Part shown: positions 1-39,324 of the stretch, piece by piece
Layout of the letters: each line of letters starts with the position of its first letter
Numbering within the stretch: the stretch's first letter is position 1
Assembly: GCA_031416355.1 (NCBI GenBank)
Contig: JANOTM010000006.1
Location: 1 to 39,324, forward strand
DNA: 39,324 nt
Reading direction: 5' to 3'
DNA from: Gammaproteobacteria bacterium
GTDB taxonomy: Bacteria; Pseudomonadota; Gammaproteobacteria; Acidiferrobacterales; UBA6901
Translations under genes and position numbers: made by a program
The notes under the pieces: generated by a model
Seen by the model: the letters and a program-made list of their open reading frames with translations, nothing else
Database searches by the model: none
Told to the model about the DNA's origin: nothing

Positions 1-260
1 GACTTGAACAACCCAAGATCCATGATGGCCTGGCGCGACTGTTCGATGAGCGCCGCATCCACCGGGTCGCCGACCTTTACCTGCATTTCTTGCAGGAATA
101 TTTCGGGACGTGTGGTCTTATTGCCGGCAAAACGAATTTCACTGATGATACGCGCGCGCGGGGCTTTCTGAGCGTCGCTGGATGGCGACTCAGACACCTC
201 CTGCGCCAGCGCCAAGCATGGGGCAGAAAGGAAAACAAAGAGGCACAGACACCGAATCAT
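1..260 (-). CDS. N-terminal part of a POTRA-domain outer-membrane protein (Omp85/TamA/ShlB-like); continues off the left edge
   Basis: Own minus-strand translation from the ATG at 258-260. It gives MIRCLCLFVFLSAPCLALAQE (signal peptide), then RIISEIRFAGNKTTRPEIFLQEMQVKVGDPVDAALIEQSRQAIMDLGLFK, the typical first-POTRA pattern (I.F.GN..T....I......G......L..D...L...G.F). It is absent from the ORF track because no stop codon lies in the window. Confidence 0.5.
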   Translation of the reverse strand, partial: MIRCLCLFVFLSAPCLALAQEVSESPSSDAQKAPRARIISEIRFAGNKTTRPEIFLQEMQVKVGDPVDAALIEQSRQAIMDLGLFK

Positions 261-296
261 GCGACTCCCACATGCGATTACGCCTGCTGGTTCGGT

Positions 297-3188
297 TTAG
301 AAAGACGTTCCAGCCCTGAGATAGATCTGGTTATCGCCGCCCCTACTGTAACCATGCGCATAACCCAAGCGTAGATTTAGGCCGACATTATAAAATAATA
401 TGGTATCGGCATGGGCCTCGATACCGGCACTCGTAAAATAGGTTTCAGGCTTGTTACCGCTATCCCAAGCGGCCCCCGCGTCCACGAATACACTGCCGAA
501 GACTTGATGCAGGGCCAGGGGCGGCGCCATGATGCCACGCTCGATACGGCTCACGGGAAACCGCCACTCCAAGGTAGACAGCGCCATGCGCCGTCCCACC
601 AGCCCGGGCGCGCCGAAGGAATAGCCACGCAGTGCATGGTCGCGCTGATAAAACGGCGAAGCATAATCCAAGCCCGCCAACAATGGCGGTGCCGACACGG
701 CGCTGCGGCTCCCCCCTAGTTGAAACCGACGCGGCTGCTCCTCGCCCCAGCCACCCACCAGGCGTAGCGCCAGCACGTGTTGGTTGCCTAAGGTAACAAA
801 CTCGCGCCAATCCAGAGTATATACGTTACCGGTATAGTCGCTGCCGCCCAGGGCATCACTATTTTCAGCCGCGAGTTGCACGTGGCGCCCATTGCTGCGA
901 CTGATGGAAAACGCATAGCGGCGGGTGGAATCGAAAACCAGGGCCGTCCCCAGCACATTGTCGGTGGTATCCGGTAACGCTAGTGTTCCCGCTGCTCTCC
1001 AGCCATCGGAATCTTGTACCTGCAGGGCGGTAACGTGTAGCGACCAGCGCTGCCGATAATAAACTAAGGGGAAGATGACTTCTGTCTGGTAGGTATCAGA
1101 GCGCCGTACCCGTACCGCCTCGTCATTGCTGTCGGTCTCGATTTCGTTGTAGCGCGCAGCGCGCAGTTTAAAAATGGGATACCACCGGTCATACACATAA
1201 TTAAAATCGCCCACCATCCAGTTATTACGGAAATCATATGCCACATCCGCGGCGTAAATGTGCCGTGCGAGTGGATCGGAGGCGCTGGTAATCACGCCCA
1301 GTTCGGTTCTGCCGGTATCTACGGCAATGTGTGGCAGCCACCAGCGCGGGCGCAGGTCCGAATAGGGGGAGTAATCGTCCAAAGCGAGCGTCTGGGATGG
1401 CGGAAGCACAGGAGCCGTGGAGGCAGGCGCCTGCGTCTTGACAGTGGGGGCAGACCATATGGATAGCGGCTGTTCCCGCACCTGGTCCATTCGATAGAGG
1501 TCAAAGCCATTGCGGCCGGCGCCGGTATAATACAGTGGCGCATCAGGCGTGACCTGGGACGGATGAAAAGCACCACTCTCCACGTTGGTCAAGGTGGTGA
1601 TATCACCGGTAGCAAGGGTCAGCCGCCGCACGTTATAGACACCGCCGTGGTCGGAGGTAAATAAAATAGAAGCCCCATCGGCGGAGAATTGCGGATCGGC
1701 TTTCACCGCCGTGTCGTGGGTCAAGATCGTCCAACGGCGATCCGTCAAAGAGAACTGTTCCAGATTCCAGCCCGCCCCGGTACGCCACACAGCGGCAACC
1801 AAGGATGCGCCGCCGGGAGACCAGCTCATGGCAGCCAGCACTTCGCCATCGCGAGCGGTCCACAGTGTTTCGAGTTCCTGGCCTGCGGGTGTCAGACGCC
1901 GCAGGCTGTTGACGCCCAAGGCCTGATGCACGACAACGATGCTATCGCCCTCGGGGCTCCATACGCCGTAGCGATAGCGTGCACCCTGGGTGAGCCGTTG
2001 GGTCTGGCCGCTGTCGATATCCACCCGATATAAATCGTAATAAAGATTCGCGTTGCGAAATATCTCCGGCTGCGCCAGCAACACCCCGGCGACGGGATGC
2101 ACATCGAAGCGCGCACCCCAGTGTATCGATGCGAGCCGTTTCGGACCTGCCCCTCCCGGCGACAAGCGCATGAGGGCCGGCTCGGATTTTCCATCCCGGC
2201 TCAGATAAATGAGCCTGCCATCCGGCAGCGCGCGTGCGCCACCGGTGTAGTAGCCATGCTCGGTAATACGCGTACCTTGGCGCACGCCCGTTTGCTGTAT
2301 CGATAGAGTCTGGTCGGCATATTTATCCCTTACATATTGGTCAAAGTCCGGCCACAGATTTTCAACGCTTTTGCCGAGCACTTGGCGACTATTGGAATTG
2401 ACGAAAAATGGGATGAAATTATTGCTGTAATTCGCCACCAGCTGGGGAATTTTCTCGGCGCCGTGGCGCGCGGCGATGTAATTGTGAAACTGAACGCCGT
2501 AGAGATAGGGCGTGGCCCCGGCCGGCCAGGTAGCGATGGGCTGATTGACTTGGGCGATGGGTTTGATGCCGTTGCGGGCCTCTACACGCATCAACATGTC
2601 GAAATACGCGCTTTGTCCGCGCCCGTGGCCGTGCGCCGCATCGGTCTCGGTATACGTGGCCAGGCCTTCGATTAGCCAGGATGGCTGAAAGGTGTTGGGA
2701 AACAGCAAAAAGTTTCGCCCAAAAATGTGGCGCAGAAAACGCGGTGCGCCGGCGGCCCGATCCAGATGCAGGATGTGGGTATATTCATGGGTAATCACTG
2801 TCTCCAGCCAGCCGTTGTGCTCCTCCAGGCCATTGATATCGTCGGGCGGACTAACATATAAGGTCATGCGGTTCGCAGGAAAGGCCTGGGCATAGCCATT
2901 GGACAAATCAACACCATCGGTCAAGACCACAGTCGTGGGCGCATCCGGGACCCAATTGAACTCACGTGTGAGGCGCGCGTGCACGCGCTCGGCAATGGCA
3001 ATGGTGGTACGCGCCAGCGGTTCTTCGGCATCGTGAAAATGCACCACGAAATGCGCACTGCGTAGCGACTTCCAGGTAAGCCTGGGATCATGCGCTATGC
3101 CAGCCTGTAGTGCCGGACTCCAGGCCCACATCCCTGCGGCCGCGCACGCTAATAGGCGTGCATAATACCCGACCCCAACTCTACTCAT
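297..3188 (-). CDS. Secreted 963-aa multidomain protein: HExxH zinc-metallopeptidase region, TolB/PD40-like beta-propeller repeats, and a C-terminal outer-membrane beta-barrel-like region
   Basis: N-terminal signal-like segment (LLACAAAGMWAWSPALQAG). HEYTH motif at 2775-2789. Repeated WSP(E/G)G...; FSADGASILFTSDHGGVYNV blocks are typical of TolB/PD40 propellers. The C-terminus has alternating hydrophobic strands and a terminal ...YLRAGTSF, the aromatic terminal residue usual for OMPs. Confidence 0.6.
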   Translation of the reverse strand: MSRVGVGYYARLLACAAAGMWAWSPALQAGIAHDPRLTWKSLRSAHFVVHFHDAEEPLARTTIAIAERVHARLTREFNWVPDAPTTVVLTDGVDLSNGYAQAFPANRMTLYVSPPDDINGLEEHNGWLETVITHEYTHILHLDRAAGAPRFLRHIFGRNFLLFPNTFQPSWLIEGLATYTETDAAHGHGRGQSAYFDMLMRVEARNGIKPIAQVNQPIATWPAGATPYLYGVQFHNYIAARHGAEKIPQLVANYSNNFIPFFVNSNSRQVLGKSVENLWPDFDQYVRDKYADQTLSIQQTGVRQGTRITEHGYYTGGARALPDGRLIYLSRDGKSEPALMRLSPGGAGPKRLASIHWGARFDVHPVAGVLLAQPEIFRNANLYYDLYRVDIDSGQTQRLTQGARYRYGVWSPEGDSIVVVHQALGVNSLRRLTPAGQELETLWTARDGEVLAAMSWSPGGASLVAAVWRTGAGWNLEQFSLTDRRWTILTHDTAVKADPQFSADGASILFTSDHGGVYNVRRLTLATGDITTLTNVESGAFHPSQVTPDAPLYYTGAGRNGFDLYRMDQVREQPLSIWSAPTVKTQAPASTAPVLPPSQTLALDDYSPYSDLRPRWWLPHIAVDTGRTELGVITSASDPLARHIYAADVAYDFRNNWMVGDFNYVYDRWYPIFKLRAARYNEIETDSNDEAVRVRRSDTYQTEVIFPLVYYRQRWSLHVTALQVQDSDGWRAAGTLALPDTTDNVLGTALVFDSTRRYAFSISRSNGRHVQLAAENSDALGGSDYTGNVYTLDWREFVTLGNQHVLALRLVGGWGEEQPRRFQLGGSRSAVSAPPLLAGLDYASPFYQRDHALRGYSFGAPGLVGRRMALSTLEWRFPVSRIERGIMAPPLALHQVFGSVFVDAGAAWDSGNKPETYFTSAGIEAHADTILFYNVGLNLRLGYAHGYSRGGDNQIYLRAGTSF

Positions 3189-3216
3189 CGAAGCTCACCC
3201 GGCATGATTTAACGTG

Positions 3217-4506
3217 CTATTTCTTTTTGGAATAATGCCGCAGTTTTTGTCCTATATATACCTGGCGCGGTCTATCGATACCGTGGCCAGTATCCTTATG
3301 CAACTCCAGCCAATGGCTTACCCAGCCGGCGGTGCGCGCCACCGCGAAAATGGCGGTAAACATGTTCATGGGCAAACCCATGGCACGCAATAATATACCG
3401 GAATAGAAATCCACATTCGGGTACAGCTTGCGCTGAATAAAGTAATCGTCCTGCAGGGCAATTTCTTCCAGCTTCATGGCCACGTCCAGCAGCGGATCGT
3501 GTATGCCTAGATGCTCCAATACTTCGCGCGCGCTCTCCTGCATCACGCGCGCACGCGGATCGAAGTTCTTATAGATGCGGTGGCCGAATCCCATGAGCCG
3601 GAACGGGTCGTTTTTATCCTTGGCACGGGCGATTGCCTTGGGTATGTTTACCGGCGTCCCGATCTCCGACAACATCTTCAACACCGCCTCGTTGGCGCCG
3701 CCGTGCGCTGGCCCCCACAGGCTGGCGATGCCCGCCGCAATGCACGCGAACGGATTGGCACCGGAAGACGCGGCAATGCGCACCGTCGAGGTCGAGGCAT
3801 TCTGCTCGTGGTCCGCATGCAGTATCAATATGCGGTCCAGGGCGCGCGCCACCACCGGGTTCACCATGTATTCACCGTTGGGCAGACCGAACAGCATTTG
3901 CATGAAATTCGACGCATAGTCCAGGCCGTTGCTGGGATAGCGTTGCGGGCGGCCGGTGCTGTAGGTGAAACTGGCGGCGGCGATGGTTGGGATCTTGGCC
4001 ACCAGGCGGATGGCAGCCAGCTCGCGTTCCTGCTGGTTATTGATATTCATGACGTCGTGATAAAACGCCGACAGCGCGCCCACCACGCCCACCATCACCG
4101 CCATGGGATGCGCGTCGCGCCGGAAACCGCGGTAGAAATTCAGCACCTGCTCGTGCAGCAGATTATGCTGGTGTATGGTCGACTGGAATTCGCCAAACTC
4201 CTTGACGTTGGGTATTTCGCCGTACATCAACAGGTAGGTGACCTCGGTAAAATTGCTGTGCTGCGCCAACTCCTCGATGGGATAACCGCGGTACAGCAAC
4301 AGACCCGCGTCCCCATCCACGAAGGTGATGGCGCTCAAACACGAGGCGGTGGAACGGAAGCCGGGGTCATAGGCCAGCAGGCCGTGGCGTGCAAATAAGG
4401 TCTGGATGTCGATGGCCGGTGGCCCCATCACCCCTTCCATGATGGGCAGGCTATTTTCCTCCGCGGTATCGGTAAGCACCGCGTTGACGTATTTCTTGCC
4501 GGCCAT
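3217..4506 (-). CDS. gltA: Citrate synthase (type II, hexameric class)
   Basis: Full-length match by eye to GltA (…[14 protein letters not shown]…, [24 protein letters not shown]). Start placed at the ATG at 4506 ([10 protein letters not shown]…), preceded by GGAGGG. The ORF track start at 4524 is 6 codons upstream. Confidence 0.95.
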
Positions 4507-4641
4507 TCTTTTTGTACCCTCCATTGAGACAGCCGCGACCTAATCGGTCCTTTAACGGCTGAGCACCCCTACACGCCGCAAACAGGCGTAAATCTAATCC
4601 ATTCTAGCGTATCTAGCTATAGTTAAAGCGCAAATCTCATC

Positions 4642-5556
4642 TTACCCTTTATCCGCGCGCCACCAATCCGCCACCACCCGGCCAATATAGGGATGGGCCA
4701 GATATCCGTAGGACCTATGCACATTGAGCCCGCTTTGGTTGCGGAAATAGGCGTATATATCGTGCACATCGGTAATGGATTCGACCATGCCCGCGTTCAG
4801 CATGGACGCAAAATCGTCCCTCAAATTCGGGTCCAGGGCGGTGAGATCACCCTGCGCGGCAATGTTGATCCAGTGCCTGATATTGCCTGGAAAACGCCGA
4901 TCCGGCCCATTATGGAATCCCAGCAGGCGGTTTTGGACAAACCGCATCCCCAAAGGGCTGCCCAGAGTCAGCAACCTATCGATGCGGCCCGGGTTTTTCT
5001 CGGCGTGCCATAACTCCCAAAGGGCGTCGTAAGCAATAATGCTACCCATGCTGTGGCCAATGAGCAGTATCCGGTCGCCCGCGGCCAACATACGGCGCAG
5101 GGGTGCCTTGAGGAGTTCGCGTATTTGATCTGCCGTGCCCGCGTGATTGTTAAAGTAGCGCTCGGTTTCCAGGACCATGTTTTTCGCCGCCGGATCGGGA
5201 AACAACGGGATCAAAAACGGAAAAAAATCCGCCAGCGTATAGTGCAAGCGTACCCAGCGACGGCGCCAGGACAGGGCCTCGCGCCTATCCCGCGCATCGG
5301 GCCCGGCCTTCGCCAGCATCGCCTCGATCCAGGGGGCATCGTCCTCGGACGCCTTGGTCTGTTGGTAATATATCTCATTCCACGCAACCAGCTGAAAGTT
5401 GTCCGGGCTCGCGCAAAGTTCGGGAATCAACGCCGCATCGACCTGGCGTATACTGCTGAGCAGGCAGCGCCATAGCCAGGCCTGGTGTTCCGCCGCCGGG
5501 GGTTTGGGATTTTTACCAGGGATAAAAAAGATCCTGTTTCGAGATTGCACTGCCAA
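4642..5556 (-). CDS. Alpha/beta-hydrolase-fold protein (lipase/esterase-like), function unknown
   Basis: 304-aa ORF with the nucleophile elbow GHSMGS (…ILLIGHSMGSIIAYDAL…). No closer family recognised. Confidence 0.55.
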   Translation of the reverse strand: MAVQSRNRIFFIPGKNPKPPAAEHQAWLWRCLLSSIRQVDAALIPELCASPDNFQLVAWNEIYYQQTKASEDDAPWIEAMLAKAGPDARDRREALSWRRRWVRLHYTLADFFPFLIPLFPDPAAKNMVLETERYFNNHAGTADQIRELLKAPLRRMLAAGDRILLIGHSMGSIIAYDALWELWHAEKNPGRIDRLLTLGSPLGMRFVQNRLLGFHNGPDRRFPGNIRHWINIAAQGDLTALDPNLRDDFASMLNAGMVESITDVHDIYAYFRNQSGLNVHRSYGYLAHPYIGRVVADWWRADKG

Positions 5557-5680
5557 GAAAACTCCTATGCGATATATTTATGTCTGTCAGTGCTTGATTA
5601 TAAGCTGATCAGGCCGCCGGCCCGATCCAGCGGCATCCAGAATACAGGATTATCAGATTTTTAGTTTCAAGGAATTGATT

Positions 5681-6643
5681 ATGCGCAACGTCCGATTCAA
5701 GGTTTTGATCATGGGCCATGGTGAAATGGGTCATGCCATGCAGCATCTCCTGGGAAACCGGCATGATTTCGAGGTATGGGAACGCGCACCGCGCCCGGAT
5801 GGCAGGCCGGTGGCACCAGAAACCTTGGCAGCTGACCGTGATGTGGTGCTCTTCTGCGTGCCCACCCCACCCCATTTCGACCTGGTGAGCCGCCTGCTTC
5901 CGGCGCTGTCCCGCCGGACCTTGTGCCTTAGTATCGCCAAGGGCCTGGATGAGCACGGCCGGACACCGGCGGATGTATTCAGCCAGGTACTGGGCACAAA
6001 AATCCCCCATGGCGTGCTGTACGGACCCATGATCGCGGAAGAGATCCGCGCCGGCAAACCGGCCTTTGCCCAGCTTGCGGTAAACGGCGGTGACGGTATG
6101 CGCAAGGCCGTCGCACTTTTTCACGGTACCGGCCTGCACATCGAAGCGGCATCGGACCCGATGGGCATCGCCTGGTCGGCGGCCTTGAAGAATGTCTACG
6201 CCATCCTGTTCGGCGTCGCCGATGAACTGCGCCTGGGCGACAATATGCGCGGGCATCTGGCGGTCGGCGCGCTCGCGGAAATCAGCGCCATAGTCACTCA
6301 TTTCGGCGGTCTCGCCGCCACACCCTACCGGCTGGCGGGCCTGGGGGATCTTATCACCACCGCCACCAGTGCCGGCTCGCATCACCACGAGCTCGGACGA
6401 TTACTGGTGCGCGGCCAACGCGACGCCATACACGGCGAGGGCATACACACCCTGGATATTCTGCGCCAGGGTGTAGCGATTTCCTTCGAGGCCTATCCTC
6501 TGTTAGGTCTTATCGACGCGTGCGTGCGCGATCCAGACAATATCCACGCCAAGGTGCAAAACTACTTAGATGCACTCGACCAGCTGACCTGGACAAAAGT
6601 AGATCAGACCGGCGCCGATGCGTCGCAAAATCGCAACGGATGA
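5681..6643 (+). CDS. NAD(P)H-dependent glycerol-3-phosphate dehydrogenase family protein (divergent GpsA-like)
   Basis: Family blocks KVLIMGHGEMG (Rossmann), KGLD…, GPMIAEEI, ALKNVYAILFGVADELRLGDNMRG and AGLGDLITTATS. Start moved to the ATG at 5681, which has AAGGA 8 nt upstream. Confidence 0.65.
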   Translation: MRNVRFKVLIMGHGEMGHAMQHLLGNRHDFEVWERAPRPDGRPVAPETLAADRDVVLFCVPTPPHFDLVSRLLPALSRRTLCLSIAKGLDEHGRTPADVFSQVLGTKIPHGVLYGPMIAEEIRAGKPAFAQLAVNGGDGMRKAVALFHGTGLHIEAASDPMGIAWSAALKNVYAILFGVADELRLGDNMRGHLAVGALAEISAIVTHFGGLAATPYRLAGLGDLITTATSAGSHHHELGRLLVRGQRDAIHGEGIHTLDILRQGVAISFEAYPLLGLIDACVRDPDNIHAKVQNYLDALDQLTWTKVDQTGADASQNRNG

Positions 6644-6739
6644 TGTTTGTAGACAGCAACCGTCATGGGTGTTAGCCGTTACCGCGGCACTCGGGTAGAA
6701 TAGCCGGTCTCGTCCACCGGCAATACCCTTAAAACTCCC

Positions 6740-8743
6740 TTGTCTGAACTCAATCCCCGACAAAAAGAAGCGGTGCGTTATATCAACGGCCCGTTGCTGG
6801 TATTGGCCGGCGCCGGTAGCGGCAAGACGTCGGTTATCACGCGCAAGATCGCCTGGTTGGTCCAGGACTGCGGCATAGCACCGGCCCACATCGCCGCCGT
6901 GACCTTTACCAATAAGGCGGCGCGCGAAATGAAGACGCGGGTGTCGGCGTTGTTGCACGGCAAGGAATTAAAAGGCCTGACGGTATCGACCTTTCATACC
7001 CTAGGCCTCAATATCCTGCGACGCGACGGCCATTTGCTCGGCTACAAAAAAGGTTTTTCCATCTTCGATGCCAGCGACAGCCTGGCGCTGATACGCGAAT
7101 TTCTCAAGGATGGATCGGCGCGTGCCGGCGGCGTGGCCGAAAAAATACAATGGCGGATTTCACGCTGGAAAAACGCCCTCGCCACTCCCGAACAGGCGTT
7201 GATCGAGGCCGCCACGGATGCGACCCAGGCCACCGCTGCCCATATTTATTCGGAATATGCACGCAATCTATTGGCGTGCAATACCGTGGACTTCGATGAC
7301 CTGATCTTGCAACCACTGCGGCTATTGCAGACGCACCCCGACACCCTGACGGCGTGGCAGAACCGCATCCATTATCTGCTGGTGGATGAATACCAGGACA
7401 CCAATGCCTGTCAGTACGAACTGGTAAAAATTATTGTACACCCGCGCAATGCCCTCACGGTGGTGGGTGACGACGACCAGTCGGTCTATGCCTGGCGCGG
7501 GGCGCAGCCGGAAAATCTGGTGCACCTGCAAAGCGACTTCCCCGATCTTAAGGTCATCACGCTGGAACAGAACTATCGCTCCACTGGGCGCATACTCAAG
7601 GCCGCCAATGCGCTCATCGGCAACAATCCGCATATATTCGAAAAACGTCTGTGGAGCGATCTCGGTTTCGGCGATCCGATCAAAGTCATGGTATCGCGCG
7701 ACCAGGAACACGAGGCGGAACGGGTGGTATCGCAATTATTGCATCACAAGTTCACCCAGCGCACGGATTTCAAAGACTATGCGCTGCTCTATCGCGGCAA
7801 CCATCAGGCGCGCCTGTTCGAGCGCGCGCTGCGCGAACAGCGTATCCCCTATTTTCTCAGCGGCGCCACCTCGTTCTTTGAGCGCAGTGAAATACGCGAT
7901 GTCATGGCCTATTTCAAACTCATCGCTAATCCCGATGACAACAATGCGTTCCTGCGCATCGCCAATACGCCGCGCCGCGAAATCGGCACTGCGACCCTGG
8001 AGAAACTCGGCATGTATGCGACGCAGCGCGCCATAGGCATGGTCGAGGCGTCATTCGAGCTGGGTTTGGCGCAACATCTCAACGAACGCCAACTCGGTGC
8101 ACTCCAGCGCTTCACCCATTGGGTGGTCGCCATGGCCGATCTGGCGCAAGAACAAGAAGCCGCGTCTCTGGCACGCCATATCCTCACGGAAATCCACTAC
8201 GATGAGTGGCTGCAAGAAACCAGCGACACCCCGCATGCGGCCGAAAAGCGCATGGAAAACGTGCTTGAACTGGTGGCCTGGATGCAACGCATCACCACCC
8301 AGGACGAAGACAAAAGCTTCCGCGACACGGTGGCGCGCATCAGCCTCTTGGGCATGCTGGACAATGCCGAGGCCAGCACCGACGATCAAGTCATGCTCAT
8401 GACCCTGCATGCGGCCAAAGGCCTGGAGTTCCCACACGTCTTCATCGTGGGCATGGAAGAAGGGCTATTACCCCATCGCGTGAGCGTCGAGCAGGAGGCC
8501 ATCGAGGAAGAACGGCGCCTGGCGTACGTGGGCATTACCCGGGCGCGCAAGTCCCTTACCTTCTCGCTTACTCAAAAACGCAAACGCTACGGTGAGACCA
8601 CGGCGTGCGTCCCCAGCCGTTTTTTATCCGAACTACCCACGGAAGATCTGCAATGGGAAGGCGGCGATGGGACCACCGATCCCAAGGAAAAACAGGAACG
8701 CGCCGATGCCCATTTAGCGAATGTGCGCGGCCTGCTGGGCTAG
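6740..8743 (+). CDS. rep: ATP-dependent DNA helicase Rep (UvrD/Rep superfamily 1)
   Basis: 667 aa. MSELNPRQKEAVRYINGPLLVLAGAGSGKTSVITRKIAWLV aligns with the E. coli Rep N-terminus. Motifs LLVDEYQDTN, VVGDDDQSVYAWRGA, LEQNYRS, TLHAAKGLEF and VGITRA are present. TTG start. Confidence 0.9.
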   Translation: MSELNPRQKEAVRYINGPLLVLAGAGSGKTSVITRKIAWLVQDCGIAPAHIAAVTFTNKAAREMKTRVSALLHGKELKGLTVSTFHTLGLNILRRDGHLLGYKKGFSIFDASDSLALIREFLKDGSARAGGVAEKIQWRISRWKNALATPEQALIEAATDATQATAAHIYSEYARNLLACNTVDFDDLILQPLRLLQTHPDTLTAWQNRIHYLLVDEYQDTNACQYELVKIIVHPRNALTVVGDDDQSVYAWRGAQPENLVHLQSDFPDLKVITLEQNYRSTGRILKAANALIGNNPHIFEKRLWSDLGFGDPIKVMVSRDQEHEAERVVSQLLHHKFTQRTDFKDYALLYRGNHQARLFERALREQRIPYFLSGATSFFERSEIRDVMAYFKLIANPDDNNAFLRIANTPRREIGTATLEKLGMYATQRAIGMVEASFELGLAQHLNERQLGALQRFTHWVVAMADLAQEQEAASLARHILTEIHYDEWLQETSDTPHAAEKRMENVLELVAWMQRITTQDEDKSFRDTVARISLLGMLDNAEASTDDQVMLMTLHAAKGLEFPHVFIVGMEEGLLPHRVSVEQEAIEEERRLAYVGITRARKSLTFSLTQKRKRYGETTACVPSRFLSELPTEDLQWEGGDGTTDPKEKQERADAHLANVRGLLG

Positions 8744-8942
8744 GGGAAAGCATGAGAATCATTTGTTTCCTTATAACCAGCCGGGCACGAAAATTCACCC
8801 CCTCGGCATGCAATTACCGTGGTAGCGGCTAAACCCTCGATACTCGGGCGTGAAAATACGACATATGGTGTATTTTGCTCTGGAATAGCCCCCCTTTATT
8901 GGATATGCTGGGCGGCTTAATCGGCACAAAAGGATCTTGGCC

Positions 8943-10424
8943 ATGAACAAACACCCCCCCCTGCCATTCGCCCAATTCTCTACGCTTCTGAATCGTAGAG
9001 AATTGCAGGACAGCCTGGAAACCACCTGAGCGCGCGGCGAGAACCACGGTAATCCTTTTGGGCTTATTTTGTTCAGTATCGACCGGTTCAAACTGGTCAA
9101 CGGCCGCTTCGGCCACCGACTCGCCGACGCTGTACTCAAACACCTCGCCCACGTCGTGCGCACTGCTTTACGCAATCGCGGTCTCATGGGTCGTTGGGCG
9201 GGGGATGAATTTCTTTGCATACTTCCCGATGCACTACCGGCGGAAATCCCCAGGATCGCCGAGGAGCTGCGCGCCGCCATTGCAAACACCGCGTTCCCAG
9301 TGGGCGTCAGCCTAGTCCATGTCACGGCAAGTTTTGGCAGCGTCGCCTATCCGGACGATGGCAACGAAGTAAAGACCTTGCTGATTGCGGCCGACGAGGC
9401 GCAATACCACGCCAAGCAGACCGGGCGCAACCGGGTGGTTGCCGCCGCGAGTCTCGCGCATCATGCCCTGCGTATGGGCAACATACTCGACACCGCATTG
9501 CGCGAAGAGCGGGTAATGCCGGCGTATCAACCTATCGTTGATCTCATCAGCGGAAACGTGGTCGCCGAAGAGGCCCTGGCCCGCATCATCACTACCGATG
9601 GGCATACCATCGCCGCGGAAGAATTCATGCAGGTGGCAAGCCAGTTTCAGCTTACCCATAAAATCGACCGCACCGTGCTGCTGTCTGCCTTCGATCGCTA
9701 TCTGAGACAACTCGCGGCCAATAATCCAATCATGCACTTCGTCAATATCTCCGGCGATTTACTGCGGCATCCGGAATTATTCAGAGAGCTGCTAGATTCG
9801 GTTAAGGGCTTCCCTGCTGCAATGAACGCGGACAACGTCGTGCCTACCCAGGAATCTACCGCCGAAGGGTGCCCCATCCCTCTCTTGCCGCTAGAGCGGG
9901 AATGGGCCGAGGAGCTAGGTAAGGACAAGACCGCCCGCATCCTGGACGCAATTCGCGACAATAATACGGCCACGCGGTCTTTCCCCTTGGTTATCGAAAT
10001 CACGGAACGCGAACTGCTGGGCAGCCCCGAGCTTACCCGTCAAATGCTGGCACCTTTTCTGGACCTAGGTGCGCGCCTGGCGCTGGATGATTTCGGCAGC
10101 GGTTATTCCGGCTTTCAGTATTTGGCCGACCTGCCGGTGTCCTTTCTTAAAATCGACGGCCGTTTCATACAGCGCATCGCCGAACCCAAGGTCCGTGCCA
10201 TCGTCAACGGCATCCAGAATACCGCCAATGAGCTGGGGCTCATTACCCTAGCGGAACATGTGGAAACCGAACAACAGGCGGATACCTTGCGCGCCATTGG
10301 TATCCACTGGGCCCAAGGTCATCTCTATGGCCGGGCACAGATAGACGAGGAAGAAGCCAACTTCCGTCGCCAAATGAGCGTGAATTGGGCCGCTGGTTAC
10401 TATTATCGCGAATTACCGTCGTAA
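8943..10424 (+). pseudogene. Sensor-less GGDEF-EAL protein interrupted by one in-frame TGA (9027-9029). The downstream piece, 9069-10424, is the ORF-track ORF
   Basis: Own translation from the ATG at 8943 gives MNKHPPLPFAQFSTLLNRRELQDSLETT*ARGENHGNPFGLILFSIDRFKLVNGRFGH. The GGDEF-domain consensus (…L.NRR…D.D.FK..ND..GH) runs straight through the stop. The A-site reads AGDEF (9198-9212). The EAL domain has YQPIVDL…EEALAR, EITE, DDFG(S)GYS and KIDG. Confidence 0.65.
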
Positions 10425-10563
10425 ATAATCCGCACTGGCCACCGCTAGCGTGACCGCTCCCCAGAAACAGTAATCCTCCGCTATCTCAAGCACGTTATAC
10501 CCGCACGCCTTATGGACGCCTGCCAGCGGAAACGACGGCCGGTTTCCGTGGTACGATTGCAGT

Positions 10564-11373
10564 ATGGCCGGCAAGAGCGATTCTATGTGGAATAATTTTT
10601 CTCGATTTCTCTTTGTTTTCTCACTGATTATCGGCGCCGTGGCCGCCTATCTTTATTGGGGTTATGGTGAACGGCTGCGTCAAGAGCAGCGGGATGTGGA
10701 GGAAAAATACCAGGAAGCGGCCCTGGAAAATACCCGCCTCAAGGAACACGTGGCGTATTTAACCAATCGCCTGGACGAAGAAGTCGCCAAAATCTCCAAA
10801 GAAAAAGAGGAAGAAATCGCCAAGGCCCGCAGCACCCAGGCGGAAATGGTGAAGACCCTGCAAAAAGAGGTCGAGCTCGGCCAAGTCAAGATTACCCAAT
10901 TGGCCGACCGCCTCTCGGTCAATATCGTTGACAAGATACTGTTTCCTTCCGGCGAGAAAGACATAACCGAAGAAGGACGCCGCGTGCTCAAGCGCGTAGG
11001 TGACGTGCTATTCCAAGTCAAAGACAAGACCTTCCGTATCGAAGGCCATACCGATAACGTGCCCACCGGCAAGGCACTGCGCGGCAAGTTCCCCAGCAAC
11101 TGGGAGTTGTCCACGGCACGTGCCACCAATGTGGTGCGCTTCCTACAGGAATCCGCTGGCATCGATCCCGCCACCCTGGAGGCCGTGGGCATGGGCGAGT
11201 ACCATCCTCTAGCCAGTAACAAGACGGCCCAAGGTCGCAGCCAGAATCGGCGTATAGAAATTATTCTTTTTCCGCGGGTCAGCGCTTTAGTCAAAGAATT
11301 GCCGAGTAGCCCGGCGTCTGGCACTCGAAAAAAACCCACCGCTGCGCCCGTGGGCGCGGGTAAAACCCCATGA
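10564..11373 (+). CDS. OmpA/MotB-family peptidoglycan-binding protein with an N-terminal TM helix and a coiled coil
   Basis: TM segment FLFVFSLIIGAVAAYLYWG, then a charged coiled-coil stretch. The OmpA_C-like core is FPSGEKDITEEGRRVL…FRIEGHTDNVP…SNWELSTARATNVVRFL…NRRIEIILFP. Confidence 0.8.
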   Translation: MAGKSDSMWNNFSRFLFVFSLIIGAVAAYLYWGYGERLRQEQRDVEEKYQEAALENTRLKEHVAYLTNRLDEEVAKISKEKEEEIAKARSTQAEMVKTLQKEVELGQVKITQLADRLSVNIVDKILFPSGEKDITEEGRRVLKRVGDVLFQVKDKTFRIEGHTDNVPTGKALRGKFPSNWELSTARATNVVRFLQESAGIDPATLEAVGMGEYHPLASNKTAQGRSQNRRIEIILFPRVSALVKELPSSPASGTRKKPTAAPVGAGKTP

Positions 11374-11415
11374 GCGCAATCATATCCACCACCCTGAATC
11401 TTTAAGGAAACCCCA

Positions 11416-11712
11416 ATGCGTACCTTTTCTGCACTAAAATCTACGTCGACGATAATTTTCCTAGGGCTGCTCCTGGCCAGCTGTTCCGGCAATATATCCA
11501 GCGACTATGCCTTACAATGCGCCGACGGGCTCAAGGCCGCGGAAGCCGAACTCGAGGACGCCAAGGTAAAAGGCTTCAACAGCACGGTGGCGTGGACCAA
11601 GGCGGCCAACTTAATTATTGCGGCCAATGTCCAGCAGCAATTTGAGAAATTCCCCAACTGCATAGACAAGGTCCAACGCGCACGCAGCTACATCCAGGCC
11701 AGCCAGCGTTAG
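11416..11712 (+). CDS. Small lipoprotein, unknown function
   Basis: Signal peptide with lipobox LLLASC|SG. 98 aa. Confidence 0.55.
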   Translation: MRTFSALKSTSTIIFLGLLLASCSGNISSDYALQCADGLKAAEAELEDAKVKGFNSTVAWTKAANLIIAANVQQQFEKFPNCIDKVQRARSYIQASQR

Positions 11713-11782
11713 TCCATCGAGAACCTGGCGTGACCCATCGCAGTGTGTTCAACGCCAGAATTAGCCATAGGTTAGCCGGCCC

Positions 11783-12241
11783 ATGTCGCTCTTAACGCCA
11801 CCCGACCCGTTCTATACCGCCTTCCGCGGCAACTTCAGCAGCATACTTAGCTGGACGCAGTTAGACGGCTTCTGGGAGAGGGTGCGCGCCGGCGCCGGCG
11901 CCGGCTGGTACGTCTACGCCATAGGCGAAGCGCTGCCGGGGCAGGCGTTGAACGCCAGCCAGGTCCTCGCCTTCGTCGACGCCATCGACGCGCTGTTGCA
12001 CCAGGACCACTACGAGGATTACTGCGGCATCGTCTACACCGACAGCACGACCGAACCGACCTTCATCAAGATCTTCGACCCCTTCCACCTCGGGACCTCA
12101 TGCGGCACCAGCAAGAACCCGCCTGTACCTGGATGGATCATGAGCCTGATAGCGCCGCAACTTCTGGAAACCACGCGGCCGCTGCCGGAAAACCGGCGGC
12201 GTTGGTGGCGTAAGTTATGGGATGAAACTGAGGGGTCGTAA
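11783..12241 (+). CDS. Hypothetical protein (152 aa)
   Basis: Clean ORF with ordinary amino-acid composition. No family recognised. Confidence 0.4.
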   Translation: MSLLTPPDPFYTAFRGNFSSILSWTQLDGFWERVRAGAGAGWYVYAIGEALPGQALNASQVLAFVDAIDALLHQDHYEDYCGIVYTDSTTEPTFIKIFDPFHLGTSCGTSKNPPVPGWIMSLIAPQLLETTRPLPENRRRWWRKLWDETEGS

Positions 12242-12327
12242 CGGGTAGCGCGGCTTGCGCTGTCTCTGTTGGGAGTTTGTATTTATTGTGCGCGCTAGCG
12301 CGGCACAACCAAGCAAAAGCACCCTCA

Positions 12328-12356
12328 CCCCTATCCCTCTCCCAGAGGGATAGGGG
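12328..12356. repeat. GC-rich hairpin repeat of the CCCTC…GAGGG type, between convergent genes
   Basis: CCCCTATCCCTCT ccc AGAGGGATAGGGG gives perfect 13-bp arms. The preamble ACCCTCACCC recurs at 38201-38238. Confidence 0.7.
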
Positions 12357-12415
12357 AAATACTACGTATTATTTCCGGTCGGGGCAGTAAACAGCACGGA
12401 CTCACCTTAAACAAA

Positions 12416-14509
12416 TTAATGCGCTTCTTCCACCACCGCCTTCATGCTAAGACGTATACGTCCCTGCTTGTCCACTTCCAATACTTTCACGGTGACGTTT
12501 TCACCTTCGGTGAGCTTGTCGCTCACATTCTCGACACGTTCGTGCGAGATTTGCGAGATATGCACCAGGCCGTCGCGTCCCGGGAGGATGGTGACGAAGG
12601 CACCGAAATCCATGAGTTTCGCCACGCGGCCCTGATAGATTTTGCCCACCTCGACATCGGCGGTGATCTGCTCGATACGGCGGCGCGCTTCCTGGCCGGC
12701 GGCATTATCGGCCGAGGCCACCTTCACGGTGCCGTCGTCTTCGATATCGATGGTGGCACCGGTTTCTTCGCACAGGGCGCGTATGGTGGCGCCGCCCTTG
12801 CCGATGACGTCGCGTATCTTCTCGGGATTGATCTTGAAGGTAATAATGCGCGGGGCGAATTCCGACATCTCCTCGCGCGGCGTAGCGATGGCGTCATTCA
12901 TGATCTTGAGCAGGTGCAGGCGCGCCTCGCGTGCCTGCTTGAGCGCCACGTCCATGATTTCGCGGTTAATGCCCTCGATCTTGATGTCCATTTGCAACGC
13001 GGTCACGCCTTCAGCAGTGCCGGCAACTTTAAAGTCCATGTCACCCAGGTGATCTTCGTCACCCAGGATGTCGGTCAGCACGGCAAAACCGGTGTCATCC
13101 TTGATGAGGCCCATGGCGATACCCGCCACCGGCGCCTTGATTTTTACGCCCGCGTCCATGAGCGATAAACTGCTGCCGCAGACCGAGGCCATGGAACTGG
13201 AGCCGTTGGATTCGGTGATTTCCGATACCACGCGCAATATATAAGGAAAGGTGCTCATATCCGGCAACACACCGGCCACGGCACGCTTGGCCAGACGCCC
13301 GTGTCCGATTTCACGCCGCTTGGGCGTGCCCACGCGGCCGGTCTCGCCGGTGCACGATGGCGGAAAGTTGTAATGCAGCATAAAGGGTTCTTTGCGCTCG
13401 CCCTCCAGGGCATCGATGATCTGGGCGTCGCGTCCCGTGCCCAGGGTGGTCACCACCAATGCTTGGGTCTCGCCGCGGGTAAATAAGGCCGACCCGTGGG
13501 CGCGCGGCAGCACGCCGGTGCGTATGGTAATGGGCCGTACGGTGCGCGTATCGCGGCCGTCGATGCGCGGCTCGCCCGCCAATATGCGCCCGCGCACCAC
13601 TTTCTTTTCCACGCTCTTGAAGATGTTCTTGACCGCTTCGACCTCGTCGGGGCTGCTGGTCTCGCTGATGTGTGCCGCGAGCACGCGGTCGCGGATCTCC
13701 GCTACCTTGTCCTGACGTGCGAGTTTTTCGCGGATCTGATAGGCGGTCGCCACCTCAGCACCGGCCATCTTGGTGATGGCGGCAATTAAGGTCTCGTTCT
13801 TCGCGGGCGCGGTCCAATCCCACGCCACGACCCCGGCCTCTTTGGCGAGGGCGCGTATGGCGTTGATGGCAACGCGCATTTGTTCGTGGCCGAACAACAC
13901 CGCACCCAGCATGATTTCTTCCGATAGTATCTTGGCTTCCGACTCCACCATCAATACCGCCGCTTCCGTCCCCGCAACGACCAGGTCTAGCTGCGACTCC
14001 GCCATTTGCTGCATGCCGGGATTAAGCACGTAGGCACTGTTGATGTAACCCACGCGCGCCGCACCCACCGGGCCGTTGAACGGCATGCCGGAAAGGCTTA
14101 AGGCGGCGGAGGCGCCGAGCAAGGCGACGATGTCCGGATCGATGTCCGGATCGATGGACATGACCGTGGCGATAATCTGAACTTCGTTGGTGAAACTCTT
14201 GGGAAACAGCGGACGTATGGGGCGATCGATGAGGCGGGAAGTGAGAATTTCCTTTTCCGAAGGGCGGCCTTCGCGCTTGAAAAATCCGCCCGGGATGCGG
14301 CCGGCGGCGTAGGTGCGCTCCTGGTAATCGACCGTCAACGGAAAAAAGTCTTGCCCAGGTTTACTCTCCCTGCGCCCGACCGCGGTGACGTGTACCACGG
14401 TATCGCCCATGCTCGCCATCACGGCACCGCTGGCCTGGCGTGCAATTTCGCCGGTTTCAATTTTTACTGTGTGGCTGCCGTAGGGGAAAGATTTGGTAAC
14501 GATTTTCAA
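12416..14509 (-). CDS. pnp: Polyribonucleotide nucleotidyltransferase (PNPase)
   Basis: 697 aa. Two RNase PH domains plus KH and S1 (…[29 protein letters not shown]…). TTG start, as in E. coli pnp. Confidence 0.97.
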
Positions 14510-14674
14510 GGCTGGTGTCCTCAGTTTCTGCGTTTACACTATCAAGATAGTATTACAAAGTGCGGCCCGGCCGATGCCGGCCCGGCGGCCATGAATAATA
14601 GCGGCTGCTGGTCTTTAGTGATCTTAAATCCAAGACAGAGATACGCCCGGACCAGACGCTGCCGGGATGGAGAT

Positions 14675-14944
14675 TTACTTACGTAACCCGAGACGCGCCA
14701 CCAATCCACGGTAGCGATCTGTGTTCACACGCTTGAGGTAGTCGAGTAGTTTCCGGCGCTTGCTCACCATGCGCAACAGGCCCATACGCGAGTGATGGTC
14801 TTGCTTGTGGGTCTGGAAATGTCCCGATAGGTCTTCGATACGTGCCGACAGCAGGGCGACTTGGACCTCGGGCGAACCGGTGTCGCTTTTACCGGTGGCG
14901 TATTCCTGCATAATCTTGGCCTTCTGCTCCGCTTGGAGGGTCAT
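14675..14944 (-). CDS. rpsO: 30S ribosomal protein S15
   Basis: 89 aa: …[40 protein letters not shown]…. Confidence 0.97.
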
Positions 14945-15016
14945 CTATCTATACCTCAGTATTCGTTCTAGGTTAACCGTTAAGGGGCGCTATTCTAACC
15001 GTCTGCCGCGCCCGCC

Positions 15017-15952
15017 TCAACCGATTTCGTGTCTGCTATCTGCTTGTTTTGCTGGCTGTAGCAGTCGTTTCGGTGCTACCCGCCCATCCAGGAGTATCTC
15101 ACCCAGACCCAGGAACCCACCCTGCCCATCGTAAAGGCGTACTATCCCAGGACCATGGCCATGGGGCGCAGTCACAATTTGCCCCTGGCACAGGTAATAG
15201 GCCGCATTCACACTCAGTTCCACCGCCGGCAAGCGGCCAAGCGCTTGATCTCCTGGAATCAACTGCGCCAAGCGCGCATTTTCCGGCAAATTCTTGAGGG
15301 CCTCCAAGCTGATGGCCTGTTCCAGGACAAATCCCCCCATGGCCAGGCGGCTCAAAGCCGCCACATGGCCTCCGCACCCCAGTACTTCTCCCAAATCATG
15401 GGCAAGACTGCGTATATAGGTCCCCTTGCTACAAGAAACCTCCAGTTCCAAGCGATCGCCACACCAGTCCAGCAGGCGCAGTTCGTGGATGACCACGCGC
15501 CGCGGTGGCCTATCTACTTCTATGCCGGCCCGCGCCAGGGCATACAAACGCTGCCCCCCCTGCTTGATGGCGGAATACAGCGGCGGAATCTGTTGGATTT
15601 CACCGCGGAAGCCTGTCAGCGCTGTCTCTATCGCGGTCCGGGTTACGCTAACCGGTCGCTCCGCCACCACCTCGCCCTCGGCATCATAGGTTGTGGTCGA
15701 CTGGCCCAGCCGGACGGAGGTCCAATAACGCTTGTCCGATTCAAGCAGAAACTGGGAGACCTTGGTGGCTTCACCTAAACACAGAGGTAACAACCCGGTC
15801 GCCAGGGGATCGAGACTGCCAGTGTGTCCGGCCTTGCGTGCCTGAAAGAGGTGCTTGACCTCCTGCAGGGCCCGGTTAGAGGTCAGGCCCGAGGGCTTGT
15901 CCAGCAGCAGGATACCGTGGATATCACGCTTGATACGCGGGGTGCTGGTCAC
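15017..15952 (-). CDS. truB: tRNA pseudouridine-55 synthase
   Basis: GILLLDKPSGLTSN, HTGSLDPLATGLLPLCLGEATK and a PUA-like C-terminus. GTG start, TGA stop. Confidence 0.93.
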   Translation of the reverse strand: MTSTPRIKRDIHGILLLDKPSGLTSNRALQEVKHLFQARKAGHTGSLDPLATGLLPLCLGEATKVSQFLLESDKRYWTSVRLGQSTTTYDAEGEVVAERPVSVTRTAIETALTGFRGEIQQIPPLYSAIKQGGQRLYALARAGIEVDRPPRRVVIHELRLLDWCGDRLELEVSCSKGTYIRSLAHDLGEVLGCGGHVAALSRLAMGGFVLEQAISLEALKNLPENARLAQLIPGDQALGRLPAVELSVNAAYYLCQGQIVTAPHGHGPGIVRLYDGQGGFLGLGEILLDGRVAPKRLLQPAKQADSRHEIG

Positions 15953-16018
15953 AATGATACGCCTAGGCTGCGGTTTATCGGGTACGAACTATATAGTGCC
16001 GCCTAACCGTCGCAGTAT

Positions 16019-16137
16019 GTAGGGTGGGCATCGCCCACCAAACGTGGCTTCGGTCGGCACACCTTGGTGGGCGATTCACTGGAAACTGCTCCTGCGTTTC
16101 CAGTACTTCCGCCATCCATGGCGGTCGCCCACCCTAC
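16019..16137. repeat. REP-type composite palindromic element in the rbfA-truB spacer
   Basis: GTAGGGTGGGCATCGCCCACC (16019-16039) faces GGTCGCCCACCCTAC (16123-16137) in inverted orientation. Inside are the hairpin GGAAAC-n9-GTTTCC and the palindrome CCGCCATCCATGGCGG (16109-16124). Confidence 0.8.
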
Positions 16138-16174
16138 AAACCAGGTGCTATATATATCGCTATGTTTAGCTAGC

Positions 16175-16543
16175 TTACGGTTCATTGTCACGGTCTTGAG
16201 CAAGGGCGCGGTCGATAAGACTAGAAATGGCCGCACCCTTCTCCACGGATTCGTCATACAGAAAACGCAATTGCGGGATGATACGCAGCTTCACCCTATT
16301 CTTAAGTCCATGGCGTAGAAAACCAGCGGCCTTATTGAGTACCTTGAGGGTTTCGGGGGCGTGTTCGATGCCGCTCAGCTGGGTGACATAGACCTTGGCG
16401 TGGGACAAATTCGGCGAAACATCCACCGACGTCAGGGTCAGCTGAACGATGCGGGGATCGTTCAGCTCACGCCGCATAAGCTCCGCCAGTTCGCGCTGGA
16501 GTAATTCGGCGATGCGGCGGGTGCGGCCGGTGTCTTTGGGCAT
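16175..16543 (-). CDS. rbfA: Ribosome-binding factor A
   Basis: 122 aa: RIAELLQRELAELM…DPR…LTLTSVDVSPNLSHAKVYVT. Confidence 0.93.
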   Translation of the reverse strand: MPKDTGRTRRIAELLQRELAELMRRELNDPRIVQLTLTSVDVSPNLSHAKVYVTQLSGIEHAPETLKVLNKAAGFLRHGLKNRVKLRIIPQLRFLYDESVEKGAAISSLIDRALAQDRDNEP

Positions 16544-16563
16544 GGGCTAGGCAAGAACCCCCA

Positions 16564-19056
16564 TTACAAGGTCCGCGCGATCTCAACCTTATCGAAGCAT
16601 TCGAGTTGATCACCCACCTGGATGTCGTTGTAATTTTTAACGCCGATGCCGCATTCGGTCCCGGCCTTGACCTCGTTAACGTCGTCCTTGAAACGGCGCA
16701 GCGAATCGATTTCGCCCTCGAAGATGACGACATTGTCGCGCAGTATGCGTATCGGACGATTGCGCCGCACCACCCCTTCTATCACGTGGCAGCCGGCGAT
16801 GGCGCCGATCTTGGGCGCCTTGAATACCTCGCGCACCTCGGCTAAGCCCACGACCTCTTCCTTGAACTGCGGCTTGAGCATGCCGGTGAGCGCCGCCTTG
16901 ACGTCGTTTACCGCATCATAAATAACGTTGTAGTAATGCACATCCACGCCTTCCGCTGCGATCAGGCGGCGCGCGCCACTGTCGGCGCGCACGTTGAAGC
17001 CGATGACTATCGCCTGCGATGCACGCGCCAGGTTGACGTCGGATTCGCTGATGCCGCCGACCATGCCGTGGATCACCTTGACCCTGACCTCGTCGGTGGA
17101 GAGCTTCTCCAAGGCATCGCTCAAGGCCTCGACCGAGCCTTGCACGTCGGTCTTGATGACCAGGTTAAGAGTCTTGGCCTCGCCTTCCTGCAAGGACTGA
17201 AACACATTGGTAAGTTTCGCCGCGTGCTGGCGCGCGTGTTTAACGTCTTTGAATTTTCCCTGACGGTAGAGCGCGATTTCGCGCGCCTTGCGCTCACTCT
17301 CTACCACCACTACTTCGTCACCGGCATTCGGCACGCCGGACAATCCCTGCACTTCCACCGGGATGCTGGGGCCGGCCTCTTTAATCGAGTGGCCGTTTTC
17401 ATCAAGCATGGCGCGCACGCGTCCGGATTCGCTACCGGCGAGAATGACATCGCCTTTGCGCAAGGTGCCGCGCTGCACCAATACTGAAACCACCGGACCA
17501 CGACCCTTGTCGAGGCGCGCCTCGATCACCAGGCCGCTGGCCATACCGGTGCGCACCGCCTTTAACTCCCGCACTTCCGCCTGGAGCAGGACCGCGTCGA
17601 ACAAGTCGTCGATGCCCAGGCCGGTCTTGGCCGACACATTCACGAACACGTCTTCGCCGCCCCATTCCTCCGGCACCACTTGCTGTGCCACCAGTTCCTG
17701 CTTCACTCGATCCAACTGGGCCTCGGGCTTGTCGATTTTATTCACCGCTACCACGATGGGTACGCCGGCGGTGCGGGCGTGATGTATCGCCTCTATCGTC
17801 TGCGGCATAACGCCGTCATCGGCGGCGACCACCAGGATAACAATGTCCGTGGCCTTGGCGCCGCGCGCGCGCATGGCGGTGAAGGCTTCATGGCCGGGGG
17901 TATCGAGAAAAGTGACCACGCCCTTGGGCGTCTCCACGTGGTAGGCGCCGATATGCTGGGTAATGCCACCGGCTTCGCCGCTGGCGACCTTGGTCTTGCG
18001 GATGTAATCGAGCAATGAAGTCTTGCCATGGTCTACATGGCCCATGACGGTCACTACCGGCGGCCGCGGTTCCGGCTCGCCTTCGGGTTGGCTGCCAACC
18101 GCAGCAGTACCGCCAAGCAAGGCCTCGGGATCGGTCGGCCTGGCCACCTTGGCAACGTGCCCCATTTCCTCCACCACCAGGGTTGCGGTATCGCGGTCTA
18201 TGACCTGATTGATGGTCACCATCATACCCATATTCATTAGGGCGCGGATGACCTCCACGCCCTTGACCGACATCTTCTGCGCCAGCTCGGCGACGCTGAT
18301 GGCCTCGGGCAATAATACATCCCGCACTACCCGTTCGGTCGGCATTTCAAAGGCGTGCTGACCGGACATGCTGGTTTGTACCGCCTTCTTCGACGTGGGC
18401 TTAAGCTTGCGCCGCAGCTTTTTGGCGTCGCTGATGTGCAACTCGGAACGCCCGCGATTCGGGGCTTCACGCCAGTCTCCGCGTTCACTTTTCTCGCCCT
18501 TTTTATGTTTCTCGGGACGGGCAGCGGGCTTCTTGGCGTCCTTGGCAGGAGTTTCCGCGGGTTTAGTTGCGGTGGCGGTCGCTGGCGCAGCGGCGGTGGG
18601 TTTGCCAGTAACGGGTACCGGCGCAACGACCATTGCGACCTCTTCGGCTACGGCCACTGTCTGATCGATATCTTCCTGAAGGTCGGCAACCACTGCATCG
18701 GTCTCAGTGACTGGCTCGGCCGGCTGTTCTTCGGATAGTGTGGCCTCTTCGATGGCGGTGCGTTTGACGAAGGTGCGCTTCTTGCGTACTTCCACCTGTA
18801 CCGTGCGTGCGCTGCCAGTGCGGGAATTCTGCTTGATCTGGCTGACGGATTTCTGCTTGAGGGTGATTTTTTTGGTGCCCGACTCGCCACCACCGTGATG
18901 GGTGCGTAGATAGGTGAGCAGCGTCATCTTCTCATCGTCACTCAGGGAGTCGTCGACCAGTTTCTCGTCGATGCCGGCGGCCACAAGCTGGGTCAGTAGC
19001 TTGTCGGGGGAAATGCCGATCTGAGCGGCGAAACTTTTGATGGTGGCTTCGGACAT
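16564..19056 (-). CDS. infB: Translation initiation factor IF-2
   Basis: GTPase core [25 protein letters not shown] and NKID, plus conserved C-terminal domains. Start placed at the ATG at 19056 (MSEATIKSF…). The ORF track begins 6 codons earlier at a TTG that overlaps the nusA stop. Confidence 0.95.
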
Positions 19057-19070
19057 AGACTCTCTAGTAC

Positions 19071-20567
19071 TCAAACCTCGGGATCTTTAAACCACGGGGC
19101 ACGTGCCGCCATGATCAACTGCTTGGCGCGTTCTTCATCGATACCTTTTACTTCGAGCAACTCGTCGACCGATAGCTCGGCCAGGTCTTCCATGCTCTTG
19201 ATGCCGTGGCTCGCCAGCAGGCGCGCGGTGTGTTCATCCATACCCTCGACTGCGAGCAAATCATCCGCCGGCTCGGCCATGTCGATCTTCTCTTCCAGGG
19301 CGATGGCCTTAGTGAGCAACACATCACGCGCGCGGCTGCGCAGACCCTCCACCAGCTCTTCATCGAAACCCTCGACCGCGAGCATTTCCTGTTTCGGCAC
19401 GTACGCCACTTCGTCGAGGCTGGTAAACCCTTCGTTCACCAGCACGGTGGCGACGATTTCGTCTACGTTCAACTGTTCCATAAACATCTGCAAGGTGGCC
19501 GCCGCCTCGGTCGCACCTTTCTCGCTGGCGGTATCCTCGGTCATGATGTTGAGTTCCCATCCACTCAACTCGGAGGCGAGGCGCACGTTCTGGCCGCCGC
19601 GGCCTATGGCTTGGGACAGCTGGCTAGGGTCCACGATCACGTCCATGCTGTGCAACTCTTCGTCGACCACGATGGATTGCACTTCCGCCGGCGCCAGGGC
19701 GTTGATTACGAACTGCGCCGGCTCCGGCGACCAATTGATAATATCGACGCGCTCGCCGGCCAATTCATTGGACACACTCTGCACGCGCATGCCGCGCATG
19801 CCGACGCACGCACCTATGGGATCGATGCGCGGATCTTTGGAACTCACGGCGGTCTTGGCGCGCAGACCCGGGTCGCGCGCGGCACCGTGTATAGTAATAA
19901 GGCCTTCACCCGCCTCCGGTACTTCGAGCTTGAACAGTTCGATCAAAAGCTGCGGCGCAGTACGGCTGAGAAACAACTGCGGACCGCGCGGCGTGGTATA
20001 GACATCTTCCAGATAGGCGCGGATACGATCGCCCGGGCGCAGGCCTTCGTGCGGGATCATGCCCGATTTGGGCAGCAAGGCCTCGGCCGCGCCCAGGTCC
20101 ACGATAGCGTCACCGCGCTCCATGCGCTTCACCACACCGGTGACCAGCTGGCCCTTGCGCTCCTTAAACTGGCTGACGATCTGCTCGCGTTCCGCCTCGC
20201 GGACTTTTTGTACTATCACCTGCTTGGCGGCCTGGGCGGCGATACGCCCGAACTCTATCGGCTCTAAAGGCTCTTCTATGTATTCGCCTACTTTGGCGTC
20301 GGGGTCCCGTTGCAGGGCCGCGTTCAGGAGTAACTGGCGATCGGGAAATTCAAACTCCTCCGATTCGTCGTCCATGATCTGCCAACGGCGGAAGGTATCG
20401 TAAGCGCCCAGATGACGATCGATGGTGACACGCACGTCGACGTCTTGCTTGTAACGCTTGCGCGTGGCCGTGGCCAAGGCCGCCTCCAACGCCTGGAAGA
20501 TCACTTCCCGTTCCACGCCTTTTTCGCGTGACACCGCATCTACAACCATTAATATTTCGTGACCCAT
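19071..20567 (-). CDS. nusA: Transcription termination/antitermination factor NusA
   Basis: S1, KH1/KH2 and two C-terminal HhH acidic repeats. Start set at [18 protein letters not shown] (20567), so the gene does not overlap rimP, which ends at 20587. Confidence 0.95.
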
Positions 20568-20586
20568 AACGCCCCCAAACGACCCA

Positions 20587-21045
20587 TCATTTGAACTGCG
20601 GTACCAGACGTGCCTTTTCAATATTGCCAAACGGCAGGTCAAAACTTTCTTTGTCCATTTCTAAAATTACCGTGTCGCCTTCCATTCCTACCAGCAAGCC
20701 GGTGAAGTTGCGCCGTCCCAGCACCGGCTGGGATGTTCTAATCTTGACTATCGCCCCGGTATAACGCAGATAATCTTCGCGCTTCACCAGCGGCCGGTCC
20801 AGCCCCGGCGACGACACCTCCAGCGTATAGTGGCCCGCGATGGGATCCTCCACATCGAGTATGGCGCTGACCTGACGGCTGACAGCAACACAGCCATCGA
20901 CCGTCACCCCGTCCGGGCTGTCGATATACACCCTCAGCACCGCGTTCCTACCGCTACCGGCGAACTCCACGTCCACCAGTTCGTACCCCAGGGTCCGAAC
21001 CGCGGGTTCCAGCAGGACGCGCAGGCTAGCCGCACTACCTCGCAT
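20587..21045 (-). CDS. rimP: Ribosome maturation factor RimP
   Basis: 152 aa: LGYELVDVEF…LRVYID…LEVSSPGLDRPL. Confidence 0.92.
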   Translation of the reverse strand: MRGSAASLRVLLEPAVRTLGYELVDVEFAGSGRNAVLRVYIDSPDGVTVDGCVAVSRQVSAILDVEDPIAGHYTLEVSSPGLDRPLVKREDYLRYTGAIVKIRTSQPVLGRRNFTGLLVGMEGDTVILEMDKESFDLPFGNIEKARLVPQFK

Positions 21046-21074
21046 CGATCGATATCCTAATAAACGCGTACCCT

Positions 21075-21105
21075 ATAAACGCAAAAGTGGGCGCGCGGCC
21101 CACTT
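21075..21105 (-). terminator. Intrinsic terminator/attenuator 2 in the metY-rimP leader
   Basis: On the minus-strand RNA the stem AAGUGGGC cgcgc GCCCACUU (21085-21105) is followed by UUUUGCGUUUAU. Confidence 0.6.
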
Positions 21106-21192
21106 CTTAAAAATACCTGTAAACCACGCTAAAACATGCTGGATTATATGGGTTTCACCATAAAACCTCAACGCTCTTGCCACGCAACCCCC

Positions 21193-21224
21193 AAAATGCA
21201 AAGCCCCGCACGACGCGGGGCCTT
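21193..21224 (-). terminator. Intrinsic terminator/attenuator 1, immediately after tRNA-fMet
   Basis: On the minus-strand RNA the stem AAAGGCCCCGC gucgu GCGGGGCUUU (about 11 bp, 21200-21224) is followed by GCAUUUU. Confidence 0.65.
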
Positions 21225-21231
21225 TCGGGTT

Positions 21232-21308
<77 letters not shown>

Positions 21309-21319
21309 GCAGAGGGCGC

Positions 21320-21348
21320 AGTGTACAGAGCGTCCTAGGGTATTTCAA
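21320..21348 (-). promoter_or_regulatory. Candidate sigma70 promoter of the metY-rimP-nusA-infB operon
   Basis: The minus strand reads TTGAAA (21348-21343), a 17-nt spacer, TACACT (21325-21320), then the GC-rich discriminator GCGCCCTC directly ahead of the tRNA 5' end. Confidence 0.5.
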
Positions 21349-21486
21349 GCGGAATAGCCGCGATTTTGACGGATTTTTTTGGAAATTCAAGGAATTATGG
21401 CGGGGTAATTAGGCTGAGCACACCAGCTTGTTCGGAACTTATACCCGCCATTAAGGCTTTCCCGCCTCCCTCGGAGGCTGAGGCTC

Positions 21487-22584
21487 TCAACGCTCCCGAA
21501 TACTCTCATGCCCCGCCTGCAACAACGGACTCAGAAAATACTCAATCAACCGGCGTTTGCCGGTTTTGATTTCGACCGCGACGCTCATGCCGGGGGTGAG
21601 GCGGATTTCTTTGGCGTCTACCTGGATGGTGGAACGGGTGAGGCTGACCTTGGCGGTGTAGACCAGGCCGACCTTGTCGATTTGTACGGCGTCGCGTGAC
21701 AGGCTGGTGACTTTGCCTTCGACGGTGCCGTAGCGGGTGAAGGGGAAGGCGTCGATCTTGACTTCGGCGTCTTGGCCTTCGTTGATAAAGCCGATGTCTT
21801 TGTTTTCGAGTATGGCTTCGACTTCGAGTTGGCCGTCTTCGGGGGCGACGACCAGGAGTTGTTGGGCGGGGGTGACGATGCCGCCTACGGTGTGGACGGC
21901 GAGTTGTTGGACTACGCCGGCTATGGGGGCGGTGAGGTGTTGGGCGCCGGCGCGGGTGCCGGCCTTGGTCATTTCATGGGTGAGGGAGCGGGCGCGGATT
22001 TCGGCGGCGGATAGGGCGGTGCTGAATTCATTGGCTTTTTCGGCGCGTTCGCGTTCGACTTCGAGGTATTTGAGGCGGGCGACGTATTCCTGTTGGTACA
22101 GGGTTTTGTAGGCGGCGGCTTGGCTTTTGAGGGCGCGATATTCGGTGAGCTGGTCGTGCAGGCGGGCGCGTTCGGCTTGTACTAGGGCGGGGTTGGCGCC
22201 TGCGGGGACATCGAACCTGTCCTTGTCCGCTAGCAGGGCGCGTAGGCGCGCGACTTCGATGACGGCGGCGTGGTGTTCGTGTTGAAAGCGTTCTTGGTCG
22301 GGGCTGGCGGTGGTGTCGAGTTCGATGAGGGCGTCGCCCTGTTTTACACGGTCGCCGTCGCGTACGTGTATGGCTTTGATGACGCCGGCCTCTAGAGGTT
22401 GAATGACCTTGGAGCGGTCGCTTTGTATGACCTTGCCTTGGGCTACGGCGATGATGTCGATCTTGCCGAAGGCGGACCACAACAAGGCGACGGCGAATAC
22501 GCTGGTGATCGTTAGTGCCACTGCGCGGCCGGCGGGGGATGGTGGGGATACTTGGACTTCCAGCACTGCGGGTAAGAATTCCAA
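21487..22584 (-). CDS. hlyD: HlyD-family type I secretion membrane-fusion protein. It is orphan and its native start codon is missing
   Basis: Collinear with E. coli HlyD from EFLPAVLEVQVSPPSP, through the TM helix, to the terminal …EYFLSPLLQAGHESIRER. Homology continues upstream of the TTG at 22584 (…LQRHITAWQIAWATAQREEPLTVPKGKE) up to a stop at 22771-22773, with no ATG/GTG/TTG in between. Confidence 0.8.
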   Translation of the reverse strand: MEFLPAVLEVQVSPPSPAGRAVALTITSVFAVALLWSAFGKIDIIAVAQGKVIQSDRSKVIQPLEAGVIKAIHVRDGDRVKQGDALIELDTTASPDQERFQHEHHAAVIEVARLRALLADKDRFDVPAGANPALVQAERARLHDQLTEYRALKSQAAAYKTLYQQEYVARLKYLEVERERAEKANEFSTALSAAEIRARSLTHEMTKAGTRAGAQHLTAPIAGVVQQLAVHTVGGIVTPAQQLLVVAPEDGQLEVEAILENKDIGFINEGQDAEVKIDAFPFTRYGTVEGKVTSLSRDAVQIDKVGLVYTAKVSLTRSTIQVDAKEIRLTPGMSVAVEIKTGKRRLIEYFLSPLLQAGHESIRER

Positions 22585-22695
22585 TTCCTTGCCTTTGGGT
22601 ACGGTGAGGGGTTCTTCGCGCTGGGCCGTGGCCCAGGCGATTTGCCAGGCGGTGATGTGGCGTTGTAGGCCTTCGCGTATGGGGTGGGTCTGTTT

Positions 22696-22763
22696 GTAGG
22701 GTGGGGGCCCAGCACCACCGATTTTCCCTGTATCGGATGATGGTGGGGCAGGGCCCCACCCTC
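22696..22763. repeat. Degenerate REP-like inverted doublet lying over the 5' end of the hlyD reading frame
   Basis: GTAGGGTGGGGGCCCAGCACCACC … GGTGGGGCAGGGCCCCACCCTC. The arms resemble the GTAGGGTGGGCA..GCCCACC elements at 16019 and 35217. Confidence 0.55.
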
Positions 22764-22821
22764 TCGCGGGCTAGGTCGCACACGCGCATAATCGAAGCCA
22801 GTCTCGGCGGGGGGAGCGGCG

Positions 22822-24291
22822 ATGTTCCGGTTCGCGTGTGCATGGTCGGTGGTGGTGGCCGTGGTGTTGACGGCGGGATCCGGCGCCGCCACGTGGCAGG
22901 AAGCGGGTTGGATCGAGGACTTTGAGATCGCTCTCGACACCGCGCGTCGTTCGGGCAAGCCGGTGTTCGTCTACTTCGACGCCCCGTGGTGCAGCTGGTG
23001 CCAGCAGTACCGGCGCGACACGCTCGACAAGCCCGAGGTGCGGCAGGTGCTGGCGCGCGACTACGTTCCGGTCGTGGTGAATTACGACGCCCGCCCCGAG
23101 CTGATGCAGCGCTACGGCGGCAAGGGCCTGCCGTTTACCGTGCTGCTGTCGCCGCAGGCGCAGGTGCGCAACCGGTTCGTGGGCGTGATGACGCCCACCG
23201 ACCTCATTGACCTGCTCGCCAGGTTTCGAACCGGCGCGGCCGCGCCGCCGCCCGCGTTCGAAGCGGGACACGTCGTGCGGGTGGAGTCGCTCGATCGGCG
23301 CGGTTACGACGCCTTCCGCCGCGCCTTCCTCGCGCACCTCGAATCGCTGTATGACGCGCGCGCCGGCACCTTGATCGGTCGCTTCGAGACCGGCGCCACG
23401 TTGAAGCGTCCGTCGCCGCTCAGCTGGATCTATTTGATGGACCACGGCCTGTGGCCGGAGCGCGTACCGCGGGCAGCGGCGGCCGAGCGCGAGCGTCTGC
23501 ACGACCCACTCGACGGAGGATTCTTCAACTTTCTCGATCCTTCGCGTCCGGGCGGCGAGTATCTGGAGTCGTCGAAGATACTCGAGAGCAATGCCTGGCT
23601 CGCGGCCTGGATGGCGCGGGCCGGAAAAGAGAACGCCGTCGCGGCGCGCTCCGGTTGGTTCTACCTGCGAGATGTCCTGTGGGACAAAGAGCGCGGTGGA
23701 TTCTGGCAGGCGCAGGTGGCGGACGAAGGCTACTATCGCCTGCCGCGCGCCGAGCGCCGCCAGCGGACACCCCCGGCGCTCGATCGCATCAAGCGCGCGG
23801 ATACCAACGCCCAGGCGGCGCTGGCGCTGTTGCGCATGGGGCAGGCGTTAAAGGATTCGCGCATGATCGACTTCGCGGCGCGGACGCTCGACTTCGTGCT
23901 GGTCACCATGGTGCGCGAGGACGCGCTGTATCACGCGTGGCGCGAGGGCGGTCTCACCGGCCCGGGATTGCCGCAAGACCTGTTCTGGGTGCTGGCAGCG
24001 GGCGCCGAGCTCGAACGCGAGCGGCCCGATGCGAAACGCCGCGCGGTGCTGGACCGGCTGCGCATCGAAGCCGCGCGCTGGCTGGCGCAACGAATGCGCG
24101 CAAATGAAATCTTGCCTGTGGAGTTTGCCGGCCTGATCGCGTGGGTGGCGCGGGACGAGGCGGGGCCGTTCCCGCCGGGCGCACGCGACTGGGCGCTGCG
24201 CCAACTGCGTATCGAGGCCGAGACCGCGCCGGATGAGCTGGTATTGGGCCTGCGCGCGTGGGACACCGCGCGGCCGCAGCGCACGCGTTAG
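22822..24291 (+). CDS. Secreted thioredoxin-fold protein of the DUF255/YyaL type, with a helical (alpha/alpha-toroid-like) C-terminal region
   Basis: Signal peptide MFRFACAWSVVVAVVLTAGSGAA. The pattern …ALDTARRSGKPVFVYFDAPWCSWCQQY…DYVPVVVNYDARPELMQRY matches the DUF255 pattern, with CxxC at 22990-23001. A later block is DPLDGGFFNF…ESSKILESNAWL. Confidence 0.6.
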   Translation: MFRFACAWSVVVAVVLTAGSGAATWQEAGWIEDFEIALDTARRSGKPVFVYFDAPWCSWCQQYRRDTLDKPEVRQVLARDYVPVVVNYDARPELMQRYGGKGLPFTVLLSPQAQVRNRFVGVMTPTDLIDLLARFRTGAAAPPPAFEAGHVVRVESLDRRGYDAFRRAFLAHLESLYDARAGTLIGRFETGATLKRPSPLSWIYLMDHGLWPERVPRAAAAERERLHDPLDGGFFNFLDPSRPGGEYLESSKILESNAWLAAWMARAGKENAVAARSGWFYLRDVLWDKERGGFWQAQVADEGYYRLPRAERRQRTPPALDRIKRADTNAQAALALLRMGQALKDSRMIDFAARTLDFVLVTMVREDALYHAWREGGLTGPGLPQDLFWVLAAGAELERERPDAKRRAVLDRLRIEAARWLAQRMRANEILPVEFAGLIAWVARDEAGPFPPGARDWALRQLRIEAETAPDELVLGLRAWDTARPQRTR

Positions 24292-24564
24292 TTCTGTGGT
24301 ATCTGCGTCAGGTAAATTTTGTGGCGTTTTTTGCGCCGTTTATCAACGGCGGTTCCGGGACGACGCCTTCAAGTTGTGTAAGCGTTGTTGCACAGGCGCG
24401 CACCACGCCCAAGACGCTTGTTGGCAAGGGGAGTTCCACGCGCCGAGCCCCGCGCACATGGCGCTGTTAAAGTTTCCGACGCCAGGCTTTGCACGCAGAG
24501 GAGCGCGGACTCGTTCACCCGGTGACGGGGGAAGACAGGCAGTGGGCCGCGTCCCCCGCCGCGC

Positions 24565-27531
<2,967 letters not shown>

Positions 27532-28061
27532 AGCTGTTCCTTGTGCAGGAGCTGCCGGATACGCAGCGCCTCATTATGGAGCCGCAGATATTCGCCCGCG
27601 CTGTGGCGCCAGGAAAAATACTGGCGCATGCCGGTTAACTGAATCTACTTCCAGGAACGCCGGTCGCGGTACAACGCCAACGCGCGCCGTGCGGCGCCGG
27701 TGGTGATCGCCACGCTTGCCTCCACCACAAGTATAGAAGGTATAAAGCCCCTTTTCCCTGAAAACCATCGTCCGTGGTCCGGGTTCAGTAACCCGTGATC
27801 GCGCTCCTCGCCAGATGCACGCATCCGAGTTTTGGGAAGAATGCGGCAGAGAGACCCAAATCAGCAAACCGGCGGGCGTTTTCGTGGGCGGGAATGGCGC
27901 CCGCCTGACAGTGAACGCGAGAGCACCCGTGCCGATGCCCCGTGAGGCATCGCTGCGATGCGGCGTGTGTACTCAGATTAGAACAGGTGGCCAAACACCA
28001 CGGTAGCGGACCACCTGCAAGTAGCTGGAGCTGTTTCCGTAGGTCAGTAGGGTCAAATGAC

Positions 28062-28118
28062 ATGTCTCGCCCCCTGCGACTGGAGTTTGCAGGCGCGCTC
28101 TACCACGTCACTTCGAGG
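28062..28118 (+). pseudogene. 19-codon N-terminal stub of a REP-associated tyrosine transposase (RAYT, IS200/IS605-like Y1 family)
   Basis: MSRPLRLEFAGALYHVTSR matches the conserved RAYT N-terminus (M.RP.R.EF.GA.YHVTSRGN…). Similarity ends abruptly after HVTSR. Confidence 0.5.
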
Positions 28119-28521
28119 ACCTCAGGGTCATGTTTTGTCTTTTACCTTCTCCGCCACCGTCACGATCCGGCACGGGCGAGCGTGCGGTAGACCGCAACCA
28201 AGTTACCCAGAGGACAGTTTGCGGCCAGAAGCAGCCGGTCGGCCCAGCCTAGAAGCGGTCGTTCAACATCAATGCTCAGTGGCGGCAAAGCCATCCGCTG
28301 CAGCGCCTTGGGCATAGTCGCTTAGATGCGGTTCTTTTCCACAAGCCTTCGGTAGTGCTCTCCGAGCGCAGTAAGCCTGCACGCCTTACTCTCCATCGCA
28401 GCGTTCCACATGTGAGGCGCGTCCACTGGAACAAGTAAATTTAGTCTGTTGTATCTCTGAAGCACTGCGAACGATCGTGTGTTCTCGGGATTCGGAGGGG
28501 GCATTCCAAGGCCCCGGCCCA

Positions 28522-30042
28522 TCATTTCCGGCTCGTAGGTCGGATCGAGAGGAAACTCGAAACCGGGCGAGGGAAAAACTCAGTAAGTCGGCGCAAGTCC
28601 GAAGTAGGAATCGGAGGCGACATCTTCCGCAAGGAAACAAACTGCTTCACGTTAGTTTTAAGGACGGGTCTCTGTTCCCAGGCGCCAAGCGATTGATCTA
28701 TGTGTGCATACACACTGCCAGGAGTAATGTCGCCAGTAAGACCGAGTTTCATGTCACGCTGGGCACTTTGATTCAGCGCGGCTTCCATGCCGGTAAAGTC
28801 TAGGGACAGATTGCCCGCGGTATCGGTGACGATGCCTATGGCCTCCATATAGGGCTTGAGGCGCGTATCCAGCAGGAGTCCGTCATATACCGATTGCCTT
28901 AAGGCGGCATAGCTTTGCGTGAGCAGATCGAGCTGGGCTTGGGCGATGGGCAAAGGGATGATCTTGATGGGGGACTGCAGGCCGGTATTTGCCGGTTGAG
29001 TGGGATCCTTCACACTGTAGGAGACGGTGGCGCTTTGTTGGCGTAGCAAGACTTGGTCGAAATTGAAGAAATACCTTCCATTGAATTTCTCAAGCGTATC
29101 CAGCAGGTTGATCCAGTATTTGAATTCGGGACTTTGCAGGCTTTGGTAGGTTTGCCAGAACACCGAGGTGCTGGGGGGTGCCGCACCGGAGGCGACGGTA
29201 AAATTATTGGCGGCGGTTTGTAGCGATTGCACCGTGAGATTGCCAAACGACAACATGGGCAGCAGGTTATTGGCGATGGCGCGGTCAACGAAGTTGGTGA
29301 GATTGCTGGTATTGCCTCAAGCGTCGATCAGCCCATCGAGCTGGGCCAGTTGAGCGGCGCGCGTGGGGGCGGCGGCGTAATTCGTGAGGGCGGTAGTCAG
29401 AGCAGGGCTTAACGAGGCGGCTTCGCGTAAATCGCGCACCAGGCCGGAGCCGCTCATCGTGGGCAGGGCCTGGGCTGCGGGGGTAATGGCCACGGGGGTG
29501 GTGAAGTTGCTATAAAAGGTGTTTTCCCGAAAGTCCGCGTCGGCGAGTTTACCGGTGGTGGCTAAAGTACTGGTGGTGCCGTTGGCATAGGTGAAGGTGC
29601 CGATATCGGCGATGCGGGAGCCGTCGGGGAGGATTTGGTTGGCGGCGGTCTTGGTCAGAGACAGGGATAGTATATTGAGTTGCGGTAAGCTCAGGAGTTC
29701 GCCAGCTTGGCTTACCGCGCCGCTGTTGGCGTCGCGCCAGACGCGGACGTTGTTGAATTGGGTATCGCTGGCGTTGAAGACGCCATCCTTGTTGGTGTCG
29801 AGATCGGCCAGGGCGGCGAAGCCGTCGAAGGCGGTCTGGCCGTTGCCTAATAAAGTGCTGTCGCCGAACAGTTCTCTGCCACTGTCAATCACACCATTGC
29901 CGTTACGGTCTAGGACCAATAAGCCATCTTGGGGCGTGACCCAACTGGTGGCGGTTTTGATGCCGTCGCCGTCGTGGTCGAATAATATAGGGTTGGTGGG
30001 ATGGCGTTGATGCCGTCGGCGTTGAGGTCCCTTAAGCCTCAC
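28522..30042 (-). pseudogene. Internal fragment of a large RTX-type/T1SS-substrate calcium-binding exoprotein. It has one in-frame TGA (29317-29319) and a 5' frameshift
   Basis: FDHDGDGIKTATSWVTPQDGLLVLDRNGNGVIDSGRELFGDSTLL…FAALADLDTNKDGVFNASDTQFNNVRVWRDANSGAVSQAGELLSLPQLNILSLSL is the D.DGDG/DRNGNG/D.N.DG module common in RTX exoproteins. ORFs 29317-30042 and 28522-29256 share a frame and are separated only by TGA (…[13 protein letters not shown]…). Upstream, DLNADGINAI lies in another frame. Confidence 0.65.
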
Positions 30043-30346
30043 CCATAGCGAAACTATTGTGCATCGACGTATTGTTCCATTCTCCTAAAATGGCGGCATA
30101 ACGGAAAGCGAATACTTGCTCGACACAATAAGCGAATTATCGTACGGCACTAAAAGCGAGCTACAGGACACAGGTATAGCAAAGCCTTCGGAAAAATTGG
30201 CTGAATCTCTCGCTGAAAGGTGCCAGGGTTGGCCAGAATATCGGTTCCTTTACCGATTTCTGGCACGATCGGTTGGTGCCGGATTAAAAGGAAAGCTTGT
30301 TCTAAAACTTCCTTTAAATTACAAGACTGCCAAATTTGCTATGCAG

Positions 30347-30480
30347 TGATCTATACATAGGTCACCAAGCGGTCTAAAGGTCTATGTTTAGATCATTTTA
30401 TCATTGCACAATGCACTGGGTACTGCTAGTATGATCTATACATAGATCACAAGATGATCTTGTGATCTATGTATAAGTCA
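30347..30480 (+). promoter_or_regulatory. hipBA promoter/operator region with three 18-bp palindromic sites
   Basis: The sites are TGATCTATacATAGgTCA (30347-30364), TGATCTATacATAGATCA (30432-30449) and TGATCTATgtATAaGTCA (30463-30480). There is also a perfect nested inverted repeat, AGATCACAAGAT g ATCTTGTGATCT (30444-30468). A candidate -35 TTGCAC (30404-30409) and -10 TAGTAT (30427-30432), 17 nt apart, abut site 2. Confidence 0.6.
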
Positions 30481-30491
30481 TATGCGAAGCC

Positions 30492-30830
30492 ATGCCCAAA
30501 TCAACGACACGTACATATTCCCGCTATAGCCGCGCGGCAATTGCCCTGCTCGGCGGGCTGATTCGTGCTGCCCGCAAGGAACGGAAGATGACGGTATTAG
30601 AAGTATCCGAGCGCGCTGGTATTTCCAGAGGATTGCTACAACGGATCGAAAAAGGCGATCTGAAATGCGGGATCGGCGCAGCCTTCGAAGTTGCTGCAAT
30701 TGTTGGCATCAACCTGTTTGACGCGGAAGAATTATCGCTGACAGGGCGTATCCGTCAAACAGAAGACAAGCTGGCACTGCTGCCGAAATCCGTGCGCAAG
30801 AAAACAAGGGTAGTTACCGATGACTTCTAA
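30492..30830 (+). CDS. hipB: HipB-like XRE-family HTH antitoxin/repressor
   Basis: 112 aa. HTH_XRE core LIRAARKERKMTVLEVSERAGISRGLLQRIEKGD. Overlaps the downstream hipA by 11 nt. Confidence 0.8.
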   Translation: MPKSTTRTYSRYSRAAIALLGGLIRAARKERKMTVLEVSERAGISRGLLQRIEKGDLKCGIGAAFEVAAIVGINLFDAEELSLTGRIRQTEDKLALLPKSVRKKTRVVTDDF

Positions 30831-32082
30831 AAACGCGTACCGCGAAGCGTATGTATGGATTTGGCTACCTGAAGCAACAACACCCGTTGTGGCCGGAAAG
30901 TTGGAGGCTGAAAACGGCAATTTTCTGTTCAACTACGGCAAAACCTACCTTGAGAGAATGAACGATAAGCCCGCGGCCATTTCCATTTACGAGCCTGAGC
31001 TTCCATTGAAGGCAGGCGTGTTACCGCTGCCAGATGGGCTGCACATGCCCAGCTCCATCCGTGATGCCGCTCCCGATGCTTGGGGTCGGCGGGTCATCAT
31101 CAATAAAAAGCTGGGGCTCAGAGGCACGAACACAGATACCACGACACTGGATGAACTGACTTACCTTCTAGAGTCTGGTTCTGACCGGATCGGTGCGCTA
31201 GATTTCCAGCACTCACCGAGCGAATACGTCCCACGTTCCGCGGCAAACGTGACCTTGGAGGAGTTGCTTGAATCAGCTCAGCGTGTTGAACGCGGTGTGC
31301 CACTAACGCCCGAACTCGATCAAGCCCTGTTCCACGGAAGTTCTATCGGCGGCGCGCGTCCCAAGGCTCTGGTCGAAGATCGAGACAAGAAGTATGTCGC
31401 CAAATTCTCTTCGGACTCGGATTTATACAGCGTCGTCAAAGTTGAATATATCGCCATGAGGCTGGCCGCACTCGCGGGTCTTAATGTTGCTCCGGTCAAG
31501 TTAATCACCGCGGCAAACAAGGACGTGCTGCTCATTGAACGTTTTGATCGCAAGAAGACGCCAAAAGGATGGACACGCAAGGCCATGGTTTCCGCACTCA
31601 CCCTCTTTGCTCTTGATGATATGGCAGCAAGATATGCAAGCTATGAAACGCTGGCGGAAATCATCCGTCACCGCTTTACCAATCCAAAGAAAACGCTGGA
31701 AGAACTTTTCTCCCGTCTTGTCTTTAACATTCTTTGCGGCAATACGGATGACCACGCACGTAATCATGCGGCCTTCTGGAACGGAAAGAACCTCCGCCTC
31801 ACGCCGGCTTACGATATCTGTCCCCAGGGGCGAACAGGCAATGAGGCATCGCAAGCAATGCTGATTTCGGGGAACAACAATTTGAGTAAGCTCACTACGT
31901 GCCTTAAAACAGCCAGCAACTTTCATCTTTCGGAAGAGGATGCGCACGCGATCATTGAGAAACAGAAGGCAACCATAGAGACTCGCTGGGATGACGTGTG
32001 CGATGAAGCCAAACTCAGCGAAGTAGACAGGAATCTATTCTGGAAACGGCAGTTTCTTAACCCTTTTGCATTCCAGGACTAA
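30820..32082 (+). CDS. hipA: HipA-family serine/threonine-protein kinase toxin (type II TA)
   Basis: 420 aa. HipA N-terminal coupling domain. GSSIGGARPKALV loop, catalytic GNTDDHARNHAAFW, and YDICP. Confidence 0.85.
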   Translation: MTSKNAYREAYVWIWLPEATTPVVAGKLEAENGNFLFNYGKTYLERMNDKPAAISIYEPELPLKAGVLPLPDGLHMPSSIRDAAPDAWGRRVIINKKLGLRGTNTDTTTLDELTYLLESGSDRIGALDFQHSPSEYVPRSAANVTLEELLESAQRVERGVPLTPELDQALFHGSSIGGARPKALVEDRDKKYVAKFSSDSDLYSVVKVEYIAMRLAALAGLNVAPVKLITAANKDVLLIERFDRKKTPKGWTRKAMVSALTLFALDDMAARYASYETLAEIIRHRFTNPKKTLEELFSRLVFNILCGNTDDHARNHAAFWNGKNLRLTPAYDICPQGRTGNEASQAMLISGNNNLSKLTTCLKTASNFHLSEEDAHAIIEKQKATIETRWDDVCDEAKLSEVDRNLFWKRQFLNPFAFQD

Positions 32083-32160
32083 AACACTTATCCCGCCGTT
32101 TATGCGTCACGGCGAAGATGTATATGTCTCGTGCGTTGATCTGGTCAGTGAAGCATCGCC

Positions 32161-33606
32161 CTAGGCCATGCCCCGAATGGCACGCGCGCACAATTCCATA
32201 AGCGTGCCCACCCACGGGGTAATAGCCACCATGGCCAGGGCGTTGATCCCAAGAAGAATGCGGAAATCCTTACTGGCCGTAATCGGTGCGACGTCGACCG
32301 GGGCGTCGAAATACATGAGCTTGATCACCCGCAGATAATAAAACGCACCTATAACAGACAATAGCACCGCGGCCACCGCCAACCATACCAGGTCGGCGGC
32401 TAGGGCCGCTTGTATGACCAGCAACTTGGCATAGAAGCCGGCGGTGGGGGGAATGCCGGCCATGGAGAACATGAGCAGCAACATTAATAGCGCATGCCAC
32501 GGGCTGCGTTGGTTGAGGCCGCGATAGTCGTCGAGGTGCTCGGCCTCGAAACCGGCGCGGGACAATAAAATAATCATGCCAAAGCCTCCCAGGCTCATGG
32601 CGGTGTACACCAGCATGTAGAACATGGCGGCACCATAACCATTGGGACTGGCGCTCAATATGCCCAGCAGAAAAAACCCCATGTGCGAAATGGTGGAGTA
32701 CGCGAGCATGCGTTTAATATTGGTCTGGGCGATGGCAACGATGTTGCCTATGGCCATAGACAACAAGGCCATGATGATCAACATGTCCTGCCACACTGGC
32801 GCCAGCTCTTGGAGTCCGCCGACCAACAAGCGCATAACCATGGCCAAGGCCGCCAACTTGGGCGCGGTGCCTAAGTATAAGGTCACGGCGGTGGGCGCAC
32901 CGTGGTAAACGTCGGGTATCCACATATGGAACGGCGCCGCCCCAAGTTTAAAAGAGATGCCCACGATCACAAATACCAAACCAAACACCAAAACCATATT
33001 ATCGATCGGCATAACGCCGATGCGTTCTTTGACCAGGGCAATTTCCAACGTACCGGTGAGGCCATACAATAGGGACATGCCGTACAGCAACATGCCCGAG
33101 GCCAGCGCCCCCAGCACAAAATATTTCATGGCCGCCTCGGTGGCCGCCGCGGAATCGCGCTGAAACGCCACCAAGGCATAGAGGCTGAGGGCGAGCAATT
33201 CCAGCCCCAGGTAAAGGCTGAGAAAATGGCTGGCGGACGCCATGACCATCATGCCGACCATGCCGAAAAGCGCGAGCACGAAATATTCGCCCTTGTACAT
33301 GGCGCGTTCGCGTAAATAGTCGCGCGAATACACCAACACCAAAAAGGTGGCGCCATAGATGGCGAGCTTGAGCACGTCGGACAGGGTGTCGTGCACAAAC
33401 ATATTGTTGAAGGTGTGGCCCGGTTCCGCACCGAAACCGCGCAAGGTCAGCAGTGCCGCGCCGACCAGGGTTAACAAAGATAAACCGTAGCTAAAGTCAC
33501 GGCGCGCATTGGTTAAAAATACATCGACCATGAGTATCACGCACGCCATGGAGAACACGAAGATCTCCGGCAGCACGGGTATGAAATCGGGCGTGACAAA
33601 ATTCAT
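32161..33606 (-). CDS. nuoN: NADH-quinone oxidoreductase subunit N
   Basis: 481-aa polytopic antiporter-like subunit. It is the last gene of the nuo series and follows nuoM after 32 nt. Confidence 0.92.
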
Positions 33607-33638
33607 GGGGTTTTTCCGTTCATCATGGTCTCACCAGC

Positions 33639-35120
33639 TCACAGTTTACTCACCGCTACTTGCTCCAGCAGGTGTTGCACAGAAACATGCATCACATCCA
33701 GGAACGGATAGGGCCATAGGCCCATTACCAATACCGGGACCGCCAACAGTCCCAGCACCAGGGCCTCGCGCGGACTCACATCGGTCAGCTTCTCGACCGC
33801 GGCATTGGCGACCTCGCCGAAAATCACGCGCTTGTACATCCATAAGGTATAGGCAGCGCCGAATATCAACGTCGTAGCGGCGAGCGCGGCATACCAAAAA
33901 TTGACCTGGAACGCACCCAGGATCACCAGAAACTCGCCGACAAAACCGGAGGTGCCCGGCAGCCCGGCATTGGCCATGGCGAATAACATCATGAACGCCG
34001 CGAACACCGGCATGCGATTGGCGACGCCGCCGTAATCGCCGATCATGCGCGAGTGCATGCGGTCGTATAATACACCCACACACAGAAACAACGCGCCGGA
34101 CACGAATCCGTGGGAAATCATTTGCGCGATGCCGCCCTCCACGCCCTGGGCGTTAAACACAAAGAAACCCAGGGTGACGAAACCCATGTGGGCGATGGAC
34201 GAGTAAGCGATGAGTTTTTTCATGTCCTGCTGCACCAGCGCCACCAGCCCGATATAAACAATGGCAATGAGAGACAGGGCAATCATGATCCACGCCAGTT
34301 TATGGCTCGCATCCGGCAGTATCGGCAGACTGAAACGCAGAAAACCGTAGGCCCCCATTTTCAACATAATGGCCGCCAGCACCACGGAACCGCCGGTGGG
34401 TGCCTCCACGTGCGCATCCGGCAGCCACGTATGTACCGGCCACATGGGCACCTTCACCGCAAAGGCCAAGAAGAAAGCGATGAAAATCAGTATCTGCTCG
34501 TTCAGACTGAGCTTCATGGCATGCAGCGCGAGAATATCGAAGCTGTTGCCATTGTGCAGATACATATAGACCAGGGCCACCAGCATCAATACCGAACCCA
34601 GCAGCGTATACAGAAAAAACTTCATGGTGGCGTACACACGGTTCGGCCCGCCCCACACGCCGATAATGACGAACATGGGAATCAGCATCGCCTCCCAGAA
34701 CACATAGAACAGCATGGCATCCAGGGCGGAAAACACGCCTATCATTAGGCCTTCCATGAACAGAAACGCCGCCATGTACTGGGCAACTTTCTGTTGTATC
34801 ACCTGCCAGCCGGCGATGACTACTAGCAAGGTGGTGAAACTGGTCAAGAGGATGAACAGCACCGAGATACCGTCGATACCCAGGCGGTAATGAATATTGA
34901 AGGCGGCTATCCATACGTGCTGCTCTTGGAACTGCATGGCGGCGGTGTGCGCGTTAAACCCGATATACAGCGGCAGCGTGACGATGAACGCCGCCAGGGC
35001 AACGACCAGGCTGATGACTCGGGCACGACCGGCGTAGGCGTCACCGCCGGTGAGCAACACCGCCACCCCGCCGATGATGGGCAGCCAGATGGCCAGACTC
35101 AGTGCATGATCAGCAAACAT
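33639..35120 (-). CDS. nuoM: NADH-quinone oxidoreductase subunit M
   Basis: 493 aa. Has the conserved …WLPDAHVEAPTGGSVVLAAIMLKMG… block. Confidence 0.95.
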   Translation of the reverse strand: MFADHALSLAIWLPIIGGVAVLLTGGDAYAGRARVISLVVALAAFIVTLPLYIGFNAHTAAMQFQEQHVWIAAFNIHYRLGIDGISVLFILLTSFTTLLVVIAGWQVIQQKVAQYMAAFLFMEGLMIGVFSALDAMLFYVFWEAMLIPMFVIIGVWGGPNRVYATMKFFLYTLLGSVLMLVALVYMYLHNGNSFDILALHAMKLSLNEQILIFIAFFLAFAVKVPMWPVHTWLPDAHVEAPTGGSVVLAAIMLKMGAYGFLRFSLPILPDASHKLAWIMIALSLIAIVYIGLVALVQQDMKKLIAYSSIAHMGFVTLGFFVFNAQGVEGGIAQMISHGFVSGALFLCVGVLYDRMHSRMIGDYGGVANRMPVFAAFMMLFAMANAGLPGTSGFVGEFLVILGAFQVNFWYAALAATTLIFGAAYTLWMYKRVIFGEVANAAVEKLTDVSPREALVLGLLAVPVLVMGLWPYPFLDVMHVSVQHLLEQVAVSKL

Positions 35121-35216
35121 GGTTCAAGTCTCGCTTAGAGTCCCTAACAAAATGATCGGAACTGCTGCTAAACATAGCGACATAAATAACGCCGCAAAAC
35201 TGGGGTAGTGATTATT

Positions 35217-35284
35217 GTAGGGTGGGCATCGCCCACCGCAACACGCCAGACTACGCCCCTGATGGTGGGCAATGCCCACCCTAC
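35217..35284. repeat. REP doublet (inverted pair)
   Basis: GTAGGGTGGGCATCGCCCACC (35217-35237) … GGTGGGCAATGCCCACCCTAC (35264-35284). Confidence 0.85.
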
Positions 35285-35301
35285 ATAATCTAGCTCTGGC
35301 C

Positions 35302-35352
35302 CTCGGCAACTGCTCCATGCGTTGCTCTACCTCCTGCATCCATGCAGTCGTC
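35302..35352. repeat. 51-nt module, copy A1
   Basis: CTCGGCAACTGCTCCATGCGTTGCTCTACCTCCTGCATCCATGCAGTCGTC. Confidence 0.85.
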
Positions 35353-35364
35353 ACCCCTACCCCT

Positions 35365-35463
35365 CTCGGCAAATGCTCCCGGCTTTGCTCTACCTCCTCG
35401 GCGGCGGTTCCCGACGCCGCTCTACCTCCTCCATCCCTGGAGTCGTGCATCCATGCAGTCGTC
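35365..35463. repeat. 99-nt long variant of the module, copy A2
   Basis: It has the same first 34 nt and last 17 nt as the 51-nt unit. The internal insert is CGGCGGCGGTTCCCGACGCCGCTCTACCTCCTCCATCCCTGGAGTCGT. It differs from copy A4 at only 5 positions. Confidence 0.85.
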
Positions 35464-35607
35464 CCACGGGAGGCGAGACGGAGCAGTCGCGTATGTTCAG
35501 TGGACATACGCGCCGTCGAGCGGGTGCGCGGAGGTTTGCGCACCCCGGCGGGAATTAGGGATGAGGGCAATGTAGCATGCGGTTTCATTTTTTTAGCGGC
35601 TCTTAGA

Positions 35608-37566
35608 TCAGACGTGGAGGAAAAACGTCATCAGCAGAAACAGGCCGATGATCATGGCAAAGGCATAATGATAGATATAGCCGGATTGGACATGGCGCAC
35701 CGCGGCGGATACCCAGGCCACCACACGCGCCGTGCCGTTCACCATGAGTCCATCGATCAGCCTCACGTCCCCGGTCTTCCACAGTAGGCGGCCGATGGCG
35801 CGCGCACCGCCGGCCAGCACGATGTCGTTAAAGGCATCGAACCCGTACTTATGCATAAGGATGGTGTAGAGCATGTGCGTGCGACCGCGTATGCGTTCCG
35901 GCAGTTGCGGCGAACGAATATACAGCAGCCACGCCAAACCGAAGCCCGCCACCAGCAGCAACATGGGCAAAGACTGTAGTCCATGGGCCAAGAAACGGCC
36001 CATGTGGAAATCCTGGCCCATGACGGCCAGCACATCGTGCTGCGGCAACACCTTTATAGCGTCCTGGAAGAAACCTTTAAATAGCATGGGCTTCATATAA
36101 AACCAGCCGATGAATACCGAGGGTAAGGCCAGCATGACCAGGGGGATGAGCACCACCAACGGTGATTCCTTGAGGTGGTGCTGCGTATGCTCGTCCATGC
36201 GCGGCTTGCCGTAAAACGCCAGAAACAACATGCGGAACGAATAAAACGCGGTCACGAACACGCCCGCGGTCACGGCGACGTAGGCAAACCCGCTGCCGGG
36301 GAGATGCGAATGGTGCACCGCCTCGATGATGGCGTCCTTGGAGAAAAATCCGGAGAACCCGGGAAATCCCACCAGTGCCAAGGTCCCGGCCCAGGCCGTG
36401 AGAAAAGTGACCGGCAGGTATTTTTTCAAGCCGCCCATCTTGCGCAGATCTTGCTCGTGGTGCATGGCCATGATCACCGAGCCGGCCGCGAGGAACAGCA
36501 GCGCCTTAAAAAACGCGTGCGTCATGAGATGGAACATGGCGGCGGCGTAAGCCGAGGCGCCTAGGGCCACGGTCATATAACCCAGTTGCGACAGGGTGGA
36601 ATACGCCACCACGCGCTTGATGTCGTTCTGCACCATGCCAAGAAAGGCCATGGATAGGGCGGTAATGGCGCCTATGACCATCACCACCGACAGGGCGGTC
36701 TCGGACAATTCAAACAGCGGCGACATGCGCGCCACCATGAAGATGCCCGCGGTCACCATGGTGGCCGCGTGGATCAGGGCGGAAATGGGCGTGGGGCCTT
36801 CCATGGAATCCGGCAGCCACACGTGCAACGGCACCTGCGCCGACTTGCCCATGGCGCCGATGAACAGCAGTATGCATATCAAGGACATGACATTCCAAGG
36901 CACACCGGGTATGACCTGAACCGTCTGAGTCGCCAGCTGCGGCGCGATGCTGAACACCGCGGCATAGTCCAGGCTGCCGAAGTGCAAGTAGATCGCGGCG
37001 ATGCCAAGAAGAAATCCGAAATCACCCACGCGGTTGACCAGGAACGCCTTGAGGTTGGCCTTGATCGCGGACGGGCGTGTGTGCCAGAAACCGATCAGTA
37101 GATACGAAACCAGGCCCACCGCCTCCCAACCGAAGAACAACTGCAGAAAGTTGTTGGACATCACCAGCATCAACATGGCGAAGGTAAACAGGGCGATGTA
37201 ACTAAAGAAGCGCTGATAGCCGGGGTCGTCGCGCATATAACCTATGGTATAGATATGCACCATCAGCGACACGAAAGTCACCACCACCATCATCAGGGCG
37301 CTCAAGGGATCGATGAGAAAACCGATCTCCATGGGGATGAGGCCGCTCACGCCCCAGACATATACAGTGCCGTTGAACACATGGCCACGACCCACCACAT
37401 CCTGAAACACCACCAGAGACAGACCGAACGCCACGCTCACACCCAGGATGGCGGCGACGTGCGCGCCGATGCGCCCGATCTTCCAGCCCAACAGGCCGGC
37501 AATGAGCGCGCCCGCTAGGCACGCCAGGGGTATGGCAAGATAGATATTTTGCATGTGGTCGAACAT
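35608..37566 (-). CDS. nuoL: NADH-quinone oxidoreductase subunit L
   Basis: 652 aa. Has …WLPDSMEGPTPISALIHAATMVTAGIFM… and the long C-terminal lateral-helix region. Confidence 0.95.
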   Translation of the reverse strand: MFDHMQNIYLAIPLACLAGALIAGLLGWKIGRIGAHVAAILGVSVAFGLSLVVFQDVVGRGHVFNGTVYVWGVSGLIPMEIGFLIDPLSALMMVVVTFVSLMVHIYTIGYMRDDPGYQRFFSYIALFTFAMLMLVMSNNFLQLFFGWEAVGLVSYLLIGFWHTRPSAIKANLKAFLVNRVGDFGFLLGIAAIYLHFGSLDYAAVFSIAPQLATQTVQVIPGVPWNVMSLICILLFIGAMGKSAQVPLHVWLPDSMEGPTPISALIHAATMVTAGIFMVARMSPLFELSETALSVVMVIGAITALSMAFLGMVQNDIKRVVAYSTLSQLGYMTVALGASAYAAAMFHLMTHAFFKALLFLAAGSVIMAMHHEQDLRKMGGLKKYLPVTFLTAWAGTLALVGFPGFSGFFSKDAIIEAVHHSHLPGSGFAYVAVTAGVFVTAFYSFRMLFLAFYGKPRMDEHTQHHLKESPLVVLIPLVMLALPSVFIGWFYMKPMLFKGFFQDAIKVLPQHDVLAVMGQDFHMGRFLAHGLQSLPMLLLVAGFGLAWLLYIRSPQLPERIRGRTHMLYTILMHKYGFDAFNDIVLAGGARAIGRLLWKTGDVRLIDGLMVNGTARVVAWVSAAVRHVQSGYIYHYAFAMIIGLFLLMTFFLHV

Positions 37567-37568
37567 GG

Positions 37569-37874
37569 TCAGCCTTTCAGGGTATCCAAGTCGTCGACGT
37601 TAATAGTATTGCGGTTGCGGAACAGCACGATCAATATCGCCAGGCCGATGGCGGCCTCGGCCGCGGCCACGGTAAGTATAAAGAATACAAACACCTGTCC
37701 GGCGCTATCCCCGAGATAGCGCGAAAACGCCACGAAGTTCATGTTCACCGCCAGTAGATTCAACTCTATGGCCATGAGCAGGATCACCACGTTCTTGCGA
37801 TTGAGAAAAATCCCCATCATGCTCAGGGCGAATAGGATCGCCCCGAGTATAAGATAATTGGACAGTGGTATCAT
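37569..37874 (-). CDS. nuoK: NADH-quinone oxidoreductase subunit K
   Basis: 101 aa, three TM helices: …[19 protein letters not shown]…[13 protein letters not shown]…. Confidence 0.95.
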
Positions 37875-37930
37875 TTTCTTACCCTAGAGTTCCTAGCAAA
37901 ATGAAAACGCAAATCGCCTTAGCCCTCATC

Positions 37931-37981
37931 CTCGGCAACCGCTCCCGGCGTTGCTCTACCTCCTGCATCCATGCAGTCGTC
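37931..37981. repeat. 51-nt module, copy A3
   Basis: CTCGGCAACCGCTCCCGGCGTTGCTCTACCTCCTGCATCCATGCAGTCGTC. Confidence 0.85.
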
Positions 37982-38077
37982 GGCAACCGCTCCCGGCGTT
38001 GCTCTACCTCCTCGGCGGCGGTTCCCGACGCCGCTCTACCTCCTCCATCCCTGGAGTCGTGCATCCATGCAGTCGTG
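37981..38077. repeat. Long variant of the module, copy A4 (abuts A3)
   Basis: CGGCAACCGCTCCCGGCGTTGCTCTACCTCCTCGGCGGCGGTTCCCGACGCCGCTCTACCTCCTCCATCCCTGGAGTCGTGCATCCATGCAGTCGTG. Confidence 0.85.
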
Positions 38078-38291
38078 TCCTTCTCCCACAGGGCATAGGT
38101 ATCTACACAAGTGACCCGCATACCCAAAATAAACGTCCCTTCTCCCCCACGGGGAGAAGGACAGGATGAGGGGGAGTTGGGTGAAAAACGGCATTTTAAT
38201 ACCCTCACCCTACCCTCCCCCACTGACGTGGGAGAGGGAACCGCTTTGTTAGGCACTCTTAGACCCTCGGCCGCTAAACCATGCATCGTTT

Positions 38292-38897
38292 TCATCCGCC
38301 CTTCTTCTCCGCCGCCATCTTTACCAGGCGCACGCGATCTTCGCGCCGCACGCGTATCTGCTCGGACGGATTCTGGTATTTAGTCTGGCGCCGACGCAAC
38401 GTCAGGACGATGGCCGCGATGATCGCCACCAGCAATATCAGCGCCGCGATTTCAAACGCATACACATATTCGGTATACAACAACCGGCCCAGTTCGCGCG
38501 TGTTGCTGTAACCGGCGGGATGGCTCGGCGGCAACGGCATTTTTTCCAGACCGAAGCGCCCGGCGTTGAGGATAATGATCATCTCCGCCACCATGAGCGC
38601 TGCGACGATGGCGCCTATGGGCAGATAATCGCCGAATCCCTCGCGCAATCGCACCAGGTTGATGTCCAACATCATCACTACAAACAGGAACAGCACCATG
38701 ACCGCGCCCACGTACACCAGCACCAAGGTGATGGCGAGGAATTCCGCCTCCAGCAGCACCCACAGGCCGGCGGCGCTGAAAAACGCCAGCACCAAGAACA
38801 GGGCCGCCTTCACCGGATTGCGTATGGTGATCACCATGGTGGCGGCGAATACCAGTATTCCGGCGAAGATATAGAAAATATATTGTTCAGGTGTCAT
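38292..38897 (-). CDS. nuoJ: NADH-quinone oxidoreductase subunit J
   Basis: 201 aa: MTPEQYIFYIFAGILVFAATMVITIRNPV…LEAEFLAITLVLVYVGAVMVLFLFVVMML. Confidence 0.93.
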   Translation of the reverse strand: MTPEQYIFYIFAGILVFAATMVITIRNPVKAALFLVLAFFSAAGLWVLLEAEFLAITLVLVYVGAVMVLFLFVVMMLDINLVRLREGFGDYLPIGAIVAALMVAEMIIILNAGRFGLEKMPLPPSHPAGYSNTRELGRLLYTEYVYAFEIAALILLVAIIAAIVLTLRRRQTKYQNPSEQIRVRREDRVRLVKMAAEKKGG

Positions 38898-38941
38898 GGC
38901 TCTACCCAGGAACCCGGCCTAAGGCCGCACGAACTCTCCTT

Positions 38942-38992
38942 CTCGGCAAATGCTCCCGGCTTTGCTCTACCTCCTGCATCCATGCAGTCGTC
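38942..38992. repeat. 51-nt module, copy A5
   Basis: CTCGGCAAATGCTCCCGGCTTTGCTCTACCTCCTGCATCCATGCAGTCGTC. Confidence 0.85.
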
Positions 38993-39186
38993 CCGCGTGC
39001 GGGAGAAGGTGGCCCACAGGGCCGGATGAGGGAAGAGACCGCACGGTTCCGGGGTACAATTCGCGACCATGGCGGGTCGTGCGGTCTCTCCCGCGTGCGG
39101 GAGAAGGTGGCCCGCAGGGCCGGATGAGGGAAGCGACCGCCCGCTCCCGGAACCCACCGTAATTAGGTGGGTCGGGCGGTCTCTCG
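38991..39186. repeat. Two tandem copies of a 98-nt structured unit in the nuoI-nuoJ spacer
   Basis: Both copies start TCCCGCGTGCGGGAGAAGGTGGCCC(A/G)CAGGGCCGGATGAGGGAAG (38991 and 39089). Each ends in a long hairpin: AGAGACCGCACG…CGTGCGGTCTCT (39034-39045 / 39078-39089) and AGCGACCGCCCG…CGGGCGGTCTCT (39132-39143 / 39173-39184). Confidence 0.85.
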
Positions 39187-39231
39187 CACTCGTCAAAGGC
39201 ATGGTATCCATCAGTCTATCCACAGTGGTTA

Positions 39232-39324
39232 TCAACGGTAACGCGCGTCCTGCGCGCGGTCGGCTGCAATCTGTTTTTCATGTTGGTCGCCCACCGCCAG
39301 CAGCATGGACTTGCTGTAATTGAG
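39232..39324 (-). CDS. nuoI: NADH-quinone oxidoreductase subunit I, C-terminal 30 codons (gene continues off the right edge)
   Basis: Own minus-strand translation gives LNYSKSMLLAVGDQHEKQIAADRAQDARYR*. This matches the usual NuoI tail (…Y.K..LL..GD..E..IA…DA.YR). TGA at 39232-39234. Confidence 0.7.
   Translation of the reverse strand, partial: LNYSKSMLLAVGDQHEKQIAADRAQDARYR

Follow-up and report, generated by a model that had tools for sequence, protein, structure and literature searches.

A carrier-FAAL-PlsC fusion protein in a GC-rich block of an Acidiferrobacterales genome, a candidate single-polypeptide enzyme of fatty-acid salvage

A contig of a Gammaproteobacteria bacterium (Acidiferrobacterales, lineage UBA6901; assembly GCA_031416355.1, contig JANOTM010000006.1) carries two convergent open reading frames of 489 and 988 amino acids, separated by a spacer of 273 nt, within a segment of raised GC content. 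The locus raises three questions: what the larger, multi-domain product does, whether the smaller product is its partner, and how the pair came to lie between two damaged genes. In this study, the whole stretch of 39,324 nucleotides (positions 1 to 39,324 of the contig, forward strand) is referred to as the window, and the features discussed are collected in Table 1.

Table 1. Position, strand and supporting evidence of the features of the locus (positions are those of the window)
Feature	Position	Strand	Evidence
HlyD-family gene, N-terminally truncated, left flank of block	21487..22584	-	Pfam HlyD_3 and HlyD_D23; length compared with ≥90% cluster
GC-rich block, apparently imported (thioredoxin gene, fusion gene, glgA tail)	22690..27750	.	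GC, edges, junctions in independent assemblies
DUF255/YyaL-type protein, predicted exported, 489 aa	22822..24291	+	Leader, thioredoxin domain with C57-S-W-C60, C-terminal (α/α)6 barrel
ACP-FAAL-PlsC fusion gene, intact, 988 aa	24565..27531	-	ORF, three Pfam domains, full-length homologs, invariant residues, Ka/Ks
PlsC/LPLAT acyltransferase core, aa 800-924	24760..25134	-	H819-x4-D824; F861-x-E-R864; F889-F-P-E-G-T; VPVVP
Predicted two-helix membrane-association unit, aa 725-795 (hydrophobic core 744-777)	25147..25359	-	Hydropathy; predicted helices; TmPlsC alignment
Fatty acyl-AMP ligase (FAAL)-type domain, aa 163-718	25378..27045	-	PF00501 E 3e-74; nearest structures; insertion
Ala/Gly/Ser-rich flexible linker from carrier to FAAL, aa 98-162	27046..27240	-	pLDDT, length variation, direct repeat
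Carrier (PP-binding) domain, aa 34-97, with putative phosphopantetheine-attachment Ser61 in GFDSL	27241..27432	-	PF00550; invariance; model
glgA pseudogene remnant, last ~70 codons with in-frame stop	27537..27749	-	tblastn

GC content is 0.69-0.71 over 23-27 kb, compared with 0.55-0.60 in the flanks, and the thioredoxin gene and the fusion gene reach 0.69 and 0.70 respectively. The sequence-only reading that drew attention to this locus had called the fusion compositionally foreign to its surroundings. This is right for the window (block 22690-27750, 0.687; remaining window, 0.575), but in all genomes examined the fusion gene exceeds its own flanks by 4-10 GC points, so that the foreign composition here is partly intrinsic. 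The genes on either side of the pair are broken, the HlyD ORF being shortened to 365 aa against 417-487 aa among the members of its ≥90% cluster and glgA being reduced to a tail with a stop, which leaves the 489-aa gene as the only intact neighbour of the fusion, as had been stated. Two further assignments to the right of the block were rejected: an IS200/RAYT-like transposase fragment at about 28057-28190 rested on a motif alone and gave no Pfam match even at E values up to 10, and the ORF fragments at 28522-30042, considered as pieces of an RTX-type exoprotein, gave only sub-threshold EF-hand and dockerin-like calcium-motif matches.

Pfam analysis of the 988-aa protein returned three domains and none besides, all above the gathering score: PP-binding (residues 34-97, E 2.7e-10), AMP-binding (163-572, 3e-74) and Acyltransferase (800-924, 3e-24). 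The carrier, FAAL-type and PlsC-type elements first read from motifs were thus confirmed by profile searches with PF00550, PF00501 and PF01553. The carrier scores 40.8 bits against a PF00550 cutoff of 20.8, is a confident helical bundle in the predicted structure, and bears the motif G58-F-D60-S61-L, in which D60 and S61 are invariant among 68 homologs and S61 is the putative site of phosphopantetheine attachment. The linker that follows differs in length among homologs, has pLDDT below 50 at residues 106-134 and contains a 51-nt tandem duplication in its DNA (27170-27196 and 27221-27247); the REP-like element present in the linkers of homologous loci L002 and L007 was not found in the window's own linker. 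Full-length homologs are 62-90% identical and identical in architecture. Motifs invariant across the 68 homologs are found in the carrier (GFDSL with S61) and in the acyltransferase half (N818-H819-x4-D824 and F889-F890-P-E892-G893-T), and the window copy keeps every invariant residue. Ka/Ks between the fusion gene and its closest relatives is 0.19-0.28, which suggests purifying selection, though most of the divergence may predate transfer.

The adenylation domain carries the core motifs of the ANL superfamily (YTSGSTGNPKG, YGLAE, SGD and a C-terminal Lys motif of the SSGKIRR type), all of which are invariant in the homologs. Its nearest structures are FAALs, namely E. coli FAAL (3PBK, 7e-85), 7R7E, 3KXW and FadD32, and the PDB scores separate FAALs (162-289 bits) from acyl-CoA ligases (at most 118 bits). 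Among the best NCBIfam hits are the FAAL models PRK09192, PRK05850 and FadD32, none of which reaches its curated cutoff. After motif A5 the domain is about 28 residues longer than six acyl-CoA ligases, the spacing from A5 to A7 being 101 compared with 62-75, and the alignment to E. coli FAAL runs without gaps through the insertion region. The nearest structures together with the insertion of about 28 residues show the adenylation domain to be of FAAL type.

The hydrophobic membrane segment had been counted as a fourth element of the protein. The stretch itself is real, residues 744-777 being the sole strongly hydrophobic stretch outside the domain cores (KD19 maximum 1.98) with a near-invariant A765-P766 in it, but it belongs to the PlsC anchor region. 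Predicted helices at 725-774 and 778-795 directly precede the PlsC core, and the alignment to Thermotoga maritima PlsC (TmPlsC, 5KYM) begins at residue 52 of the latter, just past its N-terminal anchor; residues 744-777 thus occupy the position of the N-terminal membrane-anchoring helices of PlsC and are no separate fourth module. The stretch is modelled as one long helix, and a single membrane crossing by that helix would leave the acyltransferase across the membrane from the other two domains, FAAL and carrier; the proposed mechanism therefore presupposes that the unit is monotopic or a hairpin.

For the acyltransferase core, PF01553 gives 85.7 bits against a cutoff of 23. H819, D824, R864, E892 and G893 are invariant, V920 and P921 of VPVVP are at least 90% conserved, and motif III reads EGTFxR, not EGTR. 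R864 and R897, both invariant, stand where the LPLAT literature places phosphate-binding motifs II and III. This half matches AGPAT/PlsC best among profiles and nothing else among structures (5KYM, E 2e-15), the next profiles being those of Aas-type acyl-ACP-phospholipid acyltransferases and of OlsA; the AGPAT model TIGR00530 scores 80.8 bits, under its curated cutoff of 102.95, so that this half is AGPAT-like without being classed as PlsC, and any lysolipid acceptor is putative.

The 489-aa neighbour had been described as a signal-peptide-bearing CxxC protein of the DUF255/YyaL family, and this description was borne out. A hydrophobic N-terminal leader spans residues 4-22; the motif W56-C57-S-W59-C60 follows, its CxxC invariant in 62 homologs; and Pfam matches comprise Thioredoxin_7 (57.7 bits) and Thioredox_DsbH/DUF255 (PF03190, 40.1 bits, cutoff 27), the latter over profile positions 22-90 of 163 only. 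The predicted structure (pLDDT 92.9) consists of a thioredoxin domain followed by an (α/α)6 barrel, and its best fold match is the Brucella Thioredox_DsbH-domain protein 7TKV (TM 0.70), with cellobiose 2-epimerases and GH76 next. This is a true DUF255/YyaL-type protein, predicted to be exported, from a small clade (121 hits, mostly sulfur oxidisers). It shares the N-terminal thioredoxin fold and (α/α)6 barrel with the DUF255/YyaL/SSP411 proteins (Brucella Bab1_2064, 7TKV) and differs from them in its length (489 aa against about 640), its export leader and the form of its CxxC, WCSWC.

Is this protein a partner of the fusion? The two genes are adjacent, convergent, alike in GC and inherited together, their junction recurs in locus L010 in a different flank context, and sulfur- and iron-oxidising Gammaproteobacteria contain members of both families, L008 carrying both on one contig, 10 kb apart. 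A functional two-gene module, for example with the DUF255-type protein as periplasmic redox or glycan-binding partner of a lipid-modifying enzyme, is nevertheless extremely improbable. The conserved pairing that had been proposed for a neighbourhood search was refuted: no thioredoxin homolog was found within 10 kb of the fusion at any of 80 species-representative loci, and no fusion beside the thioredoxin-family gene at any of 24 loci, 15 of which extend downstream for 1 kb or more. The adjacency was seen only in near-identical contigs, and the closest fusion homologs (83-90%) have other genes downstream. In addition, convergent genes cannot share a transcript, and one product is predicted to be exported, the other to act at the cytoplasmic face. 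The DUF255-type protein is a bystander carried in the same block.

As to the origin of that block, its left edge is sharp at about 22690, where L010 and the window cease to match, and on the right it ends with the glgA remnant. The remnant matches glgA of loci L001, L002 and L004 in tblastn searches at 57-68% identity with one stop, and DNA homology to the loci in which glgA and the fusion stand together extends from 24553 to 27686-27701. Host NusA is most similar to that of Acidiferrobacterales MAGs (85-86%), and those members of the fusion's ≥90% cluster that carry a name belong to Acidiferrobacterales too. The presence of the glgA remnant is the decisive evidence for import, and the block appears from these comparisons to stem from a related Acidiferrobacterales lineage of higher GC, where the fusion stands directly after glgA.

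The abrupt change in GC could also be read as a chimeric mis-assembly of two organisms, and several short contigs ending at about 24608 suggest that the assembly graph branches there, at the fusion gene. However, the contigs L091-L097, which come from independent samples, agree with 22205-25221 to 99.4-100% and together span both junctions: L092 and L093 cross the junction of the HlyD fragment and the block, and L091 and L094 that of the thioredoxin and fusion genes, in separate samples and at 99.4-99.9%. The glgA tail is moreover degraded, with a stop and 57-68% amino-acid identity where the fusion retains 90%, a sign that it decayed where it stands. The probability of a chimera is close to nil, and we rejected it on the independent contigs.

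An imported gene may of course be a silent passenger, intact only because its transfer was recent. The surroundings are those of a decaying region (truncated HlyD, glgA remnant with a stop, ORF fragments without family match), the donor's upstream glgA operon is missing here, and a scan of 22400-28400, which took in one promoter type only, detected no sigma-70-like site; terminator-like sites in the same interval were at chance level. The ORF is, on the other hand, complete with all invariant residues present, the Ka/Ks values speak for constraint with the reservation on timing given above, and the arrangement recurs at 99.4-100% identity in several samples and is thus stably carried. On balance we consider a silent passenger unlikely, though not far-fetched, and expression of the imported copy possible.

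The architecture is widespread: the fusion family has members at 599 or more species-level genome loci, to which metagenomes add thousands of proteins, from many phyla, named in databases as 'AMP-binding protein' or '1-acyl-sn-glycerol-3-phosphate acyltransferase'. Hosts include cultured Cupriavidus, Methylocystis, Marinobacter, Halomonas and Thiocystis, chemolithoautotrophs (Nitrosospira, Gallionellaceae, Ferrovum and Acidiferrobacterales) and various heterotrophs. The carrier-FAAL-PlsC arrangement is mentioned in two FAAL surveys (PMC8460268 and PMC12820801). Full-text literature searches found passing mentions of the architecture and no functional study of FAAL-LPLAT/AGPAT fusions, and no biochemical or genetic data on any family member were found in the searchable literature. 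The architecture is therefore common and already noticed, and is not that of a well-characterised Aas-type enzyme.

All ORFs within 6 kb of the fusion at 87 loci were clustered, and no conserved or specific partner gene was found among them. The top cluster was a generic FHA-ABC transporter (12 of 87 loci). It was followed by a mixture of ordinary acyl-CoA ligases at varying distance (9 of 87), only one of which is a second AMP-ACP-PlsC fusion, and by an Atg22-like MFS protein, encoded downstream, that matches no NCBIfam model (8 of 87). No LplT-like flippase was found in the window or linked across the fusion loci, nor was a conserved olsB or glycosyltransferase partner or a biosynthetic cluster found around the fusion gene. 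This absence of a conserved partner is consistent with a self-contained enzyme. At seven loci of a single lineage the fusion begins only 2-10 nt beyond the end of glgA, inside a glycogen cluster, and in this donor arrangement the two genes are probably co-transcribed; the linkage is limited to that sub-lineage, and Nitrosospira, L005, L008 and 79 of 80 genome loci lack it.

Taken together, the best explanation of the locus, to which we assign a probability of about 0.6, is a single-polypeptide carrier-FAAL-PlsC salvage enzyme in an imported block, with the DUF255 protein as a bystander. The activate-tether-transfer logic proposed at the outset survives as the best reading of the domains, and the lack of a conserved partner fits it. 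For substrate, acceptor, topology and physiological role we infer the following scheme. The FAAL domain would adenylate a free long-chain fatty acid with ATP and pass the acyl group to the phosphopantetheine arm on Ser61 of its own N-terminal carrier, CoA being disfavoured as acceptor by the FAAL-type insertion. The carrier, swinging on the disordered linker of about 60 residues, would then dock on the C-terminal PlsC-type domain, which the two-helix hydrophobic unit may hold at the cytoplasmic membrane face, where His819 of HX4D would catalyse the esterification of a phosphate-bearing lysolipid, which could be lysophosphatidic acid or a lysophospholipid. The net result would be an Aas-like recycling of free fatty acids into membrane phospholipid that needs neither CoA nor soluble AcpP nor a partner gene, and such salvage into lysophospholipid or lysophosphatidic acid seems the likeliest function.

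The same chemistry might serve another acceptor, such as a lyso-aminolipid (OlsA-like), a glycolipid or a glucan-linked acceptor tied to glycogen metabolism. The acyltransferase half stays under the AGPAT cutoff and has OlsA models among its matches (51.9 and 47.3 bits), aminolipid and LPS acyltransferases are known within the LPLAT family (PMC11631085), and the seven glgA-linked loci place the gene in a glycogen cluster. We regard this as unlikely, given AGPAT/PlsC as best profile and only structural match, the lack of a conserved olsB or glycosyltransferase partner, and the restriction of glgA linkage to one sub-lineage; that the glgA-linked lineage in particular acylates a glucan-related or other non-phospholipid acceptor is very improbable. 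Returning to phospholipid salvage, the wider proposition is that the whole family forms a self-sufficient, one-polypeptide route from fatty acid to phospholipid, independent of CoA, soluble AcpP and partners, and is the main salvage and membrane-repair enzyme in many chemolithoautotrophs and a range of heterotrophs. We consider the odds on it to be even.

The window locus alone adds little, being one more copy of a common gene in a small imported block. The family is worth experiment for its spread over many phyla, its near-invariant catalytic residues and its independence of partner genes. If the proposed function is true, it would constitute a third route of fatty-acid recycling, in cis, beside FadD/CoA and Aas/AasS with soluble ACP, and would give a FAAL a role in primary membrane-lipid metabolism, outside natural-product pathways.

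Among known systems, E. coli Aas (PRK08043) and the MFS-AT-AAS triple fusions (PRK08633 and PRK06814) likewise join an adenylate-forming fatty-acid activator and a PlsC-type acyltransferase in one polypeptide, and Aas resembles the proposed enzyme in passing the acyl chain via a phosphopantetheine thioester to a membrane lysolipid, with fatty-acid salvage and membrane repair as the inferred role. The opposite domain order and built-in carrier noted at first reading hold: Aas has an N-terminal acyltransferase and a C-terminal acyl-ACP synthetase and uses soluble AcpP, whereas the window protein has the reverse order and its own carrier, with the Aas models far below cutoff (PRK08043, 27.8 against 886 for the acyltransferase half; PRK08633, 175.9 against 1221 for the whole protein). 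Its adenylation domain also falls in the FAAL clade rather than the Aas/AasS clade, and no LplT-type flippase is linked to its family.

The FAALs (3PBK of E. coli, 3KXW of Legionella, FadD32/FadD28 of M. tuberculosis) are its nearest sequence relatives (E 7e-85 to 1e-46) and share the insertion after A5 and an expected transfer to a carrier thiol, not to CoA. Known FAALs feed PKS/NRPS or mycolate pathways and occur as stand-alone proteins, FAAL-ACP didomains or loading modules, whereas the window protein pairs its FAAL with a PlsC-type lipid acyltransferase and has the carrier N-terminal to the FAAL. A carrier-tethered acyl chain is passed to a fused AGPAT-type domain also in Myxococcus xanthus ElbD and in the myxobacterial PUFA synthases with an AGPAT domain; ElbD has an extra reductase domain and makes ether-lipid precursors, and PUFA synthases build the chain de novo. 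In contrast to ElbD (which appears in PMC9131029) and the PUFA synthases, the window protein has no reductase or chain-building domain by Pfam. With PlsC/AGPAT (Thermotoga maritima PlsC, TIGR00530), the best match of its C-terminal 270 residues, it shares the HX4D, FxxR, EGT and VPxxP blocks and the two-helix hydrophobic unit before the catalytic core; unlike PlsC, its acyltransferase domain follows 720 residues of carrier and FAAL in one chain, so that the acyl donor would be delivered in cis.

The two convergent ORFs, encoding a thioredoxin-like protein and a carrier-FAAL-PlsC fusion, were recovered by the ORF listing where the sequence-only reading had placed them, and the GC-rich segment around them was confirmed by a GC scan. 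GC content was 0.69-0.71 over 23-27 kb of the window versus 0.55-0.60 on both sides, and 0.687 in the block 22690-27750 versus 0.575 in the rest. Chance long ORFs are expected in several frames of 70% GC DNA, and many overlapping ones were listed; profile matches and thousands of homologs validate the two ORFs. In all loci examined (e.g. the related loci L001, L003, L005 and L008), the fusion gene exceeded the GC of its flanks by 4-10 points, whatever the GC of the genome. The contrast is thus partly intrinsic and by itself overstates the foreignness of the gene, so that its description as compositionally foreign holds for the GC contrast and for an import with a glgA tail, but not in full.

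Positions of features in the window, the fusion protein and related loci
Feature	Sequence	Position	Strand	Remarks
Thioredoxin-like ORF	window	22822-24291	+	489 aa; profile matches
Fusion ORF	window	24565-27531	-	988 aa; profile matches
PP-binding carrier	fusion protein	aa 34-97		Pfam, above gathering score
AMP-binding	fusion protein	aa 163-572		Pfam, above gathering score
Acyltransferase/PlsC	fusion protein	aa 800-924		Pfam, above gathering score
glgA-fusion loci	related loci	L001 6526-10856; L002 6525-11057; L004 4098-8464; L009 8534-12838; L015 8503-12799; L098 4919-9327; L007 1-3692		glgA on same strand
REP-like repeat	window	35302-35463; 37930-38076; 38941-38994		nuo operon gaps
REP-like repeat	related loci	L002 4775-4843 and 8309-8436; L007 1043-1089
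hipB-like HTH gene	window	30347-30482		overlaps hipA by 11 nt
hipA toxin-kinase gene	window	30492-32082
tRNA-Met gene	window	21232-21308		adjoins ~10-kb patchwork

The carrier, FAAL-type adenylation and PlsC domains proposed for the fusion were borne out by Pfam, the nearest solved structures, an insertion after motif A5 and invariant motifs. Two homolog alignments, of 16 and 68 members, showed complete invariance at Asp60-Ser61 of the carrier, at the core motifs of the adenylation domain and at H819-x4-D824, R864 and F889-F-P-E-G-T. The nearest structures were E. coli FAAL 3PBK (7e-85), the PKS loading FAAL 7R7E, Legionella FAAL 3KXW and FadD32/23/28, and acyl-CoA ligases scored far below these FAAL structures in the structure-database sequence search. 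Compared with six ordinary acyl-CoA ligases, the fusion carries ~28 extra residues directly past A5, the site of the FAAL-specific insertion, and its A5-to-A7 spacing is 101 residues versus 62-75. The C-terminal 270 residues alone best matched AGPAT TIGR00530 (80.8 bits, under the 102.95 cutoff), followed by Aas-type acyl-ACP-phospholipid acyltransferases and OlsA; the sole structural relative of this half found by sequence was Thermotoga PlsC 5KYM (2e-15). The hydrophobic membrane segment, counted earlier as one of four elements, is present as the single strongly hydrophobic stretch (744-777). An AlphaFold model (mean pLDDT 77.6) places the segment within a two-helix unit (725-774, 778-795) immediately N-terminal of the PlsC core, the position of the TmPlsC membrane-anchoring helices, and the segment is therefore better read as the usual PlsC anchor than as a separate module. 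The carrier-FAAL linker (106-134) is disordered in the model and its length is highly variable among homologs. Within the linker, a 51-nt tandem duplication (window 27170-27247, minus strand; aa ~95-121, AVQGCTSAAG… / AVQGSTSSAA…) accounts for part of the added length of the window copy (988 versus ~945 aa), which is intact, with Ka/Ks of 0.19-0.28 against close relatives.

The protein search scored at least 8000 candidate homologs, among which the 120 listed were all 924-1018 aa long, with 62-90% identity and at least 97% query coverage. The three domains were common to these in precomputed Pfam annotation except for one protein (P0085), whose record is without PP-binding. Their hosts include Nitrosospira, Ferrovum, Gallionellaceae, Sulfuricaulis and Ca. 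Muproteobacteria, and they are named "AMP-binding protein" or "1-acyl-sn-glycerol-3-phosphate acyltransferase". Scanning a single genome for each species gave at least 599 fusion loci; among the matches listed, full-length ones came from Gamma-, Beta-, Alpha- and Deltaproteobacteria, Actinomycetota, Nitrospira, Planctomycetia and Entotheonella, with cultured hosts such as Cupriavidus, Methylocystis, Mesorhizobium, Marinobacter, Halomonas, Photobacterium and Thiocystis. The architecture is thus common, and it has already been noticed: a FAAL-like and lysophospholipid acyltransferase fusion was noted for its "unique domain organization" (PMC8460268) and a FAAL survey from 2026 labels such a context "LPAT_AGPAT_like" (PMC12820801), while a 2025 FAAL review does not treat it (PMC11837247). 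No functional study of the family was found in the full-text literature searched, which covers few subscription journals, so that this absence is not proof. In a Chromatiales MAG, a distinct 823-aa triple fusion (L038, 18120-20591, minus strand) lies ~5 kb from a family member; its order is AMP-binding (acyl-CoA-ligase-like), PP-binding, PlsC, indicating that carrier-containing activator-acyltransferase fusions arose more than once.

The neighbour was correctly recognised as a leader-bearing CxxC protein. It is a short, predicted exported member of the DUF255/YyaL type, with a hydrophobic N-terminal leader, an invariant W-C57-S-W-C60, Pfam matches to Thioredoxin_7 and Thioredox_DsbH/DUF255, and a confident model (pLDDT 92.9) whose top fold match was the Brucella Thioredox_DsbH-domain protein 7TKV (TM 0.70), followed by (α/α)6-barrel epimerases and GH76 enzymes. 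With 121 matches, the family of this protein is small and drawn largely from sulfur-oxidising Gammaproteobacteria. The proposed functional pairing was refuted from both sides: no thioredoxin-like homolog occurred within 10 kb of the fusion in the 80 loci kept from the species scan, and no fusion homolog lay near the thioredoxin-family gene in 24 metagenome loci with near-full-length genes, 15 of which had at least 1 kb of downstream flank. Unbiased clustering of all adjoining ORFs from 87 loci revealed no specific neighbour, the top cluster being a generic ABC transporter (12/87). An apparent cluster of fusion "paralogs" consisted mostly of ordinary acyl-CoA ligases, and a downstream MFS gene in 8 loci, considered as LplT, was rejected as Atg22-like. 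The fusion gene is normally a stand-alone unit, which refutes the pair and fits a self-contained enzyme.

The nearest fusion homologs (83-90% amino acid identity) lie 2-10 nt 3' of the glycogen synthase gene glgA in a glycogen cluster (glgP, malQ, GH57, glgC, pgi, glgA, fusion; farther on a GH57 branching enzyme and glk). The same layout was seen with a 65% homolog and in a Ca. Muproteobacteria genome, and is limited to one lineage, Acidiferrobacterales-like plus Ca. Muproteobacteria; a lipid enzyme has no obvious functional place in a glycogen operon. At the DNA level the window is homologous to these loci between 24553 and ~27700, beyond the fusion start codon, and 27537-27749 encodes the final ~70 GlgA residues with one in-frame stop (57-68% identity versus 90% for the fusion), indicating that the fusion was imported with the glgA 3' end, since decayed. 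At the left edge, homology to the related locus L010 starts sharply at ~22690, upstream of which the two are unrelated; L010 has the same thioredoxin-fusion junction (97% and 92% identity). A chimeric assembly was excluded by seven short contigs from independent samples, which match 22205-25221 at 99.4-100% and span both junctions. Four independent short contigs (L093, L095, L096 and L097) all stop at window position 24608, ~45 nt within the fusion 3' end, which suggests assembly-graph branching from several diverged fusion copies in the same communities. The host NusA is nearest to Acidiferrobacterales MAGs (85-86%; Acidiferrobacter 76-77%), and those members of the fusion's ≥90% cluster that are named belong to Acidiferrobacterales as well; the donor was therefore a higher-GC relative in that order. 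The upstream operon is lost in the window, and a scan of 22400-28400 detected no sigma-70-like promoter. The locus adds one copy to a known, uncharacterised type of fusion and sits in a short block imported from within the order.

The block belongs to a patchwork (21487-32082) between rimP-nusA-infB and the nuo operon, which also contains a truncated HlyD gene, ORF fragments (28522-30042) with only sub-threshold calcium-binding-motif matches, and hipBA, and which looks like a degraded integration hotspot adjoining tRNA-Met. GC drops to 0.48-0.53 in the hipBA region; two ~50-nt repeats with a near-perfect palindrome (TGATCTATACATAGATCA…) precede the pair, the palindrome probably being the HipB operator. 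Three nuo intergenic gaps hold a short REP-like repeat (…CTCGGCAA(A/C)(T/C)GCTCC…TTGCTCTACCTCCTGCATCCATGCAGTCGTC) in one to three copies. The element recurs in related Acidiferrobacterales-like loci, of which L002 and L007 have it within the carrier-FAAL linker, apparently in frame; the L002 protein reaches 1018 aa, with an insert of ~156 nt compared with the window.

What gives these results value is the fusion family as a target for experiments, not the window locus. In the proposed mechanism, a free fatty acid would be adenylated by the FAAL domain and handed to the phosphopantetheine arm of the tethered carrier at Ser61, and the acyl-carrier would serve the PlsC-type domain at the cytoplasmic membrane face, where His819 would catalyse ester formation; domain identity and invariance make this sequence reasonable. 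With 720 cytoplasmic residues ahead of it, the hydrophobic unit would have to be monotopic or a hairpin if the carrier is to reach the active site. R864 and R897, both invariant among homologs, lie at the positions of LPLAT motifs II and III, and from established LPLAT knowledge these arginines would point to a phosphate-bearing acceptor, either LPA or a lysophospholipid. The function would be analogous to that of E. coli Aas, yet the fusion falls outside the Aas family: it scores far under the Aas cutoffs, has no linked LplT, and differs in its reversed order, its carrier in cis and its FAAL adenylation domain.

Follow-up and report, generated by a model that had tools for sequence, protein, structure and literature searches.

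Probable IS5-type MITEs with mosaic interiors in two spacers of the nuo operon of an uncultured gammaproteobacterium

The stretch of DNA analysed here (the window, 39 kb) derives from an uncultured soil bacterium, an Acidiferrobacterales-like gammaproteobacterium, and contains nuo (complex I) genes on the minus strand. Based on the ORF list and Pfam, these are located as follows:

32161-33606, minus strand: nuoN
33639-35120, minus strand: nuoM
35608-37566, minus strand: nuoL
37569-37874, minus strand: nuoK
38292-38897, minus strand: nuoJ
39232-39234, minus strand: nuoI stop codon

The spacers have the lengths given in a preliminary description of this DNA, i.e. 32 nt for nuoM-nuoN, 487 nt for nuoL-nuoM, 2 nt for nuoK-nuoL, 417 nt for nuoJ-nuoK and 334 nt for nuoI-nuoJ (38898-39231, minus strand; 35 nt in L003). 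Sister Acidiferrobacterales, with a NuoK that is 93-95% identical, have compact nuo operons, and in 80 more distant relatives the nuoJ-nuoK spacer is mostly -4 nt and the nuoL-nuoM spacer mostly 11-30 nt long.

Two of the long spacers each hold an element bounded by terminal inverted repeats (TIRs), of which the boundaries were refined by setting empty against filled sites:

35138-35602, minus strand: E1, probable MITE of 465 nt in the nuoL-nuoM spacer (TIR pair and empty-site comparison)
35138-35155 and 35585-35602: TIRs of E1, an inverted pair and the outermost stem in the predicted RNA fold
35135-35137 and 35603-35605: E1 flanks, 3-bp TTA in plus-strand letters (sense TAA)
37887-38258, minus strand: E2, probable MITE of 372 nt in the nuoJ-nuoK spacer (TIR pair and empty-site comparison)
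37887-37904 and 38241-38258: TIRs of E2, an inverted pair
38259-38261 and 37884-37886: E2 flanks, TTA and a degenerate CTA, respectively (target duplication)

Inverted repeats of 18-22 bp, GAG..CCTAACAAAATGA, close both E1 and E2, with a 3-bp TAA/TTA duplication outside them that is imperfect in E2 (TAA / TAG, 1 nt lost). The four termini described earlier are all present, and a direct count over the two 22-mers of E1 again gives 18/22 matches. All four ends fit the 18-22-nt consensus with 0-3 mismatches. When up to 3 mismatches were allowed, the 22-nt consensus had four matches in the 39-kb window, all being the element ends, with 0 expected from 100 shuffles. No transposase was found among the examined ORFs of the window, and the elements themselves were rightly said to encode none, being 248-465 nt long and spanned by ORFs that match no Pfam family.

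Empty sites in related strains had been named as the comparison that could refute a mobile origin, and its outcome favours mobility. The empty nuoJ-nuoK site measures 43 nt (a 30-nt flank, TAA and 10 nt) in L003 and L008-L010, and the empty nuoL-nuoM site measures 18 nt in L004, L005 and L217. The NuoK protein of empty-site strains is 100% identical to that of the window; at the DNA level, at most 14 of the 306 nuoK positions differ among all carriers and non-carriers, and 3 differences over these 306 positions separate L003, with its empty nuoJ-nuoK site, from the window. In L004, the filled nuoJ-nuoK site consists of 30 nt, TAA, a 248-nt element, TAA and the identical 10 nt. This equals the empty site plus an element and a second TAA, and therefore represents a precise 3-bp target duplication. 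For nuoL-nuoM, the duplication is deduced from the flanks of E1 only, since the empty site (GCGCGAGCGACTTGAACC) contains no TAA. Within one species-level population, the insertions still segregate as a presence/absence polymorphism, and a single TAA in the nuoJ-nuoK spacer holds four structural types:

Type A: window, L002, L001 and L006
Type B: L004, L005 and L007
Type C: L217, with the 5' terminus lost and a REP doublet kept
Type D: L225

These three or four interiors could stem from a single old insertion that was later remodelled at its site or from repeated insertions. Elements are not confined to the nuo genes: in the MAG that also contains L002, a copy lies 5' of an antiporter gene (L226). 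MAG GCA_031427175.1 has elements in at least three places (nuoJ-nuoK, nuoL-nuoM and L226), plus one join in L218, in which an element copy is linked to a cytochrome-c-like gene; for the species cluster as a whole, about 3-4 element copies have been documented.

The long spacers might alternatively be old, functional and non-mobile sequence, such as a regulatory RNA or a processing site in the nuo mRNA, which some strains have lost. The strong predicted RNA structure (z = -5.3 for E2 and -5.1 for E1) is what such a role would lead one to expect, but a search of Rfam matched no family, the interiors vary between strains at one and the same site, and the empty alleles have just one TAA, placed exactly at the junction. 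As all sister lineages and the 80 more distant relatives also have short spacers, an ancestral origin is considered extremely improbable.

In a scan of the genome collection, the end motif was retrieved at 120 or more loci from many phyla. Inverted pairs were present in 64 of the 120 loci listed, with flanks nearly always matching TAA or TTA. Like ends and the same duplication bound both short MITEs (dozens) and insertion sequences of about 890 bp (889-901) in other phyla. The latter class carries two overlapping ORFs, identified with Pfam as PF13340 (DUF4096) and PF01609 (DDE_Tnp_1), as in L102 and L067 (890-901 bp). E1 and E2 are best explained as MITE derivatives of an IS5-family insertion sequence that is of the IS427/IS1031 type, with ends GAGnnCCTAACAAAATGA, to which we assign a probability of roughly 0.87. 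The original reading as MITE-like elements is thus supported by the empty sites, the duplication in L004 and the recurrence of the ends in other phyla. The insertion sequences of about 890 bp are IS427-like, and the nuo elements are assigned to the IS427/IS1031 type as a whole. Among the loci listed, most MITEs with these ends are 50-350 nt long, and the nuo copies (248-465 nt) are large for the family because other repeats are lodged within them.

These interior repeats, some of which had been noticed before as a "51-nt unit" and a "99-nt variant", are the following:

35303-35352, minus strand: variant-1 module in E1 (the 51-nt unit)
35366-35462, minus strand: nested pair in E1 (the 99-nt variant), variant 2 (35398-35447) inside variant 1
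37932-37981, minus strand: variant-1 module in E2
37980-38076, minus strand: nested pair in E2, variant 2 (38012-38061) inside variant 1
35167-35287, plus strand: REP doublet (REPIN-like, GTAG-type) in E1, GCTAAACATAGCGA...TGTAGGGTGGGCATCGCCCACC...GGTGGGCAATGCCCACCCTACA
38137-38161, minus strand (mRNA strand): terminator-like hairpin in E2, an 11-bp stem (CCTTCTCCCCGTGGGGGAGAAGG) followed by ACGTTTATTTT

That E1 and E2 share modules in the same order and orientation is correct: both have a 50-51-nt unit and a 97-nt block, of which the block is 97% identical between them. The modules are not particular to the two elements, as a third copy lies outside the termini in the nuoI-nuoJ spacer (38943-38992, minus strand). 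E1 and E2 had also been called homologous, which holds for these modules but not for their cores beyond the termini and modules. They are mosaics, not two copies of a single unit. Since the modules nest within each other, the 99-nt variant is a module in a module, and the nesting is visible in the E1 sequence: GGATGCA^[CGACTCC...GCCGA]^GGAGGTAGAGC. The shared blocks are independent 48-nt insertion units, each built of two hairpins with GTAG before the second and inserted at about A^GRRGG. Their stems covary, with 88.8% of cells paired compared to 73% in shuffles (0/500) and double, compensatory changes in 6 of the 11 stem pairs. At the position of E2 37932, L006 has one module and L001 two, while the window and L002 have one plus the nested pair. 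Two modules (3028-3077 and 3355-3404) are also inserted in frame within grpE in three MAGs (L221-L223; insert-bearing alleles only), with the predicted product still recognised as PF01025. In length, 48 nt being a multiple of three, the modules agree with RPE-like elements.

The inverted arms of the E1 doublet (35216-35237 and 35264-35285) are 95% complementary, and a second copy occurs in opposite orientation in the rbfA-truB spacer (about 15990-16175 of the window). With a GTAG head, an imperfect palindrome and an inverted doublet, it has the form of a REP/REPIN; its motif, GTAGGGTGGGC..GCCCACC, matches RAYT-associated Haemophilus REPs tabulated in PMC2817692. The terminator-like hairpin of E2, in sense orientation, is kept in L001, L002 and L006, and qualifies the earlier suggestion that the elements would be transcribed without polar effects. 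Further hairpin families in the E1 and E2 interiors are common to the nuoD-nuoE, nuoE-nuoF and nuoI-nuoJ spacers, and the nuoI-nuoJ spacer holds, besides its variant-1 module, two 98-nt direct repeats (38991-39052 and 39089-39150). IS5-type termini were not found in these other expanded spacers (I-J, D-E and E-F), so TIR-mediated transposition accounts for only part of the operon expansion.

Another possibility might be that the spacers grew stepwise in place from REP/BIME-like hairpin repeats, RAYT-type or by slippage, in which case the termini would be repeat units or a host motif and nothing bounded by TIRs would have transposed. At least four repeat families make up the interiors and likewise fill the I-J, D-E and E-F spacers, where such termini are missing, modules are gained or lost singly between strains, and type C (L217) lacks the 5' terminus yet retains a REP doublet, all of which is in line with accretion. 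However, accretion does not account for the L004 allele, which is nucleotide-exact as empty site, element and duplicated TAA, nor for the like termini and 3-bp duplication that bound IS5-family elements and many MITEs in unrelated phyla. In the window, moreover, the termini are found nowhere but in the inverted pairs that close the elements, and L226 and L218 point to further copies at unrelated loci. Growth in place is thus an improbable origin for E1 and E2.

If E1 and E2 are MITEs, they would have inserted at a TAA (TWA) target with duplication of those 3 bp and landed in the short nuoJ-nuoK and nuoL-nuoM spacers. Since they encode no transposase, a DDE transposase from the IS427/IS1031-type group probably mobilised them in trans. 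The target TAA in nuoJ-nuoK belongs to a TAAGG stretch 5' of the nuoK start, and the duplication leaves one copy beside nuoK. The 48-nt modules, the REP doublet (E1) and the other hairpin families would have become lodged in the MITE. The elements are presumably co-transcribed with nuo and, according to the fold prediction, might form a closed, very stable RNA domain.

Three long reading frames span the expanded spacers of the window:

35124-35588, minus strand: ORF of 154 codons across E1, with its ATG in the 5' TIR, 19 nt past the nuoL stop, and the TAA target-duplication copy as its stop, 3 nt 5' of the nuoM ATG
37879-38295, minus strand: ORF of 138 codons across E2, with an ATG that overlaps the nuoJ stop (ATGA) and a stop 4 nt 5' of the nuoK ATG
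38894-39235, minus strand: ORF of 113 codons across the nuoI-nuoJ spacer, with a TTG that overlaps the nuoI stop (TTGA) and a TGA stop that overlaps the nuoJ ATG (ATGA)

In the unbiased strain set, a single sense frame without stops runs through every expanded spacer, the remaining sense frames being mostly interrupted by several stops (1-10). In most cases the start codon of the open frame overlaps the stop of the preceding gene (ATGA/TTGA), and the frame extends to the start of the next gene. Shuffling gave p values of 0.004-0.11 per spacer for the open frame, with a Fisher combination of about 1e-5, or of about 4e-4 once all 48-nt modules are deleted. Every indel between strains within the frames has a length divisible by three (96, 6, 3, 69, 48, 48 and net 15 nt), and the sole 1-nt indel lies 5' of the ATG of the ORF.

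It might be argued from the one open sense frame per spacer and the 3n indels that the spacers encode genuine nuo-operon proteins of 138-170 aa, some of which were indeed predicted by gene callers (L002 9280-9696 and 2559-3071; L006 625-945). Against this, no Pfam family was matched by the E2 ORF, nor above the threshold by the E1 ORF (best MSL2-CXC, E 0.0081, 16.7 bits against a cutoff of 26.7 bits). Substitutions in the nuoE-nuoF spacer are spread evenly over the codon positions (14/15/16), with 31 nonsynonymous and 14 synonymous changes; with these even positions and no Pfam match, no purifying selection on the peptide of the spanning ORFs was detected. The variant-1 module is read in two frames, as DDCMDAGGRAKPGAFAE in I-J and as TTAWMQEVEQRRERLP in J-K and L-M, the sequences are repeats with stem covariation at the DNA level, and the ORFs are missing from strains with an identical NuoK. 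Real small genes are therefore very improbable.

The indel pattern and the open frames rather suggest, as far as sequence comparison goes, selection for ribosome read-through. A tentative and somewhat doubtful explanation for the tolerance of the insertions is that they were kept or filtered as a relay frame, in which ribosomes would restart on the overlapping NTGA, cross the element and terminate on the next nuo start or a few nt away from it. In further support, uninterrupted nuoJ-nuoK sites already hold an ATGA...ATGA bridge of 16-21 codons, and the codon positions evolve at equal rates. Counter-examples without a bridge are L217 (146-nt spacer) and the rbfA-truB spacer; the modules are by nature open and of 3n length, and the 188-codon bridge of L225 is a biased sample because it was found via an ORF search. 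Such a relay, if true, would preserve translational coupling, shield several hundred nt of otherwise untranslated RNA from Rho and melt the element hairpins, including the terminator-like one of E2, the peptide itself being irrelevant. It would also be a route by which bacteria neutralise the polarity of mobile DNA in essential operons, and would explain some "hypothetical proteins" annotated between operon genes in MAGs.

MITEs and REP-like repeats in operons are already known, and the core finding enlarges that class without introducing a new principle. It does offer a natural experiment: strains of one uncultured population have the same complex I operon with none, one or several insertions (150-560 nt) between its subunit genes, and the exact junctions in strains with a differing insertion load make the cost of insertions measurable. 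The elements also display a hierarchy of repeats in repeats in a MITE, with a 48-nt module that has a defined insertion site, also lies in the grpE frame and links REP-type with RPE-type behaviour.

Several known repeat systems resemble these elements in part. Correia elements (Neisseria), ERIC (enterobacteria) and RUP/BOX (pneumococcus) form long hairpins in mRNA and are co-transcribed within operons (PMC10969869, PMC3049150). Like the nuo elements, they are short, TIR-bounded or palindromic, and located between genes of one transcription unit. On inspection, the nuo ends show no evident similarity to these families, and the elements are not filed there. Correia elements duplicate TA, unlike the TAA of the nuo elements.

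The E1 doublet resembles REP/REPIN/BIME sequences (RAYT, IS200/IS605-like) in its GTAGGGTGGGC..GCCCACC form. The 48-nt modules share with REPs a GTAG followed by a stem kept paired by compensatory changes, and with BIMEs a number that varies between strains; they differ in being tandem and nested in direct orientation instead of alternating, in having two hairpins and a fixed length of 48 nt, and in occurring also inside coding sequence. Rickettsia palindromic elements (RPE) are likewise short and palindromic, of 3n length and in frame within conserved genes (PMC10969869), but belong to another organism group, differ in sequence and measure about 150 bp, whereas the modules also occur in large numbers in intergenic mosaics. 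BrickBuilt of Porphyromonas gingivalis is, like the nuo elements, a MITE with a variable-number tandem interior and is always intergenic (PMC4596501). Its repeats are 23 nt long and its flanking genes do not necessarily form one operon, whereas the nuo units are structured, 48 nt long and also found outside the MITE.

The closest likeness is to the IS5 family, IS427/IS1031 groups. IS1237, for example, is an 899-bp member of the IS5/IS427 group whose inverted repeats begin with GAGGTGG and whose direct repeat is TTA(TAA) (PMC2516522). The nuo elements share the GAG-starting ends and the 3-bp TAA/TTA (TWA) duplication but, unlike IS5-family insertion sequences, have no transposase; the autonomous relatives found here resemble IS1237 in size (889-901 bp versus 899 bp) and in their two overlapping ORFs. 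Among eukaryotes, the counterpart of IS5-type elements and their MITEs is PIF/Harbinger with the Tourist MITEs.

The nuo genes lie on the minus strand of the window, where ORF calls and Pfam matches, together with the nuoI stop codon, give the following map.

Nuo genes in the window
32161-33606, minus strand, nuoN (ORF call and Pfam)
33639-35120, minus strand, nuoM (ORF call and Pfam)
35608-37566, minus strand, nuoL (ORF call and Pfam)
37569-37874, minus strand, nuoK (ORF call and Pfam)
38292-38897, minus strand, nuoJ (ORF call and Pfam)
39232-39234, minus strand, nuoI stop codon

The spacer lengths in the preliminary description are exact, with 32 nt between nuoM and nuoN (M-N; other spacers are named likewise), 487 nt for L-M, 2 nt for K-L, 417 nt for J-K and 334 nt for I-J. 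The four termini it quoted for element E1 (in L-M) and element E2 (in J-K) are also present. A scan with their 22-nt consensus at ≤3 mismatches retrieves exactly those four sites in 39 kb and none in shuffled sequences. These termini are confined to J-K and L-M; expansion in this lineage also affects I-J, D-E and E-F, which have like internal repeats.

The closest NuoK homologues, at 93-95% identity, carry the label Acidiferrobacterales and have compact operons, with sister spacers of 5-7 nt (E-F), 17 nt (D-E), 52-58 nt (J-K) and 20-21 nt (L-M). A metagenome scan with NuoK returned relatives at ≤85% identity only, which served as a spacer-length outgroup and provided no additional alleles. In 80 metagenome relatives at greater distance, nuoJ and nuoK mostly overlap as ATGA (J-K spacer -4 nt), and L-M mostly measures 11-30 nt. 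Since both sisters and distant relatives have compact operons, spacers of 300-500 nt are peculiar to the window's lineage. N-terminally extended NuoK matches (P0001-P0003, P0037 and others) were considered as ORF-NuoK fusions and rejected, being internally duplicated (probably chimeric) or mis-started. The M-N spacer measures 119-125 nt in five sister loci (L211-L215, e.g. L211 13776-13899) versus 32 nt in the window; spacer expansion therefore hits different junctions in different lineages.

Gene order downstream of the operon differs as well. About 480 nt after nuoN, rimP-nusA-infB-rbfA follows in L211-L213, whereas in the window about 11 kb (about 21400-32100) separates nuoN (32161) from rimP (21045). 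This stretch encodes a HipA-like toxin (30820-32082), an AMP-binding/acyltransferase fusion (24565-27531), and thioredoxin-like and HlyD-like proteins. A MazE-like gene is found at its position in locus L001, and the stretch looks like a strain-variable island. Two imperfect palindromes of about 50 nt (TGATCTATACATAG..), 85 nt apart at 30347-30482, are located immediately upstream of an ORF of 112 codons (30492-30830) that itself precedes hipA; these may be operator sites for a HipB-like repressor.

Next, empty and filled sites were compared among contigs encoding an identical NuoK protein (10 loci), with spacers read in mRNA sense. The J-K spacer is empty, at 43 nt, in L003, L008, L009 and L010, where it consists of a 30-nt flank, TAA and GGGCAAGAAA. 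In L004, L005 and L007, a flank of equal length and TAA are followed by a 248-nt element (GAGCCCCTAACAAAATAA ... CATTGTGTTAGGAAATC), a second TAA and the same 10 bases; the insertion is exact and duplicated 3 bp of target. In the window, the 372-nt element (37887-38258) stands between the 30-nt flank with its TAA and TAG GGTAAGAAA, the second copy of the target duplication being short by one base. The empty L-M spacer is 18 nt (L004, L005, L217), and the filled spacer of the window reads TGA TC TAA, E1 (35138-35602), TAA GCGAGACTTGAACC. As the preliminary description expected, element removal restores a short spacer: without E1 and one TAA, the L-M spacer of the window is 19 nt. The target-site duplication is seen in J-K by comparison of empty and filled alleles and is read in L-M from the flanks alone, because the empty alleles have diverged there and lack the TAA. 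Among all these strains, nuoK differs at ≤14 of 306 positions (3/306 between the empty L003 and the window), which makes the insertions a polymorphism within one species-level population. Across strains, the J-K TAA holds at least four distinct fillings.

Fillings of the J-K spacer
Type A: 321 nt (L006), 369 nt (L001), 417 nt (window and L002)
Type B: 294 nt
Type C: 146 nt (L217), with a REP doublet, i.e. a REPIN-like inverted REP pair, in place of the 5' end
Type D: 559 nt (L225)

In L225, a second, different MITE-like element of about 180 nt (~540-722) adjoins the first, with perfect 20-nt inverted ends (GCAGGTTGCTGAAAAACCCCG / CGGGGTTTTTCAGCAACCTG) and TTA on both flanks.

The origin of the ends was traced by a motif scan with TWAGAGNNCCTAACAAAAT over one genome per species, which yielded at least 120 loci. 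The motif forms an inverted pair in 64 of these at least 120 loci, nearly always with identical TAA or TTA on both sides. Among the matches listed, the paired-motif elements are either short (50-350 nt) or belong to a tight class of 889-901 nt. Two members of this class, L102 and L067, contain two overlapping ORFs, matching PF13340 (DUF4096, IS4/5 transposase N-terminus) and PF01609 (DDE_Tnp_1). These elements fit the description of IS1237, an 899-bp member of the IS5 family, IS427 group, with IS1031-like traits, inverted repeats starting GAGGTGG and a direct repeat TTA(TAA) (PMC2516522). The nuo elements indeed encode no transposase, as claimed previously, and have the ends and target duplication of this IS5/IS427-type group; they are therefore, by definition, MITEs, of the IS5/IS427-1031 type. 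Comparing the window to the at least 120 end-motif loci by blastn gave only two short REP-like matches. The end motif is spread across many phyla, with one match in an archaeal MAG (L110) among the matches listed. L026, L030, L039, L045, L058, L068 and L081, from MAGs labelled Pirellulales, Planctomycetota and Sedimentisphaerales, share a 155-nt MITE whose ends are nearly identical (GAGCACCTAACAAAATGACTCT / GAGTGCCTAACAAAATGAATCG).

Further copies were found closer to the window. In an Acidiferrobacterales MAG, the same ends enclose a REP doublet in a family of 120-nt MITEs (L020, L096, L124), and the copy in L085 has the GGCATAGGTATCTACACA segment of E2 in common. Two further copies occur in the window's own species cluster. 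L226, on another contig of the MAG that holds L002 (GCA_031427175.1), is an array of palindromic modules that has a degenerate 3' end (TCATTTTGTTAGACGCGCC) and directly precedes an antiporter gene. In L218 (1020-1369), the contig passes from nuoJ into the 5' half of a type-A element and, through a different 3' end (…TTTTTGTTACGGACTC|TTA), into a cytochrome-c-like gene (motif CAVCHGDD). Either two MITE copies have truly rearranged here, or the assembly is chimeric across the repeat.

The interiors of the elements are mosaics. The 50-51-nt unit reported to be common to E1 and E2 is real (35303-35352 and 37932-37981) and has a third copy in the I-J spacer (38943-38992). The accompanying '99-nt variant' does not hold as a single variant: read from the sequence, it is a variant-2 module inside a variant-1 module, between GGATGCA and GGAGG. 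A 97-nt block (35366-35462 in E1, 37980-38076 in E2) is 97% identical between the elements. The module is a 48-nt two-hairpin repeat with the sense form CGAC-TGCATGGATGCA-GGAGGTAGA-GCAACGCCGGGAGCGGTTGC-CGA; its second variant carries CTCCAGGGATGGAG and GCGGCGTCGGGAACCGCCGC. Both hairpins are kept by compensatory changes in 13 distinct copies, with 88.8% of cells paired versus 73% in shuffles (0/500 shuffles reach the observed value) and changes on both sides in 6/11 pairs. Slid controls give 28-61%. Strain comparison gives clean module insertion sites at GGGA^GAAGG in I-J (empty in L001, filled in L002) and GGGA^GAAGA in E-F, and module counts at one J-K position of 1 (L006), 2 (L001) and 1 plus the nested pair (window).

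Among 225 loci, modules were found only in the window's cluster and in four loci retrieved via the module peptide. In three MAGs (L221-L223), grpE, within an hrcA-grpE-dnaK-dnaJ operon, contains two in-frame modules in its coding sequence (3028-3077 and 3355-3404), and in L224 one in-frame module (3532-3581) lies near the 3' end of an ECF sigma-factor gene. The module adds the peptide DDSRDGGGRAASGTAAE to these genes, which is RPE-like behaviour in a gammaproteobacterial lineage.

Other repeats are nested alongside the modules. Two REP doublets were located in the window:

35167-35287, REP doublet in E1, arms 95% complementary
15953-16174, minus strand, rbfA-truB spacer (222 nt) with the second copy, especially 15990-16175, its doublet in the opposite (plus) orientation

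The E1 doublet has the form GTAGGGTGGGC..GCCCACC, which resembles RAYT-associated REPs listed for Haemophilus (PMC2817692). The rbfA-truB copy is the same GCTAAACATAGCGA...TGTAGGGTGGGC...GCCCACCCTACA element that is nested in E1, with an extra hairpin between the arms. Three hairpin families, namely CCTTCTCCC..GGGAGAAGG followed by GGATGAGGG, GCGTATGTCC..ACATACGC, and GGCATAGGTATCTACACA, are common to different nuo spacers in either orientation.

At the RNA level, folding predictions give closed and highly stable domains for the J-K and L-M spacers (-184 kcal/mol, z = -5.3 for E2/J-K; -219 kcal/mol, z = -5.1 for E1/L-M), the two E1 termini pairing as an outer stem in the predicted fold. A promoter scan gave no promoter-like site within the elements, and a terminator-like hairpin with a U-rich tail is predicted on the sense strand of E2 (38161-38137). 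The J-K target TAA belongs to a TAAGG stretch before nuoK; as this TAA is duplicated, the sequence indicates that the TAAGG stretch stays beside the nuoK start. At the gathering threshold, Rfam detected only a tRNA elsewhere in the window. At E ≤ 1, the region 35100-39324 gave three sub-threshold eukaryotic miRNA/snoRNA matches, which were treated as chance. Membership of the elements in a known RNA family was accordingly rejected.

Every expanded nuo spacer (window, L001, L002, L006) contains one stop-free sense frame from the end of the upstream gene to the downstream start, while the remaining two sense frames mostly have several stops each (range 1-10).

Spanning reading frames in the expanded spacers
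D-E: 97 of 115 codons (L002); ATG lies 36 nt downstream of the nuoD stop codon's first base; the frame's own stop codon begins 23 nt upstream of the nuoE start
E-F: 137 codons (L001), 170 (L002); ATG overlaps the nuoE stop; ends 2 nt before nuoF
I-J: 74 codons (L001), 113 (L002 and window, 38894-39235); TTG overlaps the nuoI TGA; TGA overlaps the nuoJ ATG
J-K: 106 codons (L006), 122 (L001), 138 (window and L002; 37879-38295); ATG overlaps the nuoJ stop; ends 4 nt before nuoK
L-M: 149 codons (L001), 154 (window, 35124-35588); ATG in the 5' terminus; ends in the TAA duplication, 3 nt before nuoM

Dinucleotide shuffles reaching the observed stop-free run in any frame gave p-values of 0.004 (L-M), 0.006 (J-K), 0.017 (E-F), 0.025 (D-E) and 0.11 (I-J), with a Fisher combination of ~1e-5. 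With all 48-nt modules deleted, the values were 0.022, 0.028, 0.033 and 0.23 (combination including D-E ~4e-4). Indels between strains within the spanning frames measure 96, 6, 3, 69, 48, 48 and net 15 nt, and the sole 1-nt indel lies upstream of a spanning ORF's ATG. Substitutions are even over the three codon positions, with nonsynonymous exceeding synonymous changes. The frame in which variant-1 modules are read in I-J differs from that in J-K and L-M, so the peptide is not conserved. The spanning ORFs were rejected as proteins, with no Pfam family at threshold and no third-position bias.

The most frequent arrangement for translational coupling is the NTGA overlap, coupling declines within tens of nucleotides, and Rho loads on untranslated RNA (PMC12548453), so a relay frame is a plausible means to neutralise a long insertion in an operon; we nevertheless hold this explanation to be tentative and rather doubtful. 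The modules are intrinsically of 3n length and lack stops in the frames concerned, which counts against it. No bridge occurs in the 146-nt J-K spacer of L217, nor in the rbfA-truB spacer, the in-window test of the idea (p = 0.27). L225 has a 188-codon bridge (11/12/0 stops per frame), found via an ORF search and thus a biased sample, and the sister-lineage spacers of 66-125 nt are too short for a bridging test. A separate proposal, that uniform module orientation yields a G-rich, Rho-poor mRNA, was dropped, as the E-F modules run in the opposite orientation.

Short bridges also occur at uninterrupted junctions. The 43-nt J-K spacer (L003 4162-4204, L008-L010) holds a 16-codon ATGA...ATGA bridge and the 58-nt one of L211 (9943-10000) a 21-codon bridge; in each, the ATG overlaps the nuoJ stop and the TGA the nuoK start, and most other relatives have a plain nuoJ/nuoK ATGA overlap. 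The nuoI stop is TGA with a filled I-J spacer, creating a TTGA start/stop overlap for the spanning ORF (window 39232-39235), and TAA (3518-3520) in L003, whose empty I-J spacer (35 nt) has no TTGA-type start.

Repeated invasion of an essential, normally tightly packed operon had been called unusual. The nuo MITE site is unusual but has precedents in Correia, ERIC and RUP elements, which are co-transcribed within operons (PMC10969869, PMC3049150). MITEs with internal variable arrays are known from BrickBuilt (PMC4596501), and REP/BIME dynamics (PMC2817692) and in-frame palindromic elements such as RPE (PMC10969869) are known too. It is less usual for these features to occur together: TIR-bounded carriers hold several nested repeat families, five junctions of a single essential operon have been filled repeatedly in one population, a structured module of 48 nt is present both in nuo mosaics and in frame within grpE, and reading frames span the spacers.

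Follow-up and report, generated by a model that had tools for sequence, protein, structure and literature searches.

Why should three enlarged intergenic spacers of one nuo (respiratory complex I) operon each be spanned by an open reading frame (ORF) on the strand of the operon? The window analyzed here, a 39,324-nucleotide contig stretch from a gammaproteobacterium, carries such ORFs between nuoI and nuoJ (I-J), nuoJ and nuoK (J-K), and nuoL and nuoM (L-M), and the original prediction offered as one possibility that only insertions that keep ribosomes moving through the spacer are tolerated in this operon. In a base-by-base sequence check, the coordinates and junctions of all three minus-strand ORFs were as predicted (Table 1). 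The I-J ORF starts at a TTG (39235-39233) that overlaps the nuoI TGA (39234-39232) in a GTTGA, and it ends with a TGA (38896-38894) that overlaps the nuoJ ATG (38897-38895) in an ATGA. The J-K ORF starts at an ATG (38295-38293) overlapping the nuoJ TGA (38294-38292), again as ATGA, and ends with a TAA (37881-37879) 4 nt ahead of the nuoK ATG (37874). The L-M ORF starts at an ATG (35588) 19 nt past the nuoL TGA (35610-35608) and ends with a TGA (35126-35124) 3 nt ahead of the nuoM ATG (35120). A six-frame check found exactly one stop-free sense frame in each of the three gaps, the remaining two sense and three antisense frames having 1-10 stops each. In all three gaps the ORF ends overlap or adjoin the stop and start codons of the neighboring genes, as they do in mycobacterial interspersed repetitive units (MIRUs).

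Table 1. Features of the nuo spacers and of a control spacer in the window (coordinates are those of the whole stretch).
Feature	Location	Coordinates	Strand	Remarks
Control spacer	rbfA-truB, nusA-infB operon	15953..16174	-	222 nt, same REP family, no single bridging sense ORF
L-M bridging ORF	nuoL-nuoM spacer	35124..35588	-	154 codons
MITE	nuoL-nuoM spacer	35138..35602	.	465 nt between termini; GAG..CCTAACAAAATGA; flanked by 3-bp TTA/TAA duplication
REPIN-like inverted doublet of GTAG-tagged REP	nested in L-M MITE	35216..35285	.	TGTAGGGTGGGCA..GCCCACC
A/A' 51-nt module array	L-M insert	35291..35462	-	small hairpin + GGAGGTAGAGC + REP-like hairpin
J-K bridging ORF	nuoJ-nuoK spacer	37879..38295	-	138 codons
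MITE	nuoJ-nuoK spacer	37887..38258	.	372 nt; same family as L-M MITE
A/A' module array	J-K insert	37920..38076	-	homologous to L-M array
Terminator-like hairpin	J-K insert	38137..38161	-	sense strand; 11-bp stem, then ACGTTTATTTT; pattern match only
I-J bridging ORF	nuoI-nuoJ spacer	38894..39235	-	113 codons, TTG start
Single A module	I-J spacer	38931..38992	-	frame differs from J-K and L-M ORFs
Tandem 98-nt B modules	I-J spacer	38991..39186	-	copies 92% identical; family dispersed in genome

Comparison with ~80 related genomes and with same-genus genomes established that the three gaps are real expansions. The J-K spacer is mostly -4 to 50 nt and the L-M spacer ~20 nt in the related genomes; the same-genus values are ~57-70 nt and 22 nt. 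Because same-genus spacers there measure only ~20-70 nt, the expanded spacers are lineage-specific insertions. An empty L-M site survives in one same-genus locus as an uninterrupted 22-nt spacer, GCTTAAGGACGACACCTGAACC. The ancestral sequence ahead of the nuoM start has been kept in the window, and the TGA that closes the L-M ORF is the ancestral TGAACCATG, found in the empty site too. Across the three gaps, almost all positions recur elsewhere in the genome in 5-130 copies, and short repeats with at least five copies make up 2.4% of the assembly.

The J-K and L-M inserts are bounded by inverted termini of 18 bp with a TNA target duplication, and share a ~150-nt array. Termini of the form GAG[CT]NCCTAACAAAATGA lie on both ends of the two inserts and of ~13 further pairs of 120-465 nt, and a genome search returned ~75 such termini and 10-15 paired elements (120-465 nt) with TAA/TTA duplications; such a duplication borders the L-M copy, and ~6 of 13 complete pairs have a perfect one. 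Judged by these terminal inverted repeats (TIRs), the target duplication and the empty L-M site, both inserts are MITEs. The L-M element leaves only ~20 nt of its 487-nt gap unfilled, and the ATG of the L-M ORF lies within its terminal repeat. The backbone of the J-K element is inverted relative to the L-M copy; the array of A modules has the same orientation in both, with 97% identity across 97 nt and an equal reading frame. No parent IS with the same termini was found, and no terminus pair lies 500-4000 nt apart in the 419-contig assembly, which is weak evidence because the assembly breaks at repeats.

The I-J insert is, by its sequence, an array of REP-type modules related to those nested in the MITEs. 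The A and A' modules, which combine GTAG and a hairpin with compensatory differences, occur in 35-43 copies in the genome, and copies 92-98% identical are found in other families of the order. The arms of the REPIN-like doublet are 22 nt long and 95% complementary, and its GTAG-tagged REP has 129 genome copies. The 51-nt module has five of its six frames open and repeats with periods of 48 and 51 nt, both divisible by three; module orientation relative to genes showed no bias genome-wide. Five Y1_Tnp (RAYT-type) matches exceeded the Pfam cut-off, and a weak sub-cut-off match on another contig has this same GTAG REP on both sides; among the genome's Y1_Tnp matches, none could be assigned to the 51-nt A module as its RAYT.

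How unusual is it that all three gaps are bridged on the sense strand (3/3) and none on the antisense strand (0/3)? Shuffled sequences seldom gave bridging, so plain composition is insufficient as an explanation. Uncorrected for post-hoc selection and for the ~150-nt array common to two of the inserts, the P values for bridging were 0.139 (I-J), 0.0099 (J-K) and 0.0052 (L-M) for a sense frame at least 95% open in dinucleotide shuffles; length-matched repeat-filled gaps of the same genome, bridged at ~0.2, 0.1 and 0.08 per strand for I-J, J-K and L-M, gave a joint P of ~0.0017-0.0039, and logistic fits to the genome's repeat-filled gaps gave 4e-4 to 3e-3, with another fit at 1.9e-4. The L-M gap is the sole sense-bridged co-directional repeat-rich gap above 420-450 nt genome-wide (others 0/9 and 0/8 in two counts), and the MITE backbones of J-K and L-M, although oppositely oriented, are each open on the nuo sense strand. 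Finding this strand open in all three gaps is an uncommon coincidence, of ~2-4 in 1000 by the standards of the same genome.

The proposal that only insertions of this kind are tolerated nevertheless failed most of the tests to which we put it, namely module openness, strand counts, unbridged inserts and relatives. Equal openness of copies outside operons had been named as evidence against it, and this is largely what we observed, the frame used by the nuo ORFs being open in 373 of 452 module matches outside nuo. In 20 of 33 long module matches elsewhere, indels of a length not divisible by three had broken the frame. Among co-directional repeat-filled gaps genome-wide, 25/88 were sense-bridged and 24/88 antisense-bridged (31/80 and 26/80 in a second count), and in the expanded nuo spacers of relatives sense bridging (30/49) was no commoner than antisense bridging (36/49). 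Unbridged inserts occur in conserved operons at hisB-hisH (378 nt), DUF1989-urea carboxylase (336 nt) and folC-SPOR (419 nt), and the rbfA-truB spacer of the window itself is a further case. Bridged inserts were also found between genes that appear functionally unrelated from a reading of the flanking proteins (putative gltD-hemE, and leuA-udg). A family-wide sense ORF and sense orientation in operons, as in MIRUs, were not found in the genome-wide strand counts and among the unbridged copies.

We therefore favor, at a probability of roughly 60%, the reading that the ORFs are by-products of stop-poor mobile repeats that arrived as recent, lineage-specific, non-autonomous inserts. At J-K and L-M, TIR-bounded MITEs would have hit a TNA target within the short ancestral spacer between stop codon and Shine-Dalgarno sequence, bringing with them nested GTAG-tagged REP/REPIN hairpin modules that are short of stop codons by nature. 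Because the inserts fill nearly the whole spacer, any frame open across one has to begin beside the upstream stop and to end in the stop-rich region before the next start; the L-M frame begins at the ATG that the MITE terminus itself supplies. The "coupling geometry" then follows from the site and manner of insertion. The operon would tolerate the inserts through its apparently intact ancestral ribosome-binding regions and start codons. Folding predictions also show the RNAs of the J-K and L-M inserts doubling back through their paired termini, which may bring the upstream stop near the downstream start and leave Rho little unstructured RNA for loading.

The coincidence of P ~0.002-0.004 is the reason why we retain as an alternative a MIRU-like filter, specific to nuo, that acts on these exceptionally long inserts. 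In it, this long operon for a membrane complex of many subunits would keep only 335-487-nt composites with a sense frame that reads through. Ribosomes leaving the upstream gene would re-initiate on the bridging ORF, cross the insert and reach the next start codon, and their passage would melt hairpins, including the terminator-like one in J-K, and deny Rho a loading site. Translation thus has a plausible benefit, in that a translating ribosome would neutralize that hairpin; the overlaps (GTTGA, ATGA, ATGA) and 3-4-nt distances fit known re-initiation geometry, and the three-to-none strand record, the rarity of bridging in shuffles and in matched real gaps, and the sense openness of two oppositely oriented backbones argue the same way. 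We nonetheless consider this filter unlikely, as sense bias is lacking both genome-wide and in the nuo operons of relatives, unbridged inserts are tolerated at hisB-hisH, in the urea carboxylase operon, at folC-SPOR and at rbfA-truB, and module openness is a property of the family. Moreover, no Shine-Dalgarno sequence precedes the L-M ORF start, which sits 19 nt from the stop, the I-J ORF begins with a TTG, the youth of the inserts leaves little time for purifying selection, and the ~150 nt common to J-K and L-M mean that the three events are not independent. If such a filter did operate, the MIRU principle of translational transparency would reach beyond units of ~50-100 bp and, in a gammaproteobacterium, take in mosaic mobile elements of half a kilobase.

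Tolerance might instead rest on RNA structure, with the ORFs irrelevant and paired MITE termini closing each insert into a long foldback. The upstream stop and the downstream ribosome-binding site would then lie a few nt apart in space, and the transcript would be too structured for Rho, permitting coupling or independent initiation without translation of the insert. In the predicted folds of the L-M (-219 kcal/mol, z -5.1) and J-K (-184.5 kcal/mol, z -4.8) insert RNAs the termini pair at the base. The retained sequence ahead of the nuoM start and the unbridged inserts of the same families in other operons are consistent with this account, as are MITEs known as long stable RNA stem-loops, among which Chunjie is described as sitting in an undisturbed operon (PMC3184786). 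Yet the I-J insert lacks such termini and its fold signal is weak (z -1.5), the predictions apply to naked RNA alone, and the openness of the sense frame in all three gaps is left unexplained, so that we rate structure as a quite improbable sole basis of tolerance. That the ORFs encode genuine small proteins, such as accessory subunits of complex I or peptides, is close to refuted. Their length of 113-154 codons, their sense-strand position within the operon, and an ILLGTL motif found towards the C terminus of both the J-K and the L-M product would suit such a role; the motif is encoded by the MITE terminus. The products have no Pfam match, and among 5.8 billion proteins we found no full-length homologue, only partial module matches covering 19-47% of the query. 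Coding log-likelihoods were -0.09 (I-J) to -0.15 per codon, against +0.13 to +0.42 in genes. The ORFs are also missing from same-genus nuo operons and consist almost wholly of multi-copy repeat DNA, and the 51-nt module is read in two frames, as RDDCMDAGGRAKPG in the I-J ORF and as TTAWMQEVEQR in the J-K and L-M ORFs. The original view that the products do not look like real proteins, and that the shared module changes frame, was thus borne out.

We compared the inserts with known systems. Translational coupling is most efficient at small distances, and MIRUs have been named as a natural case (PMC12548453). As summarized in two later papers, MIRUs (Supply et al. 1997) are intergenic operon repeats that are co-transcribed and carry a sense ORF with ends that overlap or adjoin the neighboring stop and start codons, with the proposed effect of minimal disturbance of downstream expression through translational coupling (PMC12548453, PMC3184786). 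By sequence position, the nuo inserts look alike in being repeats inside an operon whose sense ORFs overlap or abut the flanking codons. In these summaries, however, the coupled ORF of MIRUs is a family-wide design of 40-100-bp units at start codons, whereas the nuo inserts are 335-487-nt composites of unrelated modules with no family-wide strand or orientation preference. The geometry occurs only in the three nuo copies, and the likeness described here is one of geometry. Rickettsia palindromic elements and other repeats that have become in-frame parts of genes (Ogata et al. 2000, as reported in PMC3184786) are likewise mobile palindromic repeats with sequence open for translation, but those copies are described as lying within genes as part of the protein, whereas the nuo ORFs are separate cistrons between genes.

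The modules resemble the REP/BIME/REPIN-RAYT systems in being GC-rich hairpins of 20-40 nt that carry a GTAG tag and number 35-130 copies (PMC3733652, PMC3116915, PMC2817692), arranged in inverted doublets and mosaic arrays in intergenic sites that include operon spacers. Several Y1_Tnp genes are encoded in the genome, and one Y1_Tnp match, weak and below the cut-off, is flanked by the REP. The nuo REP modules differ in being nested in TIR-bounded MITEs. The 51-nt module is further distinguished by a GGAGG core and an additional small hairpin, and its conservation between families of the order is 92-98%. Through-reading ORFs are, to our knowledge, not a noted feature of classical REP arrays.

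The J-K and L-M elements themselves are akin to bacterial MITEs inserted in operons, such as Chunjie of Geobacter uraniireducens and Nezha of cyanobacteria, for which operon insertions are among the described examples (PMC3184786). The parent IS of the nuo family was not found in the fragmented assembly, which sets it apart from these two as they are described there, and its members differ widely in internal content (120-465 nt) owing to the nesting of other repeats. In common with the published accounts of Chunjie and Nezha, the nuo elements have TIRs, a short target duplication, no transposase and a long RNA foldback (here a predicted one), and they match an empty site in a close relative and lie between the genes of an operon that remains unbroken.

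At the right end of the window, the minus strand carries the 3' end of nuoI followed by nuoJ, nuoK, nuoL, nuoM, and nuoN of the respiratory complex I operon, and the nuoI-nuoJ (I-J), nuoJ-nuoK (J-K), and nuoL-nuoM (L-M) spacers are expanded to 335, 417, and 487 nt, respectively, occupying 38898-39232, 37875-38291, and 35121-35607. When the junctions were checked on the sequence, we found that each gap is spanned by a sense-strand open reading frame (ORF) exactly as the original prediction had it (see the table). Each gap holds exactly one stop-free sense frame, and the remaining five frames contain 1-10 stops each. The claimed chain of frames from nuoI to nuoN is also unbroken, the nuoK-nuoL and nuoM-nuoN links measuring 2 nt and 32 nt.

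Features of the nuo spacers and of comparable gaps (coordinates refer to the window unless a locus is named)
Feature	Location	Strand	Details
I-J bridging ORF	39235-38894	-	113 codons; TTG start overlaps nuoI TGA (GTTGA); TGA stop overlaps nuoJ ATG (ATGA)
J-K bridging ORF	38295-37879	-	138 codons; start in ATGA with nuoJ stop; end 4 nt before nuoK ATG
L-M bridging ORF	35588-35124	-	154 codons; start 19 nt past nuoL stop; end 3 nt before nuoM ATG
I-J insert	I-J gap		98-nt module in tandem and a single A module; without MITE termini
Arrays of 51-nt A and A' modules	J-K and L-M gaps		nested in the MITEs
A module copies (ACGACTGCATGGATGCAGGAGGTAGAGCAACGCCGGGAGCGGTTGCCGA)	35302-35352, 37925-38029, 38942-38992		also at relatives' loci L085-L090
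Inverted doublet of GTAG-tagged REP	35216-35285		nested in MITE; 129 genome copies
MITE terminus of L-M insert	35589-35606		same stop/stop/ATG pattern at every MITE end
Terminator-like hairpin	38137-38161	- (sense)	mid J-K insert; 11-bp stem, then T-rich tail
Unbridged insert, same repeat families	hisB-hisH		378 nt
Unbridged insert, same repeat families	DUF1989-urea carboxylase		336 nt
Unbridged insert, same repeat families	folC-SPOR protein		419 nt
Unbridged insert, same repeat families	rbfA-truB		222 nt; inside the window, in the rimP-nusA-infB-rbfA-truB-rpsO-pnp cluster
Heptamer-word hairpin inserts	L003:4517-5009		nuoM-nuoN of a relative
Heptamer-word hairpin inserts	L001:5565-5677, L003:623-750		nuoJ-nuoK of relatives

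The three bridging ORFs are not genes, and the earlier impression that their products do not look like real proteins was borne out. No Pfam match was found for the three products, and a comparison of the L-M product with 5.8 billion proteins returned only partial matches, which covered 19-47% of the query and were other frames encoded by repeats. The codon log-likelihood of the ORFs was negative (-0.09 to -0.15 per codon), against +0.13 to +0.32 (5th-75th percentile) for the genome's genes and +0.35 to +0.42 for the nuo genes. Same-genus nuo operons lack the bridging ORFs. The same conclusion follows from the shared 51-nt module, which, as originally noted, is read in one frame by the I-J ORF and in another by the J-K and L-M ORFs. 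An Rfam scan of 34900-39324 gave chance-level miRNA/snoRNA matches only.

In related genomes, the J-K spacer mostly measures -4 to ~50 nt and the L-M spacer ~20 nt; same-genus genomes have ~57-70 nt and 22 nt, with the inserts absent. This comparison argues that the expansions are specific to the lineage of the source genome, whose closest named relatives are uncultured Acidiferrobacterales. Almost all positions of the three gaps have 5-130 further copies in the genome (assembly of 2.83 Mb in 419 contigs), and short repeats with at least five copies make up 2.4% of the assembly. Sequence features identify the elements as MITEs that enclose REP/REPIN modules, every one a known kind of repeat (PMC3733652, PMC3116915, PMC3184786). 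Inverted termini with the consensus GAG[CT]NCCTAACAAAATGA delimit the J-K and L-M inserts; the genome has ~75 such termini, and 10-15 pairs of them enclose elements of 120-465 nt flanked by TAA/TTA. In the spacer alignment, the empty L-M site of a same-genus locus (L092) is TGA-GCTTAAGGACGACACC-TGAACC-ATG and the filled site of the source genome is TGA-TC-TAA-[element]-TAA-GCGAGACT-TGAACC-ATG, so that the L-M insert is a MITE that duplicated a TNA target on landing in the ancestral spacer between the stop and the Shine-Dalgarno sequence. The MITE backbones of the J-K and L-M inserts lie in opposite orientations relative to nuo, whereas their A arrays lie in the same orientation.

A genome search found no parent IS for the MITE. 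At least five Y1_Tnp (RAYT-type) homologues scored over the Pfam cut-off, with contigs C47, C166 (two copies), C343, C104, C309, and C252 listed, and a weaker match on C309 has GTAGGGTGGGC, the GTAG-tagged REP, on both sides. Many genomes in several other families of the order carry the 51-nt A module at 92-98% identity; for so short a dispersed repeat, such conservation is unusually strong. Contig edges hold about half of the A and A' copies (17/35 and 21/43, respectively); these repeats are a main cause of assembly fragmentation, and their true copy numbers are probably higher.

Other insertions were seen along the way. Related Acidiferrobacterales carry a different nuo-spacer insert, made of hairpins of GCAAAGA-type heptamer words; one such insert in L003 encloses an ORF of ~125 aa resembling a GxxExxY / IVS-type small gene, and in the J-K copy of L003, which lacks an ORF, every sense frame is interrupted by stops. 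Kilobase-scale insertions, which presumably carry genes, occur in nuoI-nuoJ (1617 nt, L001/L095) and nuoK-nuoL (3079 nt, L117) of relatives, so the operon evidently tolerates large interruptions. In the source genome, a 312-nt repeat-filled gap (C411:778-1089) lies between two ORFs, one resembling the N-terminal and the other the C-terminal portion of a CbiG-type cobalamin biosynthesis protein, and a repeat insertion may have split this putative gene. The rimP-nusA-infB-rbfA-truB-rpsO-pnp cluster (12416-21045, minus strand) lies ~11 kb from nuoN, with accessory genes in between; in relatives it directly follows nuoN.

The coupling-like geometry of the ORFs follows from how these elements insert. 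The short ancestral spacer holds the MITE target, and nearly the whole new gap is taken up by the insert. Read inward, two frames of the MITE terminus (C)TAACAAAATGA meet a stop, TAA or TGA, and the third has an ATG; therefore, the sole enterable frame has its start ~19 nt past the upstream stop, and this ATG, built into the terminus, is where the L-M ORF starts. The stops at the 3' ends are ancestral, since TGAACCATG before nuoM and ATGA at nuoJ are both also found in a same-genus relative. Once a frame is open, its start and stop are thus bound to fall close to the flanking genes. The MITE target, TNA within CTNAG/TTAAG, is similar to the stop-plus-Shine-Dalgarno sequence of operon spacers, a likeness that may be the reason for landing between operon genes.

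In line with the original prediction, shuffled controls seldom gave similar spanning ORFs: in dinucleotide shuffles, a sense frame reached 95% openness or more with P = 0.139 (I-J), 0.0099 (J-K), and 0.0052 (L-M). Shuffled sequence is an unsuitable null when repeats are tested, so all repeat-rich intergenic gaps of the genome, nuo excluded, were used instead, with genes called by a simple codon-usage ORF finder and gap boundaries elsewhere in the genome approximate. Bridging was scored as internal-stop counts with 30-nt end pads; a filter that removed any frame sharing the phase of the next gene was discarded as too stringent (the L-M ORF shares the phase of nuoM, from which a stop separates it). 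The per-strand probability of being free of internal stops falls with gap length: the fits give ~0.16-0.27 for 335 nt, 0.06-0.14 for 417 nt, and 0.02-0.08 for 487 nt, and the length-matched bridged strands numbered 14/68, 5/56, and 2/38, respectively. The joint P for three independent sense bridges is ~4e-4 to 4e-3, uncorrected for a post hoc observation, and the true value is somewhat larger because J-K and L-M share an array of ~150 nt in the same frame. Three-of-three sense bridging is therefore a real and uncommon, yet not overwhelming, coincidence.

We consider it most likely (probability about 0.6) that the ORFs are by-products of mobile repeats that are poor in stop codons and have recently colonized the three nuo spacers. 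The original proposal that only ribosome-transparent inserts are tolerated is unsupported as a general rule, four tests speaking against it. Copies elsewhere in the genome are largely as open, with 373 of 452 module matches stop-free in the nuo-ORF frame; among longer matches, 16/33 are open and 20/33 carry indels whose length is no multiple of three. Openness thus belongs to the modules themselves; across whole arrays it is not conserved. Where repeats fill gaps between co-directional genes, sense bridges were as frequent as antisense bridges (25/88 versus 24/88; 31/80 versus 26/80 in a second tally). Inserts of these repeat families without a bridging frame sit in conserved operons (hisB-hisH, DUF1989-urea carboxylase, folC-SPOR protein, and rbfA-truB; see the table), and bridged gaps also occur between functionally unrelated genes (putative gltD-hemE and leuA-udg, named by reading the flanking proteins). 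Module orientation bias relative to transcription was rejected as an explanation, as a genome-wide test against flanking genes found none. Across ~170 related nuo loci, 30 of the 49 spacers of at least 70 nt were sense-bridged and 36 antisense-bridged, with unbridged spacers of up to 216 nt. A NuoK scan of metagenome contigs found nothing closer than 85% identity and no second strain with the same inserts there.

Selection for a ribosome relay across the inserts, specific to nuo, strikes us as unlikely. A translating ribosome would neutralize the terminator-like hairpin of the J-K insert, which is the best single argument that translation brings a benefit, but the parity of sense and antisense bridging genome-wide and the unbridged inserts in conserved operons weigh against such selection. 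The operon probably copes through intact pre-start sequence and predicted insert foldbacks. The ancestral sequence directly before each start codon is kept, and the J-K and L-M insert RNAs are each predicted to fold into a single closed foldback with paired termini (-184.5 kcal/mol, z -4.8, and -219 kcal/mol, z -5.1); the predicted I-J fold is less distinctive (z -1.5). Paired termini would bring the upstream stop and downstream start near each other, and a foldback would leave Rho little unstructured RNA.

If the frames are by-products only, the locus offers a clean, datable case of mobile repeats colonizing the spacers of an essential respiratory operon, with a sister-species empty site and a defined TNA target on hand, as well as a warning that gene callers would list such frames as hypothetical proteins. 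If they are selected, the three nuo spacers form a concrete three-site test system, and translating meaningless sequence can be the entry price of mobile DNA into tightly coupled operons, an idea that, to our knowledge, was put forward to date chiefly for mycobacterial MIRUs. These elements are the closest precedent for a ribosome relay. The MIRU carries an ORF coupled to the flanking gene, a coupling proposed to make the insertion harmless (PMC12548453, citing Supply et al. 1997; PMC3184786). The family-wide design of the MIRU is absent from the nuo inserts, but the geometry is common to both.
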